Shown in pieces: positions 1 to 64,000 of a stretch of 64,000 bases of DNA. A program made the position numbers and the translations under genes. Positions within the stretch are counted from its first letter, which is position 1; every line of letters starts with the position of its first letter. The DNA is from Anaerolineales bacterium (lineage in GTDB: Bacteria; Chloroflexota; Anaerolineae; Anaerolineales; UBA4823). The notes beneath the pieces were generated by a model, which saw only the letters and a list, made by a program, of their open reading frames with translations, searched no databases and was not told the DNA's origin. The stretch lies in the NCBI GenBank assembly GCA_049281855.1, contig JBAPSY010000170.1, forward strand, positions 1,151-65,150. Reading direction: 5' to 3'.

Positions 1-1174
<1,174 letters not shown>

Positions 1175-1185
1175 TCAGTTTTTTA

Positions 1186-1203
1186 CATCCCCATATGGGG
1201 ATG
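1186..1203. repeat. Perfect 18-bp palindrome CATCCCCATATGGGGATG, 30 bp upstream of the eno start
   Basis: Read directly from the sequence. No U-tract follows it on either strand, so it is not a canonical terminator. It could be a protein-binding site or a hairpin. Confidence 0.3.
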
Positions 1204-1361
1204 AATGATGATATTGTGAAAACAGCCACTATTTTACCGCATAACAACCATTTATTTATGCGTACTTAGATAGATCGCTTAATATTTAATATACCTCGAC
1301 TCTGCCAAAGCAATATAGTATATGTCAAGGATTGGGGACTCATATAACGATGAGGTAATAT

Positions 1362-2987
<1,626 letters not shown>

Positions 2988-3048
2988 TCATGAGTCGCCC
3001 ATGGTGCTCAGAATACTGGTTCGGTTGATAAGCTCAATAATAAAGGCA

Positions 3049-3081
3049 GTGGGGAGGGCCGTTTGACGGCAACCTCCCCAC
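3049..3081 (-). terminator. Candidate intrinsic terminator downstream of the Roadblock gene
   Basis: GTGGGGAGG/CCTCCCCAC 9-bp stem with an inner GCCG/CGGC stem. On the minus strand it is followed by TGCCTTTATTATTG. Confidence 0.45.
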
Positions 3082-3118
3082 CCAGGATCTGCTGAATATC
3101 CCAGCTTAGCTTGCTGCA

Positions 3119-3547
3119 TCATCCCACCACTCGTTCCAAGTCTTGTGCAGCGCGACGCATTTCGAGAAAGACCAGCCCAAGTTTGGCGTGTTGGCCAGCC
3201 AGCACAGTCAGGACAGCTTCTGAACCTATGGAGGTGAGGATCACGAAACCTTCTCGCCCTTTGATGTAAACCTGCTCCAGGCTGCCGCGACCGAGCTCGG
3301 CAGAAATGCGTTCACCAAGACTAAGCATAGCCGCTGACATGGCCGCTACCCGGTCTTCCTCCACTTCATTGGGGAGAGCCGAGGCGATGATGAGGCCATC
3401 TACTGAAACAACCACCGAGGCTTCAATTTCCGGCGAGACGGCCTGCATCTGACGTAATCTTGAAACCATCTGTTCCGTGCGAGAAGTAGTTAAACTTTCC
3501 ATATTTTCGGTGGGTATAGATAAAATCACAACCCATGAGTTTACCAT
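3119..3547 (-). CDS. Roadblock/LC7 (MglB-like) domain protein
   Basis: 142 aa. VVVSVDGLIIASALPNEVEEDRVAAMSAAMLSLGERI...GFVILTSIGSEAVLTVLA is typical of the Roadblock/LC7 family. The start is uncertain; ATG 3502 is an alternative. Confidence 0.7.
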   Translation of the reverse strand: MVNSWVVILSIPTENMESLTTSRTEQMVSRLRQMQAVSPEIEASVVVSVDGLIIASALPNEVEEDRVAAMSAAMLSLGERISAELGRGSLEQVYIKGREGFVILTSIGSEAVLTVLAGQHAKLGLVFLEMRRAAQDLERVVG

Positions 3548-3705
3548 AATTTTATCAAAGTAGGGATCCAGGATTGGCTGGATATGATCCAGGATATGAA
3601 TAGTGGGTATCAGTTTCGAAATCTAATCCAAAAAAGCTGCCATTAGCTCACATAATTCATCCAAATTGCCCCATGACAATTTTTATGTTATATTAAGAGG
3701 TTGCC

Positions 3706-4380
3706 ATGCGCTACCTGCTTTTAATTCTGACGTTTATAATTTTCTTCCTGCCCCGCCTGGTAAATGCAGAGTGGAGGTCTTCATTAAAAGTACAACAGGA
3801 TGAATTAATTGGTGCAACGATTGACTCACCAGTTGCCGGGCAGGCAGTTCAAGGGAGCGTCGTGATCCGGGGTAGCACTACTGTGAATGGATTTCAATCA
3901 TATGAGGTCGATTTTGCCTATTCTGAAGATCCCACGCAAACATGGTTCCTGATCCAGGAAAGCACCTCTCTAGTTCAGGATGGGGTCCTGGCAGTTTGGG
4001 ACACCACCACAATCACCGATGGAGATTACACCTTACGCCTGGTGGTCATCCTGGTTAATGGAGCCCAGGTGGAAGTATCCATTCCGGGTTTACGTTTGCG
4101 CAACTACTCACCAATAGAAACGGAGACACCCAGCCCTACCCTACCTTATGTCACCCTGGCGGCAGGCACTCCCATTGTACAGGCCACACCGCTGGCCACA
4201 CTTCTGCCGACGGTTTCTCCACTGCCTCTCACTGCCACAGCATTACCAACGAATCCAGCTGAGATATCATCTTCCCAAGTGATGCTTACCTTTGGTAAGG
4301 GAGCTGCATTTACAATCGGATTATTTGCCCTGTTGGGCGCTTACCTGGGGATGCGTGCCATCCTACATAACCGTAAGTGA
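3706..4380 (+). CDS. Hypothetical exported protein with a C-terminal membrane anchor
   Basis: 224 aa. It has an N-terminal signal-like segment (LLLILTFIIFFLPRLVNA), a Pro/Thr-rich linker and a C-terminal TM (FTIGLFALLGAYLGM). AAGAGG lies upstream of the ATG. I recognised no family. Confidence 0.6.
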   Translation: MRYLLLILTFIIFFLPRLVNAEWRSSLKVQQDELIGATIDSPVAGQAVQGSVVIRGSTTVNGFQSYEVDFAYSEDPTQTWFLIQESTSLVQDGVLAVWDTTTITDGDYTLRLVVILVNGAQVEVSIPGLRLRNYSPIETETPSPTLPYVTLAAGTPIVQATPLATLLPTVSPLPLTATALPTNPAEISSSQVMLTFGKGAAFTIGLFALLGAYLGMRAILHNRK

Positions 4381-4392
4381 CGATGGACCCCT

Positions 4393-5004
4393 ATGACTGA
4401 TCAGAATCTGGAAACACAGATCCAACCGTTAAAGCACCAGGGACCATTCCTCATTGCTGGTTTGGGCAACCCAGGCAGACAATTCGTGCGTAACCGTCAC
4501 AACGTTGGCTTCATGCTGCTTAACCGCTTGTCGGGAAGATTAGGAGAAAACTTCGGGCAGGTCCAGTCAAAAGCCTTGATTACCAAAACCACCTATTTGG
4601 GAGAGAGGGTCATCCTGGTCAAACCGCAAACTTATATGAACAACTCTGGTGCAGCCGTTAGCTCATTACTCCATTTCTATAAGGTGCCATTGGAGAATTT
4701 ATTGGTGGCTTATGATGACGTCGACCTGCCATTGGGAACATTACGTCTTCGTCCCACTGGAGGTTCGGCGGGTCAGAAAGGAATGCAGTCGATCATTGAA
4801 CGCCTGGGTACGGAAGAATTCCCTCGTTTGCGTATCGGCACCGGCAGACCGCCAGGCAGGATGGAAGCTGCGGATTACGTGCTGCAAGACTTCCCGACCG
4901 ACGAGAGCGACCTGCTGGCAGATACGCTGGATAGAGCAGTCGAGGCTGTGCTGACATTTATTCAGTATGGGCTGGAGCGAGCCATGAATTCATATAATGG
5001 GTAA
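4393..5004 (+). CDS. pth: Peptidyl-tRNA hydrolase
   Basis: 203 aa. Motifs: GLGNPGRQFVRNRHNVGF and KPQTYMNNSG. Confidence 0.92.
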   Translation: MTDQNLETQIQPLKHQGPFLIAGLGNPGRQFVRNRHNVGFMLLNRLSGRLGENFGQVQSKALITKTTYLGERVILVKPQTYMNNSGAAVSSLLHFYKVPLENLLVAYDDVDLPLGTLRLRPTGGSAGQKGMQSIIERLGTEEFPRLRIGTGRPPGRMEAADYVLQDFPTDESDLLADTLDRAVEAVLTFIQYGLERAMNSYNG

Positions 5005-5051
5005 TTTACAATCTGTCCGTCTACTACTATAGGTATGTTTAAATAATTCAT

Positions 5052-8000
5052 ATGGAACTTGAAAGAATCGTTGCCTCTATCGCAGATGCCTCGAGTGACC
5101 TATTCCGCCAGGTTGGGGATCATCATCGTATCGCTTCATTAGGAGTGCGCCGCTCTGCCCGGCTTCCGTGGTTAGCAGCCCTACAGCATACCCTGGAGCG
5201 CCCACTGTTATTACTGACCGATCGCAATGACCATGCGTTGATGCTCGCCGATGAGCTTGCTTTATGGGCGCCAAAAATCCCTCGCTTGTTCTTCCCCGAA
5301 CCCAATCCCCTATTTTACGAAAATGCTCCATGGGGTTTGACCACCAGGCGTGATCGCCTAATGGTCTTGACCACCCTGGCGGGTTACCATATCCCAGGCG
5401 TACCCAAACCTCCCCCACCCGTCATCATTGCACCAGCGAGGGCTGTGATGGCTCGCACCCTGCCCAGGCGTGATTTCCTTAAGGCATTACGCACGATTAA
5501 AATTGGGCAGGTAATCCAACCTGAAGAGCTGCTACGCGCCTGGGTGAGTTTGGGTTACGAACACACCAACATTGTGGTAAGCCCGGGGCAATTCTCCAGG
5601 CGTGGTGGAATCCTAGATATATGGACACCTTCATCTGAAGAACCTGTCAGGTTAGAGTTCTTCGGTGACGAGATAGACACGCTACGCCGGTTTGACCCTG
5701 CCTCACAGCGGACGATTGGCACGATTGACCGCCTAACGATATCACCCGCACGAGAATTCATCTCACCTGATCCTACCAGCCTAGGGAAATTAAAAATTGA
5801 ACTTACCAACCTGTCGGAATTTCATATTCCTTTACTCCATCCTTCTCCTGCCAGCGTGTTGGATTACCTGCCTCCATATGGATTGATCTTGATCGATGAC
5901 TTGCAAGCTGTACGAGATTGTGTTCAGGAGGTGGAAGAGCAGGCAGTGGGATTGCGTAAGGATTACATAAAAGACGGTGAACTCCCAACCGATTTTCCAA
6001 TCCCATACCTGACCTGGAGTGAGATCGAAGACACTCTGGCAGACAAACAAGCCATTGATCTGGGCCAGCCGACAGGACTGGAAAGCATCCCAAGCGGCTC
6101 AATGAACATCTCTGATAGCTTCCTACCTGGGACCCGCTTTGCGGGTCAGCTCAAGCCGTTGATGGATTACATCGAAAAAATATCGAATCAAGGTGAAGAT
6201 TTGTCGATTGTTTCACGCCAGTCTGCCCGATTGCAGGAACTCTGGAAGGAACATAGCCCGTTCACTTCACCCACCCTCCCCCTGACATTCTATGATGCCA
6301 GCCTGTCAGAGGGTTTCACCTTTGCGCCCGCTGGTGGAAAACCCCTTCACCTCCTAACCGATGGTGAGATATTCGGTTGGCGCCGACCTGAGCTGCGCCA
6401 ACGCCCACGCCCGGTGGCTGAAGCCCCTGAAGCTGCATATGCTGACCTGGAGCCTGGGGATTGGGTGGTGCATATGGATCACGGCATTGGGCGTTTCAAT
6501 GGACTGGTCCAACGTTCAGTGGATGGCATCGAGCGTGAATACCTGGCGGTGGAATATGCCGAGGGTGACCAGTTATTCGTCCCGGTATACCAGGCAGACC
6601 GGCTGACGCGTTATATTGGTCCGGATGCCCACGCACCTACTCCCTCCCGTTTGGGAAGCCCAGAATGGCGCACAACCAAATCGCGGGTCAAGGAGGCCGT
6701 AGAGGAGGTCGCTCAAGATCTGCTGGATCTGTACGCCCGTCGCAATGTGGTGGAAGGGCATGCCTTCGCCAAAGATGCGCCGTGGCAAAAGGAATTGGAG
6801 GCCAGCTTCCCCTACATAGAAACCCAGGACCAGTTAAGGGTCATCGCAGAAGTGAAAAAGGATATGGAAACCCCAAAACCGATGGATCGCCTGATCTGTG
6901 GGGATGTGGGTTACGGCAAGACAGAGGTGGCTTTACGTGCAGCCTTCAAAGCCGTAATGGATGGCGTGCAGGTGGCGATCCTGGTACCTACCACTGTCCT
7001 GGCCCAACAGCATTACCATACCTTCTGCCAGCGACTGGCGCCCTTCCCTGTGGAAGTAGAGATGCTTTCACGCTTCCGCACACCACAGCAACAAAAGGAT
7101 ATCCTGGACCGCCTGAGGCGAGGTAAAGTGGATATCATCATCGGTACCCACCGTTTGCTCCAGGGAGATGTATTGTTCAAAGACCTGGGTCTATTGATTA
7201 TAGATGAAGAACAACGCTTCGGTGTAACTCACAAAGAGACCTTGAAGAAAATGCGCACTGAAGTGGATGTGTTGACTCTGACTGCCACTCCCATCCCGCG
7301 TACATTGTATATGACCCTGACCGGTGTACGCGATATCTCCACGATCAACACTCCACCTGAAGAGCGCCTGCCGATCATCACGCATGTAGGACCTTATTCC
7401 CCGTGGCTGGTGCGCCAGGCGATCCTACGCGAGTTGGAACGTGGGGGGCAAGTATTCTTTGTTCATAACCGGGTACAAACCATCGGTGCGATGCGCGTGC
7501 ATCTGGAAAAATTGGTCCCCGAAGCGCGCATGGTCGTAGCTCATGGCCAGATGCAGGAAGATCAACTTTCACACCGCATGGATGAATTCGCCGCTGGGGA
7601 TGTGGATATCCTGCTAAGCACTTCGATCATTGAGTCAGGCCTGGACATCCCCAACGCGAACACGCTCATCGTGGACCGTGCAGATACCTTTGGTCTGGCT
7701 CAACTGTACCAGCTTCGAGGCCGAGTTGGGCGCGGGGCGCAGCGCGCCTATGCATATTTTTTCCGCCATAAGCATCTTGCTCCGACGTTGGAAGGTCGCC
7801 AACGTCTGGAAACAATCGCTGAAAATACCCAGCTAGGAGCGGGTTATTCCATCGCCATGCGCGACCTTGAAATTCGCGGGGCGGGTGATATCCTGGGAAC
7901 ACGCCAGCATGGGTATATCGCCTCGGTTGGTTTTCACCTATATACCAGGCTGCTGGCCGATTCTGTGCAGCGCCTGCGCAGTGGAAAAGCATTGCCGGTC

Positions 8001-8462
8001 CTCGCCGAAGCCTTCCAGTTCGAACAGGCAGCTCAGGGACTGCCCGTTTCGGTGGATTTACCGTTACCCGTCAGCTTGCCAGCCAGCTACATCCCCGACC
8101 GACAAACCCGCACACGCTTGTACAGGCGTCTCGCAGATCTCCGTTCACAAGATGAGATTGATACTCTGTCTGAGGAATTCATCGACCGCTTTGGTTCCCT
8201 ACCTGAAGAAACCTTAAACCTATTTTACCAACTAAAGATCAAGCTTTTAGCAGAAAAAGCCGGTTTGGCATCCGTGAGTGGTGAAGGTGGTCAAATCATC
8301 CTGCGATTTCCACCATTGGCTGAAGGAGAGAATTCCCGCGATCTGCCAGAGTTAGGGGAGGACATCCGCGCCGGGAAAAACGCATTATGGATGCCTGTAT
8401 CTGAAACAAACGATTGGCAAGATAAGCTCTTAACTGTTTTGCGCGAATTGAGCTCAAGCTAA
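5052..8462 (+). CDS. mfd: Transcription-repair coupling factor
   Basis: 1136 aa. It has a CarD-like RNAP-interaction region ([15 protein letters not shown]), helicase motifs ([20 protein letters not shown]) and a C-terminal TRCF domain. Confidence 0.93.
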
Positions 8463-8586
8463 TCCCCCAGGAGGTAACATTTTTTCTGTTGTTAAGTTAA
8501 AATATAAATAATATTTGCATTTGAACCTTTAGAACAGCAAAGATAGTATTATTCGTCATTACCTTGGGAGCCTGAGGAGGAATCTT

Positions 8587-9030
8587 ATGAACTATAAGGA
8601 TTTCCAAAACCGTGTCGATTATGGCACCCAAATGTTCGATTCTGGGAACATGCAAGCTGCGCTCGAGATTTTTACTGGTTTGGTGAGCAGTGACATCTCA
8701 GATCTCGACAAATCATCAATGTGTCTGAATATTGCCGTGGTCTATGAAAAATTGGTGAACCCCCAGCAATGTCTGGAATGGTACGCGAGAGCTGTTCAAC
8801 TAGAAAAACCCCACTGCCGCTTTGAAGCCCAGGAATACCTGGCTACCTATCTGAAACAAATCAGCCGGCCGCGCGAGAGTCTGAAAATCCTTGAGAGCAT
8901 GATGTCCTCCACCCATCTGACTGAAAGTGATAAAGTTCGCATCCGAGAAAATATTGAATCGTTGAAGGTTGAGATCAACAAACCGGTTTACCGCCGTCCT
9001 GGTGCACAAGAAGAAGATTCAACCGAATAA
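8587..9030 (+). CDS. Hypothetical TPR-like helical repeat protein
   Basis: 147 aa. GAGGAGG lies upstream. The helical-repeat character (AALEIFTGLV...LEWYARAVQLEKP) is only weakly TPR-like. Confidence 0.5.
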   Translation: MNYKDFQNRVDYGTQMFDSGNMQAALEIFTGLVSSDISDLDKSSMCLNIAVVYEKLVNPQQCLEWYARAVQLEKPHCRFEAQEYLATYLKQISRPRESLKILESMMSSTHLTESDKVRIRENIESLKVEINKPVYRRPGAQEEDSTE

Positions 9031-9094
9031 ATAAGACATTCATTCTCCATGCCAGGATCAATCACATCCTTGCGGGTGAGCCGAAAATACCCCC

Positions 9095-10126
9095 ATGCCA
9101 TCAGTTCTGGAATCACTAAATTCAGCTTTACACCAAGCGTTCACAGATAATCACAACGTCTATTTGTTGGGTGAGGATGTACTTGACCCGTATGGTGGTG
9201 CATTTAAGGTCACGCGCGGCTTATCAATCAGTTATCCTGATCGGGTAATAACCACCCCCATCTCAGAAGCAGGTTTCGTTGGAGTGGCAGCTGGGATGGC
9301 ACTGCGAGGCATGCGACCTGTGGTGGAGATCATGTTCGGAGATTTCACCAGCTTGATTGCCGACCAACTGATCAACCACATATCCAAATTCCACTGGATG
9401 TACAATGACCAGGTAAACCTCCCTTTGGTGATACGCACCCCCATGGGTGGTCGGCGTGGGTATGGTCCCACCCACAGCCAGACGCTTGAAAAGCTTTACC
9501 TAGGTGTGCCCGGATTGAAGGTGGTTGCACCAGCCGCGATGAGCCGTCTGGATGGATCAGGCAGCCCGGGGGATTTGCTTTATCACACGATCCTGGATAG
9601 CGAAGAGCCGACACTCTTCATTGAAAATAAGCTGCAGTATTACCTACCCGTTCAAAATCAGCTGGATTTGAAAGATTTTATCATTTCAGACGATCAAGGC
9701 AGTACGGGTTCATTCCGACCAACCTACATCCTCTCGATGAGAGGCGCGCCTCCAGCCACTCTGACCATCGCTGGCTATGGGTATATGGCTGAGCTGGCCA
9801 AGCAAGCTGTCACGCGTCTGGCTTATGAGCATGAGATTTTTTCCGAATTGGTGGTTCCCACACAGCTAGCACCATTCAATGTTGATCCAATTGTATATTC
9901 CACCAGCCGCACTGGTGCGCTCCTGGTGGTTGAAGAGGGAACTTTAACCCTAGGATGGGGAGCCGAAGTGCTTGCCAGGGTAGCTGAAGCGCTCGGCACT
10001 CAGCCGGTAAGATATAAACGCCTGGCAGCTAAAGATGTGCCCATCCCAGCATCAGGACCCCTCGAAGCGCGGGTATTACCCAGCGTAGACCATATCATTC
10101 AATCGGCTATCCAGATGAAACCATGA
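9095..10126 (+). CDS. 2-oxoacid dehydrogenase E1 component beta-subunit-like protein (transketolase Pyr plus C-terminal domains)
   Basis: 343 aa. YLLGEDVLDPYGGAFKVTRGL, TPISEAGFVGVAAGMALRGMRPVVEIMFGDF and GPTHSQTLE match the E1-beta pattern. No E1-alpha gene is adjacent. Confidence 0.8.
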   Translation: MPSVLESLNSALHQAFTDNHNVYLLGEDVLDPYGGAFKVTRGLSISYPDRVITTPISEAGFVGVAAGMALRGMRPVVEIMFGDFTSLIADQLINHISKFHWMYNDQVNLPLVIRTPMGGRRGYGPTHSQTLEKLYLGVPGLKVVAPAAMSRLDGSGSPGDLLYHTILDSEEPTLFIENKLQYYLPVQNQLDLKDFIISDDQGSTGSFRPTYILSMRGAPPATLTIAGYGYMAELAKQAVTRLAYEHEIFSELVVPTQLAPFNVDPIVYSTSRTGALLVVEEGTLTLGWGAEVLARVAEALGTQPVRYKRLAAKDVPIPASGPLEARVLPSVDHIIQSAIQMKP

Positions 10127-10221
10127 GCAGTGACTTCAGCAAACCACAAGTTTAGGAGACTTAAAGCACATCAGCAACTGTTGTAAAGTGTTAAAATGAG
10201 ATTTGTACTACCCCTAAAAGT

Positions 10222-11319
10222 ATGACTGAACCTATCCCAATCACCATTCCATTGATCAATCCCAATGAGCCAGAAGCTCGATTGGTTGCAATACACGTCG
10301 CACCTGGGCAACACGTCGAATCTGGTGATATGTTGTGCACCCTGGAAACCACCAAATCCACGGTTGACCTGACCGCTGAAACCGATGGCTATCTGGTCGG
10401 ATTAATTTTCGAGGTAGGTCAGACCGTCGAAGCAGGAGAAATCCTGGGATACCTGGCTGGTTCACCAGATTTGGCACCGCCCGCAGTCCCGATTTTGCTT
10501 AACGAACCACAATCTTCACGCCCGGAGAGCTTGCGCATCAGCCAAGCAGGGCTGCTGCTTGCACAGCAACATAATGTGGACCTGACCCAATTCTCAAGCG
10601 AGGTGTTTGTCACTGAGAAAATAATACAGGAAATGATCGACCTTTCCACCAAGCCGGAGCCTAAGCTGCAAGCTTATCAAACTGATTCGACTGCCATTAT
10701 TATTTATGGCGGTGGTGGACATGGCAAAGCCTTGATCGACTTGATTCGAGTGCTTGGGTCTTACTCCATCGCAGGTATCGTGGACGATGGAATCCCCGTT
10801 GGTTCCAGCATCATGGGAGTTAGAGTGCTAGGAGGGGCAAATATCCTGGGGAAGTTGGTTGAGCAAGGAGTGCACCTGGCTGCCAACGCGGTAGGTGGGA
10901 TCGGAAATATCTCCAGCCGAATTAAGGTATTTGAGCTCTTATCGCAAGCGGGATTCACATGTCCAACCCTGACTCATCTGACCGCTTTCATCGAGCCAAG
11001 CGCCATCCTCGCTGAAGGAGTGCAGGTGATGCCACATGCTTATGTAGGCAGTGAAGCGAATGTGGGGTATGGTGCAATTGTCAACACAGGTGCCATCGTC
11101 TCGCATGACTGCAATTTGGGTGATTATGCCAATCTTTCACCCGGTGCGATCCTGGCAGGTGAGGTCACCATTGGCAATGCCACGCTGGTAGGGATGGGAG
11201 TTACGGTGAACCTGCGCGTCAAAATAGGAAACCACGCCCGCATTGGTAATGGAGCCACCGTCAAACAGGACGTCCCCGAGGGCGGCATCGTGCGTGCAGG
11301 CACGATCTGGCCCGACTAG
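10222..11319 (+). CDS. Fusion protein: lipoyl/biotinyl-type domain, PSBD-like segment, and PglD/NeuD-family hexapeptide acyltransferase
   Basis: 365 aa. The N-terminus (GQHVESGDMLCTLETTKSTVDLTAETDGYLVGL) is a lipoyl-domain hairpin with the central Lys. ISQAGLLLAQQHNVDLTQF resembles a peripheral-subunit-binding domain. IIIYGGGGHGKALIDLIRVLGSYSIAGIVDD is a PglD_N/NeuD Rossmann-like N-domain. The C-terminus has left-handed beta-helix hexapeptide repeats that include SHDCNLG. Confidence 0.75.
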   Translation: MTEPIPITIPLINPNEPEARLVAIHVAPGQHVESGDMLCTLETTKSTVDLTAETDGYLVGLIFEVGQTVEAGEILGYLAGSPDLAPPAVPILLNEPQSSRPESLRISQAGLLLAQQHNVDLTQFSSEVFVTEKIIQEMIDLSTKPEPKLQAYQTDSTAIIIYGGGGHGKALIDLIRVLGSYSIAGIVDDGIPVGSSIMGVRVLGGANILGKLVEQGVHLAANAVGGIGNISSRIKVFELLSQAGFTCPTLTHLTAFIEPSAILAEGVQVMPHAYVGSEANVGYGAIVNTGAIVSHDCNLGDYANLSPGAILAGEVTIGNATLVGMGVTVNLRVKIGNHARIGNGATVKQDVPEGGIVRAGTIWPD

Positions 11320-11364
11320 AAATATCCCAAACTCATCATATTATATGGAAATACGATCATTCTT

Positions 11365-12564
11365 ATGACATCATCCGATACTCTTCCAACGATTTCTCCC
11401 ATAACAATGTCCTCCCCAGATCTGACTGATGAGGAGCGCAAAGCAGTGGCAATGGTTTTGGCAACGCCCAACCTATCCATGGGTAGCCAGATCACTGCTT
11501 TTGAAGAAAGCGTCAGGTCATACACTGGCAGCCAGTATGCCATCGGTGTTAGCTCTGGCACGGCTGGTTTGCACTTGTGTGTACGAGCAACCGGCATCCA
11601 AGCGGGAGACCTGGTTATCACCACGCCCTTCTCCTTCGTAGCCTCCGCCAATGTGCTCCTGTATGAAAGCGCAGTGCCCATATTTGTGGATGTGGAGCCG
11701 CGGACTGGGAATATTGATCCATACCTCGTTTTCGCCGCTGCCCAGGATATCATGCAGGGTGGCAAGAACACCCAAGCCTGGCTGCCTCCGAAAGGTGCCA
11801 GTGCAGATTCCACTCTTAAAGCCATCCTACCGGTGGATGTGTTTGGTCAACCGGCAGACCTGGAGCTGATTCTGAACACCGCCTGGAAGTACCAATTAAA
11901 AGTGATCGAAGATTCATGTGAAGCGCTGGGTGCGGCTTACCAAGGGCACCCGGCTGGCACACTGGGTGATTATGGTGTGTTCGGCTTTTACCCGAACAAG
12001 CAGATCACCACCGGTGAAGGTGGAATGATTATTACAGATGACGCAAATGGTGCTGGACTAATGCGCGCATTGCGTAACCAGGGTCGTGCCCCTGGAGATA
12101 CCTGGCTACAGCACACTCACCTGGGCTACAACTATCGCCTGGATGAGATGAGCGCAGCACTTGGGGTAATCCAGATGCAGCGATTGGATGAGCTCATCTC
12201 CAAGCGTGATCAGGTTGCAGACTGGTACAACCAACATATCTCAGAAATCCCCGGCGTCGAGACACCCACTATCGCAAAATACACCAGCAAGGTTAGCTGG
12301 TTTGTGTATGTGGTCCGGTTCGCTGCCGGGCTGGATCGGGATACCATTGCCAAGAAACTGGGAGCGCTAGGCGTCCCCGCACGACCATATTTCCTCCCCA
12401 TTCACCTGCAACCCTACATGGTGGAACGCTTTGGCTACCAGGAAGGTATGTTCCCGGTCACCGAAGATCTGGGCAAGCGCGGACTGGCACTACCCTTCTC
12501 AGGGGTGATGGATGAAGGACAGGTTGAGCGAGTGTGCCAGGCGCTCCGGGATGTGATCCTCTAA
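11365..12564 (+). CDS. DegT/DnrJ/EryC1/StrS-family (PglE-like) sugar aminotransferase
   Basis: 399 aa. Motifs: GVSSGTAGLHLCVRATGIQAGDLVITTPFSFVASAN and the PLP lysine context FYPNKQITTGEGGMI. The start may instead be the internal Met (MSSPDLTDEE). Confidence 0.88.
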   Translation: MTSSDTLPTISPITMSSPDLTDEERKAVAMVLATPNLSMGSQITAFEESVRSYTGSQYAIGVSSGTAGLHLCVRATGIQAGDLVITTPFSFVASANVLLYESAVPIFVDVEPRTGNIDPYLVFAAAQDIMQGGKNTQAWLPPKGASADSTLKAILPVDVFGQPADLELILNTAWKYQLKVIEDSCEALGAAYQGHPAGTLGDYGVFGFYPNKQITTGEGGMIITDDANGAGLMRALRNQGRAPGDTWLQHTHLGYNYRLDEMSAALGVIQMQRLDELISKRDQVADWYNQHISEIPGVETPTIAKYTSKVSWFVYVVRFAAGLDRDTIAKKLGALGVPARPYFLPIHLQPYMVERFGYQEGMFPVTEDLGKRGLALPFSGVMDEGQVERVCQALRDVIL

Positions 12565-12788
12565 TTAAGAGACGTGAAATTAATTATCCTTTATCTGATA
12601 TATTCAATCTTCCTCATTCCCTTCATTCATCAAACCAGCAAGAATTTTCTAAATAACTCGCTCCAGTGTGTAAATACTGTTTTTGCAACGATGGCGAAAT
12701 ACAATGCGGCTGGTAAAATTCATCAGGCAATTGACTGCGAAAGCATTAAGAGTATACTTGGGTGTCATCAAAACCCTAGGAGTAGAGT

Positions 12789-13790
12789 ATGAACATTGCG
12801 ATGTGGCGCAAAGCCTTACAGGTCATTCCGCATGTATCCAAAGATGAGTGGAATAAGTTGGATGTGATCTCCAAATGGTTGATCTCCACCCGGGCTGCGG
12901 TACTGATCATGACATTTCTTTCTGCAGCTTTCGCAGGTATCTTTGCTTTTCGCGACGGGAAATTTGACCTAGTAAAGTGGGTGCTACTAACCCTTGGGCT
13001 GATCTTCTCGCATGCAACCAACAACCTGTTGAATGATTTTACTGACTATAACCGCGGTGTCGACCAGGATAATTATTACCGGGCGCAATATGGACCCCAA
13101 CCTTTGGTACATGGACTGATGAACAAACGCCAGCATCTCACTTATGCTGGTGTGACGGGCGCGATCGCCTTGATATTTGGCCTCATCTTGGTGGCAATGA
13201 CCAACTTGTGGACGCTGCTGTTGCTGGCACTTGGAGTCTTTTTTGTCTTGTTCTACACCTGGCCGCTAAAATATATCGCCCTGGGTGAGATTGCTGTGCT
13301 ATTGGTGTGGGGACCGCTCATGATCGGTGGTGGATACTACGCCATCACAGGCAACTGGAGCTGGATGGTGGTGCTCGCCAGCCTGCCCTATGCCCTAGGA
13401 GTGACAGGGGTGATCTTCGGGAAGCATATTGACAAGTATGAAATGGATAAAGAGCGTCACATTCACACCCTGCCAGTGGTGATTGGGGAGCGGAACGCCC
13501 GCTACACACTGGTTGCCATACTTATTTTGCAGTATGTGTTCACCCTGGCGTTGGTCCTCACAGGCTTCTACACCCTGGTGATGGCTGCAGTGGTATTGGC
13601 AATTCCCACCTTGCGAAAAATCTGGCCGATGTTTGGAGCCCCCAAGCCAGACGAAAAGCCAGCAGATTATCCGGACGTTTGGCCGAATTATTTCGTGGCA
13701 GCAGCCTTCATACATAACCGAAGCTTCGGCATCTGGTTCATGCTAGCTTTGATTGTCGACTCAGTTTTGAAGGTTTATATCTTGATGTAA
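12789..13790 (+). CDS. UbiA-family prenyltransferase (MenA-like motif)
   Basis: 333 aa and polytopic. NNLLNDFTDYNRGVD matches the NDxxDxxxGxD prenyl-diphosphate binding motif of MenA-type UbiA enzymes. Confidence 0.75.
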   Translation: MNIAMWRKALQVIPHVSKDEWNKLDVISKWLISTRAAVLIMTFLSAAFAGIFAFRDGKFDLVKWVLLTLGLIFSHATNNLLNDFTDYNRGVDQDNYYRAQYGPQPLVHGLMNKRQHLTYAGVTGAIALIFGLILVAMTNLWTLLLLALGVFFVLFYTWPLKYIALGEIAVLLVWGPLMIGGGYYAITGNWSWMVVLASLPYALGVTGVIFGKHIDKYEMDKERHIHTLPVVIGERNARYTLVAILILQYVFTLALVLTGFYTLVMAAVVLAIPTLRKIWPMFGAPKPDEKPADYPDVWPNYFVAAAFIHNRSFGIWFMLALIVDSVLKVYILM

Positions 13791-13795
13791 TTAGA

Positions 13796-14440
13796 TCAAC
13801 CTGCCGGGAAGACCAGGTCTTCCTTGCCCACCAAAATGTCTTGAATGCGTTTCACGACAACGTCTAGGTGTTGTGGTTTGTGAACGAAATCCAGATCGTC
13901 TGAGCGGATCGTCAGCACCGGGCACACATCGAAGCTTTTTAGCCAATCATCGTAAAAAGATTCGAGCAGAGATAAATACTCCTCAGTAATACCGGTTTCG
14001 ATACTACGAGCACGGCTATGAATGCGGTTCATCAACACCTGAACCGGTGCTTTTAAGTAGATCAATAAATCTGGGGGTGGCAATTGCGAAGTGATCAGAT
14101 CAAACACGCGCCGATACGAAAGATAATCGCGTTCGTCCACATTCCCCATATGGTGTAGAGCCCTGGCAAAGATATATTCATCCTCATAAATTGTACGATC
14201 AAAGATCACCGATTGCGGTTCTTTTGTCATCTGAAGGTATTGTTCAGCACGATGACCCAGGAAAAATATCTGTAAATGAAATGACCACTCTCGCATATCT
14301 TTGTAAAAATCAGCCAGATAAGGGTTATCTGACACCGATTCAAATGCACATCGCCATCCCATGCGCTCACCTAGCCTTTCAGCCAGTGAGGTCTTGCCTG
14401 CTCCGATATTTCCAGCCACGATGACGAGACGTTTGGTCAT
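13796..14440 (-). CDS. Deoxynucleoside kinase
   Basis: 214 aa. It has the P-loop GNIGAGKTSLAERL and FESVSDNPYLADFY...SFHLQIFFL, typical of the dNK/dCK/dGK family. Confidence 0.85.
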   Translation of the reverse strand: MTKRLVIVAGNIGAGKTSLAERLGERMGWRCAFESVSDNPYLADFYKDMREWSFHLQIFFLGHRAEQYLQMTKEPQSVIFDRTIYEDEYIFARALHHMGNVDERDYLSYRRVFDLITSQLPPPDLLIYLKAPVQVLMNRIHSRARSIETGITEEYLSLLESFYDDWLKSFDVCPVLTIRSDDLDFVHKPQHLDVVVKRIQDILVGKEDLVFPAG

Positions 14441-14595
14441 TTAATTACCTCCAAAAGGAATTATATCCTTAAGTATGTATAAACCTTCAGCCTACCAGGA
14501 ACAACTATCGTATAATCTACGTCATAATAACCGTATGGATTTAATTTAATCCATCAAACTTAATTATATGATTGAACTATCTTGAGGGAAAGAAA

Positions 14596-15816
14596 ATGAA
14601 AATCCCATCACTCCGCATCCTATCTATATTTTTGCTAATCACTGTATTGGTTTCTGGCTGCAATATGCCCAGCTCAGGGGTGTCAACGCCGAGTCCGGAG
14701 GTGGTTATGACGGAAGCAGCACAAACCGCTCAGGTGGTACCTACCAACACCCAGGTCATCGTTCAGCCAACCAGTATGGTTACACAAGTGCCTGCCACAC
14801 CCACTACAGTCAGCCTGCCGACGGCGACGTCCACACCAATACCTACCGCAACTATGCCTCCAACACCCACTTCAGCCTCCTGCACGAACCTGGCTAAATT
14901 TGTGGCCGATGTGACCATACCCGATGATACCGAAATGTTACCCGGACAGGTGTTCATCAAAACCTGGCGTTTGCAAAATGTGGGCACATGTACCTGGTCT
15001 GACCAATATGGTCTGTTTTTTGTGAATGGCGATCAGATGAATGGTACCAGCCCACTACCCCTGACTGGTTCCATTGCACCAAGCAGCACCGTTGACCTTT
15101 CTGTAACGTTGAAGGCTCCGGGCACAGCTGGCACATATCGTGGCACTTGGGTACTATACACTCCTAGCGCGTTCAACTATAATCCTGAAACTGATGCGAT
15201 TGCGTCATTCTACGTTCAAATCAAGGTCGTGGAGGGTGTATCCGAGTTGAACCTTGGAACCGCGACGTGGACTGACAATCTGGATAATGCTGATAACTGG
15301 TACTTGCTGGATACAGTTAATACAAAATTCACTGAAGGTGATGGAAAGCTGGTGATGACATCCATCAACCCTGGTGGTGGCGAAGAATGGGATCTCTCCG
15401 ACCAGCCATCCATGGACGATTATTACCTGCAAGCGACCTTCATCACCGGGAGTGCCTGTTCAGGGCTTGATAAGTATGGCTTATTAGCACGGGCTCCCGA
15501 CCCTGATAAAGGTTATGTCTTCGAGTTCTCCTGTGATGGTCATTACCGCTTATACACCTGGGATGGACAAAATTACAATGCCCTTCAGGAATGGCGCACA
15601 TCATCGTCAATCCTAGCAGGCACGAACCAGACCAATGTCATGGGGATCTATATGGATGGCACCACGCTGCGCTTATACGCTAATGGTCATAAGCTGGCAG
15701 AATTCACCGACAACACATTCGGCCATGGTCAGTTTGGGCTGGTCATCGGATCGGTAAATACAAATAATTTCACTGTCTCGGTTGACCAGGTGGCTTATTG
15801 GGAGTTCAACCACTAA
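14596..15816 (+). CDS. Exported lipoprotein with an NBR1-Ig-like (FW) domain and a C-terminal lectin/LamG-like domain
   Basis: The ORF starts at TTG 14572. I prefer ATG 14596 (GAGGGA upstream), which gives MKIPSLRILSIFLLITVLVSGC (lipobox). A Pro/Thr linker follows. Then VTIPDDTEMLPGQVFIKTWRLQNVGTCTW...GTYRGTWVL resembles the NBR1 FW/Ig-like fold. The assignment of the C-terminal domain is tentative. Confidence 0.55.
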   Translation: MKIPSLRILSIFLLITVLVSGCNMPSSGVSTPSPEVVMTEAAQTAQVVPTNTQVIVQPTSMVTQVPATPTTVSLPTATSTPIPTATMPPTPTSASCTNLAKFVADVTIPDDTEMLPGQVFIKTWRLQNVGTCTWSDQYGLFFVNGDQMNGTSPLPLTGSIAPSSTVDLSVTLKAPGTAGTYRGTWVLYTPSAFNYNPETDAIASFYVQIKVVEGVSELNLGTATWTDNLDNADNWYLLDTVNTKFTEGDGKLVMTSINPGGGEEWDLSDQPSMDDYYLQATFITGSACSGLDKYGLLARAPDPDKGYVFEFSCDGHYRLYTWDGQNYNALQEWRTSSSILAGTNQTNVMGIYMDGTTLRLYANGHKLAEFTDNTFGHGQFGLVIGSVNTNNFTVSVDQVAYWEFNH

Positions 15817-15843
15817 AAGATCAAGATCATTAGAATTTCATCC

Positions 15844-15887
15844 AAAAACCCTGCTTAGACAAACCTCCGCAGGGTTTTTGTTTTTTT
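15844..15887 (+). terminator. Rho-independent terminator
   Basis: AAACCCTGC / GCAGGGTTT stem with a 14-nt loop, followed by TTTTTGTTTTTTT. Confidence 0.8.
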
Positions 15888-15985
15888 CCAAGTGAAAGGA
15901 ATTGAATATTGTTAATATGATTCCTTAACGATTTCTGAACAGTCTGCAGATATACTGACAATAAGTTAATCTGGCGAATTTTCAT

Positions 15986-16378
15986 ATGCTACCAACGAAG
16001 GTCCTACTTTTCAGCGTGGATGATTCCATGACGAGCTCCGTGATCAGATGCCTGACGGAAGCAGGTTATAAGGTGATTCATACATCTCTGGGGGCTGAGG
16101 CGATTGACTTAATCCATGCTGAAAAACCAGCCCTCATCATCCTTGATATTGAATTACCTGACCATAACAGCCTGGCAATTATCCGTTCGCTCCGTTCTGA
16201 AGAACTGAATGATAGGATACCGGTGATTTTGATGGGGTCGAATATTATGGAAGAGGATGTCTTGATCGGGTTGGAGGTTGGTGCTGACTTATGCCTGTTG
16301 GAGACGTTTCACCCCCAGGTATTTATAGCGCGTGTGCGCTCGCTTCTACGGCGGACTGAGCCTTTGAAAGTGCACTAA
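15986..16378 (+). CDS. Single-domain response regulator (receiver only)
   Basis: 130 aa. It has the acidic pair (FSVDDS), a phospho-acceptor context (LIILDIELPD) and no output domain. Confidence 0.8.
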   Translation: MLPTKVLLFSVDDSMTSSVIRCLTEAGYKVIHTSLGAEAIDLIHAEKPALIILDIELPDHNSLAIIRSLRSEELNDRIPVILMGSNIMEEDVLIGLEVGADLCLLETFHPQVFIARVRSLLRRTEPLKVH

Positions 16379-16422
16379 GAAGCCCATTAAAAAGTTCACC
16401 TAGATTTTTAATTTAACTGGAT

Positions 16423-17799
16423 TCATTCAGGTTTGAATGGATTTAGCGAAATTGTAAATTCCGCGCCCTGACCAGGGGCACTCTCAACGCTGATTTTCCC
16501 ACCATGCGCTTCGACCATAGACTTGGCAATCGCCAACCCAAGACCAGATTCTCCATTATGCTGCCGAGATTTATCCCCACGGTAAAAACGATCAAAAATA
16601 TGGGGTAAGTCTTCTGCAGTAATACCTCTACCGGTATCCTTTACCTTTATCTGAACATCCCCATTCGCTGCATACGCTCCAAGCAGCACCTTGCCCCCTT
16701 CAGGGGTATAACGAAACGCATTCAATATGAGGTTATCCAACACTTGAGACATACGCTCCACGTCCACATTCACCAGTGGCAAATCTTCCTCGGCATCAAT
16801 CAGCAAAGTGATTTGACGTTGTTTGGCAGTCGCGGTGTGACGTGCGACTACGCGTTCGAGAAGTGCATGAGGGCGAGTAGGCTGAAGGGATAGAGACAAT
16901 TCACCAGCATCAGCCAGCGAAAGCAAGCGCAGGTCATCCACCAGGTGATCAAGGTGTTTGGTTTCCTGCAACAGGATGTTATACACCTCCTGATTCCCTG
17001 GTAATTTATTATCACTCAGCGCCTCAGCGTATCCCGTAATGACGCTCAACGGAGAGCGTAGGTCATGGGCTATATCCGCAGTCATTTGCTGGCGGGCTTT
17101 GGTCGCTTTTTCAAGGTCGAGGCTCATTTGATTAAACGAAGTGGCTAACTTTCCGATCTCATCCTTGGAGCGTACTTTAACCTGTTTACCGAACCTACCC
17201 CTGGCAATCTCAACCGTAACCTCGGTTAAATCTCGCAATGAGCGGGTCATGGTAAATGCAAGCAACCCACCCAAGCACAGGGCTAATAATACTGCCACCG
17301 AGGCGCTCAGCAGGGTGGCGCTATTTACATTGCGGAGGAAATTGGCTTCAGGGGTGTTGGGGGTAAAATTGCGACTGACTGGCGTTAACACCAACCAGCC
17401 GATGGTTTGATTATTGACTTGAAGGGAGATCGCTCCTGTCAGATTGCTCTTATTTAGCGTATGCCCGATTTCATCAGGCTGGTTACTGTAAATAACGACG
17501 CGATCTAGTCCGACAAGGGTAAACGGACTTCCTCCTATAGGAATGTTATGACCTCCCACTTGCCGCAGCGGAGGGGAGCTTTGCAGGAAGGTGATGTCAT
17601 TACCCACTCCTGCCCAAGAACCATTTGCCTGGTAATAAACAATGAGGTTATCCGCCAGGGTTTGCTGTTCCTGGTTGACGATGAAATTACTGAACGCGGC
17701 TCGTGTTCGCTGTTGGACAATTACCGTCACCAGGATCGAGCCAGTCAGGCCAACCAGAAGAAATGCCAGGGTAAGTTTTACTGCCAAAGAACGCATCAC
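16423..17799 (-). CDS. Sensor histidine kinase (TM - extracytoplasmic domain - TM - HAMP - HisKA - HATPase)
   Basis: 458 aa. H-box: ADIAHDLRSPLSV. N/G boxes: LNAFRYTPEGG, DTGRGI, GLGLAIAKSMVEAHGG. Confidence 0.9.
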   Translation of the reverse strand: MMRSLAVKLTLAFLLVGLTGSILVTVIVQQRTRAAFSNFIVNQEQQTLADNLIVYYQANGSWAGVGNDITFLQSSPPLRQVGGHNIPIGGSPFTLVGLDRVVIYSNQPDEIGHTLNKSNLTGAISLQVNNQTIGWLVLTPVSRNFTPNTPEANFLRNVNSATLLSASVAVLLALCLGGLLAFTMTRSLRDLTEVTVEIARGRFGKQVKVRSKDEIGKLATSFNQMSLDLEKATKARQQMTADIAHDLRSPLSVITGYAEALSDNKLPGNQEVYNILLQETKHLDHLVDDLRLLSLADAGELSLSLQPTRPHALLERVVARHTATAKQRQITLLIDAEEDLPLVNVDVERMSQVLDNLILNAFRYTPEGGKVLLGAYAANGDVQIKVKDTGRGITAEDLPHIFDRFYRGDKSRQHNGESGLGLAIAKSMVEAHGGKISVESAPGQGAEFTISLNPFKPE

Positions 17800-17810
17800 A
17801 AGTGCTATCC

Positions 17811-18497
17811 TTAATCCCGGGTTGTAAATCGGTAACCCGCTCCATAAACTGTTTCAATATATGTAGGATTGGCTGCATCTGGTTCTATCTTTGCCCTTAA
17901 ATTTCGGATATGAACATCGATCGTACGCTCATATCCTTCATATGCTGTGCCTTGTAATCGATCCAGCAGCTCCAAACGCGAAAATACCCTCCCTGGTGTG
18001 GCCATCAAGGTCCCCAGCAAGGAAAACTCTGAGGGGGTTAATACGACCATCTGTCCATTTACAGTTGTGATACGCCCGGCCCAATCTAATTCAATCGCAC
18101 CAATCCTTAAGATCTCTTGAGCTGAAGCTTGCTTTTCTGACATGCGGAGAACTGCGCGCACACGGGCAGTCAGCTCCCGCGGGCTGAATGGCTTGGTGAC
18201 GTAATCATCCGCTCCCAGCTCCAGGCCGAGTACTTTGTCATTTTCATCGATCTTTGCGGTCAGGATGACCACGGGAGTATCCGCTTCACGGTTATACGAG
18301 CGCATGAATTCGTATCCACCCATCTCAGGCATCATAAGATCCAGGATGATCAGATTGGGTTTTTCATGCCGGGCAACATATAAAGCCTCCTGCCCATCAT
18401 TGGCCGTGACAACGTCAAAACCCTCCTGGTTCAGATAGGATTTTAAAAGAGTGCGAAGCTCGAGTTTATCGTCAACGACCAATATTTTCTTAGCCAT
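17811..18497 (-). CDS. OmpR/PhoB-family DNA-binding response regulator
   Basis: 228 aa. It has a receiver domain (LIILDLMMPEMGG) and a winged-helix C-terminus (IETVYGAGYRF). Confidence 0.92.
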   Translation of the reverse strand: MAKKILVVDDKLELRTLLKSYLNQEGFDVVTANDGQEALYVARHEKPNLIILDLMMPEMGGYEFMRSYNREADTPVVILTAKIDENDKVLGLELGADDYVTKPFSPRELTARVRAVLRMSEKQASAQEILRIGAIELDWAGRITTVNGQMVVLTPSEFSLLGTLMATPGRVFSRLELLDRLQGTAYEGYERTIDVHIRNLRAKIEPDAANPTYIETVYGAGYRFTTRD

Positions 18498-18560
18498 AAT
18501 TGGATTTTATCATCACTCACTAAAACCTGTCATTTAGGATTCAAGCCTTCGGCAAAAAGG

Positions 18561-18617
18561 GAGTATCCGGGGGGCTCAACCCTGGTATCCGGGGTAGTAA
18601 GCCCCGGATACTTTTTC
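18561..18617. terminator. Three-arm hairpin element (GTATCCGGGG x2 plus its complement x1) with U-tracts on both strands
   Basis: On the plus strand, GTATCCGGGG-TAGTAAG-CCCCGGATAC is followed by TTTTT. On the minus strand the same arm can also pair with a second copy, which is followed by CCCTTTTT. The element lies between the LTXXQ gene and the RR-HK operon. Confidence 0.45.
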
Positions 18618-18656
18618 TACCCTTAGGAGAAGAGATGAAGCAGTTTCAAGATATTC

Positions 18657-19421
18657 TTATGGTGTCGCGGAAGGTAAGGAATTGTTATCTGGCATAAAAC
18701 CTCCACCGCCACGCCCGTGTGGACCACCATGACCACCCCAACCGCCCATGCCTGGCATGAACATCTTGCTGCTGTTGCTCAGGATTTGGTCAGCCTGAGA
18801 TTGGGTGATCGCACCAGAAGCTACTGCTGCGTTGACGGCGGTTGTGAATGCGGATTGCATGCTGGACTGGAAGGTAGTGTCATTGGATAACGTATACTGA
18901 CCTTTCATCAAGTCTGCCTGTGCCTGAGTGAGATTGCCATCCGTCACCATTTGATCGATATTGGTGTCGTAAGCCGTCTGATAGGCTGCTTTCAATGTAT
19001 CCACACTGATGCCCAGGGCATCCGCCAGAACTGTATTGAAATCGATCCCATTCTGGGTCAGCCAGCCATCCCAACGATTACCAAAAGGAAAAGCAGTGCC
19101 ATTTGTGGTCAGCTGGTCAGCCTGTGCCTGAGTGATCAGACCATCCGAAACAGCCTGTTTCAGAGCAGCTGAATACGCATCTTGGTAAGCTGTATTCAAC
19201 GCATCTACTGTGATGCCCAAGGCATTAGCCAGATCTTCGTTCGTATAGCCTCCGTTAGGACCTTTTCCAATTCCCCAGCTGAGGTTAGCCTGGGTGATAG
19301 TGCTTGTGGAAACGGTGGTGGGTGTTGCGGCAAATACCGATCGGTAGGCTATGGCTCCGAAGGTTATTGCGACCGCCAAAGCACCCAGGACGAGAATGAT
19401 TATGGTTTTTTTATGTTGCAT
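18657..19421 (-). CDS. Exported LTXXQ-repeat protein with a Gly/His/Met-rich tail (ZraP/CpxP/Spy-like)
   Basis: 254 aa with a signal peptide. There are roughly three ~45-aa repeats ending in LITQAQADQL, NLTQAQADLM and AITQSQADQI (LTXXQ-type). The C-terminus is MPGMGGWGGHGGPHGRGGGGFMP. Confidence 0.6.
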   Translation of the reverse strand: MQHKKTIIILVLGALAVAITFGAIAYRSVFAATPTTVSTSTITQANLSWGIGKGPNGGYTNEDLANALGITVDALNTAYQDAYSAALKQAVSDGLITQAQADQLTTNGTAFPFGNRWDGWLTQNGIDFNTVLADALGISVDTLKAAYQTAYDTNIDQMVTDGNLTQAQADLMKGQYTLSNDTTFQSSMQSAFTTAVNAAVASGAITQSQADQILSNSSKMFMPGMGGWGGHGGPHGRGGGGFMPDNNSLPSATP

Positions 19422-19700
19422 TTTTTCAAAAATCTCCTTTTGTATCTAGTTTTAACCATAAGATCCGGTTTGGATCTGTCTATAGGATAGCAAGGAGATA
19501 TTCAGGAAATATTAAGAAGTTGTTTTGATAGGATTAGGATTTTTCCCACCGGTTCCCTAATTTAGATTTATATAGTGAAATCACAGATAGAAATACAAAT
19601 CCGTGAAATTCATAACAATTTCTAAATAATCTCTGAACCTTGTCTTTATACTCTTTCTCTACAATGAACTTGATCAAACTGTTCATATAAAAGGAGGCTC

Positions 19701-21128
19701 ATGTTTAGAAAACCCTTGTTTTGGATTTCGATTATTGTGTTATTGGCTGCTGCTATTGGGGGATATTACTATTACCGCCAGTCAACCACCACTGCTGAAG
19801 CGGCCAGCGCAACCCCTCTCCAGACATCCACTGTAAAGCGAGGCAACCTGGTAATCTCTGCCAGTGGAACTGGGTCGGTCATCACCGAGCACGAAGTCCA
19901 GCTGGGCTTTGAGACAGGTGGGGTGCTTACAAAATTAAACATAGTCGTTGGAGATGAGGTTAAAGAAGGTGATGTGCTGGCTGAAGCCCAGCCCAGCGAT
20001 TCTGCTGCCACCATCCAGTCCAAGCTGACCTCAGCCCAACTCTCAGTATTGCAGGCTCAGCAAAATTTGGATGATCTCAACTCCACCACAACCAATGATG
20101 TCACCCAGGCACAGATCCAATCGAATCTGGCTCAAAAGCAGCTGGATCTAATTGAAACGCAGAGTACCCTCACCACGCTGATCAATACGCGTGCAACAAT
20201 GAATGGAAAACGCTGTGGTAGTGATACGATTGCAAGCAAACAAGACGCGTACGACATAGCTTTAGAGCGTTACAACCGCTCAGCACATCTGACGAATAGC
20301 ACAGAATATCAGCAATTACAAGCCGCTGAACTAAACCTAAATTGGTGTAGCTCTAATTATTCACAAGCTGAGCTCGATGCTGCAGATGCCGAAATTGCAT
20401 CCATACAGGCATCCATCCAATTAATGCAATCTCAAATCTTGGAGTACCAAACCCAGATGGCAGACTTGACGGATTCGTCCGGATCTGGCTCATTGGATAT
20501 CGCCATCGCTCAGGCGCAGCTAGATAATTCCAAAGCGCAATTAGAAGTTGTCGAGCAAGAATCGATCAGCAGCACGATCCTCGCCCCCTTCGATGGGACA
20601 ATCCTGGCGATCTCGTCTCAGGTAGGTGATAACGTTGGCACCAATGCATTTATTACCCTGGCTGACCTCAGCCAGCCATATCTGGAAGTATTAGTGGATG
20701 AGACGGATTTAAACAACATCGGCGTTGATTATAACGTACAGGTCACCTTCGATGCCTTGCCCAACCAGATTTTCACGGGGAAGGTGATCAGTGTAGACCC
20801 AAGCCTTATCGGAGTTGGGAATGTCACTGCGGTTCGCTCCACTGTGCAATTGGATACTGAATCGTTTTCTAAACCACAGACCCTTCCTATTGGCTTGAGC
20901 GCTACGGTTGAGATCATCAGTAACCAAGCTCAGAATGTCCTGCTTGTCCCGGTCGAAGCGTTGCGGGAGCTTTCTGAAGGAAGTTATGCAGTATTTGTCA
21001 TGGAAAACGGTACCCCTGTGCTGAAAACTGTTGAAGTTGGCTTGATGGACTACACCTATGCTGAGATCAAATCTGGATTGAATGAGGGTGATGTGGTCAC
21101 GACCGGAATTGTGGAGACAACCCCATGA
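19701..21128 (+). CDS. Efflux periplasmic adaptor (HlyD/MacA family)
   Basis: 475 aa. AAGGAGG lies upstream. It has an N-terminal TM, a lipoyl-like hairpin (KLNIVVGDEVKEGDVLAE), a long coiled coil, and beta-barrel/MPD-like C-terminal parts. Confidence 0.8.
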   Translation: MFRKPLFWISIIVLLAAAIGGYYYYRQSTTTAEAASATPLQTSTVKRGNLVISASGTGSVITEHEVQLGFETGGVLTKLNIVVGDEVKEGDVLAEAQPSDSAATIQSKLTSAQLSVLQAQQNLDDLNSTTTNDVTQAQIQSNLAQKQLDLIETQSTLTTLINTRATMNGKRCGSDTIASKQDAYDIALERYNRSAHLTNSTEYQQLQAAELNLNWCSSNYSQAELDAADAEIASIQASIQLMQSQILEYQTQMADLTDSSGSGSLDIAIAQAQLDNSKAQLEVVEQESISSTILAPFDGTILAISSQVGDNVGTNAFITLADLSQPYLEVLVDETDLNNIGVDYNVQVTFDALPNQIFTGKVISVDPSLIGVGNVTAVRSTVQLDTESFSKPQTLPIGLSATVEIISNQAQNVLLVPVEALRELSEGSYAVFVMENGTPVLKTVEVGLMDYTYAEIKSGLNEGDVVTTGIVETTP

Positions 21129-21862
21129 CCGAATCACCCATCATCGAAATCGACCAATTAACCAAGATCTACCAGATGGGCGATGTCCAGGTGGTTGCTT
21201 TAGATGGAGTCAGCCTGAATGTCCAGGCAGGTGAGTTCCTTGCCATCATGGGTCCCTCCGGTTCAGGCAAGTCCACATTGATGAATATCCTAGGCTGCCT
21301 GGACCGTCCCACCAGCGGGACATACCTGCTAGCAGGTGAGGATGTTAGTCGGATGAGCCGCGAGCAATTGGCACGCATCCGTAATCAAAAAATCGGTTTT
21401 GTTTTCCAATCGTACAACCTGCTTGCCCAGGCAACAGCTTTACAAAATGTACTCATGCCAATCGTGTACCGGCGAAACGGGCATACATCCACCAAAGATC
21501 GATTGGAATTGGCGCGCAACGCTCTCATTTTTGTCGGACTGGTTGACCGCGATCATCATAAGCCAACCGAAATGTCGGGAGGACAGCAACAACGCGTGGC
21601 AATTGCCCGGGCTTTGGTTAATTCACCCGCATTGATCCTGGCTGATGAGCCTACAGGTAACCTAGATTCTCATTCCGGGCTGGAGATCATGGAAATCTTG
21701 CAAAACCTGCATGCTGAGGGACATACGATTGTAATGATCACGCATGATGCCAGGAATGCTGCTTATGCTGAAAGGATCATCCATCTCCAGGATGGAAAGA
21801 TTGATGAGGATAACAATCATGTCATTTCACCAGCCCTTGCAGCTGCAGGAGGGTTAATATGA
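21125..21862 (+). CDS. ABC transporter ATP-binding protein (MacB/LolD type)
   Basis: 245 aa. Walker A: GPSGSGKST. Signature: [14 protein letters not shown]. Walker B: LILADEPT. It overlaps its neighbours by 4 nt. Confidence 0.92.
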
Positions 21863-23094
21863 AGCTGTCTGAAGTGTTACGCATCGCTGGGGAAGGAATT
21901 GCCAGGAATAAGCTGCGCGCCTTACTGACCATGCTCGGCGTCATCATCGGTGTAGCCGCCGTGATCATTATGATCGCCATCAGTGCTGGGACGGAGGCAA
22001 CCATTTCAGAAAATATTAAAGACCTGGGCACCAACTTGCTCTTTGTGACTCAAAGTATGGGCGTACAGATGGTTTCACGGACAGCAGGTATGAATACAAC
22101 GTTCCTGAGTTATGATGATGCCAAAGCAATTGATAGCTCAATCACCGACATTTCCGGTGTGGTTGTGGAACGAGACATCACTGAGCTGGTTAAGTACGGG
22201 AGCACCTCTGTGGATGGTGTCTCAGTTGTAGGTACTACCCCTTCGTATCCTGAGGTTAGAGATGTTACCCAAGGATCCGGGCGGTTCATCACCCAAAAGG
22301 ATATCAATACTTCTGCCAAGGTAGTCGTGCTGGGTTACAGCACTGCACAGACCTTATTTGGGGATACGGACCCTGTGGGCGAAAAAATATATGTAGGTGA
22401 CGTCAGGTTAACCGTTGTGGGTGTAATGGCGAAGAAAGGCGTCGTGGGGAATACCGATTATGATGAGCGGGTATATATCCCACTCACACTGGTCTTTGAG
22501 AAGTTTACTTTTTCACCCTTTGCACGCGTCCAAGGTGATCAGGTAGGAACGATCCTGGTACAGGTGGCGAATCTGAATAACATGGATAAGATTATCACTC
22601 AAATCCAGATCTTGCTGGCTAAGCGCCACGAAACTACGGTGGATGAGCTACCTTTCACCGTCCGGACGCAGGAAGATATCATCGCCACCCAGGAATCCAC
22701 CACCGCAGCTTTCCGTTCACTGCTGGCGTGGGTGGCAGCTGTATCGCTCGTGGTCGGTGGGATTGGTATCATGAACATCATGCTGGTCAGCGTCACAGAG
22801 CGCACACGTGAGATTGGTATCCGTCAGGCGACGGGAGCCACTCCGGGTGATATCCGTGGTCAATTCCTGACCGAGGCACTGCTGCTAAGTTTGACCGGCG
22901 GGTTGATCGGCGTCATCGCGGGGGTGGGAGGATCGTGGCTCTTTTATAAAATTGGAGACATGCGCACCGTAGTTCCACCCAACTCGATTTTGCTTGCTTT
23001 TATATCCGCGGCGGTCGTAGGCATCTTCTTTGGTTTTTATCCGGCGAACAAAGCCGCACAGCTTGATCCCATCGAAGCTTTAAGACATGAATAA
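21859..23094 (+). CDS. ABC transporter permease (MacB-like periplasmic domain plus FtsX domain)
   Basis: 411 aa. It has an N-terminal TM, a ~250-aa extracytoplasmic domain and a C-terminal 3-TM FtsX-type domain. Confidence 0.88.
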   Translation: MKLSEVLRIAGEGIARNKLRALLTMLGVIIGVAAVIIMIAISAGTEATISENIKDLGTNLLFVTQSMGVQMVSRTAGMNTTFLSYDDAKAIDSSITDISGVVVERDITELVKYGSTSVDGVSVVGTTPSYPEVRDVTQGSGRFITQKDINTSAKVVVLGYSTAQTLFGDTDPVGEKIYVGDVRLTVVGVMAKKGVVGNTDYDERVYIPLTLVFEKFTFSPFARVQGDQVGTILVQVANLNNMDKIITQIQILLAKRHETTVDELPFTVRTQEDIIATQESTTAAFRSLLAWVAAVSLVVGGIGIMNIMLVSVTERTREIGIRQATGATPGDIRGQFLTEALLLSLTGGLIGVIAGVGGSWLFYKIGDMRTVVPPNSILLAFISAAVVGIFFGFYPANKAAQLDPIEALRHE

Positions 23095-23878
23095 CCGCAT
23101 GGAGAAGAAAATGAAGAAAAAGACTATCTTATTGTTAAATACAATGATTATCCTGGTTTTGGTATTAGCAGCTTGCAGCGGAAATTCCAACCAGACTGCT
23201 TCTACTGAAAATGCTACCGGAACTAGTGGAGCACAATCAGGCAGCAGCTTATCACAGGTAAATATGTTCGTGGTTGGTACGCTCAAGCTTGAAGATACTG
23301 ACTTGGCAGTCAACATTGATGAGGCAGCAACGCTCGTGACCCTGTGGCAGGCTTACCGTTCGCTGAGTACCAGCCAGACGGCGGCTGAAGCCGAAGTAGC
23401 GGCTTTGCTCAATCAGATCCAAAGCACAATGACCCCCGATCAAATTCAGGCTATCGAGGCAATGAATCTCACATCTACAGATTTGATGGACCTGATGCAA
23501 TCGATGGGAAGTGGGATGGTGGGTCGCGGGACGCCCAACCCTCAAAGCACACCCGGCTTTGACAATTCCGGTGGTGGGTTTCCATCAGGTAGCCCTCCAG
23601 ATGGATCACAAGGCGTTCCACCGAGTGTATCATCGGGTGGTACGACGAGAAACTTTCCATCTGGAGGTGCTATGCCTGGCGATGATGGAGGAGTTGTTAT
23701 TTCCGGGGGTGACGCAGGTAGTGCAGCTGGATTGGGTGGAGGACCCATGCTACAAGGTACCCAAGACCCATCCATGCAAGCTACTGCTCAAGCCAGGTTC
23801 AGCACTCAAGCCAGCCAGGTCAATTCCATTCTTTTAGATGTTTTGATCACCAAATTGGAAGCAAAAACGCTGAATTAA
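23087..23878 (+). CDS. Hypothetical lipoprotein with a Gly/Ser/Pro-rich low-complexity C-terminal half
   Basis: 263 aa. It has a lipobox (VLAACSGN), an MTPDQIQAIEAM segment (LTXXQ-like) and then a GGGFPSGSPPDGSQG...GGDAGSAAGLGGGP region. It overlaps the permease stop by 8 nt. Confidence 0.6.
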   Translation: MNNRMEKKMKKKTILLLNTMIILVLVLAACSGNSNQTASTENATGTSGAQSGSSLSQVNMFVVGTLKLEDTDLAVNIDEAATLVTLWQAYRSLSTSQTAAEAEVAALLNQIQSTMTPDQIQAIEAMNLTSTDLMDLMQSMGSGMVGRGTPNPQSTPGFDNSGGGFPSGSPPDGSQGVPPSVSSGGTTRNFPSGGAMPGDDGGVVISGGDAGSAAGLGGGPMLQGTQDPSMQATAQARFSTQASQVNSILLDVLITKLEAKTLN

Positions 23879-23906
23879 CAAAACAGGGCACCGTTTTGGC
23901 GCCCTG
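23876..23906. terminator. Bidirectional terminator between convergent genes
   Basis: CAGGGCACC-GTTTT-GGCGCCCTG hairpin. On the minus strand it is followed by TTTTGTT, so it can serve nrdJ. On the plus strand it follows the lipoprotein gene. Confidence 0.65.
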
Positions 23907-23925
23907 TGCTATTTACGTTATTAAA

Positions 23926-26547
23926 TTAACACTCAGAATACCCGCACGCGTAGCATTTACGGCAGCCTTCTTCATTAACAACTGCTGCTTGACCACAATC
24001 CGGACATAGATCGCCAATCTGGAAGGCTGGTTGTGCCGCCGAATGTGTTTGTTCCGGGATATCTGATGGACGAATTGGGTATTTCCCGTAACCACCATTC
24101 CCACCGTTGGCGGCAGCTTCTTGATATTCCTCCGAATCTTCAAGATATTCCGCCAGGGTTTGGGCTACCCCGTCCGGGAGCGAACGCACCCGGTTGGGAC
24201 CAAAGCCTAATGATCTCCCACCCCCTATACCAGAGAGCTGCTTGACAATCTCCTTAAGCCGCTCGCGCGGCATGATTGGAGAGGCAATGCGCAGCAGGTA
24301 TGAGATTAACCGTCCAATGGCCTCAGAGACTGCAGCAGTTTCTGAGCCAGCTTTGGCCGTGCTGACAAATACCTCAAATGGATGATCGCCGCCATTCTCA
24401 TTGACTGTCACGAAAGCTTTTCCTACCGGAGTGCTGATGCTATACGTGTAGCCTCTCAAGCGTCGCGGGCGAGGCTTTTTCGATACTGACCAAACGTGTT
24501 CCTCTTCAGCAGAGATGATGGCTTTCTTGTCTTCTTGAATTTGTTCGCCTTGAAGGTTAAATTCTCTTTCTCGTGAGGTGGCTTTCGTCTCCAGGACGAC
24601 CTTCTGCCGGGACCCAGTCACATAAACTGTAATCCCTTTACATGCCAACTTCCAGGCCAACAAGTATGCAGTGGCAACATCCTCTTCGGTGGCATTGGGC
24701 GGGAAGTTCACCGTCTTGCTGAGACTGTTATCCACAAAAGCCTGCATGGCTGCCTGCATGCGTACATGTTCCTCGGCACTGATATCCTGCGAAACGACAA
24801 ACACATGTTGGATCTGCTCGGGGACTGCTTCGTTCCCCTGGCAGGTGCCGCTCTCCATCACCTGTTCAACGATCGACTGGCGCGTATGCTCGTCGATCCC
24901 TCCGTCTAACAACGCATTTTCAAATTGGGGGCTGGTATAGGTCAGTGGCAGGTCATGCCCGTTATCGTTTACGTGGCGGATATAAGCCAGGGCAAACACC
25001 GGCTCACAACCGTATCCTTCACATCCAGCAACAGTGGCGATGGTGCCTGTGGGCGCTATGGTGGTTTGGGCAGCATTGCGAATGCCATGGGTCTTGATCC
25101 CCTGAACGACATTTTCCCAGTCCACTGCAGGTCGATTGAAATCACGACTGAATGGTGTGATTGGCTTGGGAGGTACCCAACCTATCTGTTCAGGGTCATA
25201 GATAGAACCCTTGATGGATGGGAAAGCCCCTCGTTTTCCAGCCAACTCGATGCTGGTAAGCATGGCATGATACCGGATGAATTCCATCACCTGCGCCGCA
25301 AATTCCTGCCCTTCTTCTGAGCCATAACGGATGCCGCAGTGATACATCAAATCGCCCAGGCCCATCATCCCCAACCCTATCCGGCGAGCCTGATCAGCGG
25401 CTTTTTTGAGCTGAGGCACCGCTGGGACGTATGCATTGGCTTGAATGACATCATCCAAAAAAATAGTGGCGGTTTCCACTGCGACACGCAGCTTCTCCCA
25501 ATCCACCTGATGGATTGCACCAAGCATTTCCGCCAGGTTCACTGAACCCAGACAGCAGTTTTCATATGGACCCAACCATTGCTCCCCGCAAGGATTGGTT
25601 GCTTCAAGCTGGTATAAATGAGGAACAGGATTGGAACGATTTGCAGTGTCCAAAAACAGCATGCCGGGTTCCCCGTTGTGGTGGGCTTGCTTAACGATTT
25701 TATCGAATAAATCGCGTGCTCTGACTTGCCGGTAGGTGATGATGGGGATACCGGCTTTCTCGGCCATCTCCAACGTCCCGTGAAATTCATGGTATGCAGG
25801 GCTGGCAACATCCGGAAAGCGCAGATCCCACATTCCATCGTTTTCCACGGCATGTATAAAAGCATCGGTGATCCCTACTGAGATATTAAAGTTGGTGATG
25901 GCATTTTCATCCGTCTTGCAATTGATGAAATCTTCGATATCGGGGTGATCGACGCGTAATACAGCCATATTCGCACCACGGCGTGTACCACCCTGAGCAA
26001 TCTCGCCAAATGCCTTATCATATACTCGTAAGAAACCAACCGGACCAGTCGCCTGCCCAGCAGATGCTTTAACCAGCGTATTTTTTGGTCTTAGCCGGGA
26101 GAAGGAAAATCCATTCCCTCCACCAGTCTGCTGGATCAAAGCTGCATCGCGCAAGGTTTGAAATATCCCAGCCTCATGTCGTCCCATATCATCCGAAACT
26201 GGCAGCACAAAACAGGCTGCCAGCTGACCCAAGGGAGTTCCTGCGCCGGTAAATGTGGGAGAGTTGGGAAAGAATTGTTTGCTGGTGAGTAGCATGTAGA
26301 ATTGACCTGCACGGTCCATCTCATTCCCGTTCCAGATCTGCTCGACTTTAGCTACATGATAAGCTACCCGCCAAAACATTCCTTCGATACTTTCGGCAGG
26401 TTTACCTTCACGATCACGCCTGACATAACGCCGAATGAGTACCTGACGCGCGTTATCTGTTAGATGAATCTCCGATAATCCAGCAGGTATCTCAGGGGTC
26501 GGGATCAAACCATACCGGTCAATTCGTTCGTATGAAGTCTGTACCAT
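23926..26547 (-). CDS. nrdJ: Adenosylcobalamin-dependent (class II) ribonucleotide reductase
   Basis: ORF 23926..26565 starts at GTG. I prefer ATG 26547, which has GGAGAG upstream. The active-site region is [20 protein letters not shown]. The C-terminal Cys-rich Zn ribbon CPDCG...CRKCYACG is known from many class II RNRs. Confidence 0.92.
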
Positions 26548-26576
26548 AATAGCTCTCCAAACCACCTTAATAATTC

Positions 26577-27026
26577 TCAGCCTTCCAATAAATGGTCGAT
26601 CTCATTGCGGATGGAGCGTAAATCATCCAAACCAAGATAAACAATGGCATAACGAATGTAGGCAATCTGGTCCATTTCCTTTAGACCTGCGATGACCATA
26701 TCACCAACCACCCGGGAGGAAACTTCCGCACGCCCCATAGCTTGGAGTGTAGCTTCAATCTCCCCCACCAGCCGATCAACATCAGCTGCAGGGACGGGAC
26801 GCTTAGCACATGCGATGCGTATACCCCGGCTTAGTTTCTCATGATCGAACTCTTCGCGCGTTCCATCCTGTTTTACGATCAGCGGTGTTGCCAGGATAGG
26901 ACGCTCATAAGTACTAAAACGTTGACCGCAATTCTCACATTCCCTGCGGCGTCTTACTCCGCCACGTGTATCGTGTGAAGTGTCAATTACCCTAGATTCA
27001 TCATGTCTGCAATAAGGACAGCGCAT
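26577..27026 (-). CDS. nrdR: Transcriptional repressor NrdR
   Basis: 149 aa. It has a Zn ribbon (MRCPYCRH...[12 protein letters not shown]) and an ATP-cone domain. Confidence 0.95.
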
Positions 27027-27035
27027 ATGTTTTAC

Positions 27036-27647
27036 CTATGTTTCTAGAACATTTGTAATCGCTATAGAAGGGGGTTCCACATCCCTATACCCGCACAGGT
27101 GGGAGTGGAAGTGCTCAAATTTTAGCACAGGGTTCTTCACTATGCAAGAGAAATATGAGCGATTATTCTTAAAATATTCACAATGATTCAAATCTTTAAG
27201 ATTGGTAGATATTTGATGGTTGTTAAATGTAGAGTACATTCGAAGTGGCAAAAAAACTCCCCCATTTTTCTGATTTTCTGAGATAAAACAAATCCTCCCG
27301 TTATCCATCTGTGTAGGGTTCCTATGCTTCCCACCAACCCACTTAGTGGCACAAATTGATGCAGTGGGCCGGTGGGGATTGCCGGGAGGAGGAGGCCAGC
27401 AATCCCCTACCAAGCTTACAACCTCACCCAAACGACCACGTTCAACCCCAAAACCGGATAAATGCAGGGTGAAGTAACAACACTTTCGGGATCTGCTCTG
27501 ACACAGGTGTAGATACGTCTCCATCCCGAAACGATAAGGATATCTTGCCAGGCACCCGTCTGAATTTCGGACAGATACCCGTAGATTTTCCGGGAGTTTC
27601 CGGCGCAGCGCCCCCCTGGCGATATCGCCGGGAGCTGCGCGTGGCAT
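27036..27647 (-). other. Unassigned ftsZ-nrdR spacer. It contains a stop-free 203-codon frame whose 5' two-thirds is also a GC-rich, densely stem-looped stretch (candidate structured RNA).
   Basis: The ORF 27036..27647 has an ATG preceded by AGGAAAGGGA and ends 9 nt before nrdR. Its translation is Cys/His/Arg/Asn-rich and matches no family I know. Strong stems lie at 27603-27640, 27484-27531 and 27374-27407. Confidence 0.3.
27119..27147 (-). promoter_or_regulatory. Candidate sigma-70-type promoter for nrdR-nrdJ
   Basis: The minus strand reads TTGCAT, a 17-nt spacer, then TAAAAT, about 90 nt upstream of the nrdR ATG. A weak NrdR-box half-site (GCATAGTG) overlaps the -35. Confidence 0.35.
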
Positions 27648-27685
27648 GCTGATCCCTTTCCTAAACCAGACTGCGCAAACCTAGA

Positions 27686-28840
27686 CTAATTATGAATGCG
27701 GTTTCGCAGGAAGGTTGGGATATCCAAGTCCTCAGTATTGAATGTGCGCGGTGTAAAGTCGGTCTTGGCAACCTCGACGGACTGCAGCTCACGCGCCGCC
27801 TCATCCTGGATCATGGTTGGCTTTTCCTGACGCAACGAGTTTTTCTGTGGCTCAGCTGTCCGACGGACTGCCATACCTGTGCGTTCAAAACCCGTCGCGA
27901 TCACCGTCACGCGCACTTCATCGCCCATGTTCTGGTCAATCACTGCACCGAAGATCAAATTAACATCCGGATGCGCAGTTTCCTTAATTATTGCAGCCGC
28001 CTGATTGACCTCGAACAAGGTCAGGTCGGGTCCACCGGTGACGTTGAACAGGATGCCGCGTGCACCATCGATAGTGATATCCAGCAACTGGCTGGAAATA
28101 GCTTGCTCAGCTGCCATTTTTGCGCGATCATCCCCGCGCCCAGTGCCCACTGCCATAAGCGCTGCACCGCCTTCAGACATGATCGTCCGTACATCTGCAA
28201 AGTCCAGGTTGATCAGTCCAGGGACGGTGATCAGCTCTGAAATACCCTGTACACCCTGGCGAAGTACATCATCGGCGACCCTGAATGCATCCTGTAGATT
28301 GGCATGTTTATCGACGATTTGAAGCAAGCGGTCATTGGGGATGACGATCAATGTATCGGCTTGCTCCTTCAATTTTTCGATGCCTGCTTCTGCAACCTGG
28401 ATGCGTTTTGAGCCTTCAAATGCAAATGGACGGGTGACCACACCAATGGTAAGGGCACCAAGCTCGCGTCCGATCTGTGCAATCATGGAGGCAGCTCCGG
28501 TACCGGTACCACCACCCATTCCACCGGTGACGAAGACCATATCCGCCCCGCGCAGCACGTTGTAAAGGGCTTCCTGTGATTCTTCGGCAGCCTTGCGCCC
28601 TTGCTCCGGGTTTCCACCGGAACCCAGGCCTCGGGTAAGCTTTTCGCCTATACGCACCCGCGTTGGGGCGCTGGAAAGCATCAGTGCCTGGGCATCTGTG
28701 TTTATGGCAATGAATTCAACACCCTGAAGACCTTCTTTGATCATCCTCTCAACGGCGTTGCATCCACCACCTCCCACGCCCACTACTTTGATGTGGGCAA
28801 AGGATTCCAACTGGCTCGAGAAATTCATATTTTGGTTCAT
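27686..28840 (-). CDS. ftsZ: Cell division GTPase FtsZ
   Basis: 384 aa. The tubulin signature is [25 protein letters not shown] lies upstream. Confidence 0.97.
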
Positions 28841-28949
28841 GATTACGGTCCTCCTCCTAAATATATGTGAAATGAATTGGTATTTCGCTGGTTCGCTCTA
28901 TTAGCGATCCCAAATTATTGCAAGTGTAAGGTATGGAAAGAGTATTCAC

Positions 28950-30197
28950 TTATGGCAGTAACCTCCTTAGAAAATTCTTAACCGATTCCCACTCAATTCC
29001 GCCGGTCGCTGTTCCGATACGAATCCCCTGGCGGGTAGGCTGCACGTAAATATCAGTCATTAACAATGCCCACTTGAGCAAGCCAACACTGGTCGAATAA
29101 GCTGGTGAATCCAGTTTGTCAGACATACCGATCAAATCTTCGGGCATGGCAATGCGGACCGGGAGATTAAGAGTCTGGCTGGCTAACGACCGAATACCTG
29201 GCAGAATACTGGATCCTCCTGTGAGGACCATGCCTGCGGGAAGCAAACCATCATACCCTGAGCGTTTAATTTCCTGCAGGACCAGACTAAATATCTCCTC
29301 CACCCGGGCTTCGATAATATGGGCAAGCTCCTGGCGGTTGATCTCCACGGGCTGTTCCTCACCAAACGGCTTGATGCTAAATGATTCATTCAGATTGACT
29401 TCATCACGAACAGCATGCCCATGCTTTATTTTTATTTCCTCTGCCTGGGTGATAGGCAGGCGTAGCCCATGCGCAATATCGGATGTGATATGGTCCCCAC
29501 CGACCGCTAAAACATTGGTGTGCCAGACATCGCCGCCGATATAGATCGCCATATCAGTGGTACCACCACCCATATCACAAATCACCACACCCATCTCACG
29601 CTCGGTCTCAGTCAAGACAACTTCAGCCGAAGCCAGGGGGTTAAGCACGAACTGAGATACCTCCACGCCAGCTGCGCCGACACACTGCCGTAGATTTTCC
29701 ACCGAAGCTGCCGAAGCTGTGATGATATGGGTTTCAACCTCCAGGCGGTAGCCATGCATTCCTAAAGGCTTTCGTATTCCTTCCTGCCCGTCAATGCTAA
29801 ATCCACGTTGAATAATATGTATGATTTCACGGTTATGAGGAATATTGACCGCCTTGGCAGCATCAATTGCCCGGGCGATATCACCTTCATCAATCATTCG
29901 TCCTGCGACGCCCACCACACCCCGACTGTTGACGGATGAAACATGTGAGCCTGCCAGACTGACCAGGGCGGAATCAATCTCCAGCCCACAGGTTCGCTCT
30001 GCTTTTTCCACGGAACGCACCACAGCTTGTGATGCAGCAACCATATCCACCACCACACCCTTACGCACGCCTTGAGATGGTTCTACGCCTACTCCCAGGA
30101 TGCGTAATTGGCCTGGCGCTTCTTCACGACCAACCAGGGTGCATATCTTGGTCGTGCCTATATCAATTGCGACAATGATTAGTTCGTCCATAATCAC
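28950..30197 (-). CDS. ftsA: Cell division protein FtsA
   Basis: 415 aa with an actin-like ATPase fold (IVAIDIGTTKICTLVG, DMGGGTTDMAIY). Confidence 0.93.
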   Translation of the reverse strand: MIMDELIIVAIDIGTTKICTLVGREEAPGQLRILGVGVEPSQGVRKGVVVDMVAASQAVVRSVEKAERTCGLEIDSALVSLAGSHVSSVNSRGVVGVAGRMIDEGDIARAIDAAKAVNIPHNREIIHIIQRGFSIDGQEGIRKPLGMHGYRLEVETHIITASAASVENLRQCVGAAGVEVSQFVLNPLASAEVVLTETEREMGVVICDMGGGTTDMAIYIGGDVWHTNVLAVGGDHITSDIAHGLRLPITQAEEIKIKHGHAVRDEVNLNESFSIKPFGEEQPVEINRQELAHIIEARVEEIFSLVLQEIKRSGYDGLLPAGMVLTGGSSILPGIRSLASQTLNLPVRIAMPEDLIGMSDKLDSPAYSTSVGLLKWALLMTDIYVQPTRQGIRIGTATGGIEWESVKNFLRRLLP

Positions 30198-30212
30198 TTC
30201 TTTGCGGCGAGA

Positions 30213-31616
30213 TCACCGCTCCATCCGATAATATGGTGCGTGGACATACTCCACGCTGATCAAAGCTGGTTGAATTCCTTCACTTTGTAAGCGGTCCACC
30301 AGTGCTTGATATACAACTAATTTCATTTCCATATCCTGGTCTTCTGCCCCAAAAAATACTTCCCAGCCATTGGGATCATTCCATCCCAACCCGTGCTCAC
30401 TGTCATACACCAGCAATGTATCTGCAGGCATCTTCGCACCAAGTGAAAGGATGGCTGAAACCAGCTCATGTGACAGCTTCAATGTAGGATTATTGGGACT
30501 GGAAGTAGATGCGACTGCTCCTGGCAGGATCTGCAGATTATCCGGTGAGGCTGCTGCAGCAGTGCTCGGTGGGGTGCCACGTCCTTCCACCCTGATCAGC
30601 GTAGTCGTTGGGTTACCCCTTGGTGGGAATGAAACACCTTCTGCATCCACCCAGGCCTCAACCCCATCCTGAACCCAAGAAATGACCGGCTCACGTTCAG
30701 TGACCACCACTTTCACACTTGCGGGTAGATTGACCCTGACGGAAATTTTGGATAACTCAGGGAATGCCTGGTATAGTATCTTATCCAACGAGGTAGGATT
30801 GATGGTGAATACCGACTTTCCAAACGTTCCCATTACCGCATTCAGATCACCCACCGTCAAGCGCTGCAATCCTTTTGCTTCCACTGTATTGATTTGGAAA
30901 ACAGGTGCTTTCCAGATGAGAAACAAGCTGGCGGACATCATTAAGACCATCATGAGAGAGACCGCCCTCCAGCCCAGGTGAAGGAAAGGAAGCGATGGCA
31001 GACGAAGCTCAGCCCCAGGGACGTTCAGGGGAACATCGATACGACGCCTGGGCGATCTTTGCTTATGTAATCGCGACGAGGCTGACCGACCAAAGGCCAT
31101 CCCACCCATCCCTCCGCGCACCATAACGGGTGGAGCAGCATCTGAGTGGGCATCATATACCCTGCGGCTCTTTCGAGGGAGGTAATCACGCCCGGTATGG
31201 GTAATACGCTGAGTTTCCGTGCGTGGTGTAGCCTCATAAAGATTATCACTCCGCCGTGATTCTGCTTTGCGGTGGGGATTACGAGGAGCTGATACCTTGC
31301 TTACGAATAATGTTTTTCGTGAGGATTGCTCAGGCGTAGATATGTGGGAATCAAGCCCTAATTTAGAGCTGAGCATTCCCTGGATCGAAGGCATTGAAAC
31401 GGTTGACATCTTGATCTGGGCAGCGACCAGTCGCTCCCTGATGGATGGTCCACTCCTGCTTGAGGCACGCGACCGTACAGCTTTACGCTTGTTTGTAACT
31501 ATCTCAGCTTGGGTGGAGGTCCCTGATCCATGCTCGCGCTTTATTTTCCTCTTGCGGGCTCTGCCAAGATCTGATGTTGATCTCTGTCGATTTAAATCAC
31601 GCTCAAACTCTGTCAT
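30213..31616 (-). CDS. ftsQ: FtsQ/DivIB-type cell division protein with a long basic N-terminal extension
   Basis: 467 aa. A ~210-aa Arg/Lys/Ser-rich cytoplasmic region is followed by a TM (AVSLMMVLMMSASLFLIW) and a POTRA-like segment (FQINTVEAKGLQRLTVGDL). It sits at the dcw position between ddl and ftsA. Confidence 0.75.
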   Translation of the reverse strand: MTEFERDLNRQRSTSDLGRARKRKIKREHGSGTSTQAEIVTNKRKAVRSRASSRSGPSIRERLVAAQIKMSTVSMPSIQGMLSSKLGLDSHISTPEQSSRKTLFVSKVSAPRNPHRKAESRRSDNLYEATPRTETQRITHTGRDYLPRKSRRVYDAHSDAAPPVMVRGGMGGMAFGRSASSRLHKQRSPRRRIDVPLNVPGAELRLPSLPFLHLGWRAVSLMMVLMMSASLFLIWKAPVFQINTVEAKGLQRLTVGDLNAVMGTFGKSVFTINPTSLDKILYQAFPELSKISVRVNLPASVKVVVTEREPVISWVQDGVEAWVDAEGVSFPPRGNPTTTLIRVEGRGTPPSTAAAASPDNLQILPGAVASTSSPNNPTLKLSHELVSAILSLGAKMPADTLLVYDSEHGLGWNDPNGWEVFFGAEDQDMEMKLVVYQALVDRLQSEGIQPALISVEYVHAPYYRMER

Positions 31617-31619
31617 ATG

Positions 31620-32738
31620 TCATCCCATATACCGATGAAGGGTTTTTTGGCTATCTGCTTTACGTTCGATAGCCAGCTCGATCAAACGGTCCACGAGCTT
31701 GGGGTAGGGTAAACCGCAGGCTCCCCAAAGCTTTGAATACATACTTATGCTTGTAAAACCAGGTATCGTGTTAAGCTCATTCAAATAAAGATTACCATTA
31801 TCCCGGTCCAGAAGGAAATCGACCCGCGCCATGCCCTGGCAATCGATGGCTTTAAAAGCCCTCACAGCAAGCCGCCGGGCTAGCTCTGCGGTAGCTTCGG
31901 GAATTGGGGCAGGGATAAGTAGTTCTGATGCATTATCCACATACTTGGCTTCATAAGAGTAATACTCACGGCTGGGGATGACCTCACCGGGCGTGGATGC
32001 CTCCGGTGTATCATTACCGAGAACGCTCACTTCGATCTCACGTGCATTGACCCCACGTTGGATTAAAATTCGCCGATCATATCGGGCAGCTTCCAGGATG
32101 CCTTCCAGGAGGTCAGCCCGGTTTTGACATTTACTCACACCCACAGAGGAACCCAGGTTGGCGGGTTTTACGAACAGTGGGTAAGAGGCCATCTGCTCAG
32201 CGGTGGTGATGATCGCATCCATGCGGATCGATAATTCACTGCGCAGAACTACCATCGTCTCAACGACCGGGATGTGATGTGCGAGCATGACATCCTGAAA
32301 TATACCCTTGTCCATCCCCACCGAAGACCCCAGCACACCTGCTCCAACGTAGGCGATATCAGCCATCTCCAGCAGACCCTGCACGGTGCCGTCTTCACCG
32401 TACGTCCCGTGCAGGACGGGGAATACAACATCCAGCTTGGTGAGCAGGTTCATTAAGAATCCAGGCTCGGTCTTGTGGATGGTATGAATCCCTGCCCATG
32501 CAGGATCTGGCAGCAATGCGGCGGTTTCAAGCACGTCAGTCTGACCTTTTTGCATGGCCTCCAGCACATTCTCTCCCGTCAACCATGAACCTTCCTGAGT
32601 GATGCCAATCTGTATCACTTCATAACGGAGCGGGTCGAGCACGCTCAGCACCGAGCGCGCCGACATCAGCGAGATCTCGTGTTCTCCCGAGCGCCCGCCG
32701 AATATCACTCCAACCCGCAGCTTACGTCCCGTTTCCAT
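31620..32738 (-). CDS. ddl: D-alanine--D-alanine ligase
   Basis: 372 aa. It has an ATP-grasp fold. Motifs: VIFGGRSGEHEISL, HGTYGEDGTVQGLLE, YLNELNTIPGFT. Confidence 0.93.
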   Translation of the reverse strand: METGRKLRVGVIFGGRSGEHEISLMSARSVLSVLDPLRYEVIQIGITQEGSWLTGENVLEAMQKGQTDVLETAALLPDPAWAGIHTIHKTEPGFLMNLLTKLDVVFPVLHGTYGEDGTVQGLLEMADIAYVGAGVLGSSVGMDKGIFQDVMLAHHIPVVETMVVLRSELSIRMDAIITTAEQMASYPLFVKPANLGSSVGVSKCQNRADLLEGILEAARYDRRILIQRGVNAREIEVSVLGNDTPEASTPGEVIPSREYYSYEAKYVDNASELLIPAPIPEATAELARRLAVRAFKAIDCQGMARVDFLLDRDNGNLYLNELNTIPGFTSISMYSKLWGACGLPYPKLVDRLIELAIERKADSQKTLHRYMG

Positions 32739-32748
32739 TCAAATGCCT

Positions 32749-33708
32749 TTACCGATCCGTCCACTCACCTAATAATTCGATCTCTAATTCCAAGCTGACA
32801 CCAAATTTTTCCAAAACCTTCTCCTGTGTCACCTTGATCAGGGCAGCATAATCGCTTGCTGTAGCACTATCCTGGTTGATAAAAAAATTGGCATGCTTCT
32901 GGCTGATTTCTACCTTACCAATTTTCTTACCCTTCAAACCTGCAGCTTCAATTAGCCGTCCGGCATAATCACCATGAGGATTCTTGAAGATCGAGCCCAA
33001 AGAAGCCCCGGAAGGTTGTGAGGTACGCCGTATCGCCTTATACTCATCCATTTTTGCCTGTACGGTAACAGGTGTGCTTTGATCCAGCTTCAACTGTGCC
33101 GACAAAACCACCACCCGGCCAGGTTGGCGTTTGATACTACTGCTCCGGTATTCATATTCAAAACGCTCTACAGACCATTCCTCCTGCAAAATTTCCTGTT
33201 GATGATCACCATTTGATTGTCTTCGATGCAAGATTTTTGCCATCACCAGGTTGCTTGACATGTCACTGCCATGTGCACCAGCATTACCATACACTGCACC
33301 ACCTACCGTCCCCGGGATACCTGCCGCCCATTCCAAACCGGATAAACCGTGGGTAGCTGCCTGTCGGGCAAGTGCGCCAAAATTGGCTCCCGATTCAACC
33401 CATACCATCGGGGGCTGCGAGTGAGTGTCGAGTTGGATTTTCTTGGCATGATTAAGAACAACCACCTGCCTTACACCTATGTCAGATACCAATACATTTG
33501 AGCCGCTACCAAGGATAGTGAAAGGAATGTCTAGTTCCCATAAGAGTTTTGTAACCTCTGCCAGCTCATCTGAAGATTCAACCGTGACCATGGCATCGGC
33601 CTTTCCACCGATGCGAGCCGCAGTGTAACGCTTCAGGAGTACATTTTCCTGCAACCGTACGCCAAATGCATTGCGTAATGTTTGCAGTTGAGCCGGATAA
33701 ATCGTCAC
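32749..33708 (-). CDS. murB: UDP-N-acetylenolpyruvoylglucosamine reductase
   Basis: 319 aa with a GTG start. It has an FAD-binding domain (FTILGSGSNVLVSD) and the C-terminal MurB domain (SLGSIFKNP). Confidence 0.92.
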   Translation of the reverse strand: MTIYPAQLQTLRNAFGVRLQENVLLKRYTAARIGGKADAMVTVESSDELAEVTKLLWELDIPFTILGSGSNVLVSDIGVRQVVVLNHAKKIQLDTHSQPPMVWVESGANFGALARQAATHGLSGLEWAAGIPGTVGGAVYGNAGAHGSDMSSNLVMAKILHRRQSNGDHQQEILQEEWSVERFEYEYRSSSIKRQPGRVVVLSAQLKLDQSTPVTVQAKMDEYKAIRRTSQPSGASLGSIFKNPHGDYAGRLIEAAGLKGKKIGKVEISQKHANFFINQDSATASDYAALIKVTQEKVLEKFGVSLELEIELLGEWTDR

Positions 33709-33728
33709 AAGGATCCTTTCTAACGTGG

Positions 33729-33950
33729 TTACATTTCCTTGACAAAATCAATCAAATAAAGGATCAGCCTGGGCGAGTGCAGTGGATCCTTCAACATCAC
33801 CTCAAGCTCCTTTTTCGAAAATGTACTCTTTTTGTTGGTCAAAGGTTTCAAGAACAGTGACTGGTACGGCTCCAATTCTGGATCGTATCTGTGAACACCT
33901 TTCACATCTGGGTAATACACTGCTCTTATGGTCGTAACCGTGTTAGTCAC
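33729..33950 (-). CDS. Small hypothetical protein (73 aa) wedged between murC and murB
   Basis: The GTG start overlaps the murC stop (GTGACTAA). GGAG lies 8 nt upstream. The ORF ends 20 nt before murB and fills an otherwise 234-nt gap in a tightly packed operon. I recognised no family. Confidence 0.45.
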   Translation of the reverse strand: MTNTVTTIRAVYYPDVKGVHRYDPELEPYQSLFLKPLTNKKSTFSKKELEVMLKDPLHSPRLILYLIDFVKEM

Positions 33951-35376
33951 TTTTCTCGCTCCTCTCTTTTAATAACGCTTCTACCCTGGTGCTGATTTGA
34001 TCCGCATCACCTGCGGATAGAACGATCAGTACATCTCCTGGCATCAATCGATCCGCCAGGTATGTCGATGCTTGAGAAAAGTCTGGGATGTAACGGGCAT
34101 CCGGATAGGTCATTGCAGCCACTACCTGCCGGGATGAAAATCCATCATCCGGCTGCTTTTCACGTGCCGCATAGATTTCTGTCACTACGACATGATCCGC
34201 CTGCTCGAAAGCAGCCACAAAATCATTAAATAACAAACGTGTGCGTGAGTATGTATGGGGCTGCCATACCACCCATAATTTGCTCTTAGGGTACCGCATG
34301 CGAGCTGCGGATAAGGTCGCCCGGATTTCAGTTGGATGGTGAGCGTAATCATCGATGACTGTAATGCGGTTGATCTCACCGCGGACTTCGAACCTTCGCC
34401 CAGTGCCTCGAAATTCGGAGAGGGCCTGGCTGGCCTGCTCGACAGACAATTTCATCTGGTGGGCGACTGCCAAGGTCGCCAGGGCATTTTGGATATTATG
34501 CTTACCCGGTATAAGCAGGTTGATTGCCGGACGAAGCTCAAACTGTCTTCCGGCCGAGGTGCACCTGGCGATAAAGCTCATACCACCATATTGGTTAGTA
34601 GTGAGCGTATCCGCCAGATAATCTGCCATCTGATCTGCTGAGCCATTATTGGAATCACGGATGGCATACGAGAATACCTTCTGCCCGCGTTCACTTGCGA
34701 TCCGACCCAACTGGGCGGCGCCACGATCATTCGTGCAAACCAGAAGCGTCCCATCGCTCCCCACCTGGGAGGCAAATTCATCAAACGCCTTAAAGAAATC
34801 ATCTGCTGTGGGGTAACAATCCGGATGGTCATGCTCGATATTGGTGATCACCGCCAATTTCGGCTTCAGCCCAAGGAACATATGGTCATATTCATCGGCT
34901 TCAATTACCAATGCCTGTCCCTTTCCGGCGTGGGCATTGGTACCCAAGTTATTCAAGACACCTCCGGAAATAAATGTCGGATCCTGTTTCAAGAATGTAA
35001 GCATCCAGGCAATCATGGCGGTGGTTGTCGTCTTGCCATGCGTACCGGCCACAGCGATCCCAAAATGTTCGTCCATTAAGCTGGATAAAAATTCACTGCG
35101 CTTTAGCACGGGGATGCCTTGTTTCTGAGCAGCCAAGACTTCAACATTGTCATCGGGAACTGCGGATGAACGGACCACCAGCTGAGTGTCCCCTACGTTC
35201 TCGGCACGGTGACCGATATCAATCCGTACACCATCCGCCTGAAGACTTTTTGCCAGGGGAGATAAAGTACGGTCAGAACCAGTAACATGGTATCCGCTTT
35301 CGAGCAGTACCCGGGCGATGGCTGACAAGCCTGTACCTCCAATCCCAATGAAATGCACCGACTTACGTTCTGTCAT
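33943..35376 (-). CDS. murC: UDP-N-acetylmuramate--L-alanine ligase
   Basis: 477 aa. Motifs: HFIGIGGTGLSAIARVL, AGTHGKTTTTAMIA. Confidence 0.93.
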   Translation of the reverse strand: MTERKSVHFIGIGGTGLSAIARVLLESGYHVTGSDRTLSPLAKSLQADGVRIDIGHRAENVGDTQLVVRSSAVPDDNVEVLAAQKQGIPVLKRSEFLSSLMDEHFGIAVAGTHGKTTTTAMIAWMLTFLKQDPTFISGGVLNNLGTNAHAGKGQALVIEADEYDHMFLGLKPKLAVITNIEHDHPDCYPTADDFFKAFDEFASQVGSDGTLLVCTNDRGAAQLGRIASERGQKVFSYAIRDSNNGSADQMADYLADTLTTNQYGGMSFIARCTSAGRQFELRPAINLLIPGKHNIQNALATLAVAHQMKLSVEQASQALSEFRGTGRRFEVRGEINRITVIDDYAHHPTEIRATLSAARMRYPKSKLWVVWQPHTYSRTRLLFNDFVAAFEQADHVVVTEIYAAREKQPDDGFSSRQVVAAMTYPDARYIPDFSQASTYLADRLMPGDVLIVLSAGDADQISTRVEALLKERSEKSD

Positions 35377-35912
35377 AAAAAGACCACGATCACAAAGATG
35401 AATGACAATGCAATGGCAAAATAAATAAAGGGAACACCCAACCAGGCAGGAGCCATCCAGGTAAGGAGTTTTAGTGCCGCCTGACCCGGGATAGAGTTCG
35501 GATCGGGTGGAATAATATAAGAAATCGCCTGGTAATTGGCTGCGGATAAGAAGTACCAGATCGAACCTACGATCAGGTAACCGTTCAATGCACCCAGGAA
35601 GATTCCCAGTAACGAATCCTGCAGGCGCTCACGCACAAATCGATCCCCACCCAATCTGGGCAAGTTGGGCGTTTGGTATCCAAAAAATGTCAGGAGAATG
35701 ACGATTGCCACACGCATCCAAAATTGAGCGGTTGACCCTTGGACGGTAAACGATTGTGTCAAACCCTTGACGTACGTCTCAAGCACGGTGATGATGAATA
35801 ATGCCAACACTGCGCTGGCAGTAACCAACATCTCCTTGGCCCAACCGCGCATTGCGCCGATAACAGCGAATAAGATCACAAAACAAAAGAAAATAAAATT
35901 CAGATAAACCAT
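35373..35912 (-). CDS. CvpA-family membrane protein
   Basis: 179 aa with 4 predicted TM segments. The N-terminus (ILFAVIGAMRGWAKEML) is CvpA-like. It overlaps murC by 4 nt. Confidence 0.55.
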   Translation of the reverse strand: MVYLNFIFFCFVILFAVIGAMRGWAKEMLVTASAVLALFIITVLETYVKGLTQSFTVQGSTAQFWMRVAIVILLTFFGYQTPNLPRLGGDRFVRERLQDSLLGIFLGALNGYLIVGSIWYFLSAANYQAISYIIPPDPNSIPGQAALKLLTWMAPAWLGVPFIYFAIALSFIFVIVVFL

Positions 35913-35921
35913 CGTACGCTC

Positions 35922-37112
35922 CTAATCAGACGGATTGGGAACATTTTGTGAACCTGTCTGGTTGGCCGTTGTTGCCAGATCGGTCAGCAGGCTGGCAATC
36001 CTGGCTGCAGCATCAGGCTTAGCCAGTGAATGCATTGCTTGAGACATTTTCTCCCGTTTGTCATGATCTGCAATCAGGCCACGTACCTTCGGGATGATCT
36101 GCTCTGCGAGTTGTGAATCTTCGATCATCTCAGCAGCACCACGCTTCACCAGGTAGCTGGCATTTACACGTTGGTACCTCCAGGCATACGGGTATGGCAC
36201 CAGGATGGCAGGCAATCCAAATATTGGAAACTCGCCCAGTATGGATGCCCCAGATCGAGTGAGTGCCAAGTCTGCCAGTTGCATGGCTGCACCAATTTCA
36301 TCATACAGGTATGGGTAAGGTCGGTAGCGGTTAAGCTGCGCGGTAGATAAGCTTGCCCTGGCTTGTTCCATCATTTGCCAATCCAATCTTCCGGTGATGT
36401 GAATCACCAGCATTTCCTGCAACAGCTCGGGAAGTGCTACAGCTAATGCCTGATTGATGGAGCGTGCACCCTTGCTGCCACCAAACACCAGCAGGACGGG
36501 TAGCTCCTCCTGGAGTGCGAAAAAGCTGCGCGCCTCAGTAATTGTCCACCGGTCCAGTCCAGGTCGAAGAGGGTAGCCAGTGACCACTTTTGAAGGGTGC
36601 TTTGGGAAGAAGGCACCTGATTCCTCCACCGTCAGAGTAATGCAATCACTAAACCGGGCAATGGTCTTGAGCGCTAAACCTGGCTCGATATCCGGAACAT
36701 ACAGCAGGCTCTTGGGTCGACCGGAAATCCGGGCTGCCAGCGCCATCGGGACAGCCACATACCCACCAGTAAAGAACAACACTTCCGGACGAAATTTGCG
36801 CAAGATACGTCTGGATGAGAAAAACCCTCTTCCAACCTGCCAGAGGTTCCGCGGCAAGGATCGCAAACCAACCCCATGCACACCTGCAGCTGGGATGGCT
36901 TCGAATCGAAACCCTTCCCGCTTCACCAGATCAGCTTCCATACCACCGCTGCTACCAACCCACAGCACATGGAGCCCTTCTGGAGGGGCCTGTCCGGCTT
37001 TTGCCTGAACATCCGGCATTGGCTCAGGATTCGCGCTCATCAGCTGCTTGAGGACTGACAGGGCGGGATATACGCCGCCGCCTGTCCCCCCCGCGCAAAT
37101 TAACAACCGCAT
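35922..37112 (-). CDS. murG: UDP-N-acetylglucosamine--N-acetylmuramyl-(pentapeptide) pyrophosphoryl-undecaprenol GlcNAc transferase
   Basis: The ORF extends to GTG 37130. I prefer ATG 37112, which has GAGGAGAAGGG upstream. The G-loop is LLICAGGTGGGVYPAL. Confidence 0.9.
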   Translation of the reverse strand: MRLLICAGGTGGGVYPALSVLKQLMSANPEPMPDVQAKAGQAPPEGLHVLWVGSSGGMEADLVKREGFRFEAIPAAGVHGVGLRSLPRNLWQVGRGFFSSRRILRKFRPEVLFFTGGYVAVPMALAARISGRPKSLLYVPDIEPGLALKTIARFSDCITLTVEESGAFFPKHPSKVVTGYPLRPGLDRWTITEARSFFALQEELPVLLVFGGSKGARSINQALAVALPELLQEMLVIHITGRLDWQMMEQARASLSTAQLNRYRPYPYLYDEIGAAMQLADLALTRSGASILGEFPIFGLPAILVPYPYAWRYQRVNASYLVKRGAAEMIEDSQLAEQIIPKVRGLIADHDKREKMSQAMHSLAKPDAAARIASLLTDLATTANQTGSQNVPNPSD

Positions 37113-38304
37113 TGGTACCCTTCTCCTCACGTTGTTTGGATTTCTCGGACATCCTTGAAATGTTCAAGATAATTCCCACAGAAGACATAACGACCATTAA
37201 GTTGGAGCCACCTGAACTGATGAACGGTAGAGCATTTCCAGCGAAAGGTAGCAAGCCTACCATCACCAACATATTGATGAAGGCTTCCAACGTCAACCAA
37301 AAGGTGAGCCCACCACACAAGAGCATCCCCAAACCGTCCGGTGCCCTACGGGCAGTCACCCAGCCGCGCCACATTAAGATCAGGTACAAGATGACGAGTA
37401 TCCCTGCCCCCAACACGCCTGTCTCTTCTCCAACCACAGCAAACACGCTATCTGTGTGTGGAAAGGGAAGCCCATTCAGCTTGGTTTGGGATTTTCCAAT
37501 CCCCACCCCGAACCAACCGCCCTGCATGAAAGCTTCCAACGAGCGGCGTACATGCTCAGAATACTGCAGTGGATCTTTAAGACCAGCCAGGAAGCTATTC
37601 ATCCGGTCTGGACCAGTGGGGAATAATCCAGAGCGCAAAACAATTACACCTACGAGGAAACCAACTGCCATCATAAACAGAAAATGCTTCAGTGAACCTC
37701 CTGCCAGGAAAAACATTAATGTGCCCAATAAACCAATGGTCACGACCGCACTCAAATCTGGTTGCAAGGCGATCAACCCACCCACGACCCCCATGATCAC
37801 ACTCAGGGGGAGCAGAGCAATATAAATATTTTTTAGCATATCTCGCCGGTTATGCAACCAAACTGAAAGATAAATGACGATCCCAAACTTCGCCAATTCG
37901 GATGGTTGGATTGATCCACGGAATAAGCTACGCACCGATCCCAAACGAGTATCCTGGATGATCAGCACCGCCACCAGGGCAAATATCGTCCCAGCCATCA
38001 GGAACAAGGCAAATTTCTTCCACCAGTGATAATCCATCCAGGCTAAAAAGATCATCACCAGGCTGCCTAGACCCAACCAGCGCAACTGGCGCATGAAAAT
38101 ATAAGCGGGCGATCCATATACCTGGTACGAGTAATCGGCACTGGCGGAGTACACCATCAACATCCCGAACAGGATCAGACAAATGACCACCAATAATAAT
38201 GGCACGTCAAACCCCAAACGCGTCGGGCGATGTGTTTTTGCCGGCGCTCCTTGTATTACCGACCTGCGATCGCCTCTCACATGCACGAAAGATTGAGTAC
38301 CCAT
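37024..38304 (-). CDS. ftsW: SEDS-family peptidoglycan glycosyltransferase FtsW
   Basis: 426 aa and polytopic. IQPSELAKFGIVIYLS is present. Its 3' end overlaps murG by 89 nt in a different frame. Confidence 0.88.
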   Translation of the reverse strand: MGTQSFVHVRGDRRSVIQGAPAKTHRPTRLGFDVPLLLVVICLILFGMLMVYSASADYSYQVYGSPAYIFMRQLRWLGLGSLVMIFLAWMDYHWWKKFALFLMAGTIFALVAVLIIQDTRLGSVRSLFRGSIQPSELAKFGIVIYLSVWLHNRRDMLKNIYIALLPLSVIMGVVGGLIALQPDLSAVVTIGLLGTLMFFLAGGSLKHFLFMMAVGFLVGVIVLRSGLFPTGPDRMNSFLAGLKDPLQYSEHVRRSLEAFMQGGWFGVGIGKSQTKLNGLPFPHTDSVFAVVGEETGVLGAGILVILYLILMWRGWVTARRAPDGLGMLLCGGLTFWLTLEAFINMLVMVGLLPFAGNALPFISSGGSNLMVVMSSVGIILNISRMSEKSKQREEKGTNAVVNLRGGDRRRRISRPVSPQAADERES

Positions 38305-39722
38305 CGTTTAAAAGCCTCCCCGCGCTCTTCAAAATCGCGGAATTCATCAAAACTGGTACCACCTGGTGAGAGCAGGACAATATCACCTGGCTCCACCTCC
38401 CTGGCTGCCACCTCAACTGCCTGTTCCAAACCATTACACGATTCCACCGTAAAGGGGTGTGCACCGGGTTTATTATTGCCAACCGCAGAGGCAATCTTTC
38501 CAGCTGCTTCCCCAAACAAGATCAAGTGATCCACTCTTGCGTGGATCAAATTCGCAAGCTCATTCCAAGGCAAATTCTTGTCCCGCCCGCCTGCCAGGAG
38601 CACAATAGGTCGGTGAATATCAGCAGGCGAATCAAATGAGTGTATGGCTGCCATAACCCGTTCGGGAGCAGTGGCAATCGAATCGTTGAACCAGTCTGCT
38701 CCTTTCCAAAAATGCACCCATTCCAGCCGGTGAGGTACGCCGGTAAATGATATGATTGCCTCTCGCATAGCCTTGGCTGTGAATCCTGATGCCTGGCTGA
38801 TAGTGCAGGCTGCCAGGACGTTTTCCACATTATGCCAACCACGTAAGGGGATTTCCGCCTGCCGTAGTATGCGGGTTACAGTTTTAGCATCCGATAAACA
38901 GACCCATTCGTCATCGACAAATGCTCCTTGCATTCCACCAACTGGCATATCTACCCCAAACATACATCGCCTGCCTCGCACCCTTTCAAGCAGGCTCCAA
39001 GCACCTGGATCATCACGTCCTAAAACGGAAGTATCATGGTCGGTTTGGTAATCAAAAATACGACGCTTGGCTGCAACATAAGCTGCCATCGTGCCATGCC
39101 GGTCCAGATGGTTGGGAGTGATATTCAGAACGCAGGCAATATTGACCGACTTCGTCATGAGTTCCAATTGAAAGCTGGAGAGCTCCATCACAGCTAAGTC
39201 ATTAGCATTCATCTCATCCACCACTGCCAATAATGGCGTTCCGATATTGCCACCCACCCAAACCTTTCGATATGGTGATTGTCCATCCGGGCTTGAGTTG
39301 ATCGCAGTCTCAGCAATTTTCCCAACCAGGCTGGTAGTGGTTGTCTTTCCAGCCGAACCAGTGATTCCGATCGTGCAGCAAGGGCACTCTTCGAGAAATA
39401 TCTGTGAATCGTTGGAGAGTGGAATACCACGGCAGTTCGCTTCTTGAATAAGTGGAAGATTCAATGGAACGCCACCTGATACACACATGAGATCGATTCC
39501 ATCCAGCAAAGAGAGTGGATGACTCCCCAAGAACCACTCAATTCGTGAAGCAACCTGCTCGTCAAGGTCATTCATTGATTTACTGGCGGTTTCAAGCTGC
39601 TTTGAAGTTTTTTGGTCGTTGATGATCACCCGTGCACCATGCAACGCCAGAAAGCGCCCCAAGGCAATTCCCTGCCTGGCAGCTCCGATGACAATCACGT
39701 GTTTATCTTTCCATTCAGTCAT
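38277..39722 (-). CDS. murD: UDP-N-acetylmuramoylalanine--D-glutamate ligase
   Basis: 481 aa. Motifs: VIVIGAARQGIALGRFL, GITGSAGKTTTTSLV. Confidence 0.92.
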   Translation of the reverse strand: MTEWKDKHVIVIGAARQGIALGRFLALHGARVIINDQKTSKQLETASKSMNDLDEQVASRIEWFLGSHPLSLLDGIDLMCVSGGVPLNLPLIQEANCRGIPLSNDSQIFLEECPCCTIGITGSAGKTTTTSLVGKIAETAINSSPDGQSPYRKVWVGGNIGTPLLAVVDEMNANDLAVMELSSFQLELMTKSVNIACVLNITPNHLDRHGTMAAYVAAKRRIFDYQTDHDTSVLGRDDPGAWSLLERVRGRRCMFGVDMPVGGMQGAFVDDEWVCLSDAKTVTRILRQAEIPLRGWHNVENVLAACTISQASGFTAKAMREAIISFTGVPHRLEWVHFWKGADWFNDSIATAPERVMAAIHSFDSPADIHRPIVLLAGGRDKNLPWNELANLIHARVDHLILFGEAAGKIASAVGNNKPGAHPFTVESCNGLEQAVEVAAREVEPGDIVLLSPGGTSFDEFRDFEERGEAFKRWVLNLSCM

Positions 39723-39748
39723 TCAAGTTTCTCTCAACCTTCAACCAA

Positions 39749-40744
39749 TCATCCAATCGCAATTGCAGCGCCGATAATCGCTGACAATAGACCAATCAAC
39801 CAAAAACGCTGCACCACTTGTGTTTCGCTCCATCCTAATAACTCAAAGTGATGGTGAAGAGGTGCCATTTTGAATAATCGCTTACCCTTGGTGTACTTAA
39901 AATAACCCACCTGTAAGATCACACTTACCATCTCGCTCAAAGGGATGACAGCAATCAACGGTAATAATATCCATTGACCAGACATCAGGGCAACAACTGC
40001 CAAAGTTGCACCCAATGGTAAGGCGCCAATGTCGCCCATGATCAACTGTGCAGGGTGAACGTTGAACCAGAGGAAACCGAACAAGGCACCTACCAGTGTG
40101 AAGCAGAAGCGCGCCAGGTAAAGCTGTCCTTGTAGTAAAGCAATCATGCCAAAGGTAGCAAAACAGGTGGCAGAGATCAATCCAGCCAACCCATCCAAGC
40201 CGTCGGTAAAATTAACTGCATTGGAGAAACCAACAATGAGCAGAGTTGCGATGGGTATGTACCATATACCAAGGGTAAATTCCCGGTTAAGCCATGGCAG
40301 ATACAGTTCTGGAGCTTGCAAGATGTACTGCAAACCGATCGATATGATGATCCCAAATATGATCTGGATCAGGAACTTAGTCCTGGCTCGCATTCCACGC
40401 TCATCACTTCGTTTACCCCTTAACTTCTTCCAATCATCCACCGAACCTAATAAACCAAATACGATTAACGTTCCCATGGGGAGGAAGATTGATCGACCCA
40501 GCATGGTCAATCCGAGCATGGAAGCCGCATTGAACAACACCGTGATAAGCAATACAGGCAGGATGAAGAGCACTCCACCTAATGTGGGGGTGCCTAACTT
40601 AGTCATGTGCCGTTGTGGTCCATCCACCCGGATTGACTCCCCAATCTTGAGACGGCGTAGGACACGCAGCAGGGGCTCTCCCCAAATGACTGTCAACATA
40701 AAGGCGAAACCTGCCAGAGCTAGTGCGTAGGAGCTCTCTCTCAT
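39749..40744 (-). CDS. mraY: Phospho-N-acetylmuramoyl-pentapeptide transferase
   Basis: 331 aa. Motifs: NAVNFTDGLDGLA, APLHHHFEL. Confidence 0.94.
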   Translation of the reverse strand: MRESSYALALAGFAFMLTVIWGEPLLRVLRRLKIGESIRVDGPQRHMTKLGTPTLGGVLFILPVLLITVLFNAASMLGLTMLGRSIFLPMGTLIVFGLLGSVDDWKKLRGKRSDERGMRARTKFLIQIIFGIIISIGLQYILQAPELYLPWLNREFTLGIWYIPIATLLIVGFSNAVNFTDGLDGLAGLISATCFATFGMIALLQGQLYLARFCFTLVGALFGFLWFNVHPAQLIMGDIGALPLGATLAVVALMSGQWILLPLIAVIPLSEMVSVILQVGYFKYTKGKRLFKMAPLHHHFELLGWSETQVVQRFWLIGLLSAIIGAAIAIG

Positions 40745-42186
40745 GACTGGTACTCCAATGCAGACACGATGCGATCCATCCTCATAAGATTAGAGCCCTT
40801 AACCAAAACAACATCCCCTGGTTTTAAATTCGGGTGCAGGTATTCAATAGCCTGGTCCACTTGGTCCAAAACGGTAATTTTCCCGCCCGATAATCCTGCT
40901 TCCAGAGCAGCTTCAGCAATTATCCGCCCACGCTCACCCAACGTTACCAGCTCATCCACCACTTCCGCAGCACGGATGCCTACCATTTCGTGCCCGCGTC
41001 GTTCATATTGACCCAGCTCGAGCATATCGCCCAAAACAGCTACTTTGCGCCCTTCCAGGTCGTTCAACAGGTTGAGCGCTGCCAACATAGATTCAGGAGA
41101 GGCATTGTAGGTATCATCCAGGATCAAAGCGCCATTTTGAGTGTGGACAGCGATCAGGCGCAGCTCATTGCTCGCTGAACGTAAGCCGCTTATTATCTCC
41201 TGCCATGTCAACCCATCCACCAATCCCACTGCTGCCGCACGAAGGACTGTTTGAACCGAATGTCTACCGATCAAAGGCACCCGCAACTGCAAGACTTCTG
41301 CTGGACGGTTCATCTCCTGGCGATAATGTAAAATAAAACGGATCCCTTCCAATCCCAGACTTTCAACATTATCCGCCCATAAGTCGACGACATTCTCCAT
41401 ACCGTAGAAAAAGACGTGGGCGTGGGTCAGGGCAGCCATGTTTCTCACCAGCGGATCATCATAATTCAGGATGGCATACCCATCTTCCGGCAACCCTTGA
41501 ATCAGCTCTGATTTGCCGTGGGCGATCTCCTCCTGTGAGCCTGCGCGTGAGGCGTGCACTGTGCCGATCATGGTCACCACACCAATACGGGGTGAAGCCA
41601 GGTCACACAGAAATTTGATTTCACCAGGAACATAAAAACCCATCTCCAAGACAGCTCTTTCATGCTGTTCGGTTAAGCTGAGCATGGTTAGTGGGAGACC
41701 AATTTCATTATTTAAATTGCCTTTGTTTTTCAGGGTGCAATATCTTTGGCTTAATACTTCTGCCACAACCTCTTTCGTGGTTGACTTACCAACGCTACCA
41801 GTGATACCAATCACTTGCACATTCAGCTTATTCCGCCAGAATTTCGCCACTTGCTGCAAGGCTTTGAGCGGATCATCCACACGGATGCAGAAAGCCCCCT
41901 CGAGGTTACTTAATCTGGCGATGAGTTCATCAGGCGGGAGGACAGAGCGCATGTCCAACGACTCAAACTGGCTGCTCATATCGCGTTTCACAAACGCATA
42001 CCTTGCTCCAGCTGAAAATGCTTCACCGATAAAATCATGCCCATCGTGGTGTTCTCCTGGCAGAGCAACGAACAATGACCCTGGGATTGTCTGACGCGAG
42101 TCGATCGCTGCCTCGGTGATCACCGTGGTCGCCATTTCGGGGTGTATCCCTGTCAAAGCTTCGAGAACATCAGCCAGTGAAATCAC
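40741..42186 (-). CDS. murF: UDP-N-acetylmuramoyl-tripeptide--D-alanyl-D-alanine ligase
   Basis: 481 aa. DSRQTIPGSLFVALPGEHHDGHDF is present, and the MurF-type P-loop GITGSVGKSTTKEV rather than the MurE VTGTNGKTT. Confidence 0.88.
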   Translation of the reverse strand: MISLADVLEALTGIHPEMATTVITEAAIDSRQTIPGSLFVALPGEHHDGHDFIGEAFSAGARYAFVKRDMSSQFESLDMRSVLPPDELIARLSNLEGAFCIRVDDPLKALQQVAKFWRNKLNVQVIGITGSVGKSTTKEVVAEVLSQRYCTLKNKGNLNNEIGLPLTMLSLTEQHERAVLEMGFYVPGEIKFLCDLASPRIGVVTMIGTVHASRAGSQEEIAHGKSELIQGLPEDGYAILNYDDPLVRNMAALTHAHVFFYGMENVVDLWADNVESLGLEGIRFILHYRQEMNRPAEVLQLRVPLIGRHSVQTVLRAAAVGLVDGLTWQEIISGLRSASNELRLIAVHTQNGALILDDTYNASPESMLAALNLLNDLEGRKVAVLGDMLELGQYERRGHEMVGIRAAEVVDELVTLGERGRIIAEAALEAGLSGGKITVLDQVDQAIEYLHPNLKPGDVVLVKGSNLMRMDRIVSALEYQS

Positions 42187-42197
42187 AAATAATTCCC

Positions 42198-44093
42198 TTA
42201 ATGGTTTGCTAAGCCCTGTAAAACTCCATCTGGGGGGATGTCCATTAGAACCACCAGGCGTTTGACCATATCACGAAAAACTGGAGCAGCAACAACTGAA
42301 CCCCATGGAGAGCTGGTCGGTTTCTCAAGCCAGATGTAAACTAAAAAGCGGGGATTGTCCACAGGTCCCCAGCCAACAAAAGACGCATTCGTCTCGCTGC
42401 TTGAATATCCGGTTGGGGTAGCGATTTCCGCTGTACCTGTCTTGCCTGCCACCCGGTATCCTTCTACCAGTGCATCGGAAGATTCCCCTTCAAGCGAGTT
42501 GGCGAGCAGTTCTGTTAATGTATGGGCGGTATCGGAAGAAACCGGTTTACCTACGATCTGAGGTGTGGGGGTGTATTGAAAGCCATCCCGCACCATAGAT
42601 CGCATCACATGCGGCATCATCATCTCGCCTTTACCATTGGCAACGGAAGAAATCGCCATGATCATCTGGATGGGGGTGACTGCGACGCCCTGCCCAAATG
42701 AATTTGTCCCAAGCTCGGCTTCGTACCAATCGGTATCGCCAGGGAGTTTTAACCTTCCTGCGGCTTCACCTGCTAGATCGATACCGGTAATCCGTCCAAA
42801 GCCAAAACTCTGCATGTACTGGTAAAAAGGACCTGCTCCCAATTGAGTTGCCACCCAGGTGAGGCAAACGTTGAGCGAGTGGGCCAAACAGCCCTGCATA
42901 TTCTGCGGACCCCAGGCGCCCCAATCCCAGTTATGGATCGTGATGCCGCCAACTTGGATCGAACCCGTATCCACAAACTCAGTGTCAGGTGTGACCGCAC
43001 CGTTATCCAGCGCTGCCGCCATGGTTAAGACCTTGAACACTGATCCCGGTTCATAATCCTGGCTGACTGCCCGGTTGTATGGGGTGTTATCGGTGAAGAC
43101 ACTGGCGTAATTCCAATACTCATTCGGATTCAACCTTGGTGTGCTTGCAATGGCAAGCATCTCACCCGTATTCGGATCCATCACCAGGATCACTCCACCA
43201 TCTGCACCGCTTTCATCCAGACCATTGTTGAGCACATCTTCTGCTGCTGCCTGAATCTCACGGTCAATGGTCAGGACGATATCTGCCCCTGCTTTAAGCT
43301 GGGGAATTTCGGTCACCTGGTACGGATCCAAAGTCATCCACACGGATTGTGGGACACCAGCCAATAGGTCATTGAATTCTGCCTCCACGCCGAACATGCC
43401 GGTCCCCTCACGGTTGACAAACCCAAGGATATTTGCCCCTAGCTCATTTTCAGGGTAATAACGCTGCAGGCGTGGCCGATATACCAAACCATTCAGACTG
43501 GGCTTGCCTGCTTCTCCGTAATCGACATTTGGCAGGTTGACATAGTTCTGTGCCCAATCCTGTAATTGGGTTAATTCATCGGGTGTAACAAAATCTGCTA
43601 ATTGAACATAAGCGGTTCCTGAAATTTGTGCCTGGTGGATTACAGCAAAAATATCATCGTAATAGCCTGAATAGTTATATTCAGCATGGTTCACTAATAC
43701 TTTACTTACCGCAAAGGCAATTGAATCGGGGTTATCAACATTATCAACCTGTGCACCAACTTCATACACCAACGTGCTGCCTGCTAACAAGCGACCCCAG
43801 CGATCATAGATATCACCACGCGGAGGATAAAAAATGTGCAACGTACGGGAATATTGCTCTCCCTGTGAGACGAATTCGCTCCTTTCAGGACTGAATTGGA
43901 GTCTGACAAACTGGATGATGATCATCACCCCCGCTAACGAAAATAAGACCGCCAATAAATTAAATCGCCAACCGGTCAGAGTCTGACCGGCTTTTTCATT
44001 TGCTGAATGTGTTATTTCGGGAATTTCAATGCGGGGCTGTTTCCGCCGGATGCGTCCCGCCGGAACAACTTGATCTGCCATAAATCTTCTCAT
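42198..44093 (-). CDS. ftsI: Penicillin-binding protein (class B transpeptidase, FtsI/PBP2 type)
   Basis: 631 aa. It has an N-terminal TM and dimerisation domain. Transpeptidase motifs: SVFK (SxxK), HSLN (SxN), KTGTA (KTG). Confidence 0.9.
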   Translation of the reverse strand: MRRFMADQVVPAGRIRRKQPRIEIPEITHSANEKAGQTLTGWRFNLLAVLFSLAGVMIIIQFVRLQFSPERSEFVSQGEQYSRTLHIFYPPRGDIYDRWGRLLAGSTLVYEVGAQVDNVDNPDSIAFAVSKVLVNHAEYNYSGYYDDIFAVIHQAQISGTAYVQLADFVTPDELTQLQDWAQNYVNLPNVDYGEAGKPSLNGLVYRPRLQRYYPENELGANILGFVNREGTGMFGVEAEFNDLLAGVPQSVWMTLDPYQVTEIPQLKAGADIVLTIDREIQAAAEDVLNNGLDESGADGGVILVMDPNTGEMLAIASTPRLNPNEYWNYASVFTDNTPYNRAVSQDYEPGSVFKVLTMAAALDNGAVTPDTEFVDTGSIQVGGITIHNWDWGAWGPQNMQGCLAHSLNVCLTWVATQLGAGPFYQYMQSFGFGRITGIDLAGEAAGRLKLPGDTDWYEAELGTNSFGQGVAVTPIQMIMAISSVANGKGEMMMPHVMRSMVRDGFQYTPTPQIVGKPVSSDTAHTLTELLANSLEGESSDALVEGYRVAGKTGTAEIATPTGYSSSETNASFVGWGPVDNPRFLVYIWLEKPTSSPWGSVVAAPVFRDMVKRLVVLMDIPPDGVLQGLANH

Positions 44094-44620
44094 GGCTTGG
44101 CCTCACTGAATAATCTGGCTGTTTTACGCACCAGATCCGTGACCCAATCAAATAACGATTCTTTGAACTGGGGATCGATGGCAGATGCATTAACCACCAC
44201 GGGTTCTGGTGGCGGTGCCAGCGAAGTAGTCTGCCTTTCAAAATAACCTGGAACTTCCATGTAATCGATATGCTCAGCATCAACGGGTATCATATTAAGA
44301 TTTTTCACTCGTTCCTGCATAATGGAATATGAAGTCAGGTACGCCAACTGGCTGGTGAGATTGGCGATTCTTTGCTCCAATTCTTCGATTGGTACGTAGT
44401 CCTCTCCTGTATCCCCTGAAAGATAATGGTATCCATAGACGCGCACTTGCATTTCCTGAATCTGTCTTCCGACAGCTGCTGCCCGTGCAGTGACGTTCAA
44501 GTAAATCCCAGCAATGATGGCTGCACAAACCAAAAATAATAAAATCACCCCGATCATGTACATCTGTTTCCGCCAGGGCGCTTGTGAGTAAGCATGTGTC
44601 AATTGGTGTATGTTTTCCAT
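44090..44620 (-). CDS. FtsL-like bitopic cell-division membrane protein (assigned mainly by position)
   Basis: 176 aa. It has one TM (MIGVILLFLVCAAIIAGIYL) followed by a coiled-coil-like segment. It occupies the ftsL slot between rsmH and ftsI. Confidence 0.5.
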   Translation of the reverse strand: MENIHQLTHAYSQAPWRKQMYMIGVILLFLVCAAIIAGIYLNVTARAAAVGRQIQEMQVRVYGYHYLSGDTGEDYVPIEELEQRIANLTSQLAYLTSYSIMQERVKNLNMIPVDAEHIDYMEVPGYFERQTTSLAPPPEPVVVNASAIDPQFKESLFDWVTDLVRKTARLFSEAKP

Positions 44621-44764
44621 ATCGTCTACCTATCTAAAAACCCGTCCACTTTTGATAATATTGAACTGTTCCATTGTTAATTTCGCGAACTTACCGGCTA
44701 ACGTCAACCATCATCAAAAGGAAACGGGTTTCTAGTGCAGGTTTGCAAGTCTTATGCCATTTTT

Positions 44765-45736
44765 CTAAATTGTTTCTTCTATCCTTTCCGCCACCCTCAA
44801 TCGGGCACTGCGGGAACGGGGATTATTTCGCTTTTCAGCCTCTTGCGGTCGTATAGGTTTGCTTGATAATATCCGCAAGGTTGCTTTATGACCACAAGTA
44901 CAAACTGGCTGGCGAGGTGGGCAAATACAATCTCTGCTCTCTCTGCGCACAAATTGCTTGACAATGCGGTCTTCGAGCGAGTGGAACGAAATAATCGCTA
45001 ATCGACCTCCGGGTGCTAGCGCCTCAAGCATCTGAGGTAAGACTTCTTCGAGGGCGTCCAACTCGCCATTCACTGCGATGCGTAATGCCTGAAAGGTCCG
45101 TGTGGCTGGGTGGATACCGCTTTTTCCTCCACCGGTCACTCCTGCCACCACCTTTGCCAGCTGTGTGGTGGTGGTGATAGGCCTGGCATTTACAATTGCT
45201 CGAGCCACCCGCCTTGACCGATGTTCTTCTCCATAGCGGAACAATATATCAGCCAGCTCAACCTCATCCATTTGATTCACCAGGTCTACCGCACTAATTT
45301 TTCCAGCCGGGTCAAAGCGCATATCCAAGAGCGCCTCTGCTTGAAAGGAAAAGCCTCTTGCTTGAGTGTCAAGCTGCATGGAGGATAATCCGAGGTCCAA
45401 CAGGATTCCATCCACCAAGCACCACTTCAAAACTGCCAGCTGCTTGAGCAGGGTTACGTAGGATGCTCGCACAAGATGAGCTCGTTCTCCAAACTCTGCC
45501 AGCTTTTCACGAGCCAGGACGAGTGCGTGAGGGTCTACATCCAACCCGAGCAATTGGCCATCCGGGTTGCTGGCCTGAAGGATTCCCCAGGCATGCCCCC
45601 CAGCACCCACTGTGCCATCCACATACAACCCTCCCCGTTGAGGCTGCATCGCGTGTATAATTTCATTGTAAAGAACTGGTTGGTGCGTCATCACCTGAAA
45701 AATTGGATTCGCCGTCTGGCTAAGAAATTTTGGCAA
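44765..45736 (-). CDS. rsmH: 16S rRNA (cytosine1402-N4)-methyltransferase
   Basis: 323 aa from a TTG start. ATG 45691 (MTHQPVLYNE...) is the more likely start. The SAM motif is DGTVGAGGHA. Confidence 0.92.
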   Translation of the reverse strand: MPKFLSQTANPIFQVMTHQPVLYNEIIHAMQPQRGGLYVDGTVGAGGHAWGILQASNPDGQLLGLDVDPHALVLAREKLAEFGERAHLVRASYVTLLKQLAVLKWCLVDGILLDLGLSSMQLDTQARGFSFQAEALLDMRFDPAGKISAVDLVNQMDEVELADILFRYGEEHRSRRVARAIVNARPITTTTQLAKVVAGVTGGGKSGIHPATRTFQALRIAVNGELDALEEVLPQMLEALAPGGRLAIISFHSLEDRIVKQFVRRESRDCICPPRQPVCTCGHKATLRILSSKPIRPQEAEKRNNPRSRSARLRVAERIEETI

Positions 45737-45744
45737 TCCGACGG

Positions 45745-46194
45745 TTATCCAGAACTGGTGGATAAATCTAGAACCTTAAAACGCTCGGTATTCGCCTCTG
45801 CTTCATCCAACGCATGCTGCTGGAGTGACCATTCATCGGATGACCAGATTTCGAAATAATTACCCTGCCCCACCAGAACTGCATCATGATCACTGGCTAA
45901 GCCAACTTTCTGGCACAGGAAATCTGGGATCAAAATGCGGCCTGCTTTATCGATTTCCAGACGGGAGGCAGATCCGAAGATTAGTCTGCGTAATGCTCGT
46001 GCCAAAGGATCAGTAACGCTCATCTGGTCTAGACGATGTGAGATAGCTTCAAATGCTTTTGTGGTCAATACCATCAGGTTCCGGTCAAAACCGCGCAGTA
46101 TATATGCACCTTCATCCATTAATTCGCGGTAACGCGCCGGAACAGTCAGGCGGTCTTTGTTGTCTATGCTGTGTCGGTACTCACCTAAAAACAT
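45745..46194 (-). CDS. mraZ: Transcriptional regulator MraZ
   Basis: 149 aa. It begins MFLGEYRHSIDNKDRLTVPARYR and has a second SpoVT/AbrB-like repeat (DKAGRILIP). Confidence 0.95.
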   Translation of the reverse strand: MFLGEYRHSIDNKDRLTVPARYRELMDEGAYILRGFDRNLMVLTTKAFEAISHRLDQMSVTDPLARALRRLIFGSASRLEIDKAGRILIPDFLCQKVGLASDHDAVLVGQGNYFEIWSSDEWSLQQHALDEAEANTERFKVLDLSTSSG

Positions 46195-46243
46195 ATGTTC
46201 TAGTTATCCCTTTTTTATACGAAACGCCGGAATCACCGGCGTT

Positions 46244-46307
46244 CCCACTTTAACCCACTTTATAACACAATTACCCACAGTATAGTATAGATTATTAAAT
46301 AAATCAA
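46244..46307 (-). promoter_or_regulatory. mraZ/dcw promoter with phased MraZ-box direct repeats
   Basis: The minus strand reads TTGATT (46302-46307), a 17-nt spacer, then TATACT (46279-46284). GTGGG repeats follow immediately at 46274-78, 46254-58 and 46244-48, with a degenerate copy (GTGTT) at 46264-68. All four sit on a 10-bp period. Confidence 0.6.
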
Positions 46308-46357
46308 GGATATTTAACCCCAATTTAATACCAATTTATAACTTGCAGGAAATCCTA

Positions 46358-47761
46358 ATGTCCAAACACCCTCTCCATGACTATCGCCCCCTTTTTGTCG
46401 GTCTGGATGCTCTTATCCCTTTGTTAGATGGCAGCTGTCATTGTTATACCAATCTAGATAATGCCGCTTCGACGCCCCCAATGAAAGCCGTCCAATATGC
46501 CGTGGACGACTTTCTGGTTTATTACAGTAGCGTCCATCGCGGCACAGGATTCAAGAGCCAGCTTTCCACTTATGCATACGAACAATCACGCCAGCTTGTG
46601 TTGGAATTTGTAGGTGCAAATCCCAGGGATTACACCTGCATATTTGGCAAGAACACAACTGAAGCCATCAACAAGCTTGCCCGGCGATTTCCCTTTAATG
46701 ACAAGCGCAATATCGTCATCACAACCGGGATGGAACACCACTCCAATGACCTACCTTGGCGGGCTGCCACCCACGTCATCCATGTAAACCTGATGGCCGA
46801 TGGACGTTTGGATGAAACGGACTTTGATGCTCAGTTTTTAAGGTATGCTGACCAGGTAGCCATGGTTACTATCACAGGTGCCAGTAATGTGACTGGATAT
46901 CTCAACCCCATTCATCGCCTGGCCGAGAAAGCTCATTCTGCTGGAGCCATGTTCATGGTGGATGCCGCTCAGCTCGCCCCACATCGCAAGATCGATATGC
47001 TCCCATTGGACGATCCTGCTCATATCGACTTTATCAGCATTTCAGCTCACAAAATGTACGCCCCGTTTGGAACTGGTGCCCTCATCGGGAGGAAGGATAT
47101 CTTTGAGCACGGTGACCCCGATATGACCGGTGGTGGCACGGTTGAAATCGTCACCCTGGATAACGTGGTTTGGACTGGACCTCCCGAACGGGATGAAGCT
47201 GGCAGCCCCAACGTCATTGGTGCGGTCGCCCTGGCTGCAGCGATACGCCAACTAGCCACAGTGGGTATGGATGAAGTGGCTCGCCATGAAGCTAACCTTA
47301 CCAGGTACGCATTGGAAAAACTGAAGACCATCCAGGGTCTCCGGGTTTACGGTGACACCGACCCAACTAAAGCTGGGGATCGCTTGGGTGTGATCCCGAT
47401 CGAACTTATGCGAGTCGACCATTTCCTGGCAGCAGCCATATTAGGTTACGAGTTTGGAATCGGTGTGCGCAGTGGTTGTTTCTGCGCTCACCCTTATATA
47501 CTGCATTTGCTGGGTCTGAGCAAGGATGAGGCAGCAGAAGTGCGCCGGCGCATGCTGTCTGGTGATAAATCTGAGATGCCTGGGTTGATCCGTATCTCCT
47601 TTGGGCTTTACAATACACTCGAAGATGTGGACGTCCTCATTAATGCCCTGCGCTGCATCTCAAAAGGCGAATACAACGGTAAGTACATACAGGACAAAAC
47701 CACGGGCGAATATTCACCCATGGCCTGGCAACCGAATTTCACCGAATACTTTAAAGTTTAA
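46358..47761 (+). CDS. Class-V aminotransferase-fold PLP enzyme (cysteine desulfurase/selenocysteine lyase-like)
   Basis: The ORF starts at TTG 46343. I prefer ATG 46358. The PLP lysine context is SISAHKMYAPFGTGAL. Confidence 0.75.
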   Translation: MSKHPLHDYRPLFVGLDALIPLLDGSCHCYTNLDNAASTPPMKAVQYAVDDFLVYYSSVHRGTGFKSQLSTYAYEQSRQLVLEFVGANPRDYTCIFGKNTTEAINKLARRFPFNDKRNIVITTGMEHHSNDLPWRAATHVIHVNLMADGRLDETDFDAQFLRYADQVAMVTITGASNVTGYLNPIHRLAEKAHSAGAMFMVDAAQLAPHRKIDMLPLDDPAHIDFISISAHKMYAPFGTGALIGRKDIFEHGDPDMTGGGTVEIVTLDNVVWTGPPERDEAGSPNVIGAVALAAAIRQLATVGMDEVARHEANLTRYALEKLKTIQGLRVYGDTDPTKAGDRLGVIPIELMRVDHFLAAAILGYEFGIGVRSGCFCAHPYILHLLGLSKDEAAEVRRRMLSGDKSEMPGLIRISFGLYNTLEDVDVLINALRCISKGEYNGKYIQDKTTGEYSPMAWQPNFTEYFKV

Positions 47762-47768
47762 GAACTTG

Positions 47769-47811
47769 TTGGGGCACAAACGCTGATAACCGCAGGATAA
47801 CTGTGCCCCAA
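47769..47811. terminator. Hairpin between convergent genes (possible bidirectional terminator)
   Basis: TTGGGGCACA / TGTGCCCCAA form a perfect 10-bp stem with a 23-nt loop. There is no clear U-tract. Confidence 0.35.
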
Positions 47812-47823
47812 TGAGTATCCTTA

Positions 47824-50088
47824 TCAAGAACGACTGGCTGCGTCCATCACTGCCACTGCTGCAATATTGACGATATTTCTCACATCATCACCAGTCTGAA
47901 GGACGTGAATGGGTGCACCGATCCCCAGCAGGATGGGACCAATCGCCTGGGCATTCCCTAACCTTGCCAGGAGCTTATAAGCAATATTAGCCGCTTCAAG
48001 GGAAGGGAATACCAGCACATTCGCATCACGCACCTGGCTGAATGGGTAACGCTGATCGATCAGCTCGGGTACAACGGCTGTATCTGCCTGCATCTCGCCA
48101 TCCACCGGGAAGTCAGCACCGCGGGCGCGGATCAGCTCGACGGCGTGCCGGACCTTCTCAGATAACGTGTGCGGTGTGCTGCCAAAATTGGAGAAGGAAA
48201 GCAGTGCAACACGTGGCTTAATCTGCAGCTGACGGGCAAAATCTGCAGCCAGAAAAGCAATATCTGCCAAATCCTCCGCACTTGGGTCAATATTTACCGT
48301 GGCATCGGTGAAGAGATAAGTGCGCTTCCCCACGATCATGATATACACCCCGGCTGCAATCCGTTTCCCAGGCTGCGTGTGGTGGATACGCAGTGCCGGA
48401 CGGATTACATCTGGATAATCGAAAGTCAATCCTGAGACTGACGCGTCTGCATCTCCCATTTTGACCATCATGGCAGTGAACACATTGGGTTCGAGAATCC
48501 TACGCCGGGCATGCCAGATGGTCACCCCTTTACGTTGGCGAAGCTTGCTGTATGCTTCTGCATAGATTTCAAAACGTGGGTGATTCACAGGGTCCACGAT
48601 AAGCATGTTATCGTCCAAACCCAACGCTTCGAGTTTTCCACGAATGACCGATTTCCTCCCTAACAGGATGGGAATCCCAAATCCCTCATCCAGGATCTGC
48701 GCGGCAGCTCGAATGATCTTCGCTTCTTCGCCTTCCGCAAAGACGATGCGCTTTTTTGGTGAGGCAGTCTTGGCTTTGTCCATGATGTAATACCGCACTT
48801 GCTCCCCCATCCCTTGCCGGAACGCTAGCTGTTGGCGGTACTCACTTATATTAATTATTTTGCGCGCCACACCAGTTTCCATCGCTGCCTGAGCAACTGC
48901 GGGCGACTCCCATAACAGTACACGTGGGTCCAGAGGCTTGGGGATGATGTATTCTGGACCAAACTTTAAGGATTCCAACCCATACGCCCTCAAGACACTA
49001 TCTGGTACATCTTCTTTGGTAAGTGCTGCCAATGCTTGTGAAGCCGCAACTTTCATCTCCTCATTGATCGCCCTGGCACGGACGTCCAGCGCGCCGCGAA
49101 AGATGTATGGGAAACCAAGCACATTATTGATTTGGTTGGGGTAATCCGAGCGCCCAGTTGCCACAATTGCATCGGGACGGGCTTCCCTTGCCAGTTCATA
49201 TTTGATTTCGGGGTCAGGATTCGCCATGGCAAATATAAGCGGTTGCACAGCCATGGTTTTAACCATTTCAGGAGTGAGGATGTCTGCTATCGAAAGCCCG
49301 TAAAAAACATCTGCATCCCTCACTGCCTCTGCCAGGGTGCGCTTGTCGGTTTCATTCGCCAAACGTTCCTTGTATTTATTCATCCCCTCTACGCGACCTT
49401 TGTAGACCACTCCGCGGGTATCCACCAGCATGATGTTCTCACGACGGGCGCCCAGACGGATCATCAGTTCAGCGCAGGAAATAGCAGACGCGCCAGCACC
49501 CGATATCGTGATGTGTACCTCATCCAGTTTTTTACCAACCACTTCCAATCCATTGACTAAAGCTGCCCCTGAGATGATCGCGGTTCCATGCTGGTCGTCA
49601 TGAAAGACCGGTATATCCAGCATGCCTTTGAGGGTCTCTTCTATATAAAAGCATTCCGGTGCTTTGATATCCTCCAGATTTATTCCGCCGAAGGTAGGTG
49701 ATATTGCCGCGGCTGCCTGAATGATCACATTTGGATCGTGCGAGTTAATTTCGATATCGAACACATCCACATCAGCAAAGCGCTTGAACAAAACCCCTTT
49801 ACCTTCCATGACTGGTTTGGATGCCAGTGCCCCCCGATCACCCAAACCTAGAATGGCTGTTCCATTGCTAATGACTGCCACCAAATTACCTTTAGAGGTG
49901 TATTCGTAGGCGAGCTCAGGGTCTCTCTCAATTTCCAGGACCGGTACCGCAACCCCGGGGGTGTACGCCAGGCTGAGATCACGCTGGGTTTCCATGGGCT
50001 TCGTTGGAACTACCGATATTTTGCCTGGTTTCCCATCCAGGTGGTGATATTCGAGTGCTTCTTCGCGTGTGACTTTTGCCATGATCAT
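47824..50088 (-). CDS. maeB: NADP-dependent malic enzyme (malic enzyme plus phosphate-acetyltransferase-like domain)
   Basis: 754 aa. The N-terminus (EALEYHHLDGKPGKISVVPTKP...AYTPGVA) is malic-enzyme-like and the C-terminus is a PTA-like domain. AGGAGG lies upstream. Confidence 0.9.
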   Translation of the reverse strand: MIMAKVTREEALEYHHLDGKPGKISVVPTKPMETQRDLSLAYTPGVAVPVLEIERDPELAYEYTSKGNLVAVISNGTAILGLGDRGALASKPVMEGKGVLFKRFADVDVFDIEINSHDPNVIIQAAAAISPTFGGINLEDIKAPECFYIEETLKGMLDIPVFHDDQHGTAIISGAALVNGLEVVGKKLDEVHITISGAGASAISCAELMIRLGARRENIMLVDTRGVVYKGRVEGMNKYKERLANETDKRTLAEAVRDADVFYGLSIADILTPEMVKTMAVQPLIFAMANPDPEIKYELAREARPDAIVATGRSDYPNQINNVLGFPYIFRGALDVRARAINEEMKVAASQALAALTKEDVPDSVLRAYGLESLKFGPEYIIPKPLDPRVLLWESPAVAQAAMETGVARKIINISEYRQQLAFRQGMGEQVRYYIMDKAKTASPKKRIVFAEGEEAKIIRAAAQILDEGFGIPILLGRKSVIRGKLEALGLDDNMLIVDPVNHPRFEIYAEAYSKLRQRKGVTIWHARRRILEPNVFTAMMVKMGDADASVSGLTFDYPDVIRPALRIHHTQPGKRIAAGVYIMIVGKRTYLFTDATVNIDPSAEDLADIAFLAADFARQLQIKPRVALLSFSNFGSTPHTLSEKVRHAVELIRARGADFPVDGEMQADTAVVPELIDQRYPFSQVRDANVLVFPSLEAANIAYKLLARLGNAQAIGPILLGIGAPIHVLQTGDDVRNIVNIAAVAVMDAASRS

Positions 50089-50231
50089 TCCTCCTAATAT
50101 TCTTTAACCGCCGCTGATGAAGAGAAAAACTCCATGATTGTATAAGGCCTATTTTACCCCGGCTGGTCGAGCGCGATTAACTATTTACGAAAAGAATCAA
50201 GGAAAAGTCCCATGATTTGCTGGTTTTTTGC

Positions 50232-51050
50232 TTAATGCTGGCTTTGCAATTCAAGCCTTCTGAGCAGAGTAAGCAAAATGAGTGATACAGCTAGCAGAAT
50301 AACGGATAATACCAAAGCTACTCCCAACCCCTGTTCAAATCCGACATAGATTGCCAGGGGCATGGTTTGGGTTTTACCTTCCAAATTACCAGCGAAAAGT
50401 AAGGTTGCTCCGAATTCACCCAAAGCGCGCGTCCAAGATAAGATGATCCCGGTCAATAACGCACGAAATGCAAGGGGGAGCATAATGAGTCGAAATATAT
50501 GCCAATTGTTAGCTCCCTCCACTCTTGCCGCTTCTTCCAATTGGGGATCGATCGCGGCAAAGCCTATCCGGGCTGAACGCACTAATAACGGGGCGGATAC
50601 AAAAACCTGTGCCATGACCACTGCCACGGTTGTGAATGGCAGGGTGATGCCAATTGTATTCAACATGCCCCCAAAAATCCCCCCTCTACCAAATGCCAGC
50701 AACAGAGCAATCCCTGCGACTGAGGGTGGTAAGACAACCGGCAGGTCCACCAATAAATCAAGGATTGCCCTGCCACGGAACTTCCAATGCACCTGGATAT
50801 ATGCTAATGGTGTGCCAGATACGAGGGATATTGCTACGCTGGCAATACTTGTGATCAGGCTTAATTTGAGCGCATTCAAAGCGCTTTCGGATATTGCTAA
50901 TGAAAAGATCTTTACGTTAACCGACCGCCAAATTAATGCAAAGATCGGCAATCCAATCAGACCGGTCAGCACCAAGCTTGGTAGGATTAGTTGCCAGCCT
51001 GGTACGCCATCCGTTGTATTGCGATGAAATAAACCACGAAATAGTTTCAT
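50232..51050 (-). CDS. modB: Molybdate ABC transporter permease
   Basis: The ORF extends to 51080. ATG 51050 directly follows the modA stop. It is a CysT/ModB-type permease with an EAA loop (EEAARVEGAN). Confidence 0.85.
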   Translation of the reverse strand: MKLFRGLFHRNTTDGVPGWQLILPSLVLTGLIGLPIFALIWRSVNVKIFSLAISESALNALKLSLITSIASVAISLVSGTPLAYIQVHWKFRGRAILDLLVDLPVVLPPSVAGIALLLAFGRGGIFGGMLNTIGITLPFTTVAVVMAQVFVSAPLLVRSARIGFAAIDPQLEEAARVEGANNWHIFRLIMLPLAFRALLTGIILSWTRALGEFGATLLFAGNLEGKTQTMPLAIYVGFEQGLGVALVLSVILLAVSLILLTLLRRLELQSQH

Positions 51051-51052
51051 AA

Positions 51053-51919
51053 TCAATGTGTTATCGGAGTGAAACCCCATTTAATCAAGATTGCCTGCCC
51101 AGGCGGAGAAATAACATATGTAACGAATGCCTTAGCATGTTTCGGTTCGGGAGCACTGGTTAGGATCGCAATTGGATACCTGGCAATAATATTGAATTTG
51201 TCTGGTATGGTGACCGTGATAAGGTCTGGTGCAGCAATCGCATCGGAAATATATACCAACCCTGCATCTGCTTCACCTAATTCAACTTTGGTGACAACTT
51301 GCTTGACATCGGTCTCGTTGGAAACTAAATTTGTCAGTACCTTCGCACTGTAATCTGGGCCATATATGGGATCCTTACTCATATTCGAGAGCACCTGACG
51401 GGCATACTTCCCTGCCGGGACAGATGAGTCAGCCAGGACAAGTTTGAGATTGGGATTGGCTAAATCTGTTAAAGTCTGGAGGTTGGCAGGATTGCTTGGT
51501 GGGAGGATGACGATTAGCTGGTTGGTGGTGAAATCCTGGTAGGTATGCGTGGCGACCAAATTATCAGTGACTAACAAGTCCATGTTCATAAGATCCGCGG
51601 ATGCGAATACATCAGCCGAGGCCCCTTGTTCAAGCTGAGTACTTAGAATCTGCGAACCCGCAAAATTAAAGCTTACATTTACACCCGGATTGGCGGTTTC
51701 AAAATCTTTTCCAATTTCCTGAAACGCGCCAGTTAATGAGGCCGCAGCAAAAACGGTGAGTGTATGGATTGCCGGTATTGTCGTTGGAGGAGCTGATGCT
51801 ACAACAGTGTAAGTACCTTGGTTGGTATTTCTCCTTGAAGATGAAGTAGTGCCTGGCTTCCCGCATCCACTCAAAGCTATATATAGAAATACGCTGAGTA
51901 ATATAAGGAGCTTATTCAT
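51053..51919 (-). CDS. modA: Molybdate ABC transporter substrate-binding lipoprotein
   Basis: The ORF extends to 51967. ATG 51919 gives MNKLLILLSVFLYIALSGC (lipobox). TVFAAASLTGAF...FNFAGSQILSTQLEQGASADVFASAD matches ModA. Confidence 0.85.
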   Translation of the reverse strand: MNKLLILLSVFLYIALSGCGKPGTTSSSRRNTNQGTYTVVASAPPTTIPAIHTLTVFAAASLTGAFQEIGKDFETANPGVNVSFNFAGSQILSTQLEQGASADVFASADLMNMDLLVTDNLVATHTYQDFTTNQLIVILPPSNPANLQTLTDLANPNLKLVLADSSVPAGKYARQVLSNMSKDPIYGPDYSAKVLTNLVSNETDVKQVVTKVELGEADAGLVYISDAIAAPDLITVTIPDKFNIIARYPIAILTSAPEPKHAKAFVTYVISPPGQAILIKWGFTPITH

Positions 51920-52481
51920 CTTCTGCTCCAACTGATCCCTTGGAAGCAAATGCCTCACTACATCCATTCAGCCAACTGATCACTGAATAGAGCAATTTAA
52001 TCCGGAGTTCCAAAGCTAAACGATTAAAGGTCTGACTGTCTGGTAAATCTGCCAAGTCCTTTTGAAGTTGATTTAATCCTGCATTGACTACATCAACCTG
52101 AACACGGATCATTTCCAGGGTGTTATGCGGGTAATATAGCTGCATAAAATATAAACGCGTTACAAACTCCACCCTGATTGCATGCACACTGCACTTGGTT
52201 GGTTGATTGAGCCAGGCTTCAAACCGTCCTAAACCCGAATCAGTTATTTGTAATATTTGACGCGGTGGGAGTTTTTCTTGCTCCCAAAAAGTTGAAGTGA
52301 TGTAAGCTTGTGCCTCCAGCCTCTTGAGAATATTGTATGTTTGGCTTTGGCTTGCATGCCAGATATTTCCGAATTCATTTAGCAACCGCCTATGGAGTTT
52401 ATAACCATGGCTTGGATGTTTATATAGAAAACCAAGTAGCACGTATTCTGGTGAGATTCGACTGTTTACCCGATTTTTCAT
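51912..52481 (-). CDS. PadR-family transcriptional regulator
   Basis: The ORF extends to 52529. ATG 52481 gives MKNRVNSRISPEYVLLGFLYKHPSHGYKL..., a standard PadR winged-helix N-terminus. Confidence 0.85.
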   Translation of the reverse strand: MKNRVNSRISPEYVLLGFLYKHPSHGYKLHRRLLNEFGNIWHASQSQTYNILKRLEAQAYITSTFWEQEKLPPRQILQITDSGLGRFEAWLNQPTKCSVHAIRVEFVTRLYFMQLYYPHNTLEMIRVQVDVVNAGLNQLQKDLADLPDSQTFNRLALELRIKLLYSVISWLNGCSEAFASKGSVGAEDE

Positions 52482-52522
52482 ACTCACTAAGTGAGTATAT
52501 CTAAAATGGATATAAAATGCAA
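52480..52522 (-). promoter_or_regulatory. Candidate padR-modAB promoter with an overlapping palindromic operator
   Basis: The minus strand reads TTGCAT (52517-22), a 17-nt spacer, then TATACT (52494-99). The perfect 8-3-8 palindrome ATACTCAC-TTA-GTGAGTAT (52480-52498) spans the -10 through the ATG. This implies a very short or absent leader. Confidence 0.5.
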
Positions 52523-53188
52523 GTGTCAAAGTCCAATTTCGTCTTCTCCAAGAGGAAAAAATCTTAATTCATGGGAGATATTAGACGAGGATGAAAAACC
52601 AGCCAAATATTCACCTAATTTACATAATCTCATGTATAATACAAGCATCGTTATCTGAATTATCTACTTTTTACCCCCCTGGGGCAAAAAGTAATTAACA
52701 ACCACCGGGCTCCAAAGGTTTATGGTTGAATGAGGGAATCGCCCCTTCAAATCATCTCATCTCTGTCCCGGCAATATGCCAAATGCTGCGCTTCTTTCTC
52801 CCAACTTCATCTTCCTAGCAGCTACGGCTTTGATATGAAACTGACTTGAGAAACTTGAAACGTTCTGTGTCTGGATAACCTGGACTGAACACATGCATTG
52901 TGGATGTGCCTGGCAGAACAGGTTGGTAGAAAATCGGATAGCTTACGGATGAACCATGTGAAGGTTGAAATAATACCAACAAGGCCTCTCATTATGCCAA
53001 TATTTCCATGGTACAAAATCTTTCCGGATTCGCCCTAAAAGGGACATTTGGGATTTAATCCCAGATAATGGATTGAGGATCAGTTCAATCCTATATTGAC
53101 ACCGAACATCTTCTAAAACTCATCAACGTACTATCAGAGCCGTGACCCGAGGAGGAGGGGCGCGGCTAGTTATATTTCGGAGAGTTCT

Positions 53189-53839
53189 ATGAATGATAGT
53201 GTTGCTGGTGGAAAAGTCACTGCTCTGAAAGTCCAAAAACATCATCCCAACCGGGTAAACGTCTATCTAGATAATGAGTTTTCCTTTGGATTATCGCGCA
53301 TCACCGCTGCGTGGCTCCAGGTTGGCCAAGAATTAAGCCCTACCAAGATCGCTAAATTACAAGCTGAAGACGAACGTGAAGTGGCATATATTCAGGCTTT
53401 GCGTTTCCTGGATTACCGACCACGCTCGCGTGTTGAAGTTCGCCGTAACCTGGAAAAACATTCAATTCCACCCGACGTTATCAATGATGTTTTTAAGCGT
53501 TTGGAGCGCAGCGGGTTGGTCAATGACGAACGCTTTGCCCAAGATTGGGTGGAAAACCGCAGTGAATTCCGACCACGTAGCCGTAGAGCATTAGCTTTTG
53601 AGCTTCACCAGCGAGGCTTGAATGATTTAGCCATCGAGAAGGCATTGGAAGGATTGAATGAAGAAGCCTTAGCGTATCAGGCAGCTCTTAAACAATCCCG
53701 CCGGTATGAGGGGCTTCCAATGCGGGATTTTAGCAACAAGCTGGGCAGCTACCTGGCAAGGAGAGGTTTCTCTTACGAAATTATCAAGCAAGTCGTAGCT
53801 AAAGTCTGGGACGAGAAACATGAGCAAGCGGATGAATAA
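53189..53839 (+). CDS. recX: RecA regulator RecX
   Basis: 216 aa. LDYRPRSRVEVRRNLEKHSIPPDVINDVFKRLERSGLVNDERFAQDWVENR shows the typical RecX helical repeats. Confidence 0.88.
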   Translation: MNDSVAGGKVTALKVQKHHPNRVNVYLDNEFSFGLSRITAAWLQVGQELSPTKIAKLQAEDEREVAYIQALRFLDYRPRSRVEVRRNLEKHSIPPDVINDVFKRLERSGLVNDERFAQDWVENRSEFRPRSRRALAFELHQRGLNDLAIEKALEGLNEEALAYQAALKQSRRYEGLPMRDFSNKLGSYLARRGFSYEIIKQVVAKVWDEKHEQADE

Positions 53840-53893
53840 TTCGCTTGCATTTTGCAATTGCTTATTGATTAAAAGATATCGAGAGGTTAATTC

Positions 53894-55423
53894 ATGAATC
53901 CAGGGATGGTCGTGATTATCGCAATTATAGCCCTGGTATCCGGAGCAGCCATCGGATACGGGTTACATTATTACATCGCGAAACAGGAAAAGGCCAGGCT
54001 GCAAATTAAAGCTGAAAACATCCTCATGGAAGCCGAGGAAAAAGCAAAAGAAATCGATCTGCAAGCAAAAGACAAAGCCATACAGGCGCGTCAACAAGCC
54101 GATGCTGAAGTCTCCCGCCGACGAACTGAAATCAGCAGGGAGGAAGACCGCCAGACCAAACGCCGGGAGGAGCTCGATAACCGCACCGACCGCCTGGAAA
54201 AACGCGAAGCTGCCCTGAACAAGCGCCAAAGCGCCGTCGATAAACGCTCAAATGAGATTGAGAAGATGTACGAAGATGAAATGGCGGAACTGGTGCGCAT
54301 CTCCCAAATGACCAAAGAAGATGCACGCGGCGTTTTACTGGCAGAGGTGGAAAAAGATGCGCGCGATGATATGGCACGCATCATCCGCCAGGTGGAAGCC
54401 GAAGCTCAGGAAGATGGTGACCGGCGGGCACGCGAGATCATCACCACAGCCATTCAACGGGTGGCTTCCGATCACGTCAGTGAAGTCACCACCTCGACCG
54501 TGTCCATCCCTTCGGATGAGATGAAGGGTCGTATCATCGGACGTAATGGGCGGAATATCCACGCCTTCGAGCAAGCTGCGGGTGTAGACGTGATCGTCGA
54601 CGACACACCGGAAGCGGTCACCATCTCATGTTTTGACCCGGTGCGGCGTGAAGTTGCCCGACGCTCGCTCGCAAAGCTGGTATTGGATGGTCGCATCCAC
54701 CCGGCTCATGTGGAGAAAGTGCTTAAAAACGAACAAAAGGAAGTTGACCATATCATCGCGGAAGCCGGTGAACAGGCGGCTTTTGATGCCGGCGTACCTG
54801 GTTTGCACCCCGAAATCACCAAGATGCTCGGGAGACTCAAATTTCGTACCTCGTATGGTCAGAATCAGCTCGATCATGCCGTCGAAGTCTCACGTTTGGC
54901 TGCTGTGATTGCCTCAGAGTTGGGAGCCAACATCGAAACTGCCAAAACAGCTGGATTGCTGCATGACCTAGGCAAGGCTATGGACCATAACATGGAAGGT
55001 ACACATGCCATGCTGGGAGCCGATTTTGTCAAGCGTTATGGGATCGACCCGATCGTGGTCAATGCGATTGCCTCACATCATCATGAAATCGAGCAGGAAT
55101 CGGTCGAAGCTGCGATTGCCGAGGCTGCAGACGCCATCTCAGGCGCCCGCCCGGGAGCTCGCCGTGAAAGCCTGGAGCAGTACATCCAGCGCGTGCGCGC
55201 ACTCGAGGACCTGGCAAACTCATTCAAGGGAGTCAGCCAAAGCTTCGCTCTTCAAGCGGGGCGAGAGGTCCGCATCTTTGTCAAGCCTGAGGATATTGAC
55301 GACTTGGAATCCATCCGATTGGCACGTGATATCGCCAAGAATATCGAAGAATCCATGCATTATCCTGGACAGATCAAGGTTACCGTCATTCGCGAAACTC
55401 GCGCCGTTGATTACGCCAAATAA
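53894..55423 (+). CDS. rny: Ribonuclease Y
   Basis: 509 aa. It has an N-terminal TM, a Lys/Glu/Arg coiled coil, a KH domain (MKGRIIGRNGRNI) and an HD domain (GLLHDLGKA). Confidence 0.94.
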   Translation: MNPGMVVIIAIIALVSGAAIGYGLHYYIAKQEKARLQIKAENILMEAEEKAKEIDLQAKDKAIQARQQADAEVSRRRTEISREEDRQTKRREELDNRTDRLEKREAALNKRQSAVDKRSNEIEKMYEDEMAELVRISQMTKEDARGVLLAEVEKDARDDMARIIRQVEAEAQEDGDRRAREIITTAIQRVASDHVSEVTTSTVSIPSDEMKGRIIGRNGRNIHAFEQAAGVDVIVDDTPEAVTISCFDPVRREVARRSLAKLVLDGRIHPAHVEKVLKNEQKEVDHIIAEAGEQAAFDAGVPGLHPEITKMLGRLKFRTSYGQNQLDHAVEVSRLAAVIASELGANIETAKTAGLLHDLGKAMDHNMEGTHAMLGADFVKRYGIDPIVVNAIASHHHEIEQESVEAAIAEAADAISGARPGARRESLEQYIQRVRALEDLANSFKGVSQSFALQAGREVRIFVKPEDIDDLESIRLARDIAKNIEESMHYPGQIKVTVIRETRAVDYAK

Positions 55424-55451
55424 AATAAATAATTACCACTATGGACACTAA

Positions 55452-55512
55452 GGACACAAAGGTTTTTATATATTAATTACTTTGAGTCCTTGGTGGCCTT
55501 TTGTGTTTTTTT
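55452..55512 (+). terminator. Candidate intrinsic terminator after rny
   Basis: CACAAAGG pairs with CCTTTTGTG (one bulge) and CTAAGGAC pairs with GTCCTTGG. TTTTTTT follows. Confidence 0.45.
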
Positions 55513-55515
55513 CCC

Positions 55516-56148
55516 CTAAGATAAAAACGGGTTATCCCTGCGTTCGACTCCGACTGTTGTTTCTCCACCATGCCCAGAAAGCAGGCGTGTTTCATTCGGC
55601 AGGGTTAGGATTTGCATCTGAATGCTGCGGATGAGCGTAGCATAGTCACCACCGGGTAAGTCAGTCCGACCAATACTACCCCAGAAGATCACGTCACCGC
55701 AAAACACCACCTTTTCTGCCGCGCAATAAAAGACCACGTGCCCAGGCGTATGCCCGGGGCAATGGCGTACTTCAAAAGCTTGATCGCCGAAAGCCAATAT
55801 CTGCCCGTGCTTCAAGCTGACTGTCGGTTCCGGGGGTGCGCCAATCCGCATCCCAAATAACGATGCCCCTCCATTTGCAGAATATAGGGGCATATCCGCA
55901 GGGTGTAAAGCGATCTTTGGCGCGATTTTGATACTCTTTAATATCCCCGCTATTCCACCGATATGATCAAAGTGAGCATGGGTTAACCATATCTGCTCAA
56001 TGTGCCAGTTATGCCGGTTTGCTTCCTCCACAATCAGCTCACCATCCCAGGCAGGGTCTACGACCACTGCAGAGTAGCTGTGTGGGTCACCCACCAGATA
56101 GGCATTGGTAGCCACGGGTCCAAGAATAAGCGGAATAATCTCGAGCAT
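55516..56148 (-). CDS. MBL-fold metallo-hydrolase (glyoxalase II-like)
   Basis: 210 aa with the HxHxDH motif (THAHFDHIGG). Confidence 0.85.
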   Translation of the reverse strand: MLEIIPLILGPVATNAYLVGDPHSYSAVVVDPAWDGELIVEEANRHNWHIEQIWLTHAHFDHIGGIAGILKSIKIAPKIALHPADMPLYSANGGASLFGMRIGAPPEPTVSLKHGQILAFGDQAFEVRHCPGHTPGHVVFYCAAEKVVFCGDVIFWGSIGRTDLPGGDYATLIRSIQMQILTLPNETRLLSGHGGETTVGVERRDNPFLS

Positions 56149-56152
56149 ATTG

Positions 56153-56857
56153 CTATTCTAAATCCTTTGTGCCCTTAGTCACCTTTGTGGTCCTCTTTTT
56201 CATCCAACGAGTGACTAAGCCAATCATATCATCGAAAATCACGAGGATACTGAATATGATCCCCATGCCTCCCAGGAGCCGTCCAACCGGTCCACTCATC
56301 CCAACCAGACTGGTTGCATGGATCTCCACCTCATGCACATAAATGGGTACCTGGCTGGCCTGGCTTCCATCAAGCGGTAGAAAACGCAGGGACAACCACA
56401 GGTTGCAATTGTATGAACCAGCTTGCTCGACACTGACCTGCCACTTGAACTTCACCGACTGCCCCGATGGCATCGATTCTCTGGTTGGGTTGGCCGGGTC
56501 GACTTTGATCCCCACCGCTTCAATCCTTGCTTCAGCCATTAAATTATAGTTATTGTAAACATTAGTGAGTTCAGCCTGCGGGTCGGGGGAAGGAGCATCC
56601 TTTTGAATAGGTTCAAAGATAAGCGTGATTATCCCATTATCGCCTATGCGCATGGAAGCAGGCCATTCCAGAATAACTTGACGGGATTCCAGGATGGATG
56701 GTATAGGTGGCTCTCCGCTCGACGGTATCTGCATCTCGGACGGTGAAATCGATTGGACCACCACCTGACGCATGCTGGATAAGATTGCCCATATCAACAG
56801 GTACCCACTAAACAGCAGCAGTCCAAGTGACAGGACACGGCGTAACTTTTTCAGCAT
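56153..56857 (-). CDS. Hypothetical membrane protein (TM at both ends, extracytoplasmic middle)
   Basis: The ORF extends to 56890. ATG 56857 gives MLKKLRRVLSLGLLLFSGYLLIWAIL. A C-terminal TM is also present. I recognised no family. Confidence 0.55.
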   Translation of the reverse strand: MLKKLRRVLSLGLLLFSGYLLIWAILSSMRQVVVQSISPSEMQIPSSGEPPIPSILESRQVILEWPASMRIGDNGIITLIFEPIQKDAPSPDPQAELTNVYNNYNLMAEARIEAVGIKVDPANPTRESMPSGQSVKFKWQVSVEQAGSYNCNLWLSLRFLPLDGSQASQVPIYVHEVEIHATSLVGMSGPVGRLLGGMGIIFSILVIFDDMIGLVTRWMKKRTTKVTKGTKDLE

Positions 56858-57002
56858 CAGAACTCGATTATACTCGCCTAAAACAACCAAACCTTCTTTC
56901 GGATGCCAGTTATCGTGCCTCTACTATAAAGTCGAGTTATCACGTTAACCGATCGTGCATAACATAATAATAAACATTTCATCCTAACCTAACCGAATTA
57001 GC

Positions 57003-57031
57003 TTGACGTTTCTCTTATTTCCCCTTAATAT
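57003..57031 (+). promoter_or_regulatory. Candidate sigma-70-type promoter upstream of the gyrA-like gene
   Basis: TTGACG (57003-08), a 17-nt spacer, then TAATAT (57026-31). This would give a leader of roughly 100 nt. Confidence 0.45.
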
Positions 57032-57140
57032 ACATTTGGTAACGACATCAATCCGCAGCCGCGACCCATCCAGCCGAGTTGTGGAGTCGCCTGGATGCCT
57101 AATTAACTAGTTGCCAAATTCCAATTATTCTGGAGTGACT

Positions 57141-60100
57141 ATGGAAGTCGGTCTTGTCCGTTCAATCGATATTGACCAAACCATGCAGCAGGCGTACCTT
57201 GACTATGCCATGAGTGTGATCGTTGCGCGTGCACTGCCAGATGCGCGTGATGGTCTCAAACCTGTTCACAGGCGCATCCTGTATGCCATGTTCGATATGG
57301 GTCTACGCCCCGACACTGCCTACAAGAAATCCGCACGCATCGTGGGAGAGGTGCTTGGCAAGTATCATCCTCACGGTGATATGGCAGTTTATGAATCCAT
57401 GGCACGTATGGCACAGGATTTTTCCATGCGCTGTTTGTTAGTGGAGGGGCAGGGTAACTTTGGTAGCGTGGATGGTGACCCACCGGCTGCCATGCGCTAC
57501 ACAGAAGCCCGCCTTACTTCCCCCGCCATGGAGTTGCTGGCTGATATCCGCAAAGATACGGTCAACTTCTCGGATAACTTCGATGGCAGCTTGCAGGAGC
57601 CGGACGTGCTCCCTTCCGCTCTGCCCAATATGCTGGTGAATGGAGCCACAGGCATTGCCGTGGGGATGTCCACCAATATCCCACCCCATAATCTGGGTGA
57701 GGTTGTGGGTGCCCTCATCTTCATGTTGGAAAATTGGGAACGGTTGGATGATGTTAATATTGAAGACCTGATGAAATTCATCCAGGGACCAGACTTTCCC
57801 ACAGGTGGCTTGATCGTCCAGGATACACACGAAGACGACCTGACCGCTGCGTATGGGACCGGGCGCGGTAGAGTGACGGTACAGGCGCGTTGCCACATCG
57901 AGGAGATCAGCCGTGGACGAAACCGCATCATCGTCACCGAGCTGCCCTATATGACCAACAAATCCTCGCTCATCGAGCACATCGCTAAGCTGGCGCGCGA
58001 GGGTCACCTGGAAGGCATCTCAGATCTGCGTGATGAATCTGACCGGCACGGGCTGCGCGTTGTCGTCGAGCTCACCCGCACCGCTGAGCCGGAAAAGGTG
58101 CTGCAAGATTTGTATAAACGCACAGCCATGCGCTCCACTTTTGGCATTATCATGCTCGCCCTTGTGGATGGCGAACCTCGCATGCTCTCACTGAAGCAGG
58201 CGCTGCGAGTTTATCTGGATCACCGATTGGTAGTCATACGCCGTCGCGGTGAATACGAGTTGACAAAAGCCCGCAGCCGCCTCCACATTCTGGAGGGCTT
58301 GCGTGTGGCGCTCAAACACCTTGACGAGATCATCGAGCTGATTAAAAAAGCCCCTGATGCTGACATTGCCCGTGACCGCCTGATGAAGCGCTACCGCCTG
58401 TCAGAGATTCAGACCCAGGCCATCCTGGATATGCAGCTCCGTCGATTAGCTGCTTTGGAGCGTAAGAAAATCGAGGATGAATACAAAGAGTTGCTGGCAC
58501 AGATCAAAATATTGGAAGGGTTGCTGCGCTCGCCACTCAAAATGCGCCAGACGGTGGCAACCGAGCTGCGCCAGGTGAAGGAAGCCTATGGTGACCGGCG
58601 CCGCACCCAGATCACCCGCCTTGGGATAGGAGCCAAATCCGTTCTGCCCGTCCTCACCGCCACTGACCTGCTGCCCGAACAAACGGTTTGGGTCTCTGCG
58701 ACCAGCGATGGGTTGATCTCGCGCACATTGGACGAGAAACCTCCCCGCATCAGCGGCACGGCAGCACCGCGCTTCCTGCTGCAAGTCAACACGCGCGACA
58801 CCCTCTTCCTGTGTTCCGAAAAAGGTGAGGCAGCCGGTATCCCGGTTCAAACCCTACCTGAAGCTGAGACTCCCCAGGATGGCGCGCCCGTACACAAAGT
58901 TTCAGCCTTATCCGAAGTAGATAAGCTGGCAGCTTTGTTCACCCTACCGCCCAAAGAAGAGCGCCTGGAAGGGTGGTACGTCTTTACAGCCACACAACAG
59001 GGTATGCTCAAGAAAACATCATTGGAGGAGCTACCTGGTCCCACCGGTCACAGTTTCACTATGGTCAAGGTCAATGAGGATGATAAGCTGGGGTGGGTCC
59101 GTCTGACTGACGGAAAAGCTGAGATCCTACTGGTCACTGCCGATGGGATGGCCATTCGATTCACTGAAGATGAGGTTCGTCCAATGGGACTTGTAGCTGC
59201 CGGGGTAAGTGGCATCAAACTGGGAGCCCGCGATCTTGTCATCGGCATGGAGCTCATCCCCCGCCGGGGGGATATCCTGTTGGTCACCTCCGATGGCAAA
59301 GCCAAACGCGTGGCATCTGACCAATTTCCCCGCCAGGGGCGCTACGGTCAGGGTGTGATCGCCTGGAAGTTGCCTCGTACATCCCAATTAGCTGGTATCG
59401 CTGCAGGAAAAGCTTCCACACGCGTCACCATTCTGTTGGATAAACTCTCCCCCAAAGCTATGCGCCTGGATGAAGCCCCACTGCAAACCCGGGCAGCTTC
59501 TGGCAAGACTGTAGTGGAGTTGAAAGCCGGTTACCAAGTGCTCGGTCTGAGTATCTCATGGGCAGTGCCACGCGCTGTAGCAGGTGAGAAAGCCACTCCA
59601 GAAAAGGAACTTGAAGTTCCGGAAGAACCGGAGCCACAAGCTCCTGAGGTGGAACAATTGACATTCGGTATGATTGAGCCAGCTGACCAGGTCACTCCAC
59701 AGGTGGAGAAACCCAAAACCCGCAAGTCTCGTGCTGAAGTCAAGCAAAAAGTCAAGCCGACCCCACGGAAATCTCGCGTTGTCAAAGCTGAACAAGCTAC
59801 TCTGATTACCAAGCCAGCTCCAGAAAAGAAAAAGATTCCGGTTGCTAAAACTGGTCGAGCAAAAAGCCCTACAGGTATCCCAACCAGAAAAGAAAAGACC
59901 ATTACGAAAGCTGGTAGGCCAAAATTGAAGCCAAAAGTTACCGCAGACAAGGAGAATAAGCCTACTAGCAAAATTGGTAAGCCAAGATTGAAAAGTAAAG
60001 CCACGACAAATAAGGAGAAGAAGCCAACTGTCAAACTTAGCAAGCCAAGGATGAACAAACGCGCAATTGGAAACAAGGTGAAGGAGGCCTCTGCGAAAGC

Positions 60101-60407
60101 CGGTAGACCTAGACTGGAGATCCAGTCCGCAGCAAGTAAGGAAAAGAAGACCGCTGTGAAAAACCGACGACCAAGATCAACCAAATCTGCTGCTTCCAAA
60201 CCAAAACTGGCAAGCAAACCTACCAGCAAGCATTCGGGTAAATCTGCGACCAAAAAACCCGCTGCCCGGAAACCACGTCAAACAAAGCTCACCCGTAAAT
60301 CTGCGGATTCTAAAATTGCGGTAATTATCCCTCCAGGTTGGAAACCACCAACCAAAAGGACTTCAGCCCCGAAGCGGAATTCGAAATCGACCAAATTGAA
60401 GCATTAG
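57141..60407 (+). CDS. gyrA: Type IIA topoisomerase subunit A (GyrA/ParC family) with a ~270-aa acidic-then-Lys-rich C-terminal extension
   Basis: The ORF starts at TTG 57111. I prefer ATG 57141 (GGAG upstream). Motifs: [39 protein letters not shown], active-site [11 protein letters not shown] cannot see a canonical GyrA box, so the GyrA versus ParC call is uncertain. Confidence 0.85.
59907..60170 (+). repeat. Four degenerate tandem ~63-bp (21-aa) coding repeats inside the Lys-rich tail
   Basis: [21 protein letters not shown] / [21 protein letters not shown] / [21 protein letters not shown] / [21 protein letters not shown]. Confidence 0.7.
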
Positions 60408-60524
60408 GTTTACCTTCAGGTTCCGTGGCGCGTTCTGTTTTATTTATATCGTTAACCTTTGAGCATTAAGGCGCGCTTTTACGCACTCCTTGGTGGTGAA
60501 TCTATTCCGCCAAGGATAAATAGG

Positions 60525-61742
60525 CTAACGGTTGTTGCTGATCTCTCCCCCACAATACGTGCGGTACCAGTCAGCTTCCGCCGGGTAATTCTGTTCAGCG
60601 AATTTGGTCGCTTGCTCACTGACCTTCACCGCTTCATCCAAATTGAAATTTACTGCACTGCTCCAGGCACGCGGCAGTACCATCAATGGATCCTTGACCG
60701 CCTGTTCTTCCTCACCCAATGGGACCCAATTGAATAGTAATGGACCTCGCGAATAAGCACTGAACCCAAGCTCATATCCTCCCTGACGGGCTATTTGCAC
60801 ACTCAAGGGGGTAAAATTTCCCCCTGGCCAGATGAATGCGATTGGAGGCGTACCGAAATGCTCCTCCAGCACCTGGGTTGAGTTCCAAATCTCACTTTGG
60901 ATCTGATCCACAGGCGTCTCGGGGACGATATACAACTGACCAGTGTATCCGTGCGACTGAACGTCCAGCCTGCCAGAAGCATATAAGTTCTCCATCAACT
61001 CCCACGCCCACTGTAAGCTGTTCGGGTCAGCGATGTACGCTGCCGTGGCAGTCCAATCGTTCTGCTCCAGCACTGGCATCAACCAATCGCGGATCAATCC
61101 CGGGCGACGGTCATCTATGATGATCATCATTGAGCGGTGTGGAATTGGAGCGTTGCTGGTCAGAAAATCCTTCAACTCCTGCGTGGTGATAGTTGTAAAA
61201 CCCAAATAGCGCGCAGTTTCAACAAATTCGAGAAATTGATCGGCGGTGATGTCTTTGTTCGGGTCCGCCAATGGTGTGTCATCTTGTACGATACTATGAA
61301 ACATGATTGGCATTACCACCGTACCTGGCTGGCTTCCATCTGGTGACCATCGCATACGCAGGAAAGAACAATTATCTCCCAGGTAAGCCTGAGGAAGAAC
61401 GCCTTGGCGTAACAATCGAGTGGCGAACATTTCCAATGATGCCAGGGTAGGTGTGAGAGTTGGCGTAGTTGTCCGAGTGGGACTGGCACTGGGGCTGGGT
61501 GAGACGGTCCACGTGGGGGATTGGGTGTTGGTGGGTGTGACTGTGGACGTGCTCGTCTCACTGGGCGTAGTCGTCCACTTAGCAGTCGGGTTTGGCGTTG
61601 CATTAATGCTGCAGGCTACCTGCAAACAAGCAACCAGCAATAAACAAAAAAACGTCTTTAGATGCTTTCTATGGGGTGACGGTGAAGAAGGAGTAATGAT
61701 AATTGATCTTCCCATGAGAAATTCCAAGGGTATCATTTCCAT
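60525..61742 (-). CDS. Polysaccharide deacetylase-family lipoprotein
   Basis: The ORF extends to 61931. The real start is probably at a Met at 61742, 61736 or 61715, which gives the lipobox LLVACLQVACS. A Thr/Pro/Ser linker follows. IMFHSIV...MMIIIDDRRPG...HGY...FIWPGGNF resembles the NodB/PgaB-type deacetylase layout. Confidence 0.6.
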   Translation of the reverse strand: MEMIPLEFLMGRSIIITPSSPSPHRKHLKTFFCLLLVACLQVACSINATPNPTAKWTTTPSETSTSTVTPTNTQSPTWTVSPSPSASPTRTTTPTLTPTLASLEMFATRLLRQGVLPQAYLGDNCSFLRMRWSPDGSQPGTVVMPIMFHSIVQDDTPLADPNKDITADQFLEFVETARYLGFTTITTQELKDFLTSNAPIPHRSMMIIIDDRRPGLIRDWLMPVLEQNDWTATAAYIADPNSLQWAWELMENLYASGRLDVQSHGYTGQLYIVPETPVDQIQSEIWNSTQVLEEHFGTPPIAFIWPGGNFTPLSVQIARQGGYELGFSAYSRGPLLFNWVPLGEEEQAVKDPLMVLPRAWSSAVNFNLDEAVKVSEQATKFAEQNYPAEADWYRTYCGGEISNNR

Positions 61743-62772
61743 TGCGTACAAAACCCTTGGAAGAGGTGGCCGTCCAGGTAAAGTGGCGTGAGCTTCCCTT
61801 TCCGGTGTAAGTTCCCAGGGTGAACTTGCTGCCGGGCAGGAGCTCAGTGAACATCTGTGTATACCAGGAGCGCAAGTTATCAAATCCCTGTGTTGTGCGG
61901 ATGGCATTGATGTGGACGGCAGGCGAAGCATAGAGGCTCACAATTTTCTCAATGTCATGTTCATTCATGGAATCGATCAAACTCACACAGATATCCTTGG
62001 GGTCTTCCCTCTCCGACCACTTATATCGTTGTATTAATTCCCAAACCCCGGGTAGATTACCAGAACGTGCATCCGACCATTCCCAAAAGTTCAACCCGCT
62101 CAAATTCAGCTCTTTGGCTTTCTTGAAAAATTCAAGCACTTCAGTATCGGTGGGTTTCCATCCAAATTCTCGAAAAGCTGCCCCTGTTGGTACGATCGGT
62201 AGCGATGGGTTTTTCGCCTGAAATTCACTCACGCATCGGGTTAATTGATCGCCTGGGTTATGTGCTTTCATCCAGTAAACCTGCGGCATGTTGAGATCAC
62301 ATTTCTCCAGGAATTCCTTCCAGGGGACCTGTGGGTGCAAGGATGGATATCGATACGAGCTCAATGCGATTGTCAAGTTTGGGCAGGCCGTCCGAATTTG
62401 GCTCATGAATCTTTTAGCAGCCGCCTGTTTCCCGCTGGCTTTATATTCCTTTTCTACATCGATCACATAACCATCCAGGTTATATTGGCGGATACGAGTA
62501 ATGCCTACATTTGCCTCACCCGTAGGGTTATCCCCATAGATATAATGCCAACCCCACACTTTGATGCCATGGGAGCGTAAGGCGACCACCACTGGAGTGG
62601 TGTAATCCTTCGGATCACCCCAATTACCGTTATAAATCATCGTACCATCAGCAACTTTGACAACCAGGTGGGTTAATCCTGCGTTAGCGGCATTCGTGGC
62701 AATCTGCTCGGGATCACCATGTTCGCAATTGGGAATCTTCCAGGTGAAAAAACCTTTTCCCTCTAATGCCAT
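61669..62772 (-). CDS. Hypothetical TIM-barrel glycoside-hydrolase-like protein fused to a C-terminal NTF2/SnoaL-like domain
   Basis: 367 aa with no signal peptide. The N-terminal ~250 aa loosely resemble the GH25/Rv2525c-like fold (HLVVKVADG..., VIDVEKEY). The C-terminal ~110 aa are NTF2-like. The assignment is tentative. Confidence 0.35.
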   Translation of the reverse strand: MALEGKGFFTWKIPNCEHGDPEQIATNAANAGLTHLVVKVADGTMIYNGNWGDPKDYTTPVVVALRSHGIKVWGWHYIYGDNPTGEANVGITRIRQYNLDGYVIDVEKEYKASGKQAAAKRFMSQIRTACPNLTIALSSYRYPSLHPQVPWKEFLEKCDLNMPQVYWMKAHNPGDQLTRCVSEFQAKNPSLPIVPTGAAFREFGWKPTDTEVLEFFKKAKELNLSGLNFWEWSDARSGNLPGVWELIQRYKWSEREDPKDICVSLIDSMNEHDIEKIVSLYASPAVHINAIRTTQGFDNLRSWYTQMFTELLPGSKFTLGTYTGKGSSRHFTWTATSSKGFVRNGNDTLGISHGKINYHYSFFTVTP

Positions 62773-62812
62773 TCCTGCATCTCCTCAACCACCTGTTCCG
62801 TCAACACAGCCT

Positions 62813-63919
62813 CTAGGGCTCACTTATTACTTGACGCATGACTTCAAGAACCGGCTCACGCATGGGTATCAATACCATGGCACCGCTGGTATTCGTCCAA
62901 TTGTAGACCTGTTCTGCCCCAATGGAAAACCTTCCAACATCACGCGATTCTGCCAGGTTGTAAGCTATTGGTAGAAAACCCGATATGAAGTCAAAATCCA
63001 GGTTTGTAGTAACATTCTGTTTATAAATTTCATAGAATTCTGGAGCTCGTTTCAATCCATCCAGGTTGAGCAATTGGTCAAACACCGCTTCGAGGACTTC
63101 TTGTTGCCGCCTGCCGCGATCCAGGTCGCTCGTCGAGTATCGACTGCGTACATACCACAAAGCTGACTCTCCGCTCATCCACATCGTCCCTTCAGACACA
63201 CAATACCAACCAAATGCATCCCGTTGGTCACATAAGTCTCGGCCAATCTTAATTGTGATCCCTCCTATTGAATCGATCACTTCCATGAAAGAGCTAAAGT
63301 TGATCAAAACGTAATATTCAGGTTTTACACCAAAGTTGTATTCCATTGTTGCTGCCAGCGCATCAAATCCACCCCAGCCCATCGCTGTATTGATCCTTTG
63401 AACGGTATATCCTGGGATGTAAACGTAAAGGTCTCTTGGGAAAGCAGTCAACTTGACAGTACCTTCCTGCGGATTGATGGTTAGTAATTGGATCGTATCC
63501 GTGCGAAAGCCTCCGTCATCGGGTCGCTGGTCTGACCCCAATAATAAGATGTTCACCTGTCCATCCGGATGAGAAAGAATGCCCACCGGGGCAGGTACTT
63601 CAACATCAGGCCACACACTTGGTCCAGGATAATCCTCCCAGCCGCGTCCCTCATCCGAGGTAAACACTACCTCGGGAACCGGCGTGGGTGGTTGATCCGT
63701 TGGCGTTACTTCAACAGGTATGCTGGTTGGGAGATAGAGCGGTGTGGGCGGTACGGGTTGAAAAGGTGTAGGTGTTGGCGTGGAACCAGGTGGTGCGACC
63801 AATAAATAATCATGTCGCCCGTATAGGCTGGCTTGTGGCGATGAAATCTGTCTCGGTAGATTACACGCAACCACAACCAATAAAATCAATAAGAGTATTA
63901 CAATCCCGTACTTTTTCAT
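62813..63919 (-). CDS. LCP (LytR-CpsA-Psr) family cell-wall glycopolymer transferase
   Basis: The ORF starts at TTG 63931. ATG 63919 gives MKKYGIVILLLILLVVVAC. NILLLGSDQRPDDGGFRTDTIQLLTINP...FPRDLYV...INTAMGWGG matches the LCP family. Confidence 0.85.
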   Translation of the reverse strand: MKKYGIVILLLILLVVVACNLPRQISSPQASLYGRHDYLLVAPPGSTPTPTPFQPVPPTPLYLPTSIPVEVTPTDQPPTPVPEVVFTSDEGRGWEDYPGPSVWPDVEVPAPVGILSHPDGQVNILLLGSDQRPDDGGFRTDTIQLLTINPQEGTVKLTAFPRDLYVYIPGYTVQRINTAMGWGGFDALAATMEYNFGVKPEYYVLINFSSFMEVIDSIGGITIKIGRDLCDQRDAFGWYCVSEGTMWMSGESALWYVRSRYSTSDLDRGRRQQEVLEAVFDQLLNLDGLKRAPEFYEIYKQNVTTNLDFDFISGFLPIAYNLAESRDVGRFSIGAEQVYNWTNTSGAMVLIPMREPVLEVMRQVISEP

Positions 63920-64000
63920 ATCAAATCCCAAGATTGGACGAGGATAATCATCATTAAGTTCCAGACACTAAGTTCCAGTCATTGACATCAAGGAAGGATC

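Follow-up and report, generated by a model that had tools for sequence, protein, structure and literature searches.

A lipoyl domain fused to a PglD/PerB-type N-acyltransferase beside an E1-beta-like gene in an Anaerolineales bacterium: a candidate route for CoA-free acylation of amino sugars

Results

The best-supported reading of the locus described here is that an acyl group derived from a 2-oxo acid would be held as acyl-lipoyl and passed on to an amino sugar without CoA, a reading that we draw from sequence comparison and hold to be moderately probable. The window (the whole 64 kb stretch of DNA analysed) carries, all on the + strand, an E1-beta-like gene (9095..10126), a gene for a fusion protein of 365 aa (10222..11319) and a DegT gene (11365..12564), at the positions given earlier. 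The computational refutation tests named in an earlier note on this DNA all favour the lipoyl-arm reading.

The fusion protein consists, in this order, of a lipoyl domain, a Pro/Ala-rich linker, a PSBD-like (peripheral-subunit-binding) domain, a further linker, a PglD_N domain and a left-handed beta-helix (LbH), and its AF2 model has a mean pLDDT of 93.8 and a pTM of 0.70. The lipoyl domain (aa 5-79; 10234..10458, + strand) matched Biotin_lipoyl of Pfam at residues 14-77 (E 2.9e-13; 49.9 bits as against a cutoff of 22.1) and the lipoyl domains of E3BP and E2o in the PDB (1zy8_K, 5.5e-8, and 1ghj), and is modelled as a confident beta-barrel, which upholds the earlier claim of a lipoyl-type hairpin with a Lys. 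K45 (codon 10354-10356), within ETTKS, is the lysine presumed to carry the lipoyl group. Conservation was assessed in 119 full-length representatives of 28-52% identity, in which Pfam detected Biotin_lipoyl in 117, PglD_N in 117 and Hexapep in all 119; K45 is present in 118 of these distant relatives, E42 in 117 and G56 in 118, the family motif being E-[ST]-[ST]-K, while among close homologues, which belong to the window clade and have no local E1-alpha, ETTK is invariant (120/120). As Met precedes the Lys in just one of the 119, the motif is not of the biotin type. The residue before the lipoyl Lys is Ser or Thr, whereas canonical E2 lipoyl domains (E-x-D-K-A) have Asp, an observation that counts against the lipoyl-arm reading.

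The PSBD-like two-helix domain (aa 104-143; 10531..10650, + strand) had likewise been proposed from the letters of the sequence, and was recovered when a profile of residues 100-146 from 66 relatives was run against the PDB: solved PSBDs ranked first, 1w4i at 3.1e-6 being followed by 1w4j, 2eq9_C, 2eq8_C, 2btg, 2cyu, 1w4h and 1bal, though E3_binding of Pfam gave no match in the fusion protein of the window and matched only 2 of the 119 relatives. Helices are modelled at residues 108-116 and 132-143, the two that are expected, and in comparison with solved PSBDs the loop lacks 3 residues. Among close homologues mean identity is 69% in the lipoyl domain and 64% in the PSBD-like domain, as compared to 32-34% in the flanking linkers.

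The C-terminal half of the fusion is of the PglD/PerB N-acyltransferase type (PglD_N aa 158-245 and LbH aa 246-365; 10693..11316, + strand). Pfam detected PglD_N at residues 159-238 (1.2e-10) and Hexapep (3e-12) and no match to the CAT-like core PF00198 (2-oxoacid_dh) in the fusion; residues 158-365 being PglD_N and Hexapep, the protein is not an E2, and the proposal that a PglD/NeuD-type N-domain and a hexapeptide beta-helix replace the E2 core holds. The NCBIfam model TIGR03570 (NeuD/PglB/VioB) was passed by a narrow margin (161.3 bits, cutoff 160.8). The assignment to the PglD/NeuD type thus stands at the level of this family, but the closest relative is PerB and not PglD: the fusion sequence matched PerB 4ea7 at 9.7e-27, and a Foldseek comparison of its AF2 model with PerB 4eaa gave an E of 9e-17, an rmsd of 0.9 A, a target TM of 0.90 and 35% identity. 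The catalytic His295, located in SHDC (codon 11104-11106), aligns with PerB His141 and is present in 118 of the 119 distant relatives, with S294 in 112. That the acyltransferase half is of full length and so similar to PerB, an acetyl-CoA-using enzyme, counts against a CoA-free reaction.

The DegT protein downstream, a 399 aa PLP-dependent nucleotide-sugar 4-aminotransferase of fold type I (DegT of Pfam, 7.1e-104), had been called PglE-like; it is a sugar aminotransferase of this family, but its best PDB match is the GDP-perosamine synthase 3bn1 (1.3e-68). Its PLP (Schiff-base) lysine K212 lies in PNKQITTGEGG (codon 11998-12000), a motif that aligns with PerA, and its scores against the NCBIfam models PseC and LegC (approximately 280 bits) and ArnB are below the respective cutoffs. 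For the acyltransferase half as for the aminotransferase, the nearest relative is thus an enzyme of the GDP-perosamine type (PerB and PerA, respectively) and not PglD or PglE. No 4,6-dehydratase gene is present in the window. A UbiA/MenA-like polyprenyltransferase of 333 aa follows (12789..13790, + strand; Pfam UbiA 7e-35, all NCBIfam matches below cutoff); such a gene is found 3' of DegT in most Anaerolineae loci and is missing from the canonical loci L051, L069, L070 and L086 and from all distant contexts, and it is a common Anaerolineae neighbour outside the core module.

The E1-beta-like protein upstream, a 343 aa subunit of a ThDP-dependent 2-oxoacid dehydrogenase E1, matched Transket_pyr (1.4e-25) and Transketolase_C (1.9e-15) of Pfam, as well as 1ik6 (2.5e-42) and human PDHB (3exe_B, 4.7e-38) of the PDB with TPISE and HSQ aligned, and reached 187 bits against the NCBIfam PDH E1-beta model, the cutoff of which is 321. 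It retains the catalytic residues Glu58 (TPISE, codon 9266-9268) and His127 (THSQ, codon 9473-9475). It is preceded by a gene for a 147 aa TPR-like protein, TPR147 (8587..9030, + strand), which gave weak matches to TPR_1 of Pfam and to SycD/LcrH, is 79-86% identical among the window-clade loci with E1-beta always next downstream, and has a possible role as accessory or adaptor.

At E<=1e-30 the fusion family comprises approximately 430 clusters (50% identity) from Chloroflexota, Bacteroidota, Omnitrophota, Armatimonadota and Gemmatimonadota. Thirty gene neighbourhoods were read, 22 being Anaerolineae genome loci and eight distant contexts, and in all 30 E1 lies directly 5' of the fusion or is separated from it by one NHL-repeat gene; the fusion start overlaps the E1 stop in 7 of the 8 distant contexts, and DegT follows the fusion in 19 of the 21 Anaerolineae loci with downstream sequence. 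The adjacency of an E1-beta-like gene noted earlier for the window is thus found in every locus read (22/22 and 8/8). No E2 core (2-oxoacid_dh) is encoded in any of the ten neighbourhoods with Pfam gene tables, leaving the fusion as the sole local lipoyl partner of a dedicated E1. Genes for E3, lipoate ligase or lipoate synthase were found neither in the window nor in any neighbourhood read, an absence that, like that of a 4,6-dehydratase gene from the window, weighs against the lipoyl-arm reading.

The fusion occurs in nonulosonic-acid clusters of the legionaminic type, in further glycan clusters for amino sugars and, within Bacteroidota, in NRPS clusters. Canonical Anaerolineae loci have the order PglC-like phosphoglycosyl transferase (PGT), E1-alpha, E1-beta, fusion and DegT, and locus L027, the layout of which is of the legionaminic-acid type, reads dehydratase, DegT, NTP-transferase, E1-alpha, E1-beta, fusion, NeuB, NeuC-like and CMP-synthetase. 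The nonulosonic-acid cluster L035 contains a plain 205 aa PglD in addition to the fusion, which suggests different jobs for the two. By its genomic context, the fusion belongs at the N-acyltransferase step. The earlier proposal of an amino sugar as acceptor agrees with the glycan clusters but does not extend to every member: two Bacteroidota copies (L030 and L031) are found in NRPS clusters that encode PP-binding proteins and a PPTase but lack sugar genes, and L028 is a stand-alone E1-alpha, E1-beta and fusion trio without sugar genes nearby, so that an amino sugar cannot be the acceptor throughout the family.

The absence of E1-alpha from the window, as had been noted, was confirmed by tblastn with the E1-alpha of a relative (E<=1e-4) and by Pfam scans, in which no E1_dh domain was found among the other large open reading frames. 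It had also been called anomalous, and in so far as the module otherwise regularly includes E1-alpha it is: in relatives outside the window clade E1-alpha always adjoins E1-beta or is fused to it, the two forming a single protein of 640-685 aa in L030-L035 and of 661 aa in L019. The absence is, however, best explained by a split of the operon that is specific to the clade. Neither E1-alpha nor PGT lies within +/-10 kb in 14 related loci, while the related Anaerolineae loci L012, L039 and L066 have the unsplit order lexA, PGT, EamA, E1-alpha, TPR147, E1-beta and fusion, preceded in L066 by UGDH on the opposite strand. Seven orphan E1-alpha loci on other Chloroflexi contigs carry UGDH (opposite strand), LexA, PGT, EamA and E1-alpha, or the part covered by the contig, and in six of these no E1-beta gene is present in the 2.6-10 kb downstream of E1-alpha; the remaining locus, L075, has approximately 1.4 kb of downstream sequence, which holds the same D-Ser-dehydratase-like gene. 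The window, with mfd, TPR147, E1-beta and onward, is the exact complement of these contigs. In neighbour-joining trees the orphan E1-alphas are monophyletic, as are the E1-betas without E1-alpha, at similar depth. The missing E1-alpha thus probably reflects a split of the operon and not a loss, and the cognate E1-alpha of the window has, as these orphan loci suggest, probably been relocated elsewhere in the genome.

Discussion

On the lipoyl-arm reading, a gene cluster for a nucleotide-linked 4-acylamino-4,6-dideoxyhexose would have been split, and the window would hold one of the halves. A ThDP-dependent E1, composed of the local E1-beta and an E1-alpha encoded elsewhere, probably beside lexA in a locus that also encodes a PglC-like phosphoglycosyl transferase and an EamA transporter, would oxidatively decarboxylate a 2-oxo acid and reductively acylate the lipoyl-lysine K45 of the fusion. 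The PSBD-like domain would dock E1 and probably also dihydrolipoamide dehydrogenase, which would re-oxidise the arm, and the flexible linkers would allow the S-acyl-dihydrolipoyl arm to reach the active site of a trimeric PglD/PerB-type beta-helix domain. There His295 would deprotonate the 4-amino group of the sugar nucleotide produced by the adjacent DegT/PerA-like aminotransferase, and the acyl group would move from thioester to amine with no acyl-CoA intermediate. Lipoylation of K45, the chemistry of the acyl donor and the participation of E3 are steps that we infer; E1 is PDH-like, and the acyl group may be other than acetyl. We found no literature on CoA-free acylation of amino sugars by a lipoyl arm.

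The 2-oxoacid dehydrogenase complexes (PDH, BCKDH and acetoin dehydrogenase) combine an alpha2beta2 E1 with an E2 (lipoyl domain, PSBD and catalytic core) and E3. The present system has in common with them a PDH-like E1 alpha/beta, an N-terminal lipoyl domain with its Lys in a beta-turn, Pro/Ala-rich linkers and a two-helix PSBD-like domain in the same order, but where E2 has its CAT-like core for catalysis and assembly the fusion has an unrelated N-acyltransferase, for which a trimer is expected in place of the 24- or 60-mer of E2, and an amine, not CoA, is predicted as acceptor. It also differs in having no E3 gene nearby and an E1 that scores below all NCBIfam equivalog cutoffs. With the TIGR03570 enzymes PglD, PerB, VioB, PglB-ATD and LegH it shares the two-domain fold, the catalytic His (PerB H141 and PglD H125) and a gene position beside a DegT aminotransferase, legionaminic-type clusters included; known members are stand-alone acetyl-CoA enzymes of approximately 200 aa, whereas the fusion is extended by 157 aa that hold the lipoyl and PSBD-like domains, and has E1 as a constant partner. 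The best PDB match of the N-terminal 90 residues is the E3-binding protein (protein X) of eukaryotic PDH (1zy8_K, and 2dnc), which also joins a lipoyl domain and a PSBD to a C-terminal part that is not a working E2 acyltransferase; in E3BP this part is a degenerate, structural E2 core, while in the fusion it is predicted to be a different and apparently active enzyme. In the biosynthesis of tetrahydroisoquinoline antibiotics, NapB/NapD and QncN/QncL(/QncM) reportedly transfer a lipoyl-bound C2 acyl group to an ACP (Peng et al., PNAS 2012, cited in PMC7570522), so that there too a transketolase/E1-type ThDP enzyme is said to load a lipoyl arm for a biosynthetic acceptor other than CoA, in a secondary-metabolite setting that recalls the NRPS clusters of some fusion-family members. 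Those systems are said to use a canonical E2-type transferase and an ACP thiol as acceptor, unlike the beta-helix N-acyltransferase and predicted amino sugar of the fusion. The window does not fit a NapB/NapD-type system, as it has no E2 core and, by Pfam scans, no PP-binding gene, such genes being limited among the neighbourhoods read to the two NRPS contexts.

The likeness to PerB, with its low rmsd, retained His and normal length, the passing of TIGR03570 and a window without E1-alpha would also suit a beta-helix domain that is a conventional N-acetyltransferase of the PglD/PerB type and depends on acetyl-CoA. The lipoyl and PSBD-like domains would then only attach it to an E1/PDH-type complex, in the service of channelling or of redox regulation, and would not bear the acyl group that is transferred. 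We consider this unlikely, as docking needs no near-invariant modifiable Lys (118/119), a dedicated E1 without an E2 core could discharge its acyl group locally in no other way, and the plain PglD next to the fusion in L035 points to separate functions. The beta-helix could otherwise do the work of the E2 core. Either CoA, its ADP moiety perhaps occupying the nucleotide site of PglD_N, or a carrier protein would then receive the acyl group from dihydrolipoyl on its thiol, and the unusual acyl-CoA or acyl-carrier so formed would serve other enzymes. The NRPS-borne copies, the stand-alone trio and the reported Nap/Qnc precedent speak for such a role, which is nevertheless quite unlikely: what enzymes of the PglD family N-acylate are 4-amino sugars, and in most contexts (L027, L033, L034 and the Anaerolineae loci) the fusion takes the place of this step beside DegT, no other acyltransferase being encoded there.

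Deletion of E1-alpha and PGT, both missing from the window and its related loci, could also mean that the window-clade module is a decaying relic, with a non-catalytic E1-beta and a fusion that at most uses acetyl-CoA. Such decay is very unlikely: E1-beta is 72-80% identical across the clade and keeps Glu58 and His127, its reading frame is intact but for frameshifts in the L009 MAG, ETTK is invariant, the lipoyl and PSBD-like domains are conserved well above the linkers, and Chloroflexi hold the complementary orphan loci, with L066 as an unsplit intermediate. E1-alpha/beta-like pairs of deoxysugar clusters are known to make branched-chain sugars, and a 4-keto intermediate would be available upstream of DegT, so that E1 might act on the sugar itself in a ThDP-dependent addition of a two-carbon branch, as proposed for AviB1/AviB2, with the lipoyl domain incidental. 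This is highly improbable, since it leaves the invariant lipoyl Lys, the PSBD-like domain and the strict fusion to an N-acyltransferase unexplained.

Transfer from an acyl-lipoyl arm to an amino sugar thus accounts best for the locus. The fusion represents an uncharacterised enzyme family, and the pair formed by its gene and that of E1 recurs in many bacterial phyla.

Architecture and conservation of the fusion protein

The earlier note had read the 365-aa protein encoded at 10222-11319 (plus strand) as a lipoyl domain and a PSBD-like segment joined to a PglD-type N-domain and a hexapeptide beta-helix. The lipoyl, PglD_N and hexapeptide parts were all matched by Pfam, with Biotin_lipoyl at residues 14-77 (2.9e-13), PglD_N at residues 159-238 (1.2e-10) and Hexapep (3e-12), and the protein narrowly passed the NCBIfam model for the NeuD/PglB/VioB family (TIGR03570; 161.3 bits, cutoff 160.8). 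Among PDB sequences, residues 3-93 matched the lipoyl domains of E3BP and E2o, and residues 158-355 matched the GDP-perosamine N-acetyltransferase PerB (4ea7, 9.7e-27), the catalytic His141 of which aligns with His295 of the fusion. An AlphaFold2 model, for which an alignment of 119 relatives served as input, was confident (mean pLDDT 93.8, pTM 0.70) and comprised a beta-barrel (residues 5-79), a low-confidence linker (approximately 90-100), helices at 108-116 and 132-143, and then Rossmann-like and beta-helix domains, the C-terminal half being superposed on PerB by Foldseek with an rmsd of 0.9 A and a target TM of 0.90. The PSBD-like segment was not recognised by Pfam, as E3_binding gave no match in the window fusion and matched just 2 of the 119 relatives; it was, however, recovered by a profile built on 66 relatives over residues 100-146, whose top PDB matches were solved PSBDs (1w4i (3.1e-6), 1w4j, 2eq9_C, 2eq8_C, 2btg, 2cyu, 1w4h and 1bal), and by the two modelled helices, with a loop three residues shorter than in the solved domains. 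The E2 catalytic core was tested for and is absent, and the fusion is therefore not an E2, and within the PglD/NeuD family it is an atypical member owing to a 157-aa extension and an obligatory E1 partner.

A search of 5.8 billion proteins returned at least 120 clusters at 66-100% identity to the window fusion, those listed being nearly all 365 aa in length with the same three Pfam domains, and an exhaustive search of 50%-identity representatives returned 430 proteins at E<=1e-30. Conservation was assessed on 119 of the best 150 of these 430, which measure 330-400 aa and can be aligned over their full length (28-52% identity). Biotin_lipoyl, PglD_N and Hexapep were matched in 117, 117 and 119 of them, respectively. 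The lipoyl lysine had been expected to be conserved in homologues, and so it proved: K45 is present in 118 of the 119 distant relatives, within the motif E-[ST]-[ST]-K-[AST], and ETTK is invariant in all 120 close homologues listed for the window clade, a clade that lacks a local E1-alpha. Also conserved among the 119 are E42 (117), G56 (118) and G72 (109) in the lipoyl half, and H295 (118), S294 (112) and D296 (108) in the acyltransferase half. Reading the motif as a biotinyl domain was rejected because the residue before the lysine is Ser or Thr in 115 of the 119 relatives and Met in just one.

Named members derive from Anaerolineales, Armatimonadota, Omnitrophota, Gemmatimonadota, Bacteroidota, Polaribacter and Dokdonia, and none carries an annotation other than 'NeuD/PglB/VioB family sugar acetyltransferase' or 'EpsM'; the lipoyl fusion can therefore not be recognised from current annotation. 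The feature is real and occurs widely. In two representatives of the 50%-identity search, P0159 (865 aa) and P0258 (429 aa), the PglD-type half lies within a much longer protein, P0159 having four matched stretches with the acyltransferase at 442-635.

The known outputs of a lipoyl arm are CoA (E2 cores), aminomethyl chemistry (H protein) and, in a single natural-product system, ACP. The nearest functional precedent for the present module is the NapB/NapD-QncN/QncL system, in which a ThDP enzyme is reported (Peng et al. 2012, cited in PMC7570522) to load a C2 acyl group onto a lipoyl arm for delivery to ACP. A full-text literature search found no description of a lipoyl-PglD fusion; one match to 'lipoyl' and 'NeuD' (PMC4875605) was irrelevant, as 'lipoylation' there means lipidation. 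The fusion together with its E1 is a new variation on the 2-oxoacid-dehydrogenase theme.

Gene cluster of the window

The fusion lies in a cluster bounded by mfd (5052-8462) and a convergent deoxynucleoside kinase gene (13796-14440, minus strand). A small gene for a 147-aa TPR-like protein, TPR147 (8587-9030), precedes four other co-oriented genes on the plus strand, which specify an E1-beta-like protein (9095-10126; Transket_pyr and Transketolase_C), the fusion, a DegT aminotransferase (11365-12564) and a neighbouring UbiA-type prenyltransferase (12789-13790). The E1-beta-like and DegT genes are thus present directly upstream and downstream of the fusion, as had been claimed, and their catalytic residues are kept: alignment of the former to human PDHB shows retention of the ThDP-activating Glu58 (TPISE) and the active-site His127 (THSQ), and the latter retains the PLP lysine K212. 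The closest match to this DegT protein in the PDB is the GDP-perosamine synthase PerA (3bn1, 1.3e-68), and it is PerB and PerA, not PglD and PglE as formerly supposed, that are the nearest enzymes. The Pfam, PDB, model and neighbouring-gene results therefore establish that the observation made on 9095-12564 was correct in all particulars. UbiA was rejected as a core member because it is missing outside the Anaerolineae and from several Anaerolineae loci. Promoter and terminator signals across 8.3-14.7 kb were not usefully above shuffled expectation.

Some further features of these loci are recorded here. Just 95 bp (10127-10221) separate E1-beta from the fusion in the window, where many Anaerolineae relatives carry a gene whose product combines an N-terminal zinc ribbon (CPxCG...CxYCG) with a transmembrane segment and beta-propeller repeats of the NHL/SBBP type (L008 8739-9996; L011 6781-8070; also L021, L022, L036 and L038); locus L002 retains a 180-aa remnant of it (9454-9996). 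A complete division and cell-wall (dcw) cluster occupies 27686-46194 on the minus strand (mraZ, rsmH, a PBP transpeptidase gene, mur ligase genes, mraY, ftsW, murG, murB, ddl, ftsA and ftsZ), adjoined at 23926-27026 by nrdR and a class II-like ribonucleotide reductase gene. Near the canonical locus of L036 the ribonucleotide reductase (18478-20903, minus strand) has an intein with a LAGLIDADG endonuclease domain, and Pfam found no intein domains in its 879-aa window orthologue (23926-26565, minus strand).

Partnership with E1 and genomic contexts

E1-beta lies just upstream of the fusion in 22 of 22 Anaerolineae genome loci, and an E1 lies immediately upstream in all eight distant contexts read, in seven of which the fusion start overlaps the E1 stop. 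E1-alpha and E1-beta are separate genes in L027 and L028 and a single fused protein of 640-685 aa in L030-L035, as also in L019 (661 aa). The Pfam-annotated neighbourhoods of the fusion contain no 2-oxoacid_dh catalytic domain, that is, no E2 core, and the fusion is therefore the only local lipoyl acceptor for its dedicated E1.

The canonical Anaerolineae order is pth, mfd, a PglC-like phosphoglycosyl transferase gene (PGT), ASCH or EamA where present, E1-alpha, E1-beta, the NHL-repeat gene where present, fusion, DegT, UbiA and the deoxynucleoside kinase gene. In L027 the order is 4,6-dehydratase, DegT, CBS-NTP-transferase, E1-alpha, E1-beta, fusion, NeuB, NeuC-like epimerase, CMP-synthetase and a HisF/HisH-like pair, the layout of a legionaminic-acid cluster with the fusion in the 4-N-acetyltransferase slot. 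DegT genes also occur in L032, L033 and L034, which are glycan clusters. Surrounding genes thus point mostly to N-acylation of amino sugars, and the amino-sugar acceptor previously proposed remains the predicted one for these clusters. It does not extend to two Bacteroidota contigs (L030 1-10008 and L031 1-10011), in which a fused E1 and the fusion end NRPS gene sets (Condensation, AMP-binding, PP-binding, thioesterase and PPTase), joined in L031 by a TonB-dependent receptor gene, a context suggesting that what is N-acylated there is a peptide or siderophore-like compound and not a sugar. Because of these exceptions, and of L028, a bare E1-alpha, E1-beta and fusion trio, the module is best described as a portable unit turning a 2-oxo acid into a transferable acyl group, the acceptor being usually, not always, a nucleotide amino sugar.

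In the nonulosonic-acid cluster of an Omnitrophota MAG (L035 10001-13026) the fusion and an ordinary 205-aa PglD flank a DegT gene, an arrangement consistent with the attachment of two distinct N-acyl groups to a single di-amino sugar. In L036 and L037 the canonical locus is preceded, at a distance of a few kb, by a gene for the glycine-cleavage T-protein (2747-3907, minus strand). By implication, at least some of these Anaerolineae possess an L-protein (E3) and the machinery of lipoylation. In five long-read MAG contigs (L007, L009, L012, L015 and L016), and in these MAGs only, mfd, E1-beta, fusion, DegT and E1-alpha are broken into two or three frameshifted pieces, most likely by assembly indel error and not by pseudogenisation.

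A probable split operon in the window clade

The claimed absence of E1-alpha was borne out across the 64-kb window, and 13 other related loci also lack the gene, TPR147 standing in place of PGT and E1-alpha. When metagenomes were scanned with the E1-alpha of L012 as seed, most of the loci recovered were canonical. The scan also yielded six (L046, L048, L049, L055, L057 and L063) whose E1-alpha is followed by 2.6-10 kb of sequence with neither E1-beta nor fusion; a seventh of this layout, L075, has only about 1.4 kb of downstream sequence. As far as the contigs reach, the orphan order is UGDH (minus), LexA, PGT, EamA and E1-alpha, followed 3' by a D-Ser-dehydratase-like gene, FadR, GlcD-like, GlpD and S1 protein genes, and one such locus belongs to Chloroflexi bacterium RBG_16_54_11. 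The unsplit order occurs in L066 (UGDH (minus), LexA, PGT, EamA, E1-alpha, TPR147, E1-beta) and in L012 and L039 (PGT, EamA in some, E1-alpha, TPR147, E1-beta, fusion), and one breakpoint between E1-alpha and TPR147 turns it into exactly the orphan half and the window half. In neighbour-joining trees the orphan E1-alphas are monophyletic, as are the E1-betas lacking E1-alpha, at similar depths (0.19-0.27 and 0.18-0.27) and nested in the same Anaerolineae group. From gene order and phylogeny we infer that E1-alpha, PGT and EamA lie at the lexA locus of the window organism, E1-alpha being part of the module and probably relocated in this clade. Flanking ORFs of the orphan loci had no match in the window, and cluster look-ups gave no contig or assembly common to the orphan loci and the window clade; the orphan E1-alphas are not among the 120 E1-alpha homologues listed, a list filled by canonical-locus proteins at >=70% identity, which cannot show absence.

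TPR147 is 79-86% identical within the window clade, above the identity of E1-beta or the fusion, and occurs exactly where it divides E1-alpha from E1-beta (L012, L039 and L066) or where E1 is split (window clade). Its sole match beyond TPR is a weak SycD/LcrH-chaperone-like one, and it could be an assembly adaptor.

Proposed mechanism and alternatives

Given the observed architecture, conservation and genomic coupling, the acyl-transfer chemistry that these best support would run as follows. An alpha2beta2, ThDP-dependent E1 would decarboxylate a 2-oxo acid, and the enamine-ThDP would reductively acylate the lipoyl group on K45, the PSBD tethering E1 and probably also E3. The acyl-lipoyl arm would then swing into the cleft of the beta-helix trimer, where His295 would activate the 4-amino group of a sugar nucleotide made by DegT, the acyl group would pass from thioester to amine, and a shared E3 would re-oxidise the dihydrolipoamide. 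The best match of E1-alpha is to the PDH E1-alpha model TIGR03182 (235-246 bits; cutoff 394), which makes conversion of pyruvate to acetyl a possible E1 reaction; an assembly of its own would, however, be most readily understood for an acyl group that has no CoA thioester at hand, for instance glycolyl (from hydroxypyruvate) or propionyl (from 2-oxobutyrate). The earlier mechanistic interpretation is supported with three amendments, namely the probable relocation of E1-alpha, the acceptor range and the kinship to PerA and PerB.

On balance we lean towards widespread mini 2-oxoacid-dehydrogenase assemblies, of E1 and a lipoyl-PSBD-beta-helix acyltransferase, that convert a 2-oxo acid to an N-acyl amino sugar (in some lineages a peptide) through the S-acyl-dihydrolipoyl arm and without acyl-CoA. 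It is unlikely that the fusion, with its PerB-like half, is an ordinary acetyl-CoA-dependent enzyme whose lipoyl/PSBD extension merely docks, and rather improbable that the acyl group passes to CoA or a carrier thiol, the outputs of E2 cores and of the ACP case, instead of an amine. That the module is a relic in the window clade, which lacks a local E1-alpha, appears slightly more improbable still, against which stand the invariant ETTK, lipoyl and PSBD regions at 69% and 64% mean identity as compared to 32-34% for the linkers, and an E1-beta at 72-80% identity with its catalytic residues kept, a pattern that does not resemble decay. Use of the ThDP chemistry of E1 for C-branching of a sugar is very improbable.

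Were the favoured route of lipoyl-borne N-acylation true, lipoamide would for the first time serve as the direct acyl donor in amide-bond formation. The cofactor would gain a new output through the coupling of its swinging arm to an N-acyltransferase for sugars, and N-acyl sugars could be made from the 2-oxoacid pool even where the corresponding acyl-CoA is lacking. The genes for N-glyceroyl and related N-acyl groups (e.g. glycolyl) on bacterial nonulosonic acids were stated to be unknown by Friedrich et al. (PMC5378307). Legionaminic acid, pseudaminic acid and related sugars bear non-acetyl N-acyl groups of unexplained origin, for which the module is a candidate source, and the position of the module in nonulosonic-acid clusters makes it a directly testable candidate for the unassigned N-acyl genes. 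It would further provide a small system, open to engineering, for novel N-acyl sugar nucleotides, from a family that is large, spans several phyla and is hidden under acetyltransferase annotation.

Follow-up and report, generated by a model that had tools for sequence, protein, structure and literature searches.

The present study reveals that the spacer between ftsZ and nrdR of an Anaerolineales bacterium holds, on the same DNA, a reading frame that is under selection to stay open and a set of RNA helices that covary, while the peptide encoded by that frame is not under selection. A preliminary description of this DNA had recognised both the open frame and the structured RNA and had set them against each other as rival readings, each refuting the other. 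Both signals are confirmed as real; the supposed mutual exclusion, however, does not hold, as both survive. In our best reading, the spacer is a three-layer regulatory region in the minus-strand sense, consisting of a folded RNA, the nrdR promoter region, and an overlaid ORF. We put at roughly 0.55 the probability that this ORF, specific to the genus, is translated for the sake of translation (i.e., for coupling and anti-polarity into nrdR) on top of an older regulatory RNA.

The ftsZ-nrdR spacer

The window is the whole stretch of DNA analysed (64,000 nt), and all the features described below read on its minus strand. The last gene of the dcw cluster, ftsZ (27686-28840; assigned from its translation), is followed by a spacer of 659 nt (27027-27685), matching the gap of about 650 nt that had first drawn attention to the region. 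Next come nrdR (26577-27026; Pfam Zn_ribbon_NrdR and ATP-cone) and, 11 nt 3′ of it, a gene for a class II (NrdJ-type) ribonucleotide reductase (RNR; 23926-26565; Ribonuc_red_lgN/lgC and TSCPD). A Rho gene is present in the source genome, and a consensus scan of the spacer found no intrinsic terminator.

The members of the genus are uncultured Anaerolineae. The spacer DNA is kept in 19 of the 21 genomes of the genus, at 68-83% identity, and no conserved copy of it was found outside the genus. For comparison, FtsZ is 78-88% identical within the genus (last 119 residues) and 67-85% identical in other genera (whole protein).

Conservation of the open frame

The 203-codon ORF (27036-27647), hereafter the bridge ORF, is present as previously described. 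Its AUG lies 38 nt 3′ of the ftsZ stop codon, and the purine-rich, Shine-Dalgarno (SD)-like sequence AGGAAAGGGA (27653-27662) that had been noted before the ATG indeed stands 5 nt upstream of it, where GGGAwAGGGAUC is conserved. At the other end, the stop codon was said to fall 9 nt before nrdR, and a TAG is found 9 nt ahead of the nrdR ATG; it overlaps the nrdR SD (AGG) in the tetranucleotide UAGG (27035-27038).

The frame is under selection. The ATG is kept in all 42 distinct relatives, and the ORF is intact in 39 of the 42 distinct copies, with a length of 202-205 codons. Among these 39 copies, the ORF frame contains 0 in-frame stop columns, against 65 and 75 in the two off-frames (P ~2e-25), so the openness that had been noted earlier is far beyond chance. 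Indels inside the intact ORFs are multiples of three, and 1-nt indels are confined to the sequence before the ATG, the sequence after the stop, or the last ~30 codons. Frameshifts of 1 nt within the body occur in three of the 42 copies (L004, L010, and L012), all from long-read metagenome-assembled genomes (MAGs); they could be assembly errors, or the ORF could be dispensable.

In 31 copies the stop codon precedes the nrdR ATG by 2-10 nt, and in seven others it lies 20-40 nt into nrdR. Three other copies shift frame within the last ~30 codons and remain open; two of them stop just inside nrdR, and in the third, a long-read copy, the frame runs on in frame through nrdR. Upstream, five genomes carry an insertion, and in two of the five the ORF is extended to a new ATG that overlaps the stop codon of the inserted small gene, ATGACTAA. 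In three genomes the ORF starts ~40 codons further downstream. The hairpin H6, described below, is always covered by the ORF, including in the genomes with a shortened ORF.

Since the frame relation to ftsZ and to nrdR differs among genomes, readthrough or fusion with FtsZ or NrdR was rejected as an explanation of the frame. No long spacer-spanning ORF was found in other genera of the order, and the 203-codon ORF appears to be restricted to this genus.

The encoded peptide

No selection acts on the peptide of the bridge ORF. Codon positions 1, 2, and 3 have substitution rates of 0.317, 0.343, and 0.319, respectively, without codon periodicity, and the pN/pS of the ORF (0.95) resembles those of the off-frames (0.93 and 0.85). 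In close pairs, pN/pS is 0.92 for the ORF, as opposed to 0.12 for the 3′ end of ftsZ and 0.03 for nrdR. With a pN/pS of ~0.9 and third positions as conserved as the first and second, this is not an ordinary protein gene. Furthermore, ‘synonymous’ divergence in the ORF is half that of the flanking genes, which indicates constraint at the nucleotide level. Residues that look conserved sit in blocks with equally conserved third positions, and these blocks can be ascribed to a hairpin, to the promoter or to an operator. Only codons 1-20 differ, with a pN/pS of 0.60 versus 0.90 and 1.36 in the off-frames, so a weak constraint on the N-terminal peptide is possible.

Other properties of the peptide agree with this picture. 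Its codon-usage score is -0.054, below the 5th percentile of the genes (0.096; genes 0.217 +/- 0.07). The translation had been said to resemble no known family, and profile searches against Pfam, NCBIfam, and PDB were likewise empty. An exhaustive profile search with the peptide recovered only its own family, 50 clusters at 50% identity, and no remote homologue. AlphaFold, given 71 sequences, predicted no secondary structure (pLDDT 42.6, pTM 0.11). Thus, the alignment of relatives contains no conserved amino-acid sequence with synonymous drift; nor do its helices tolerate frame-breaking indels, as such indels in the body of the ORF occur only in the three long-read MAGs.

RNA helices of the spacer

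The helices were obtained by folding each sequence separately, mapping the pairs back to alignment columns, and testing the resulting set. A global RNAalifold run on the 667-column alignment gave invariant helices plus some doubtful long-range pairs and nothing more, and a column-pair scan of the spacer alignment was too noisy. In the set of eleven helices, 85% of cells are paired, compared with 38-48% in slid controls, and double changes occupy 192 cells, compared with 80-97 in slid controls; none of 500 shuffles reaches the observed values. The RNA helices therefore covary, and hairpin z-scores go down to -5.6. The helices contain many G-U pairs, compatible only with the sense strand of ftsZ and nrdR. 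A gene on the opposite strand was rejected, as the reverse frames contain 2-14 stops and the G-U pairs fit the sense strand only.

The three stems proposed earlier at 27603-27640, 27484-27531, and 27374-27407 are all found in the sequence at those positions, and the first and the last of them match H1 and H6, helices conserved among the relatives. H1 is the hairpin CGCGCAGCUCCCGGCG-AUAU-CGCCAGGGGGGCGCUGCG (27604-27641; 87% of cells paired). It starts only 6 nt past the ORF AUG and should therefore hinder initiation. H3, an 11-bp hairpin (27552-27578; mean z -3.3), varies in sequence and conserves its pairing, with changes on both sides in 9 of 11 pairs. H5, CUUCACCC...GGGUGAGG (27421-27475), varies little, is paired in 95%, and encloses a nearly invariant internal region of 37 nt.

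Downstream of H6 lie two variable hairpins, H7 (27331-27367), in which five of six pairs change on both sides, and H8 (27294-27321), in which seven of eight pairs are double-changed and 67% are paired. H8 is weak in the window’s own copy. H9 is an A/U-rich stem (27247-27274) with both-side changes in seven of ten pairs and a conserved G-rich loop, UGGGGGAG (27257-27264), of which the GGGG is invariant. This loop resembles an SD and may pair with that of H6. The stem-loop H10/H11 (27075-27110) is located where, judging from the -10 element, the nrdR mRNA should begin, and one of its pairs switches from U-A to C-G in 13 sequences.

It had also been remarked that several motifs of the spacer follow the order seen in cobalamin riboswitch cores. 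The motifs are indeed in the sequence, and the downstream RNR is B12-dependent; control of the nrdR-nrdJ operon by a cobalamin or other known riboswitch is nonetheless scarcely credible. In a covariance search of the 64-kb window, no Rfam family reached its gathering score, and the sub-threshold matches (mir-2237, isrH, and ar14) were at chance level only. Specifically, no cobalamin model matched the spacer (26950-27750) at E<=10 or any of ten related spacers at E<=0.1, and the resemblance lacks statistical support. The part read as the B12 core (27290-27365) is the least conserved of the spacer (pairwise difference 0.5-0.6); it corresponds to the variable hairpins H7 and H8, which have no conserved sequence, and no conserved B12-box or core-junction sequence was found there among the relatives. 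Moreover, the nrdR promoter lies downstream of H7 and H8, so these hairpins are outside the promoter-derived nrdR leader.

The H6 hairpin and the ftsZ ribosome-binding site

H6 is an 18-bp hairpin (27368-27415; z -5.6) that is paired in 99.5% of cells. The anti-SD motif CCUCCUCCC is contained in its loop, CCUCCUCCUC (27386-27395), plus the two leading bases (CC) of the 3′ arm. In the ORF frame, this loop corresponds to four proline codons. They show no synonymous variation, which places the constraint there on the RNA. H6 is the only hairpin of this motif type in the spacer and in the whole genome.

The unusually long SD of ftsZ, AGGAGGAGG (28850-28858), lies 9 nt upstream of the ftsZ ATG and matches the H6 loop (CCUCCUCCU) as a perfect complement over 9 nt. 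The sequence (A/G)GAGGAGG is kept at this site in all genus members, and the 9-mer has only six ORF-linked occurrences in the 3.88-Mb genome. That a CCUCC loop is complementary to an SD is a generic feature. The genus alignment contains no covariation between the H6 loop and the ftsZ leader. In a hand alignment for this genome, pairing between the 5′ arm of H6 and the ftsZ leader can be continued past the SD, at 16 of 18 nt; we make no claim for such an extended pairing, as the leader segment varies among genomes and the arm is invariant.

At least 10 other genera of the order carry the same loop on stems that differ, and in every case the hairpin sits between ftsZ and nrdR. The loop follows the pattern CGG-nCUCCUCC(U)C-CCG in these genera, and the stems that carry it are unrelated: around the common loop we count eleven different stems of 6-20 bp. 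CCUCCUCCC is present in nine of the ten hairpin-bearing genera outside this one, and L101 has CCUCCUCCG. A covariance model (R1) gave six weak matches outside the genus, four of which fall in the ftsZ-nrdR spacer of other genera. The H6 hairpin is thus older than the genus and widespread in Anaerolineales. When a small model (R2) was run on 250 other genomes of the class, none of the 29 matched loci that were fetched adjoined ftsZ or nrdR, and these loci were treated as unrelated. The other genera manage without a spacer ORF.

Promoter and candidate operator elements upstream of nrdR

The 3′ third of the spacer (the last ~190 nt) contains the promoter, an inverted repeat upstream of it, two NrdR-box-like elements, and the 5′ stem-loop H10/H11. 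The promoter candidate TTGCAT-17-TAAAAT first pointed out at 27119-27147 is present and consists of the -35 element TTGCAT (27142-27147), a 17-nt spacer, and the extended -10 element TGcTAAAAT (27119-27127). Its hexamers do not vary among 42 relatives, in contrast to its spacer, and TTGC-N17-TGTGCTAGAAT precedes nrdR across the order. These features identify it as a conserved, predicted sigma-70-type nrdR promoter. A simple consensus promoter scan listed a weaker site at 27162-27191 and did not list this conserved one.

Just upstream of the -35 element, the inverted repeat TCTTAAAG-N19-TTTTAAGA (27167-27201) is invariant and shows no covariation; we regard it as a candidate DNA operator for some transcription factor. 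Similar CTTAAA...TTTAAG repeats occur in other genera. Other genera of the order have canonical NrdR boxes, and two degenerate elements occupy the same position here. Element 1, CCCACCTGTGCGGG (27090-27103), matches the position of the canonical boxes CCCCcATATATGGGGG elsewhere and may be their counterpart. Element 2, CCCCCTTCTATAGCGA (27059-27074), located ~30 bp from element 1, is invariant and is followed by the conserved TTACAAATGTTCTAG; it can be aligned to GCCCCTATATATGGGGGTTACGTTTGTTCTA of a genus of the same family, to which it possibly corresponds. A second canonical NrdR operator in the genome was considered and rejected, as the sole good palindrome adjoins a DnaA-box cluster and not an RNR gene.

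Discussion

The bridge ORF is kept open while the sequence that it encodes is free, which argues that the act of translation is its function. A folded RNA of ~400 nt lies downstream of ftsZ, with H6 at its core displaying CCUCCUCCC in the loop. H6 would pair with a purine-rich ribosome-binding site, and the best candidate for this site is ftsZ’s own SD, AGGAGGAGG. In this genus only, the ORF is overlaid on the RNA and promoter layers, running from a conserved SD/AUG to a point on or just past the nrdR ribosome-binding site. Ribosomes would thereby be carried across a structured and otherwise untranslated 0.6 kb of the read-through ftsZ transcript. While translating, they would shield this transcript from Rho-dependent polarity, melt H6 in passing, and finally be handed over to nrdR by termination-reinitiation. 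We infer both the coupling with anti-polarity and the ftsZ SD as the target of the anti-SD loop. The conserved nrdR promoter inside the ORF is a difficulty, since read-through transcripts and coupling are not obviously needed where nrdR has a promoter of its own.

Could the ORF instead encode a real but fast-evolving protein, basic, disordered, and rich in Cys, His, and Arg, such as an RNA-binding partner of the overlapping hairpins? In that case, composition and length alone would count. The strictly kept frame and length of 202-205 codons and the pN/pS of 0.60 in codons 1-20 would suit it, and in Rhodobacter an Arg-rich small protein encoded beside CCUCCUCCC hairpins binds them (PMC8034643). 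Nevertheless, everywhere past codon 20 the pN/pS equals that of the off-frames, the ‘conserved residues’ belong to blocks explained by hairpin, promoter or operator, and the codon usage is non-genic. AlphaFold yields no fold, neither DUF1127 nor any other family is matched, alternative C-terminal frames are tolerated, and the start can move ~40 codons downstream (three genomes), all of which make a protein of this kind rather improbable. The opposite extreme, a purely non-coding structured RNA or spacer whose open frame is a by-product of composition or ancestry, fits the codon usage, the pN/pS, and the fold prediction, as each of these looks non-coding. It must then explain 0 stop columns versus 65 and 75 in regions near divergence saturation, internal indels of 3n only with 1-nt indels outside, an ATG kept in 42 of 42 relatives, and an ORF re-anchored to the upstream gene after an insertion; we consider it very improbable.

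Translation of the ORF might also serve ftsZ. Ribosomes would melt H6, or stall on its prolines, and thereby determine how far its loop is available to the ftsZ SD, so that FtsZ synthesis would be tied to translational capacity and the ending of the ORF at nrdR would be incidental. Four prolines followed by glycine form a strong EF-P-dependent pause motif, and the H6 loop encodes PPPP and then G; the ORF spans H6 in every genome, also when shortened, and the loop is exactly complementary to 9 nt of an SD that only six genes of the genome possess. This proposal is possible but unlikely: it leaves unexplained why the frame stays open for ~100 codons past H6 and ends at the nrdR start, in other genera the hairpin operates with no ORF over it, and the invariant proline codons of H6 point to constraint on the RNA. 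A broader version, which we offer as a speculation with the odds clearly against it, is a ‘ribosome conveyor’ in which a 203-codon ORF selected only for its translation physically connects the division and RNR operons, and passing ribosomes toggle a cuckoo-type anti-SD hairpin that acts back on the ribosome-binding site of ftsZ. If so, a single piece of RNA would join FtsZ synthesis to dNTP supply and to translational capacity.

The present findings break an assumption of annotation, namely that a long ORF, when conserved, stands for a protein and that a structured RNA is untranslated. Here, a 600-nt frame is open in >40 lineages although its peptide is drifting neutrally, and covarying helices are formed by those very bases. 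The ~170 database clusters found here probably do not represent proteins in the usual sense, which is a warning about the label ‘hypothetical protein’. If translation itself is the function, as we favour, the locus would be an unusually long and clean natural case in which ribosome transit is selected, and one suited to work on Rho polarity, on translational coupling, and on how ribosomes and RNA structure interact. With the CCUCCUCCC-loop hairpin downstream of ftsZ, the cuckoo-type anti-SD module is no longer limited to Alphaproteobacteria and reaches into Chloroflexota. The hairpin may indicate that ftsZ is controlled post-transcriptionally, or that division is linked with dNTP supply, in a phylum that has been little studied.

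The individual parts of the locus belong to known kinds, which would be combined here in a new variant with a putative mechanism. H6 resembles the cuckoo/CcsR/alpha-r14 sRNAs of Alphaproteobacteria (Rfam RF02344; PMC4615179, PMC8034643), which display CCUCCUCCC in a hairpin loop. In both cases the stems differ completely among genera and are kept by compensatory changes. The Rhodobacter cuckoo RNAs are cut from the upstream gene’s 3′ UTR and are bound by the Arg-rich CcaF1 (PMC8034643); H6 likewise lies just downstream of a gene. In contrast to the cuckoo RNAs, which occur as 2-4 adjacent modules at DUF1127 genes in Alphaproteobacteria, H6 is a single hairpin per locus, in the ftsZ-nrdR spacer of Chloroflexota, and in this genus it is inside a predicted translated frame. 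The RF02344 model did not match the window, and the best score that it reached was 29.6 bits (gathering score 58.8), in one related spacer.

The bridge ORF itself compares with regulatory leader ORFs whose translation as such matters, among them attenuation leaders and uORFs of riboswitch leaders like the Mycobacterium tuberculosis ppe2 uORF (bioRxiv 10.1101/2023.04.25.538288), which are likewise located in structured leader RNA. Such ORFs terminate at the downstream gene’s start or overlap it and encode an unimportant peptide, as does the bridge ORF, and translational coupling and Rho protection have been proposed for them as we propose them here. The bridge ORF differs in its length (203 codons versus roughly 10-50), in spanning a complete internal promoter and operator, and in starting right after ftsZ. 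In dual-function RNAs such as SgrS/SgrT, RNAIII/hld, and SR1/SR1P, the peptide is short, its coding part mostly adjoins the regulatory one, and its conservation is at the peptide level. They share with the present locus a structured or base-pairing function and a translated frame on one transcript; unlike in these RNAs, the bridge frame covers the whole RNA and its peptide is unconstrained. Furthermore, Weinberg et al. reportedly described in 2017 an ftsZ-DE RNA motif, a conserved element downstream of ftsZ genes. The present RNA is also located downstream of ftsZ; no Rfam model matches the window or its relatives, and Rfam 15 may not include a model of that motif.

The NrdR box consensus reportedly goes back to Rodionov and Gelfand in 2005. 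At nrd promoters, the NrdR operator is described as a pair of 16-bp boxes separated by a linker of 15-16 bp (PMC13584703). The possible counterpart here consists of two C-tract/G-tract elements ~30 bp apart, just downstream of the -10 element of nrdR-nrdJ, and textbook boxes are found at the same place in other genera. The difference is that the AT-rich centres are replaced in this genus (CCCACCTGTGCGGG and CCCCCTTCTATAGCGA) and that box 1 lies inside a covarying RNA stem-loop.

Layout of the locus and conservation of the spacer

On the minus strand of the window, the gene order is ftsA, ftsZ (27686-28840), a 659-nt spacer (27027-27685), nrdR (26577-27026) and a class II ribonucleotide reductase (23926-26565), which starts 11 nt after nrdR. 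The preliminary description placed in this spacer a 203-codon frame (27036-27647; the long ORF), preceded by AGGAAAGGGA and closed by a TAG 9 nt before nrdR. All of these are present, and the three stems that it named were found where they had been located. Its suggested resemblance to a cobalamin riboswitch was not supported. No Rfam family reached the gathering score in the whole 64 kb, and the spacer alone gave two chance-level matches at E<=10, neither to a cobalamin model. The spacer is almost certainly not a B12 riboswitch. Ten related spacers gave a single Rfam match, to ar14, below threshold.

Nineteen of 21 same-genus genomes share the spacer DNA at 68-83% identity; outside the genus it is undetectable. 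Our alignment comprised 42 distinct copies, JGI metagenome contigs included, with a nearly constant length (653-660 nt). Five genomes carry an insertion of 340-500 nt directly after ftsZ (ftsZ-nrdR spacers L005:965-2122, L011, L013, L015 and L017). These insertions encode a conserved hydrophobic ORF of 42 codons (MNWLLVLG...AGMCAAAH...), preceded by a strong Shine-Dalgarno (SD) sequence, GGAGG; it has the appearance of a genuine gene for a small membrane protein. In two of them the long ORF is lengthened upstream, its new ATG overlapping the stop of the 42-codon gene (ATGACTAA); in the other three it begins at the Met42 equivalent. One metagenome copy (L065, Ga0154818_1150) has a spacer shortened to 531 nt, compared with the usual ~656, and could reveal which hairpins are dispensable.

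A frame kept open across the genus

The ATG of the long ORF is present in all 42 copies, and 39 of them retain an intact frame of 202-205 codons. Among these 39 there are no in-frame stop columns, versus 65 and 75 in the +1 and +2 frames of the same sequences (P ~2e-25, assuming that stops fall equally among the three frames). Since about half of the off-frame stops are lineage-specific, they arose repeatedly. Furthermore, stops are just as absent from regions with pairwise differences of 0.5-0.6 as from the conserved ones. Indels inside the frame of intact copies are 3 nt long, and a 9-nt deletion occurs additionally in a broken copy (L012). Indels of 1 nt fall before the ATG (four events in 40 nt), downstream of the stop, or within the final ~30 codons, where an alternative frame is open too. 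The three broken copies (L004, L010 and L012), all long-read MAG contigs, carry one 1-nt indel each, which may be sequence error or real loss; the frame is intact in L055, a short-read near-identical relative of L004. All 28 aligned short-read metagenome copies are open from the ATG through to nrdR. We put the probability that this frame is under selection at roughly 0.9.

A readthrough fusion of the long ORF with ftsZ or nrdR is excluded, because its frame relation to both genes varies. In one long-read MAG (L019, G015:C13), a late 1-nt insertion creates a stop-free 356-codon ORF-NrdR fusion, which may be an assembly error.

Folded RNA and its core hairpin

Sequences folded individually gave hairpins at matching alignment positions, even when they were unalike. 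We tested a structure of 11 helices (H1-H11, 99 pairs) on the 42-sequence alignment, using partners slid by 1-3 columns and 500 shuffles as controls. Paired cells amounted to 85.0% (37.6-48.5% in the slid controls), cells changed on both sides to 192 (80-97), and the covariation score to 0.198 (0.062-0.090); none of the 500 shuffles attained the observed pairing or covariation values. Double changes were most abundant in H3, H7, H8, H9 and the nrdR 5′ stem-loop H10. The frequent alternation of G-U with A-U or G-C is compatible only with the ftsZ/nrdR sense strand. The RNA structure is very probably real.

The core hairpin H6 (27368-27415, minus strand; 18-bp stem, loop CCUCCUCCUC) occurs once in the genome. 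A covariance model of H5+H6 scored 130-145 bits within the genus only; on 300 other genomes of the order it gave six weak matches, four of them in the ftsZ-nrdR spacers of other genera. Direct inspection revealed an H6-type loop closed by CGG/CCG in at least ten further genera, where it sits on entirely different stems of 6-20 bp and without exception in the ftsZ-nrdR spacer. Elsewhere in the class, none of the best matches to a small hairpin model adjoined ftsZ or nrdR; therefore, the ftsZ-linked hairpin is restricted to the order. No spacer-spanning ORF was found in the other hairpin-bearing genera. Thus, the hairpin is the older element, to which this genus has added the ORF.

Alphaproteobacterial cuckoo/CcsR (alpha-r14) RNAs are defined by the loop motif CCUCCUCCC and have variable stems around this anti-SD-like loop (PMC4615179). 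H6 shares the motif and the variable stems; however, the element falls outside the multi-hairpin definition of the family and does not match its Rfam model. By analogy, H6 is predicted to work like one cuckoo-type module. Another Anaerolineae genome (G428) has ten clustered hairpins matching the CCUCCUCC-loop model (contig C2 94933-163929 and C1 2796327); they may represent either a cuckoo-like RNA in multiple copies or a family of repeats.

The unusually long ftsZ SD, AGGAGGAGG (28850-28858, minus strand; extended form AGGAGGAGGA, 28849-28858), is a perfect 9-nt complement of the H6 loop. GAGGAGG precedes ftsZ in every genus member and in all four hairpin-bearing genera whose ftsZ leader was read, and the 9-mer has only six ORF-linked copies in the 3.88-Mb genome. 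The match is only suggestive, because any CCUCC loop fits any strong SD, and no covariation between the H6 loop and the ftsZ leader was found. Judged from complementarity, the ftsZ SD is a conceivable but rather unlikely target.

Nucleotide rather than peptide constraint

Mean pairwise differences at codon positions 1, 2 and 3 of the long ORF are 0.317, 0.343 and 0.319, and off-frame controls give pN/pS values of 0.93 and 0.85, against 0.95 in frame. In 16 close pairs (1-15% divergence, chosen against saturation), the long ORF had a pN/pS of 0.92, compared with 0.12 in the neighbouring 3′ end of ftsZ and 0.03 in nrdR. In these pairs the "synonymous" divergence of the long ORF is 0.11, half the value found in the flanking genes (0.23-0.28); therefore, constraint acts on the nucleotides along the whole ORF. 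Third codon positions in the conserved blocks vary no more than the first two, and the four proline codons are CCU CCU CCU CCC without exception. Codons 1-20 have a pN/pS of 0.60, versus 0.90 and 1.36 off frame, a hint of peptide constraint limited to this portion. The codon-usage score is -0.054, compared with 0.217 ± 0.07 for the genome's genes read in frame and about -0.1 for the same genes read out of frame. "Conserved residues" in the C-terminal third are all explained by DNA elements (promoter, boxes, inverted repeat); Cys168, for instance, is the TGC of the nrdR -35.

The peptide found no relative in Pfam, NCBIfam or PDB. A word-indexed search returned 172 clusters, named "hypothetical protein" or unnamed by their sources, with no function assigned to any. 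When 1.84 billion representatives were searched exhaustively with a profile, the long-ORF family alone was matched, as 50 clusters at 50% identity. This is an extreme divergence for a single genus whose NrdR proteins share at least 94% identity. AlphaFold2 (71-sequence alignment) gave a pLDDT of 42.6, a pTM of 0.11 and a model lacking secondary structure. The peptide is probably irrelevant to function.

Proposed role: a frame for ribosomes to cross

Coding and RNA readings of the spacer had been posed as rivals. Both stand, in that the frame is kept open and the helices covary; selection on the peptide does not. What the data require is a frame that ribosomes have to traverse, whatever its product. 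The simplest mechanism runs in three steps. Ribosomes would first bind at the conserved SD and AUG, 38 nt past the ftsZ stop; they would then translate read-through ftsZ transcripts across the folded part and the promoter region, and finally terminate on the nrdR ribosome-binding site. By covering 0.6 kb of RNA that would otherwise be bare, such transit would prevent Rho-dependent polarity; the genome does encode Rho. It would also link the translation of nrdR-nrdJ with the division operon and briefly melt the anti-SD hairpin. In 31 copies the long ORF stops 2-10 nt short of the nrdR ATG, usually at the UAG of a conserved UAGG from which the nrdR SD also takes its AGG. In seven it runs 20-40 nt into nrdR, in a different frame. 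This arrangement is that of termination-reinitiation coupling. However, nrdR owns a promoter, sister genera do without the long ORF, and H1 starts 6 nt past the AUG. Coupling or anti-polarity into nrdR is a tentative explanation for the long ORF, at slightly less than even odds.

A uORF inside a structured leader RNA is also found in ppe2 of M. tuberculosis, where it is needed for downstream gene expression (bioRxiv 10.1101/2023.04.25.538288). The long ORF is set apart by its scale, with 203 codons that extend over a full promoter, and by its overlap with a covarying multi-hairpin RNA.

Promoter and candidate operators of nrdR

The TTGCAT-17-TAAAAT promoter of the preliminary description is in place on the minus strand, with a -35 (27142-27147) and an extended -10 (27119-27127) invariant among genus copies and a variable spacer between them. 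TTGC-N17-TGTGCTAGAAT precedes nrdR throughout the order and is followed in other genera by two textbook NrdR boxes (CCCCcATATATGGGGG) ~32 bp apart. Degenerate elements occupy the box positions here, at 27090-27103, inside the covarying H10 at the predicted nrdR mRNA 5′ end, and at 27059-27074 (both minus strand). In the genus and a sister genus, the boxes (27059-27103) read CCCACCTGTGCGGG and CCCCCTTCTATAGCGA in place of the order-canonical CCCCcATATATGGGGG. With their AT-rich centre lost, either NrdR specificity may have shifted or autoregulation may have weakened. Just upstream of the -35 lies an invariant AT-rich inverted repeat, TCTTAAAG-N19-TTTTAAGA (27167-27201, minus strand), a candidate operator for a regulator of nrdR-nrdJ. 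Other genera have similar CTTAAA...TTTAAG repeats at the equivalent position, one (L111) with a 17-nt perfect arm.

Outside the window, another contig of the same genome (C156, ~16480-16625; L116:2480-2625) carries three TTATCCACA-type DnaA boxes and one TTTTCCACA, adjoining a CCCCATATGTGGGG palindrome that resembles an NrdR box. The replication origin probably lies here.
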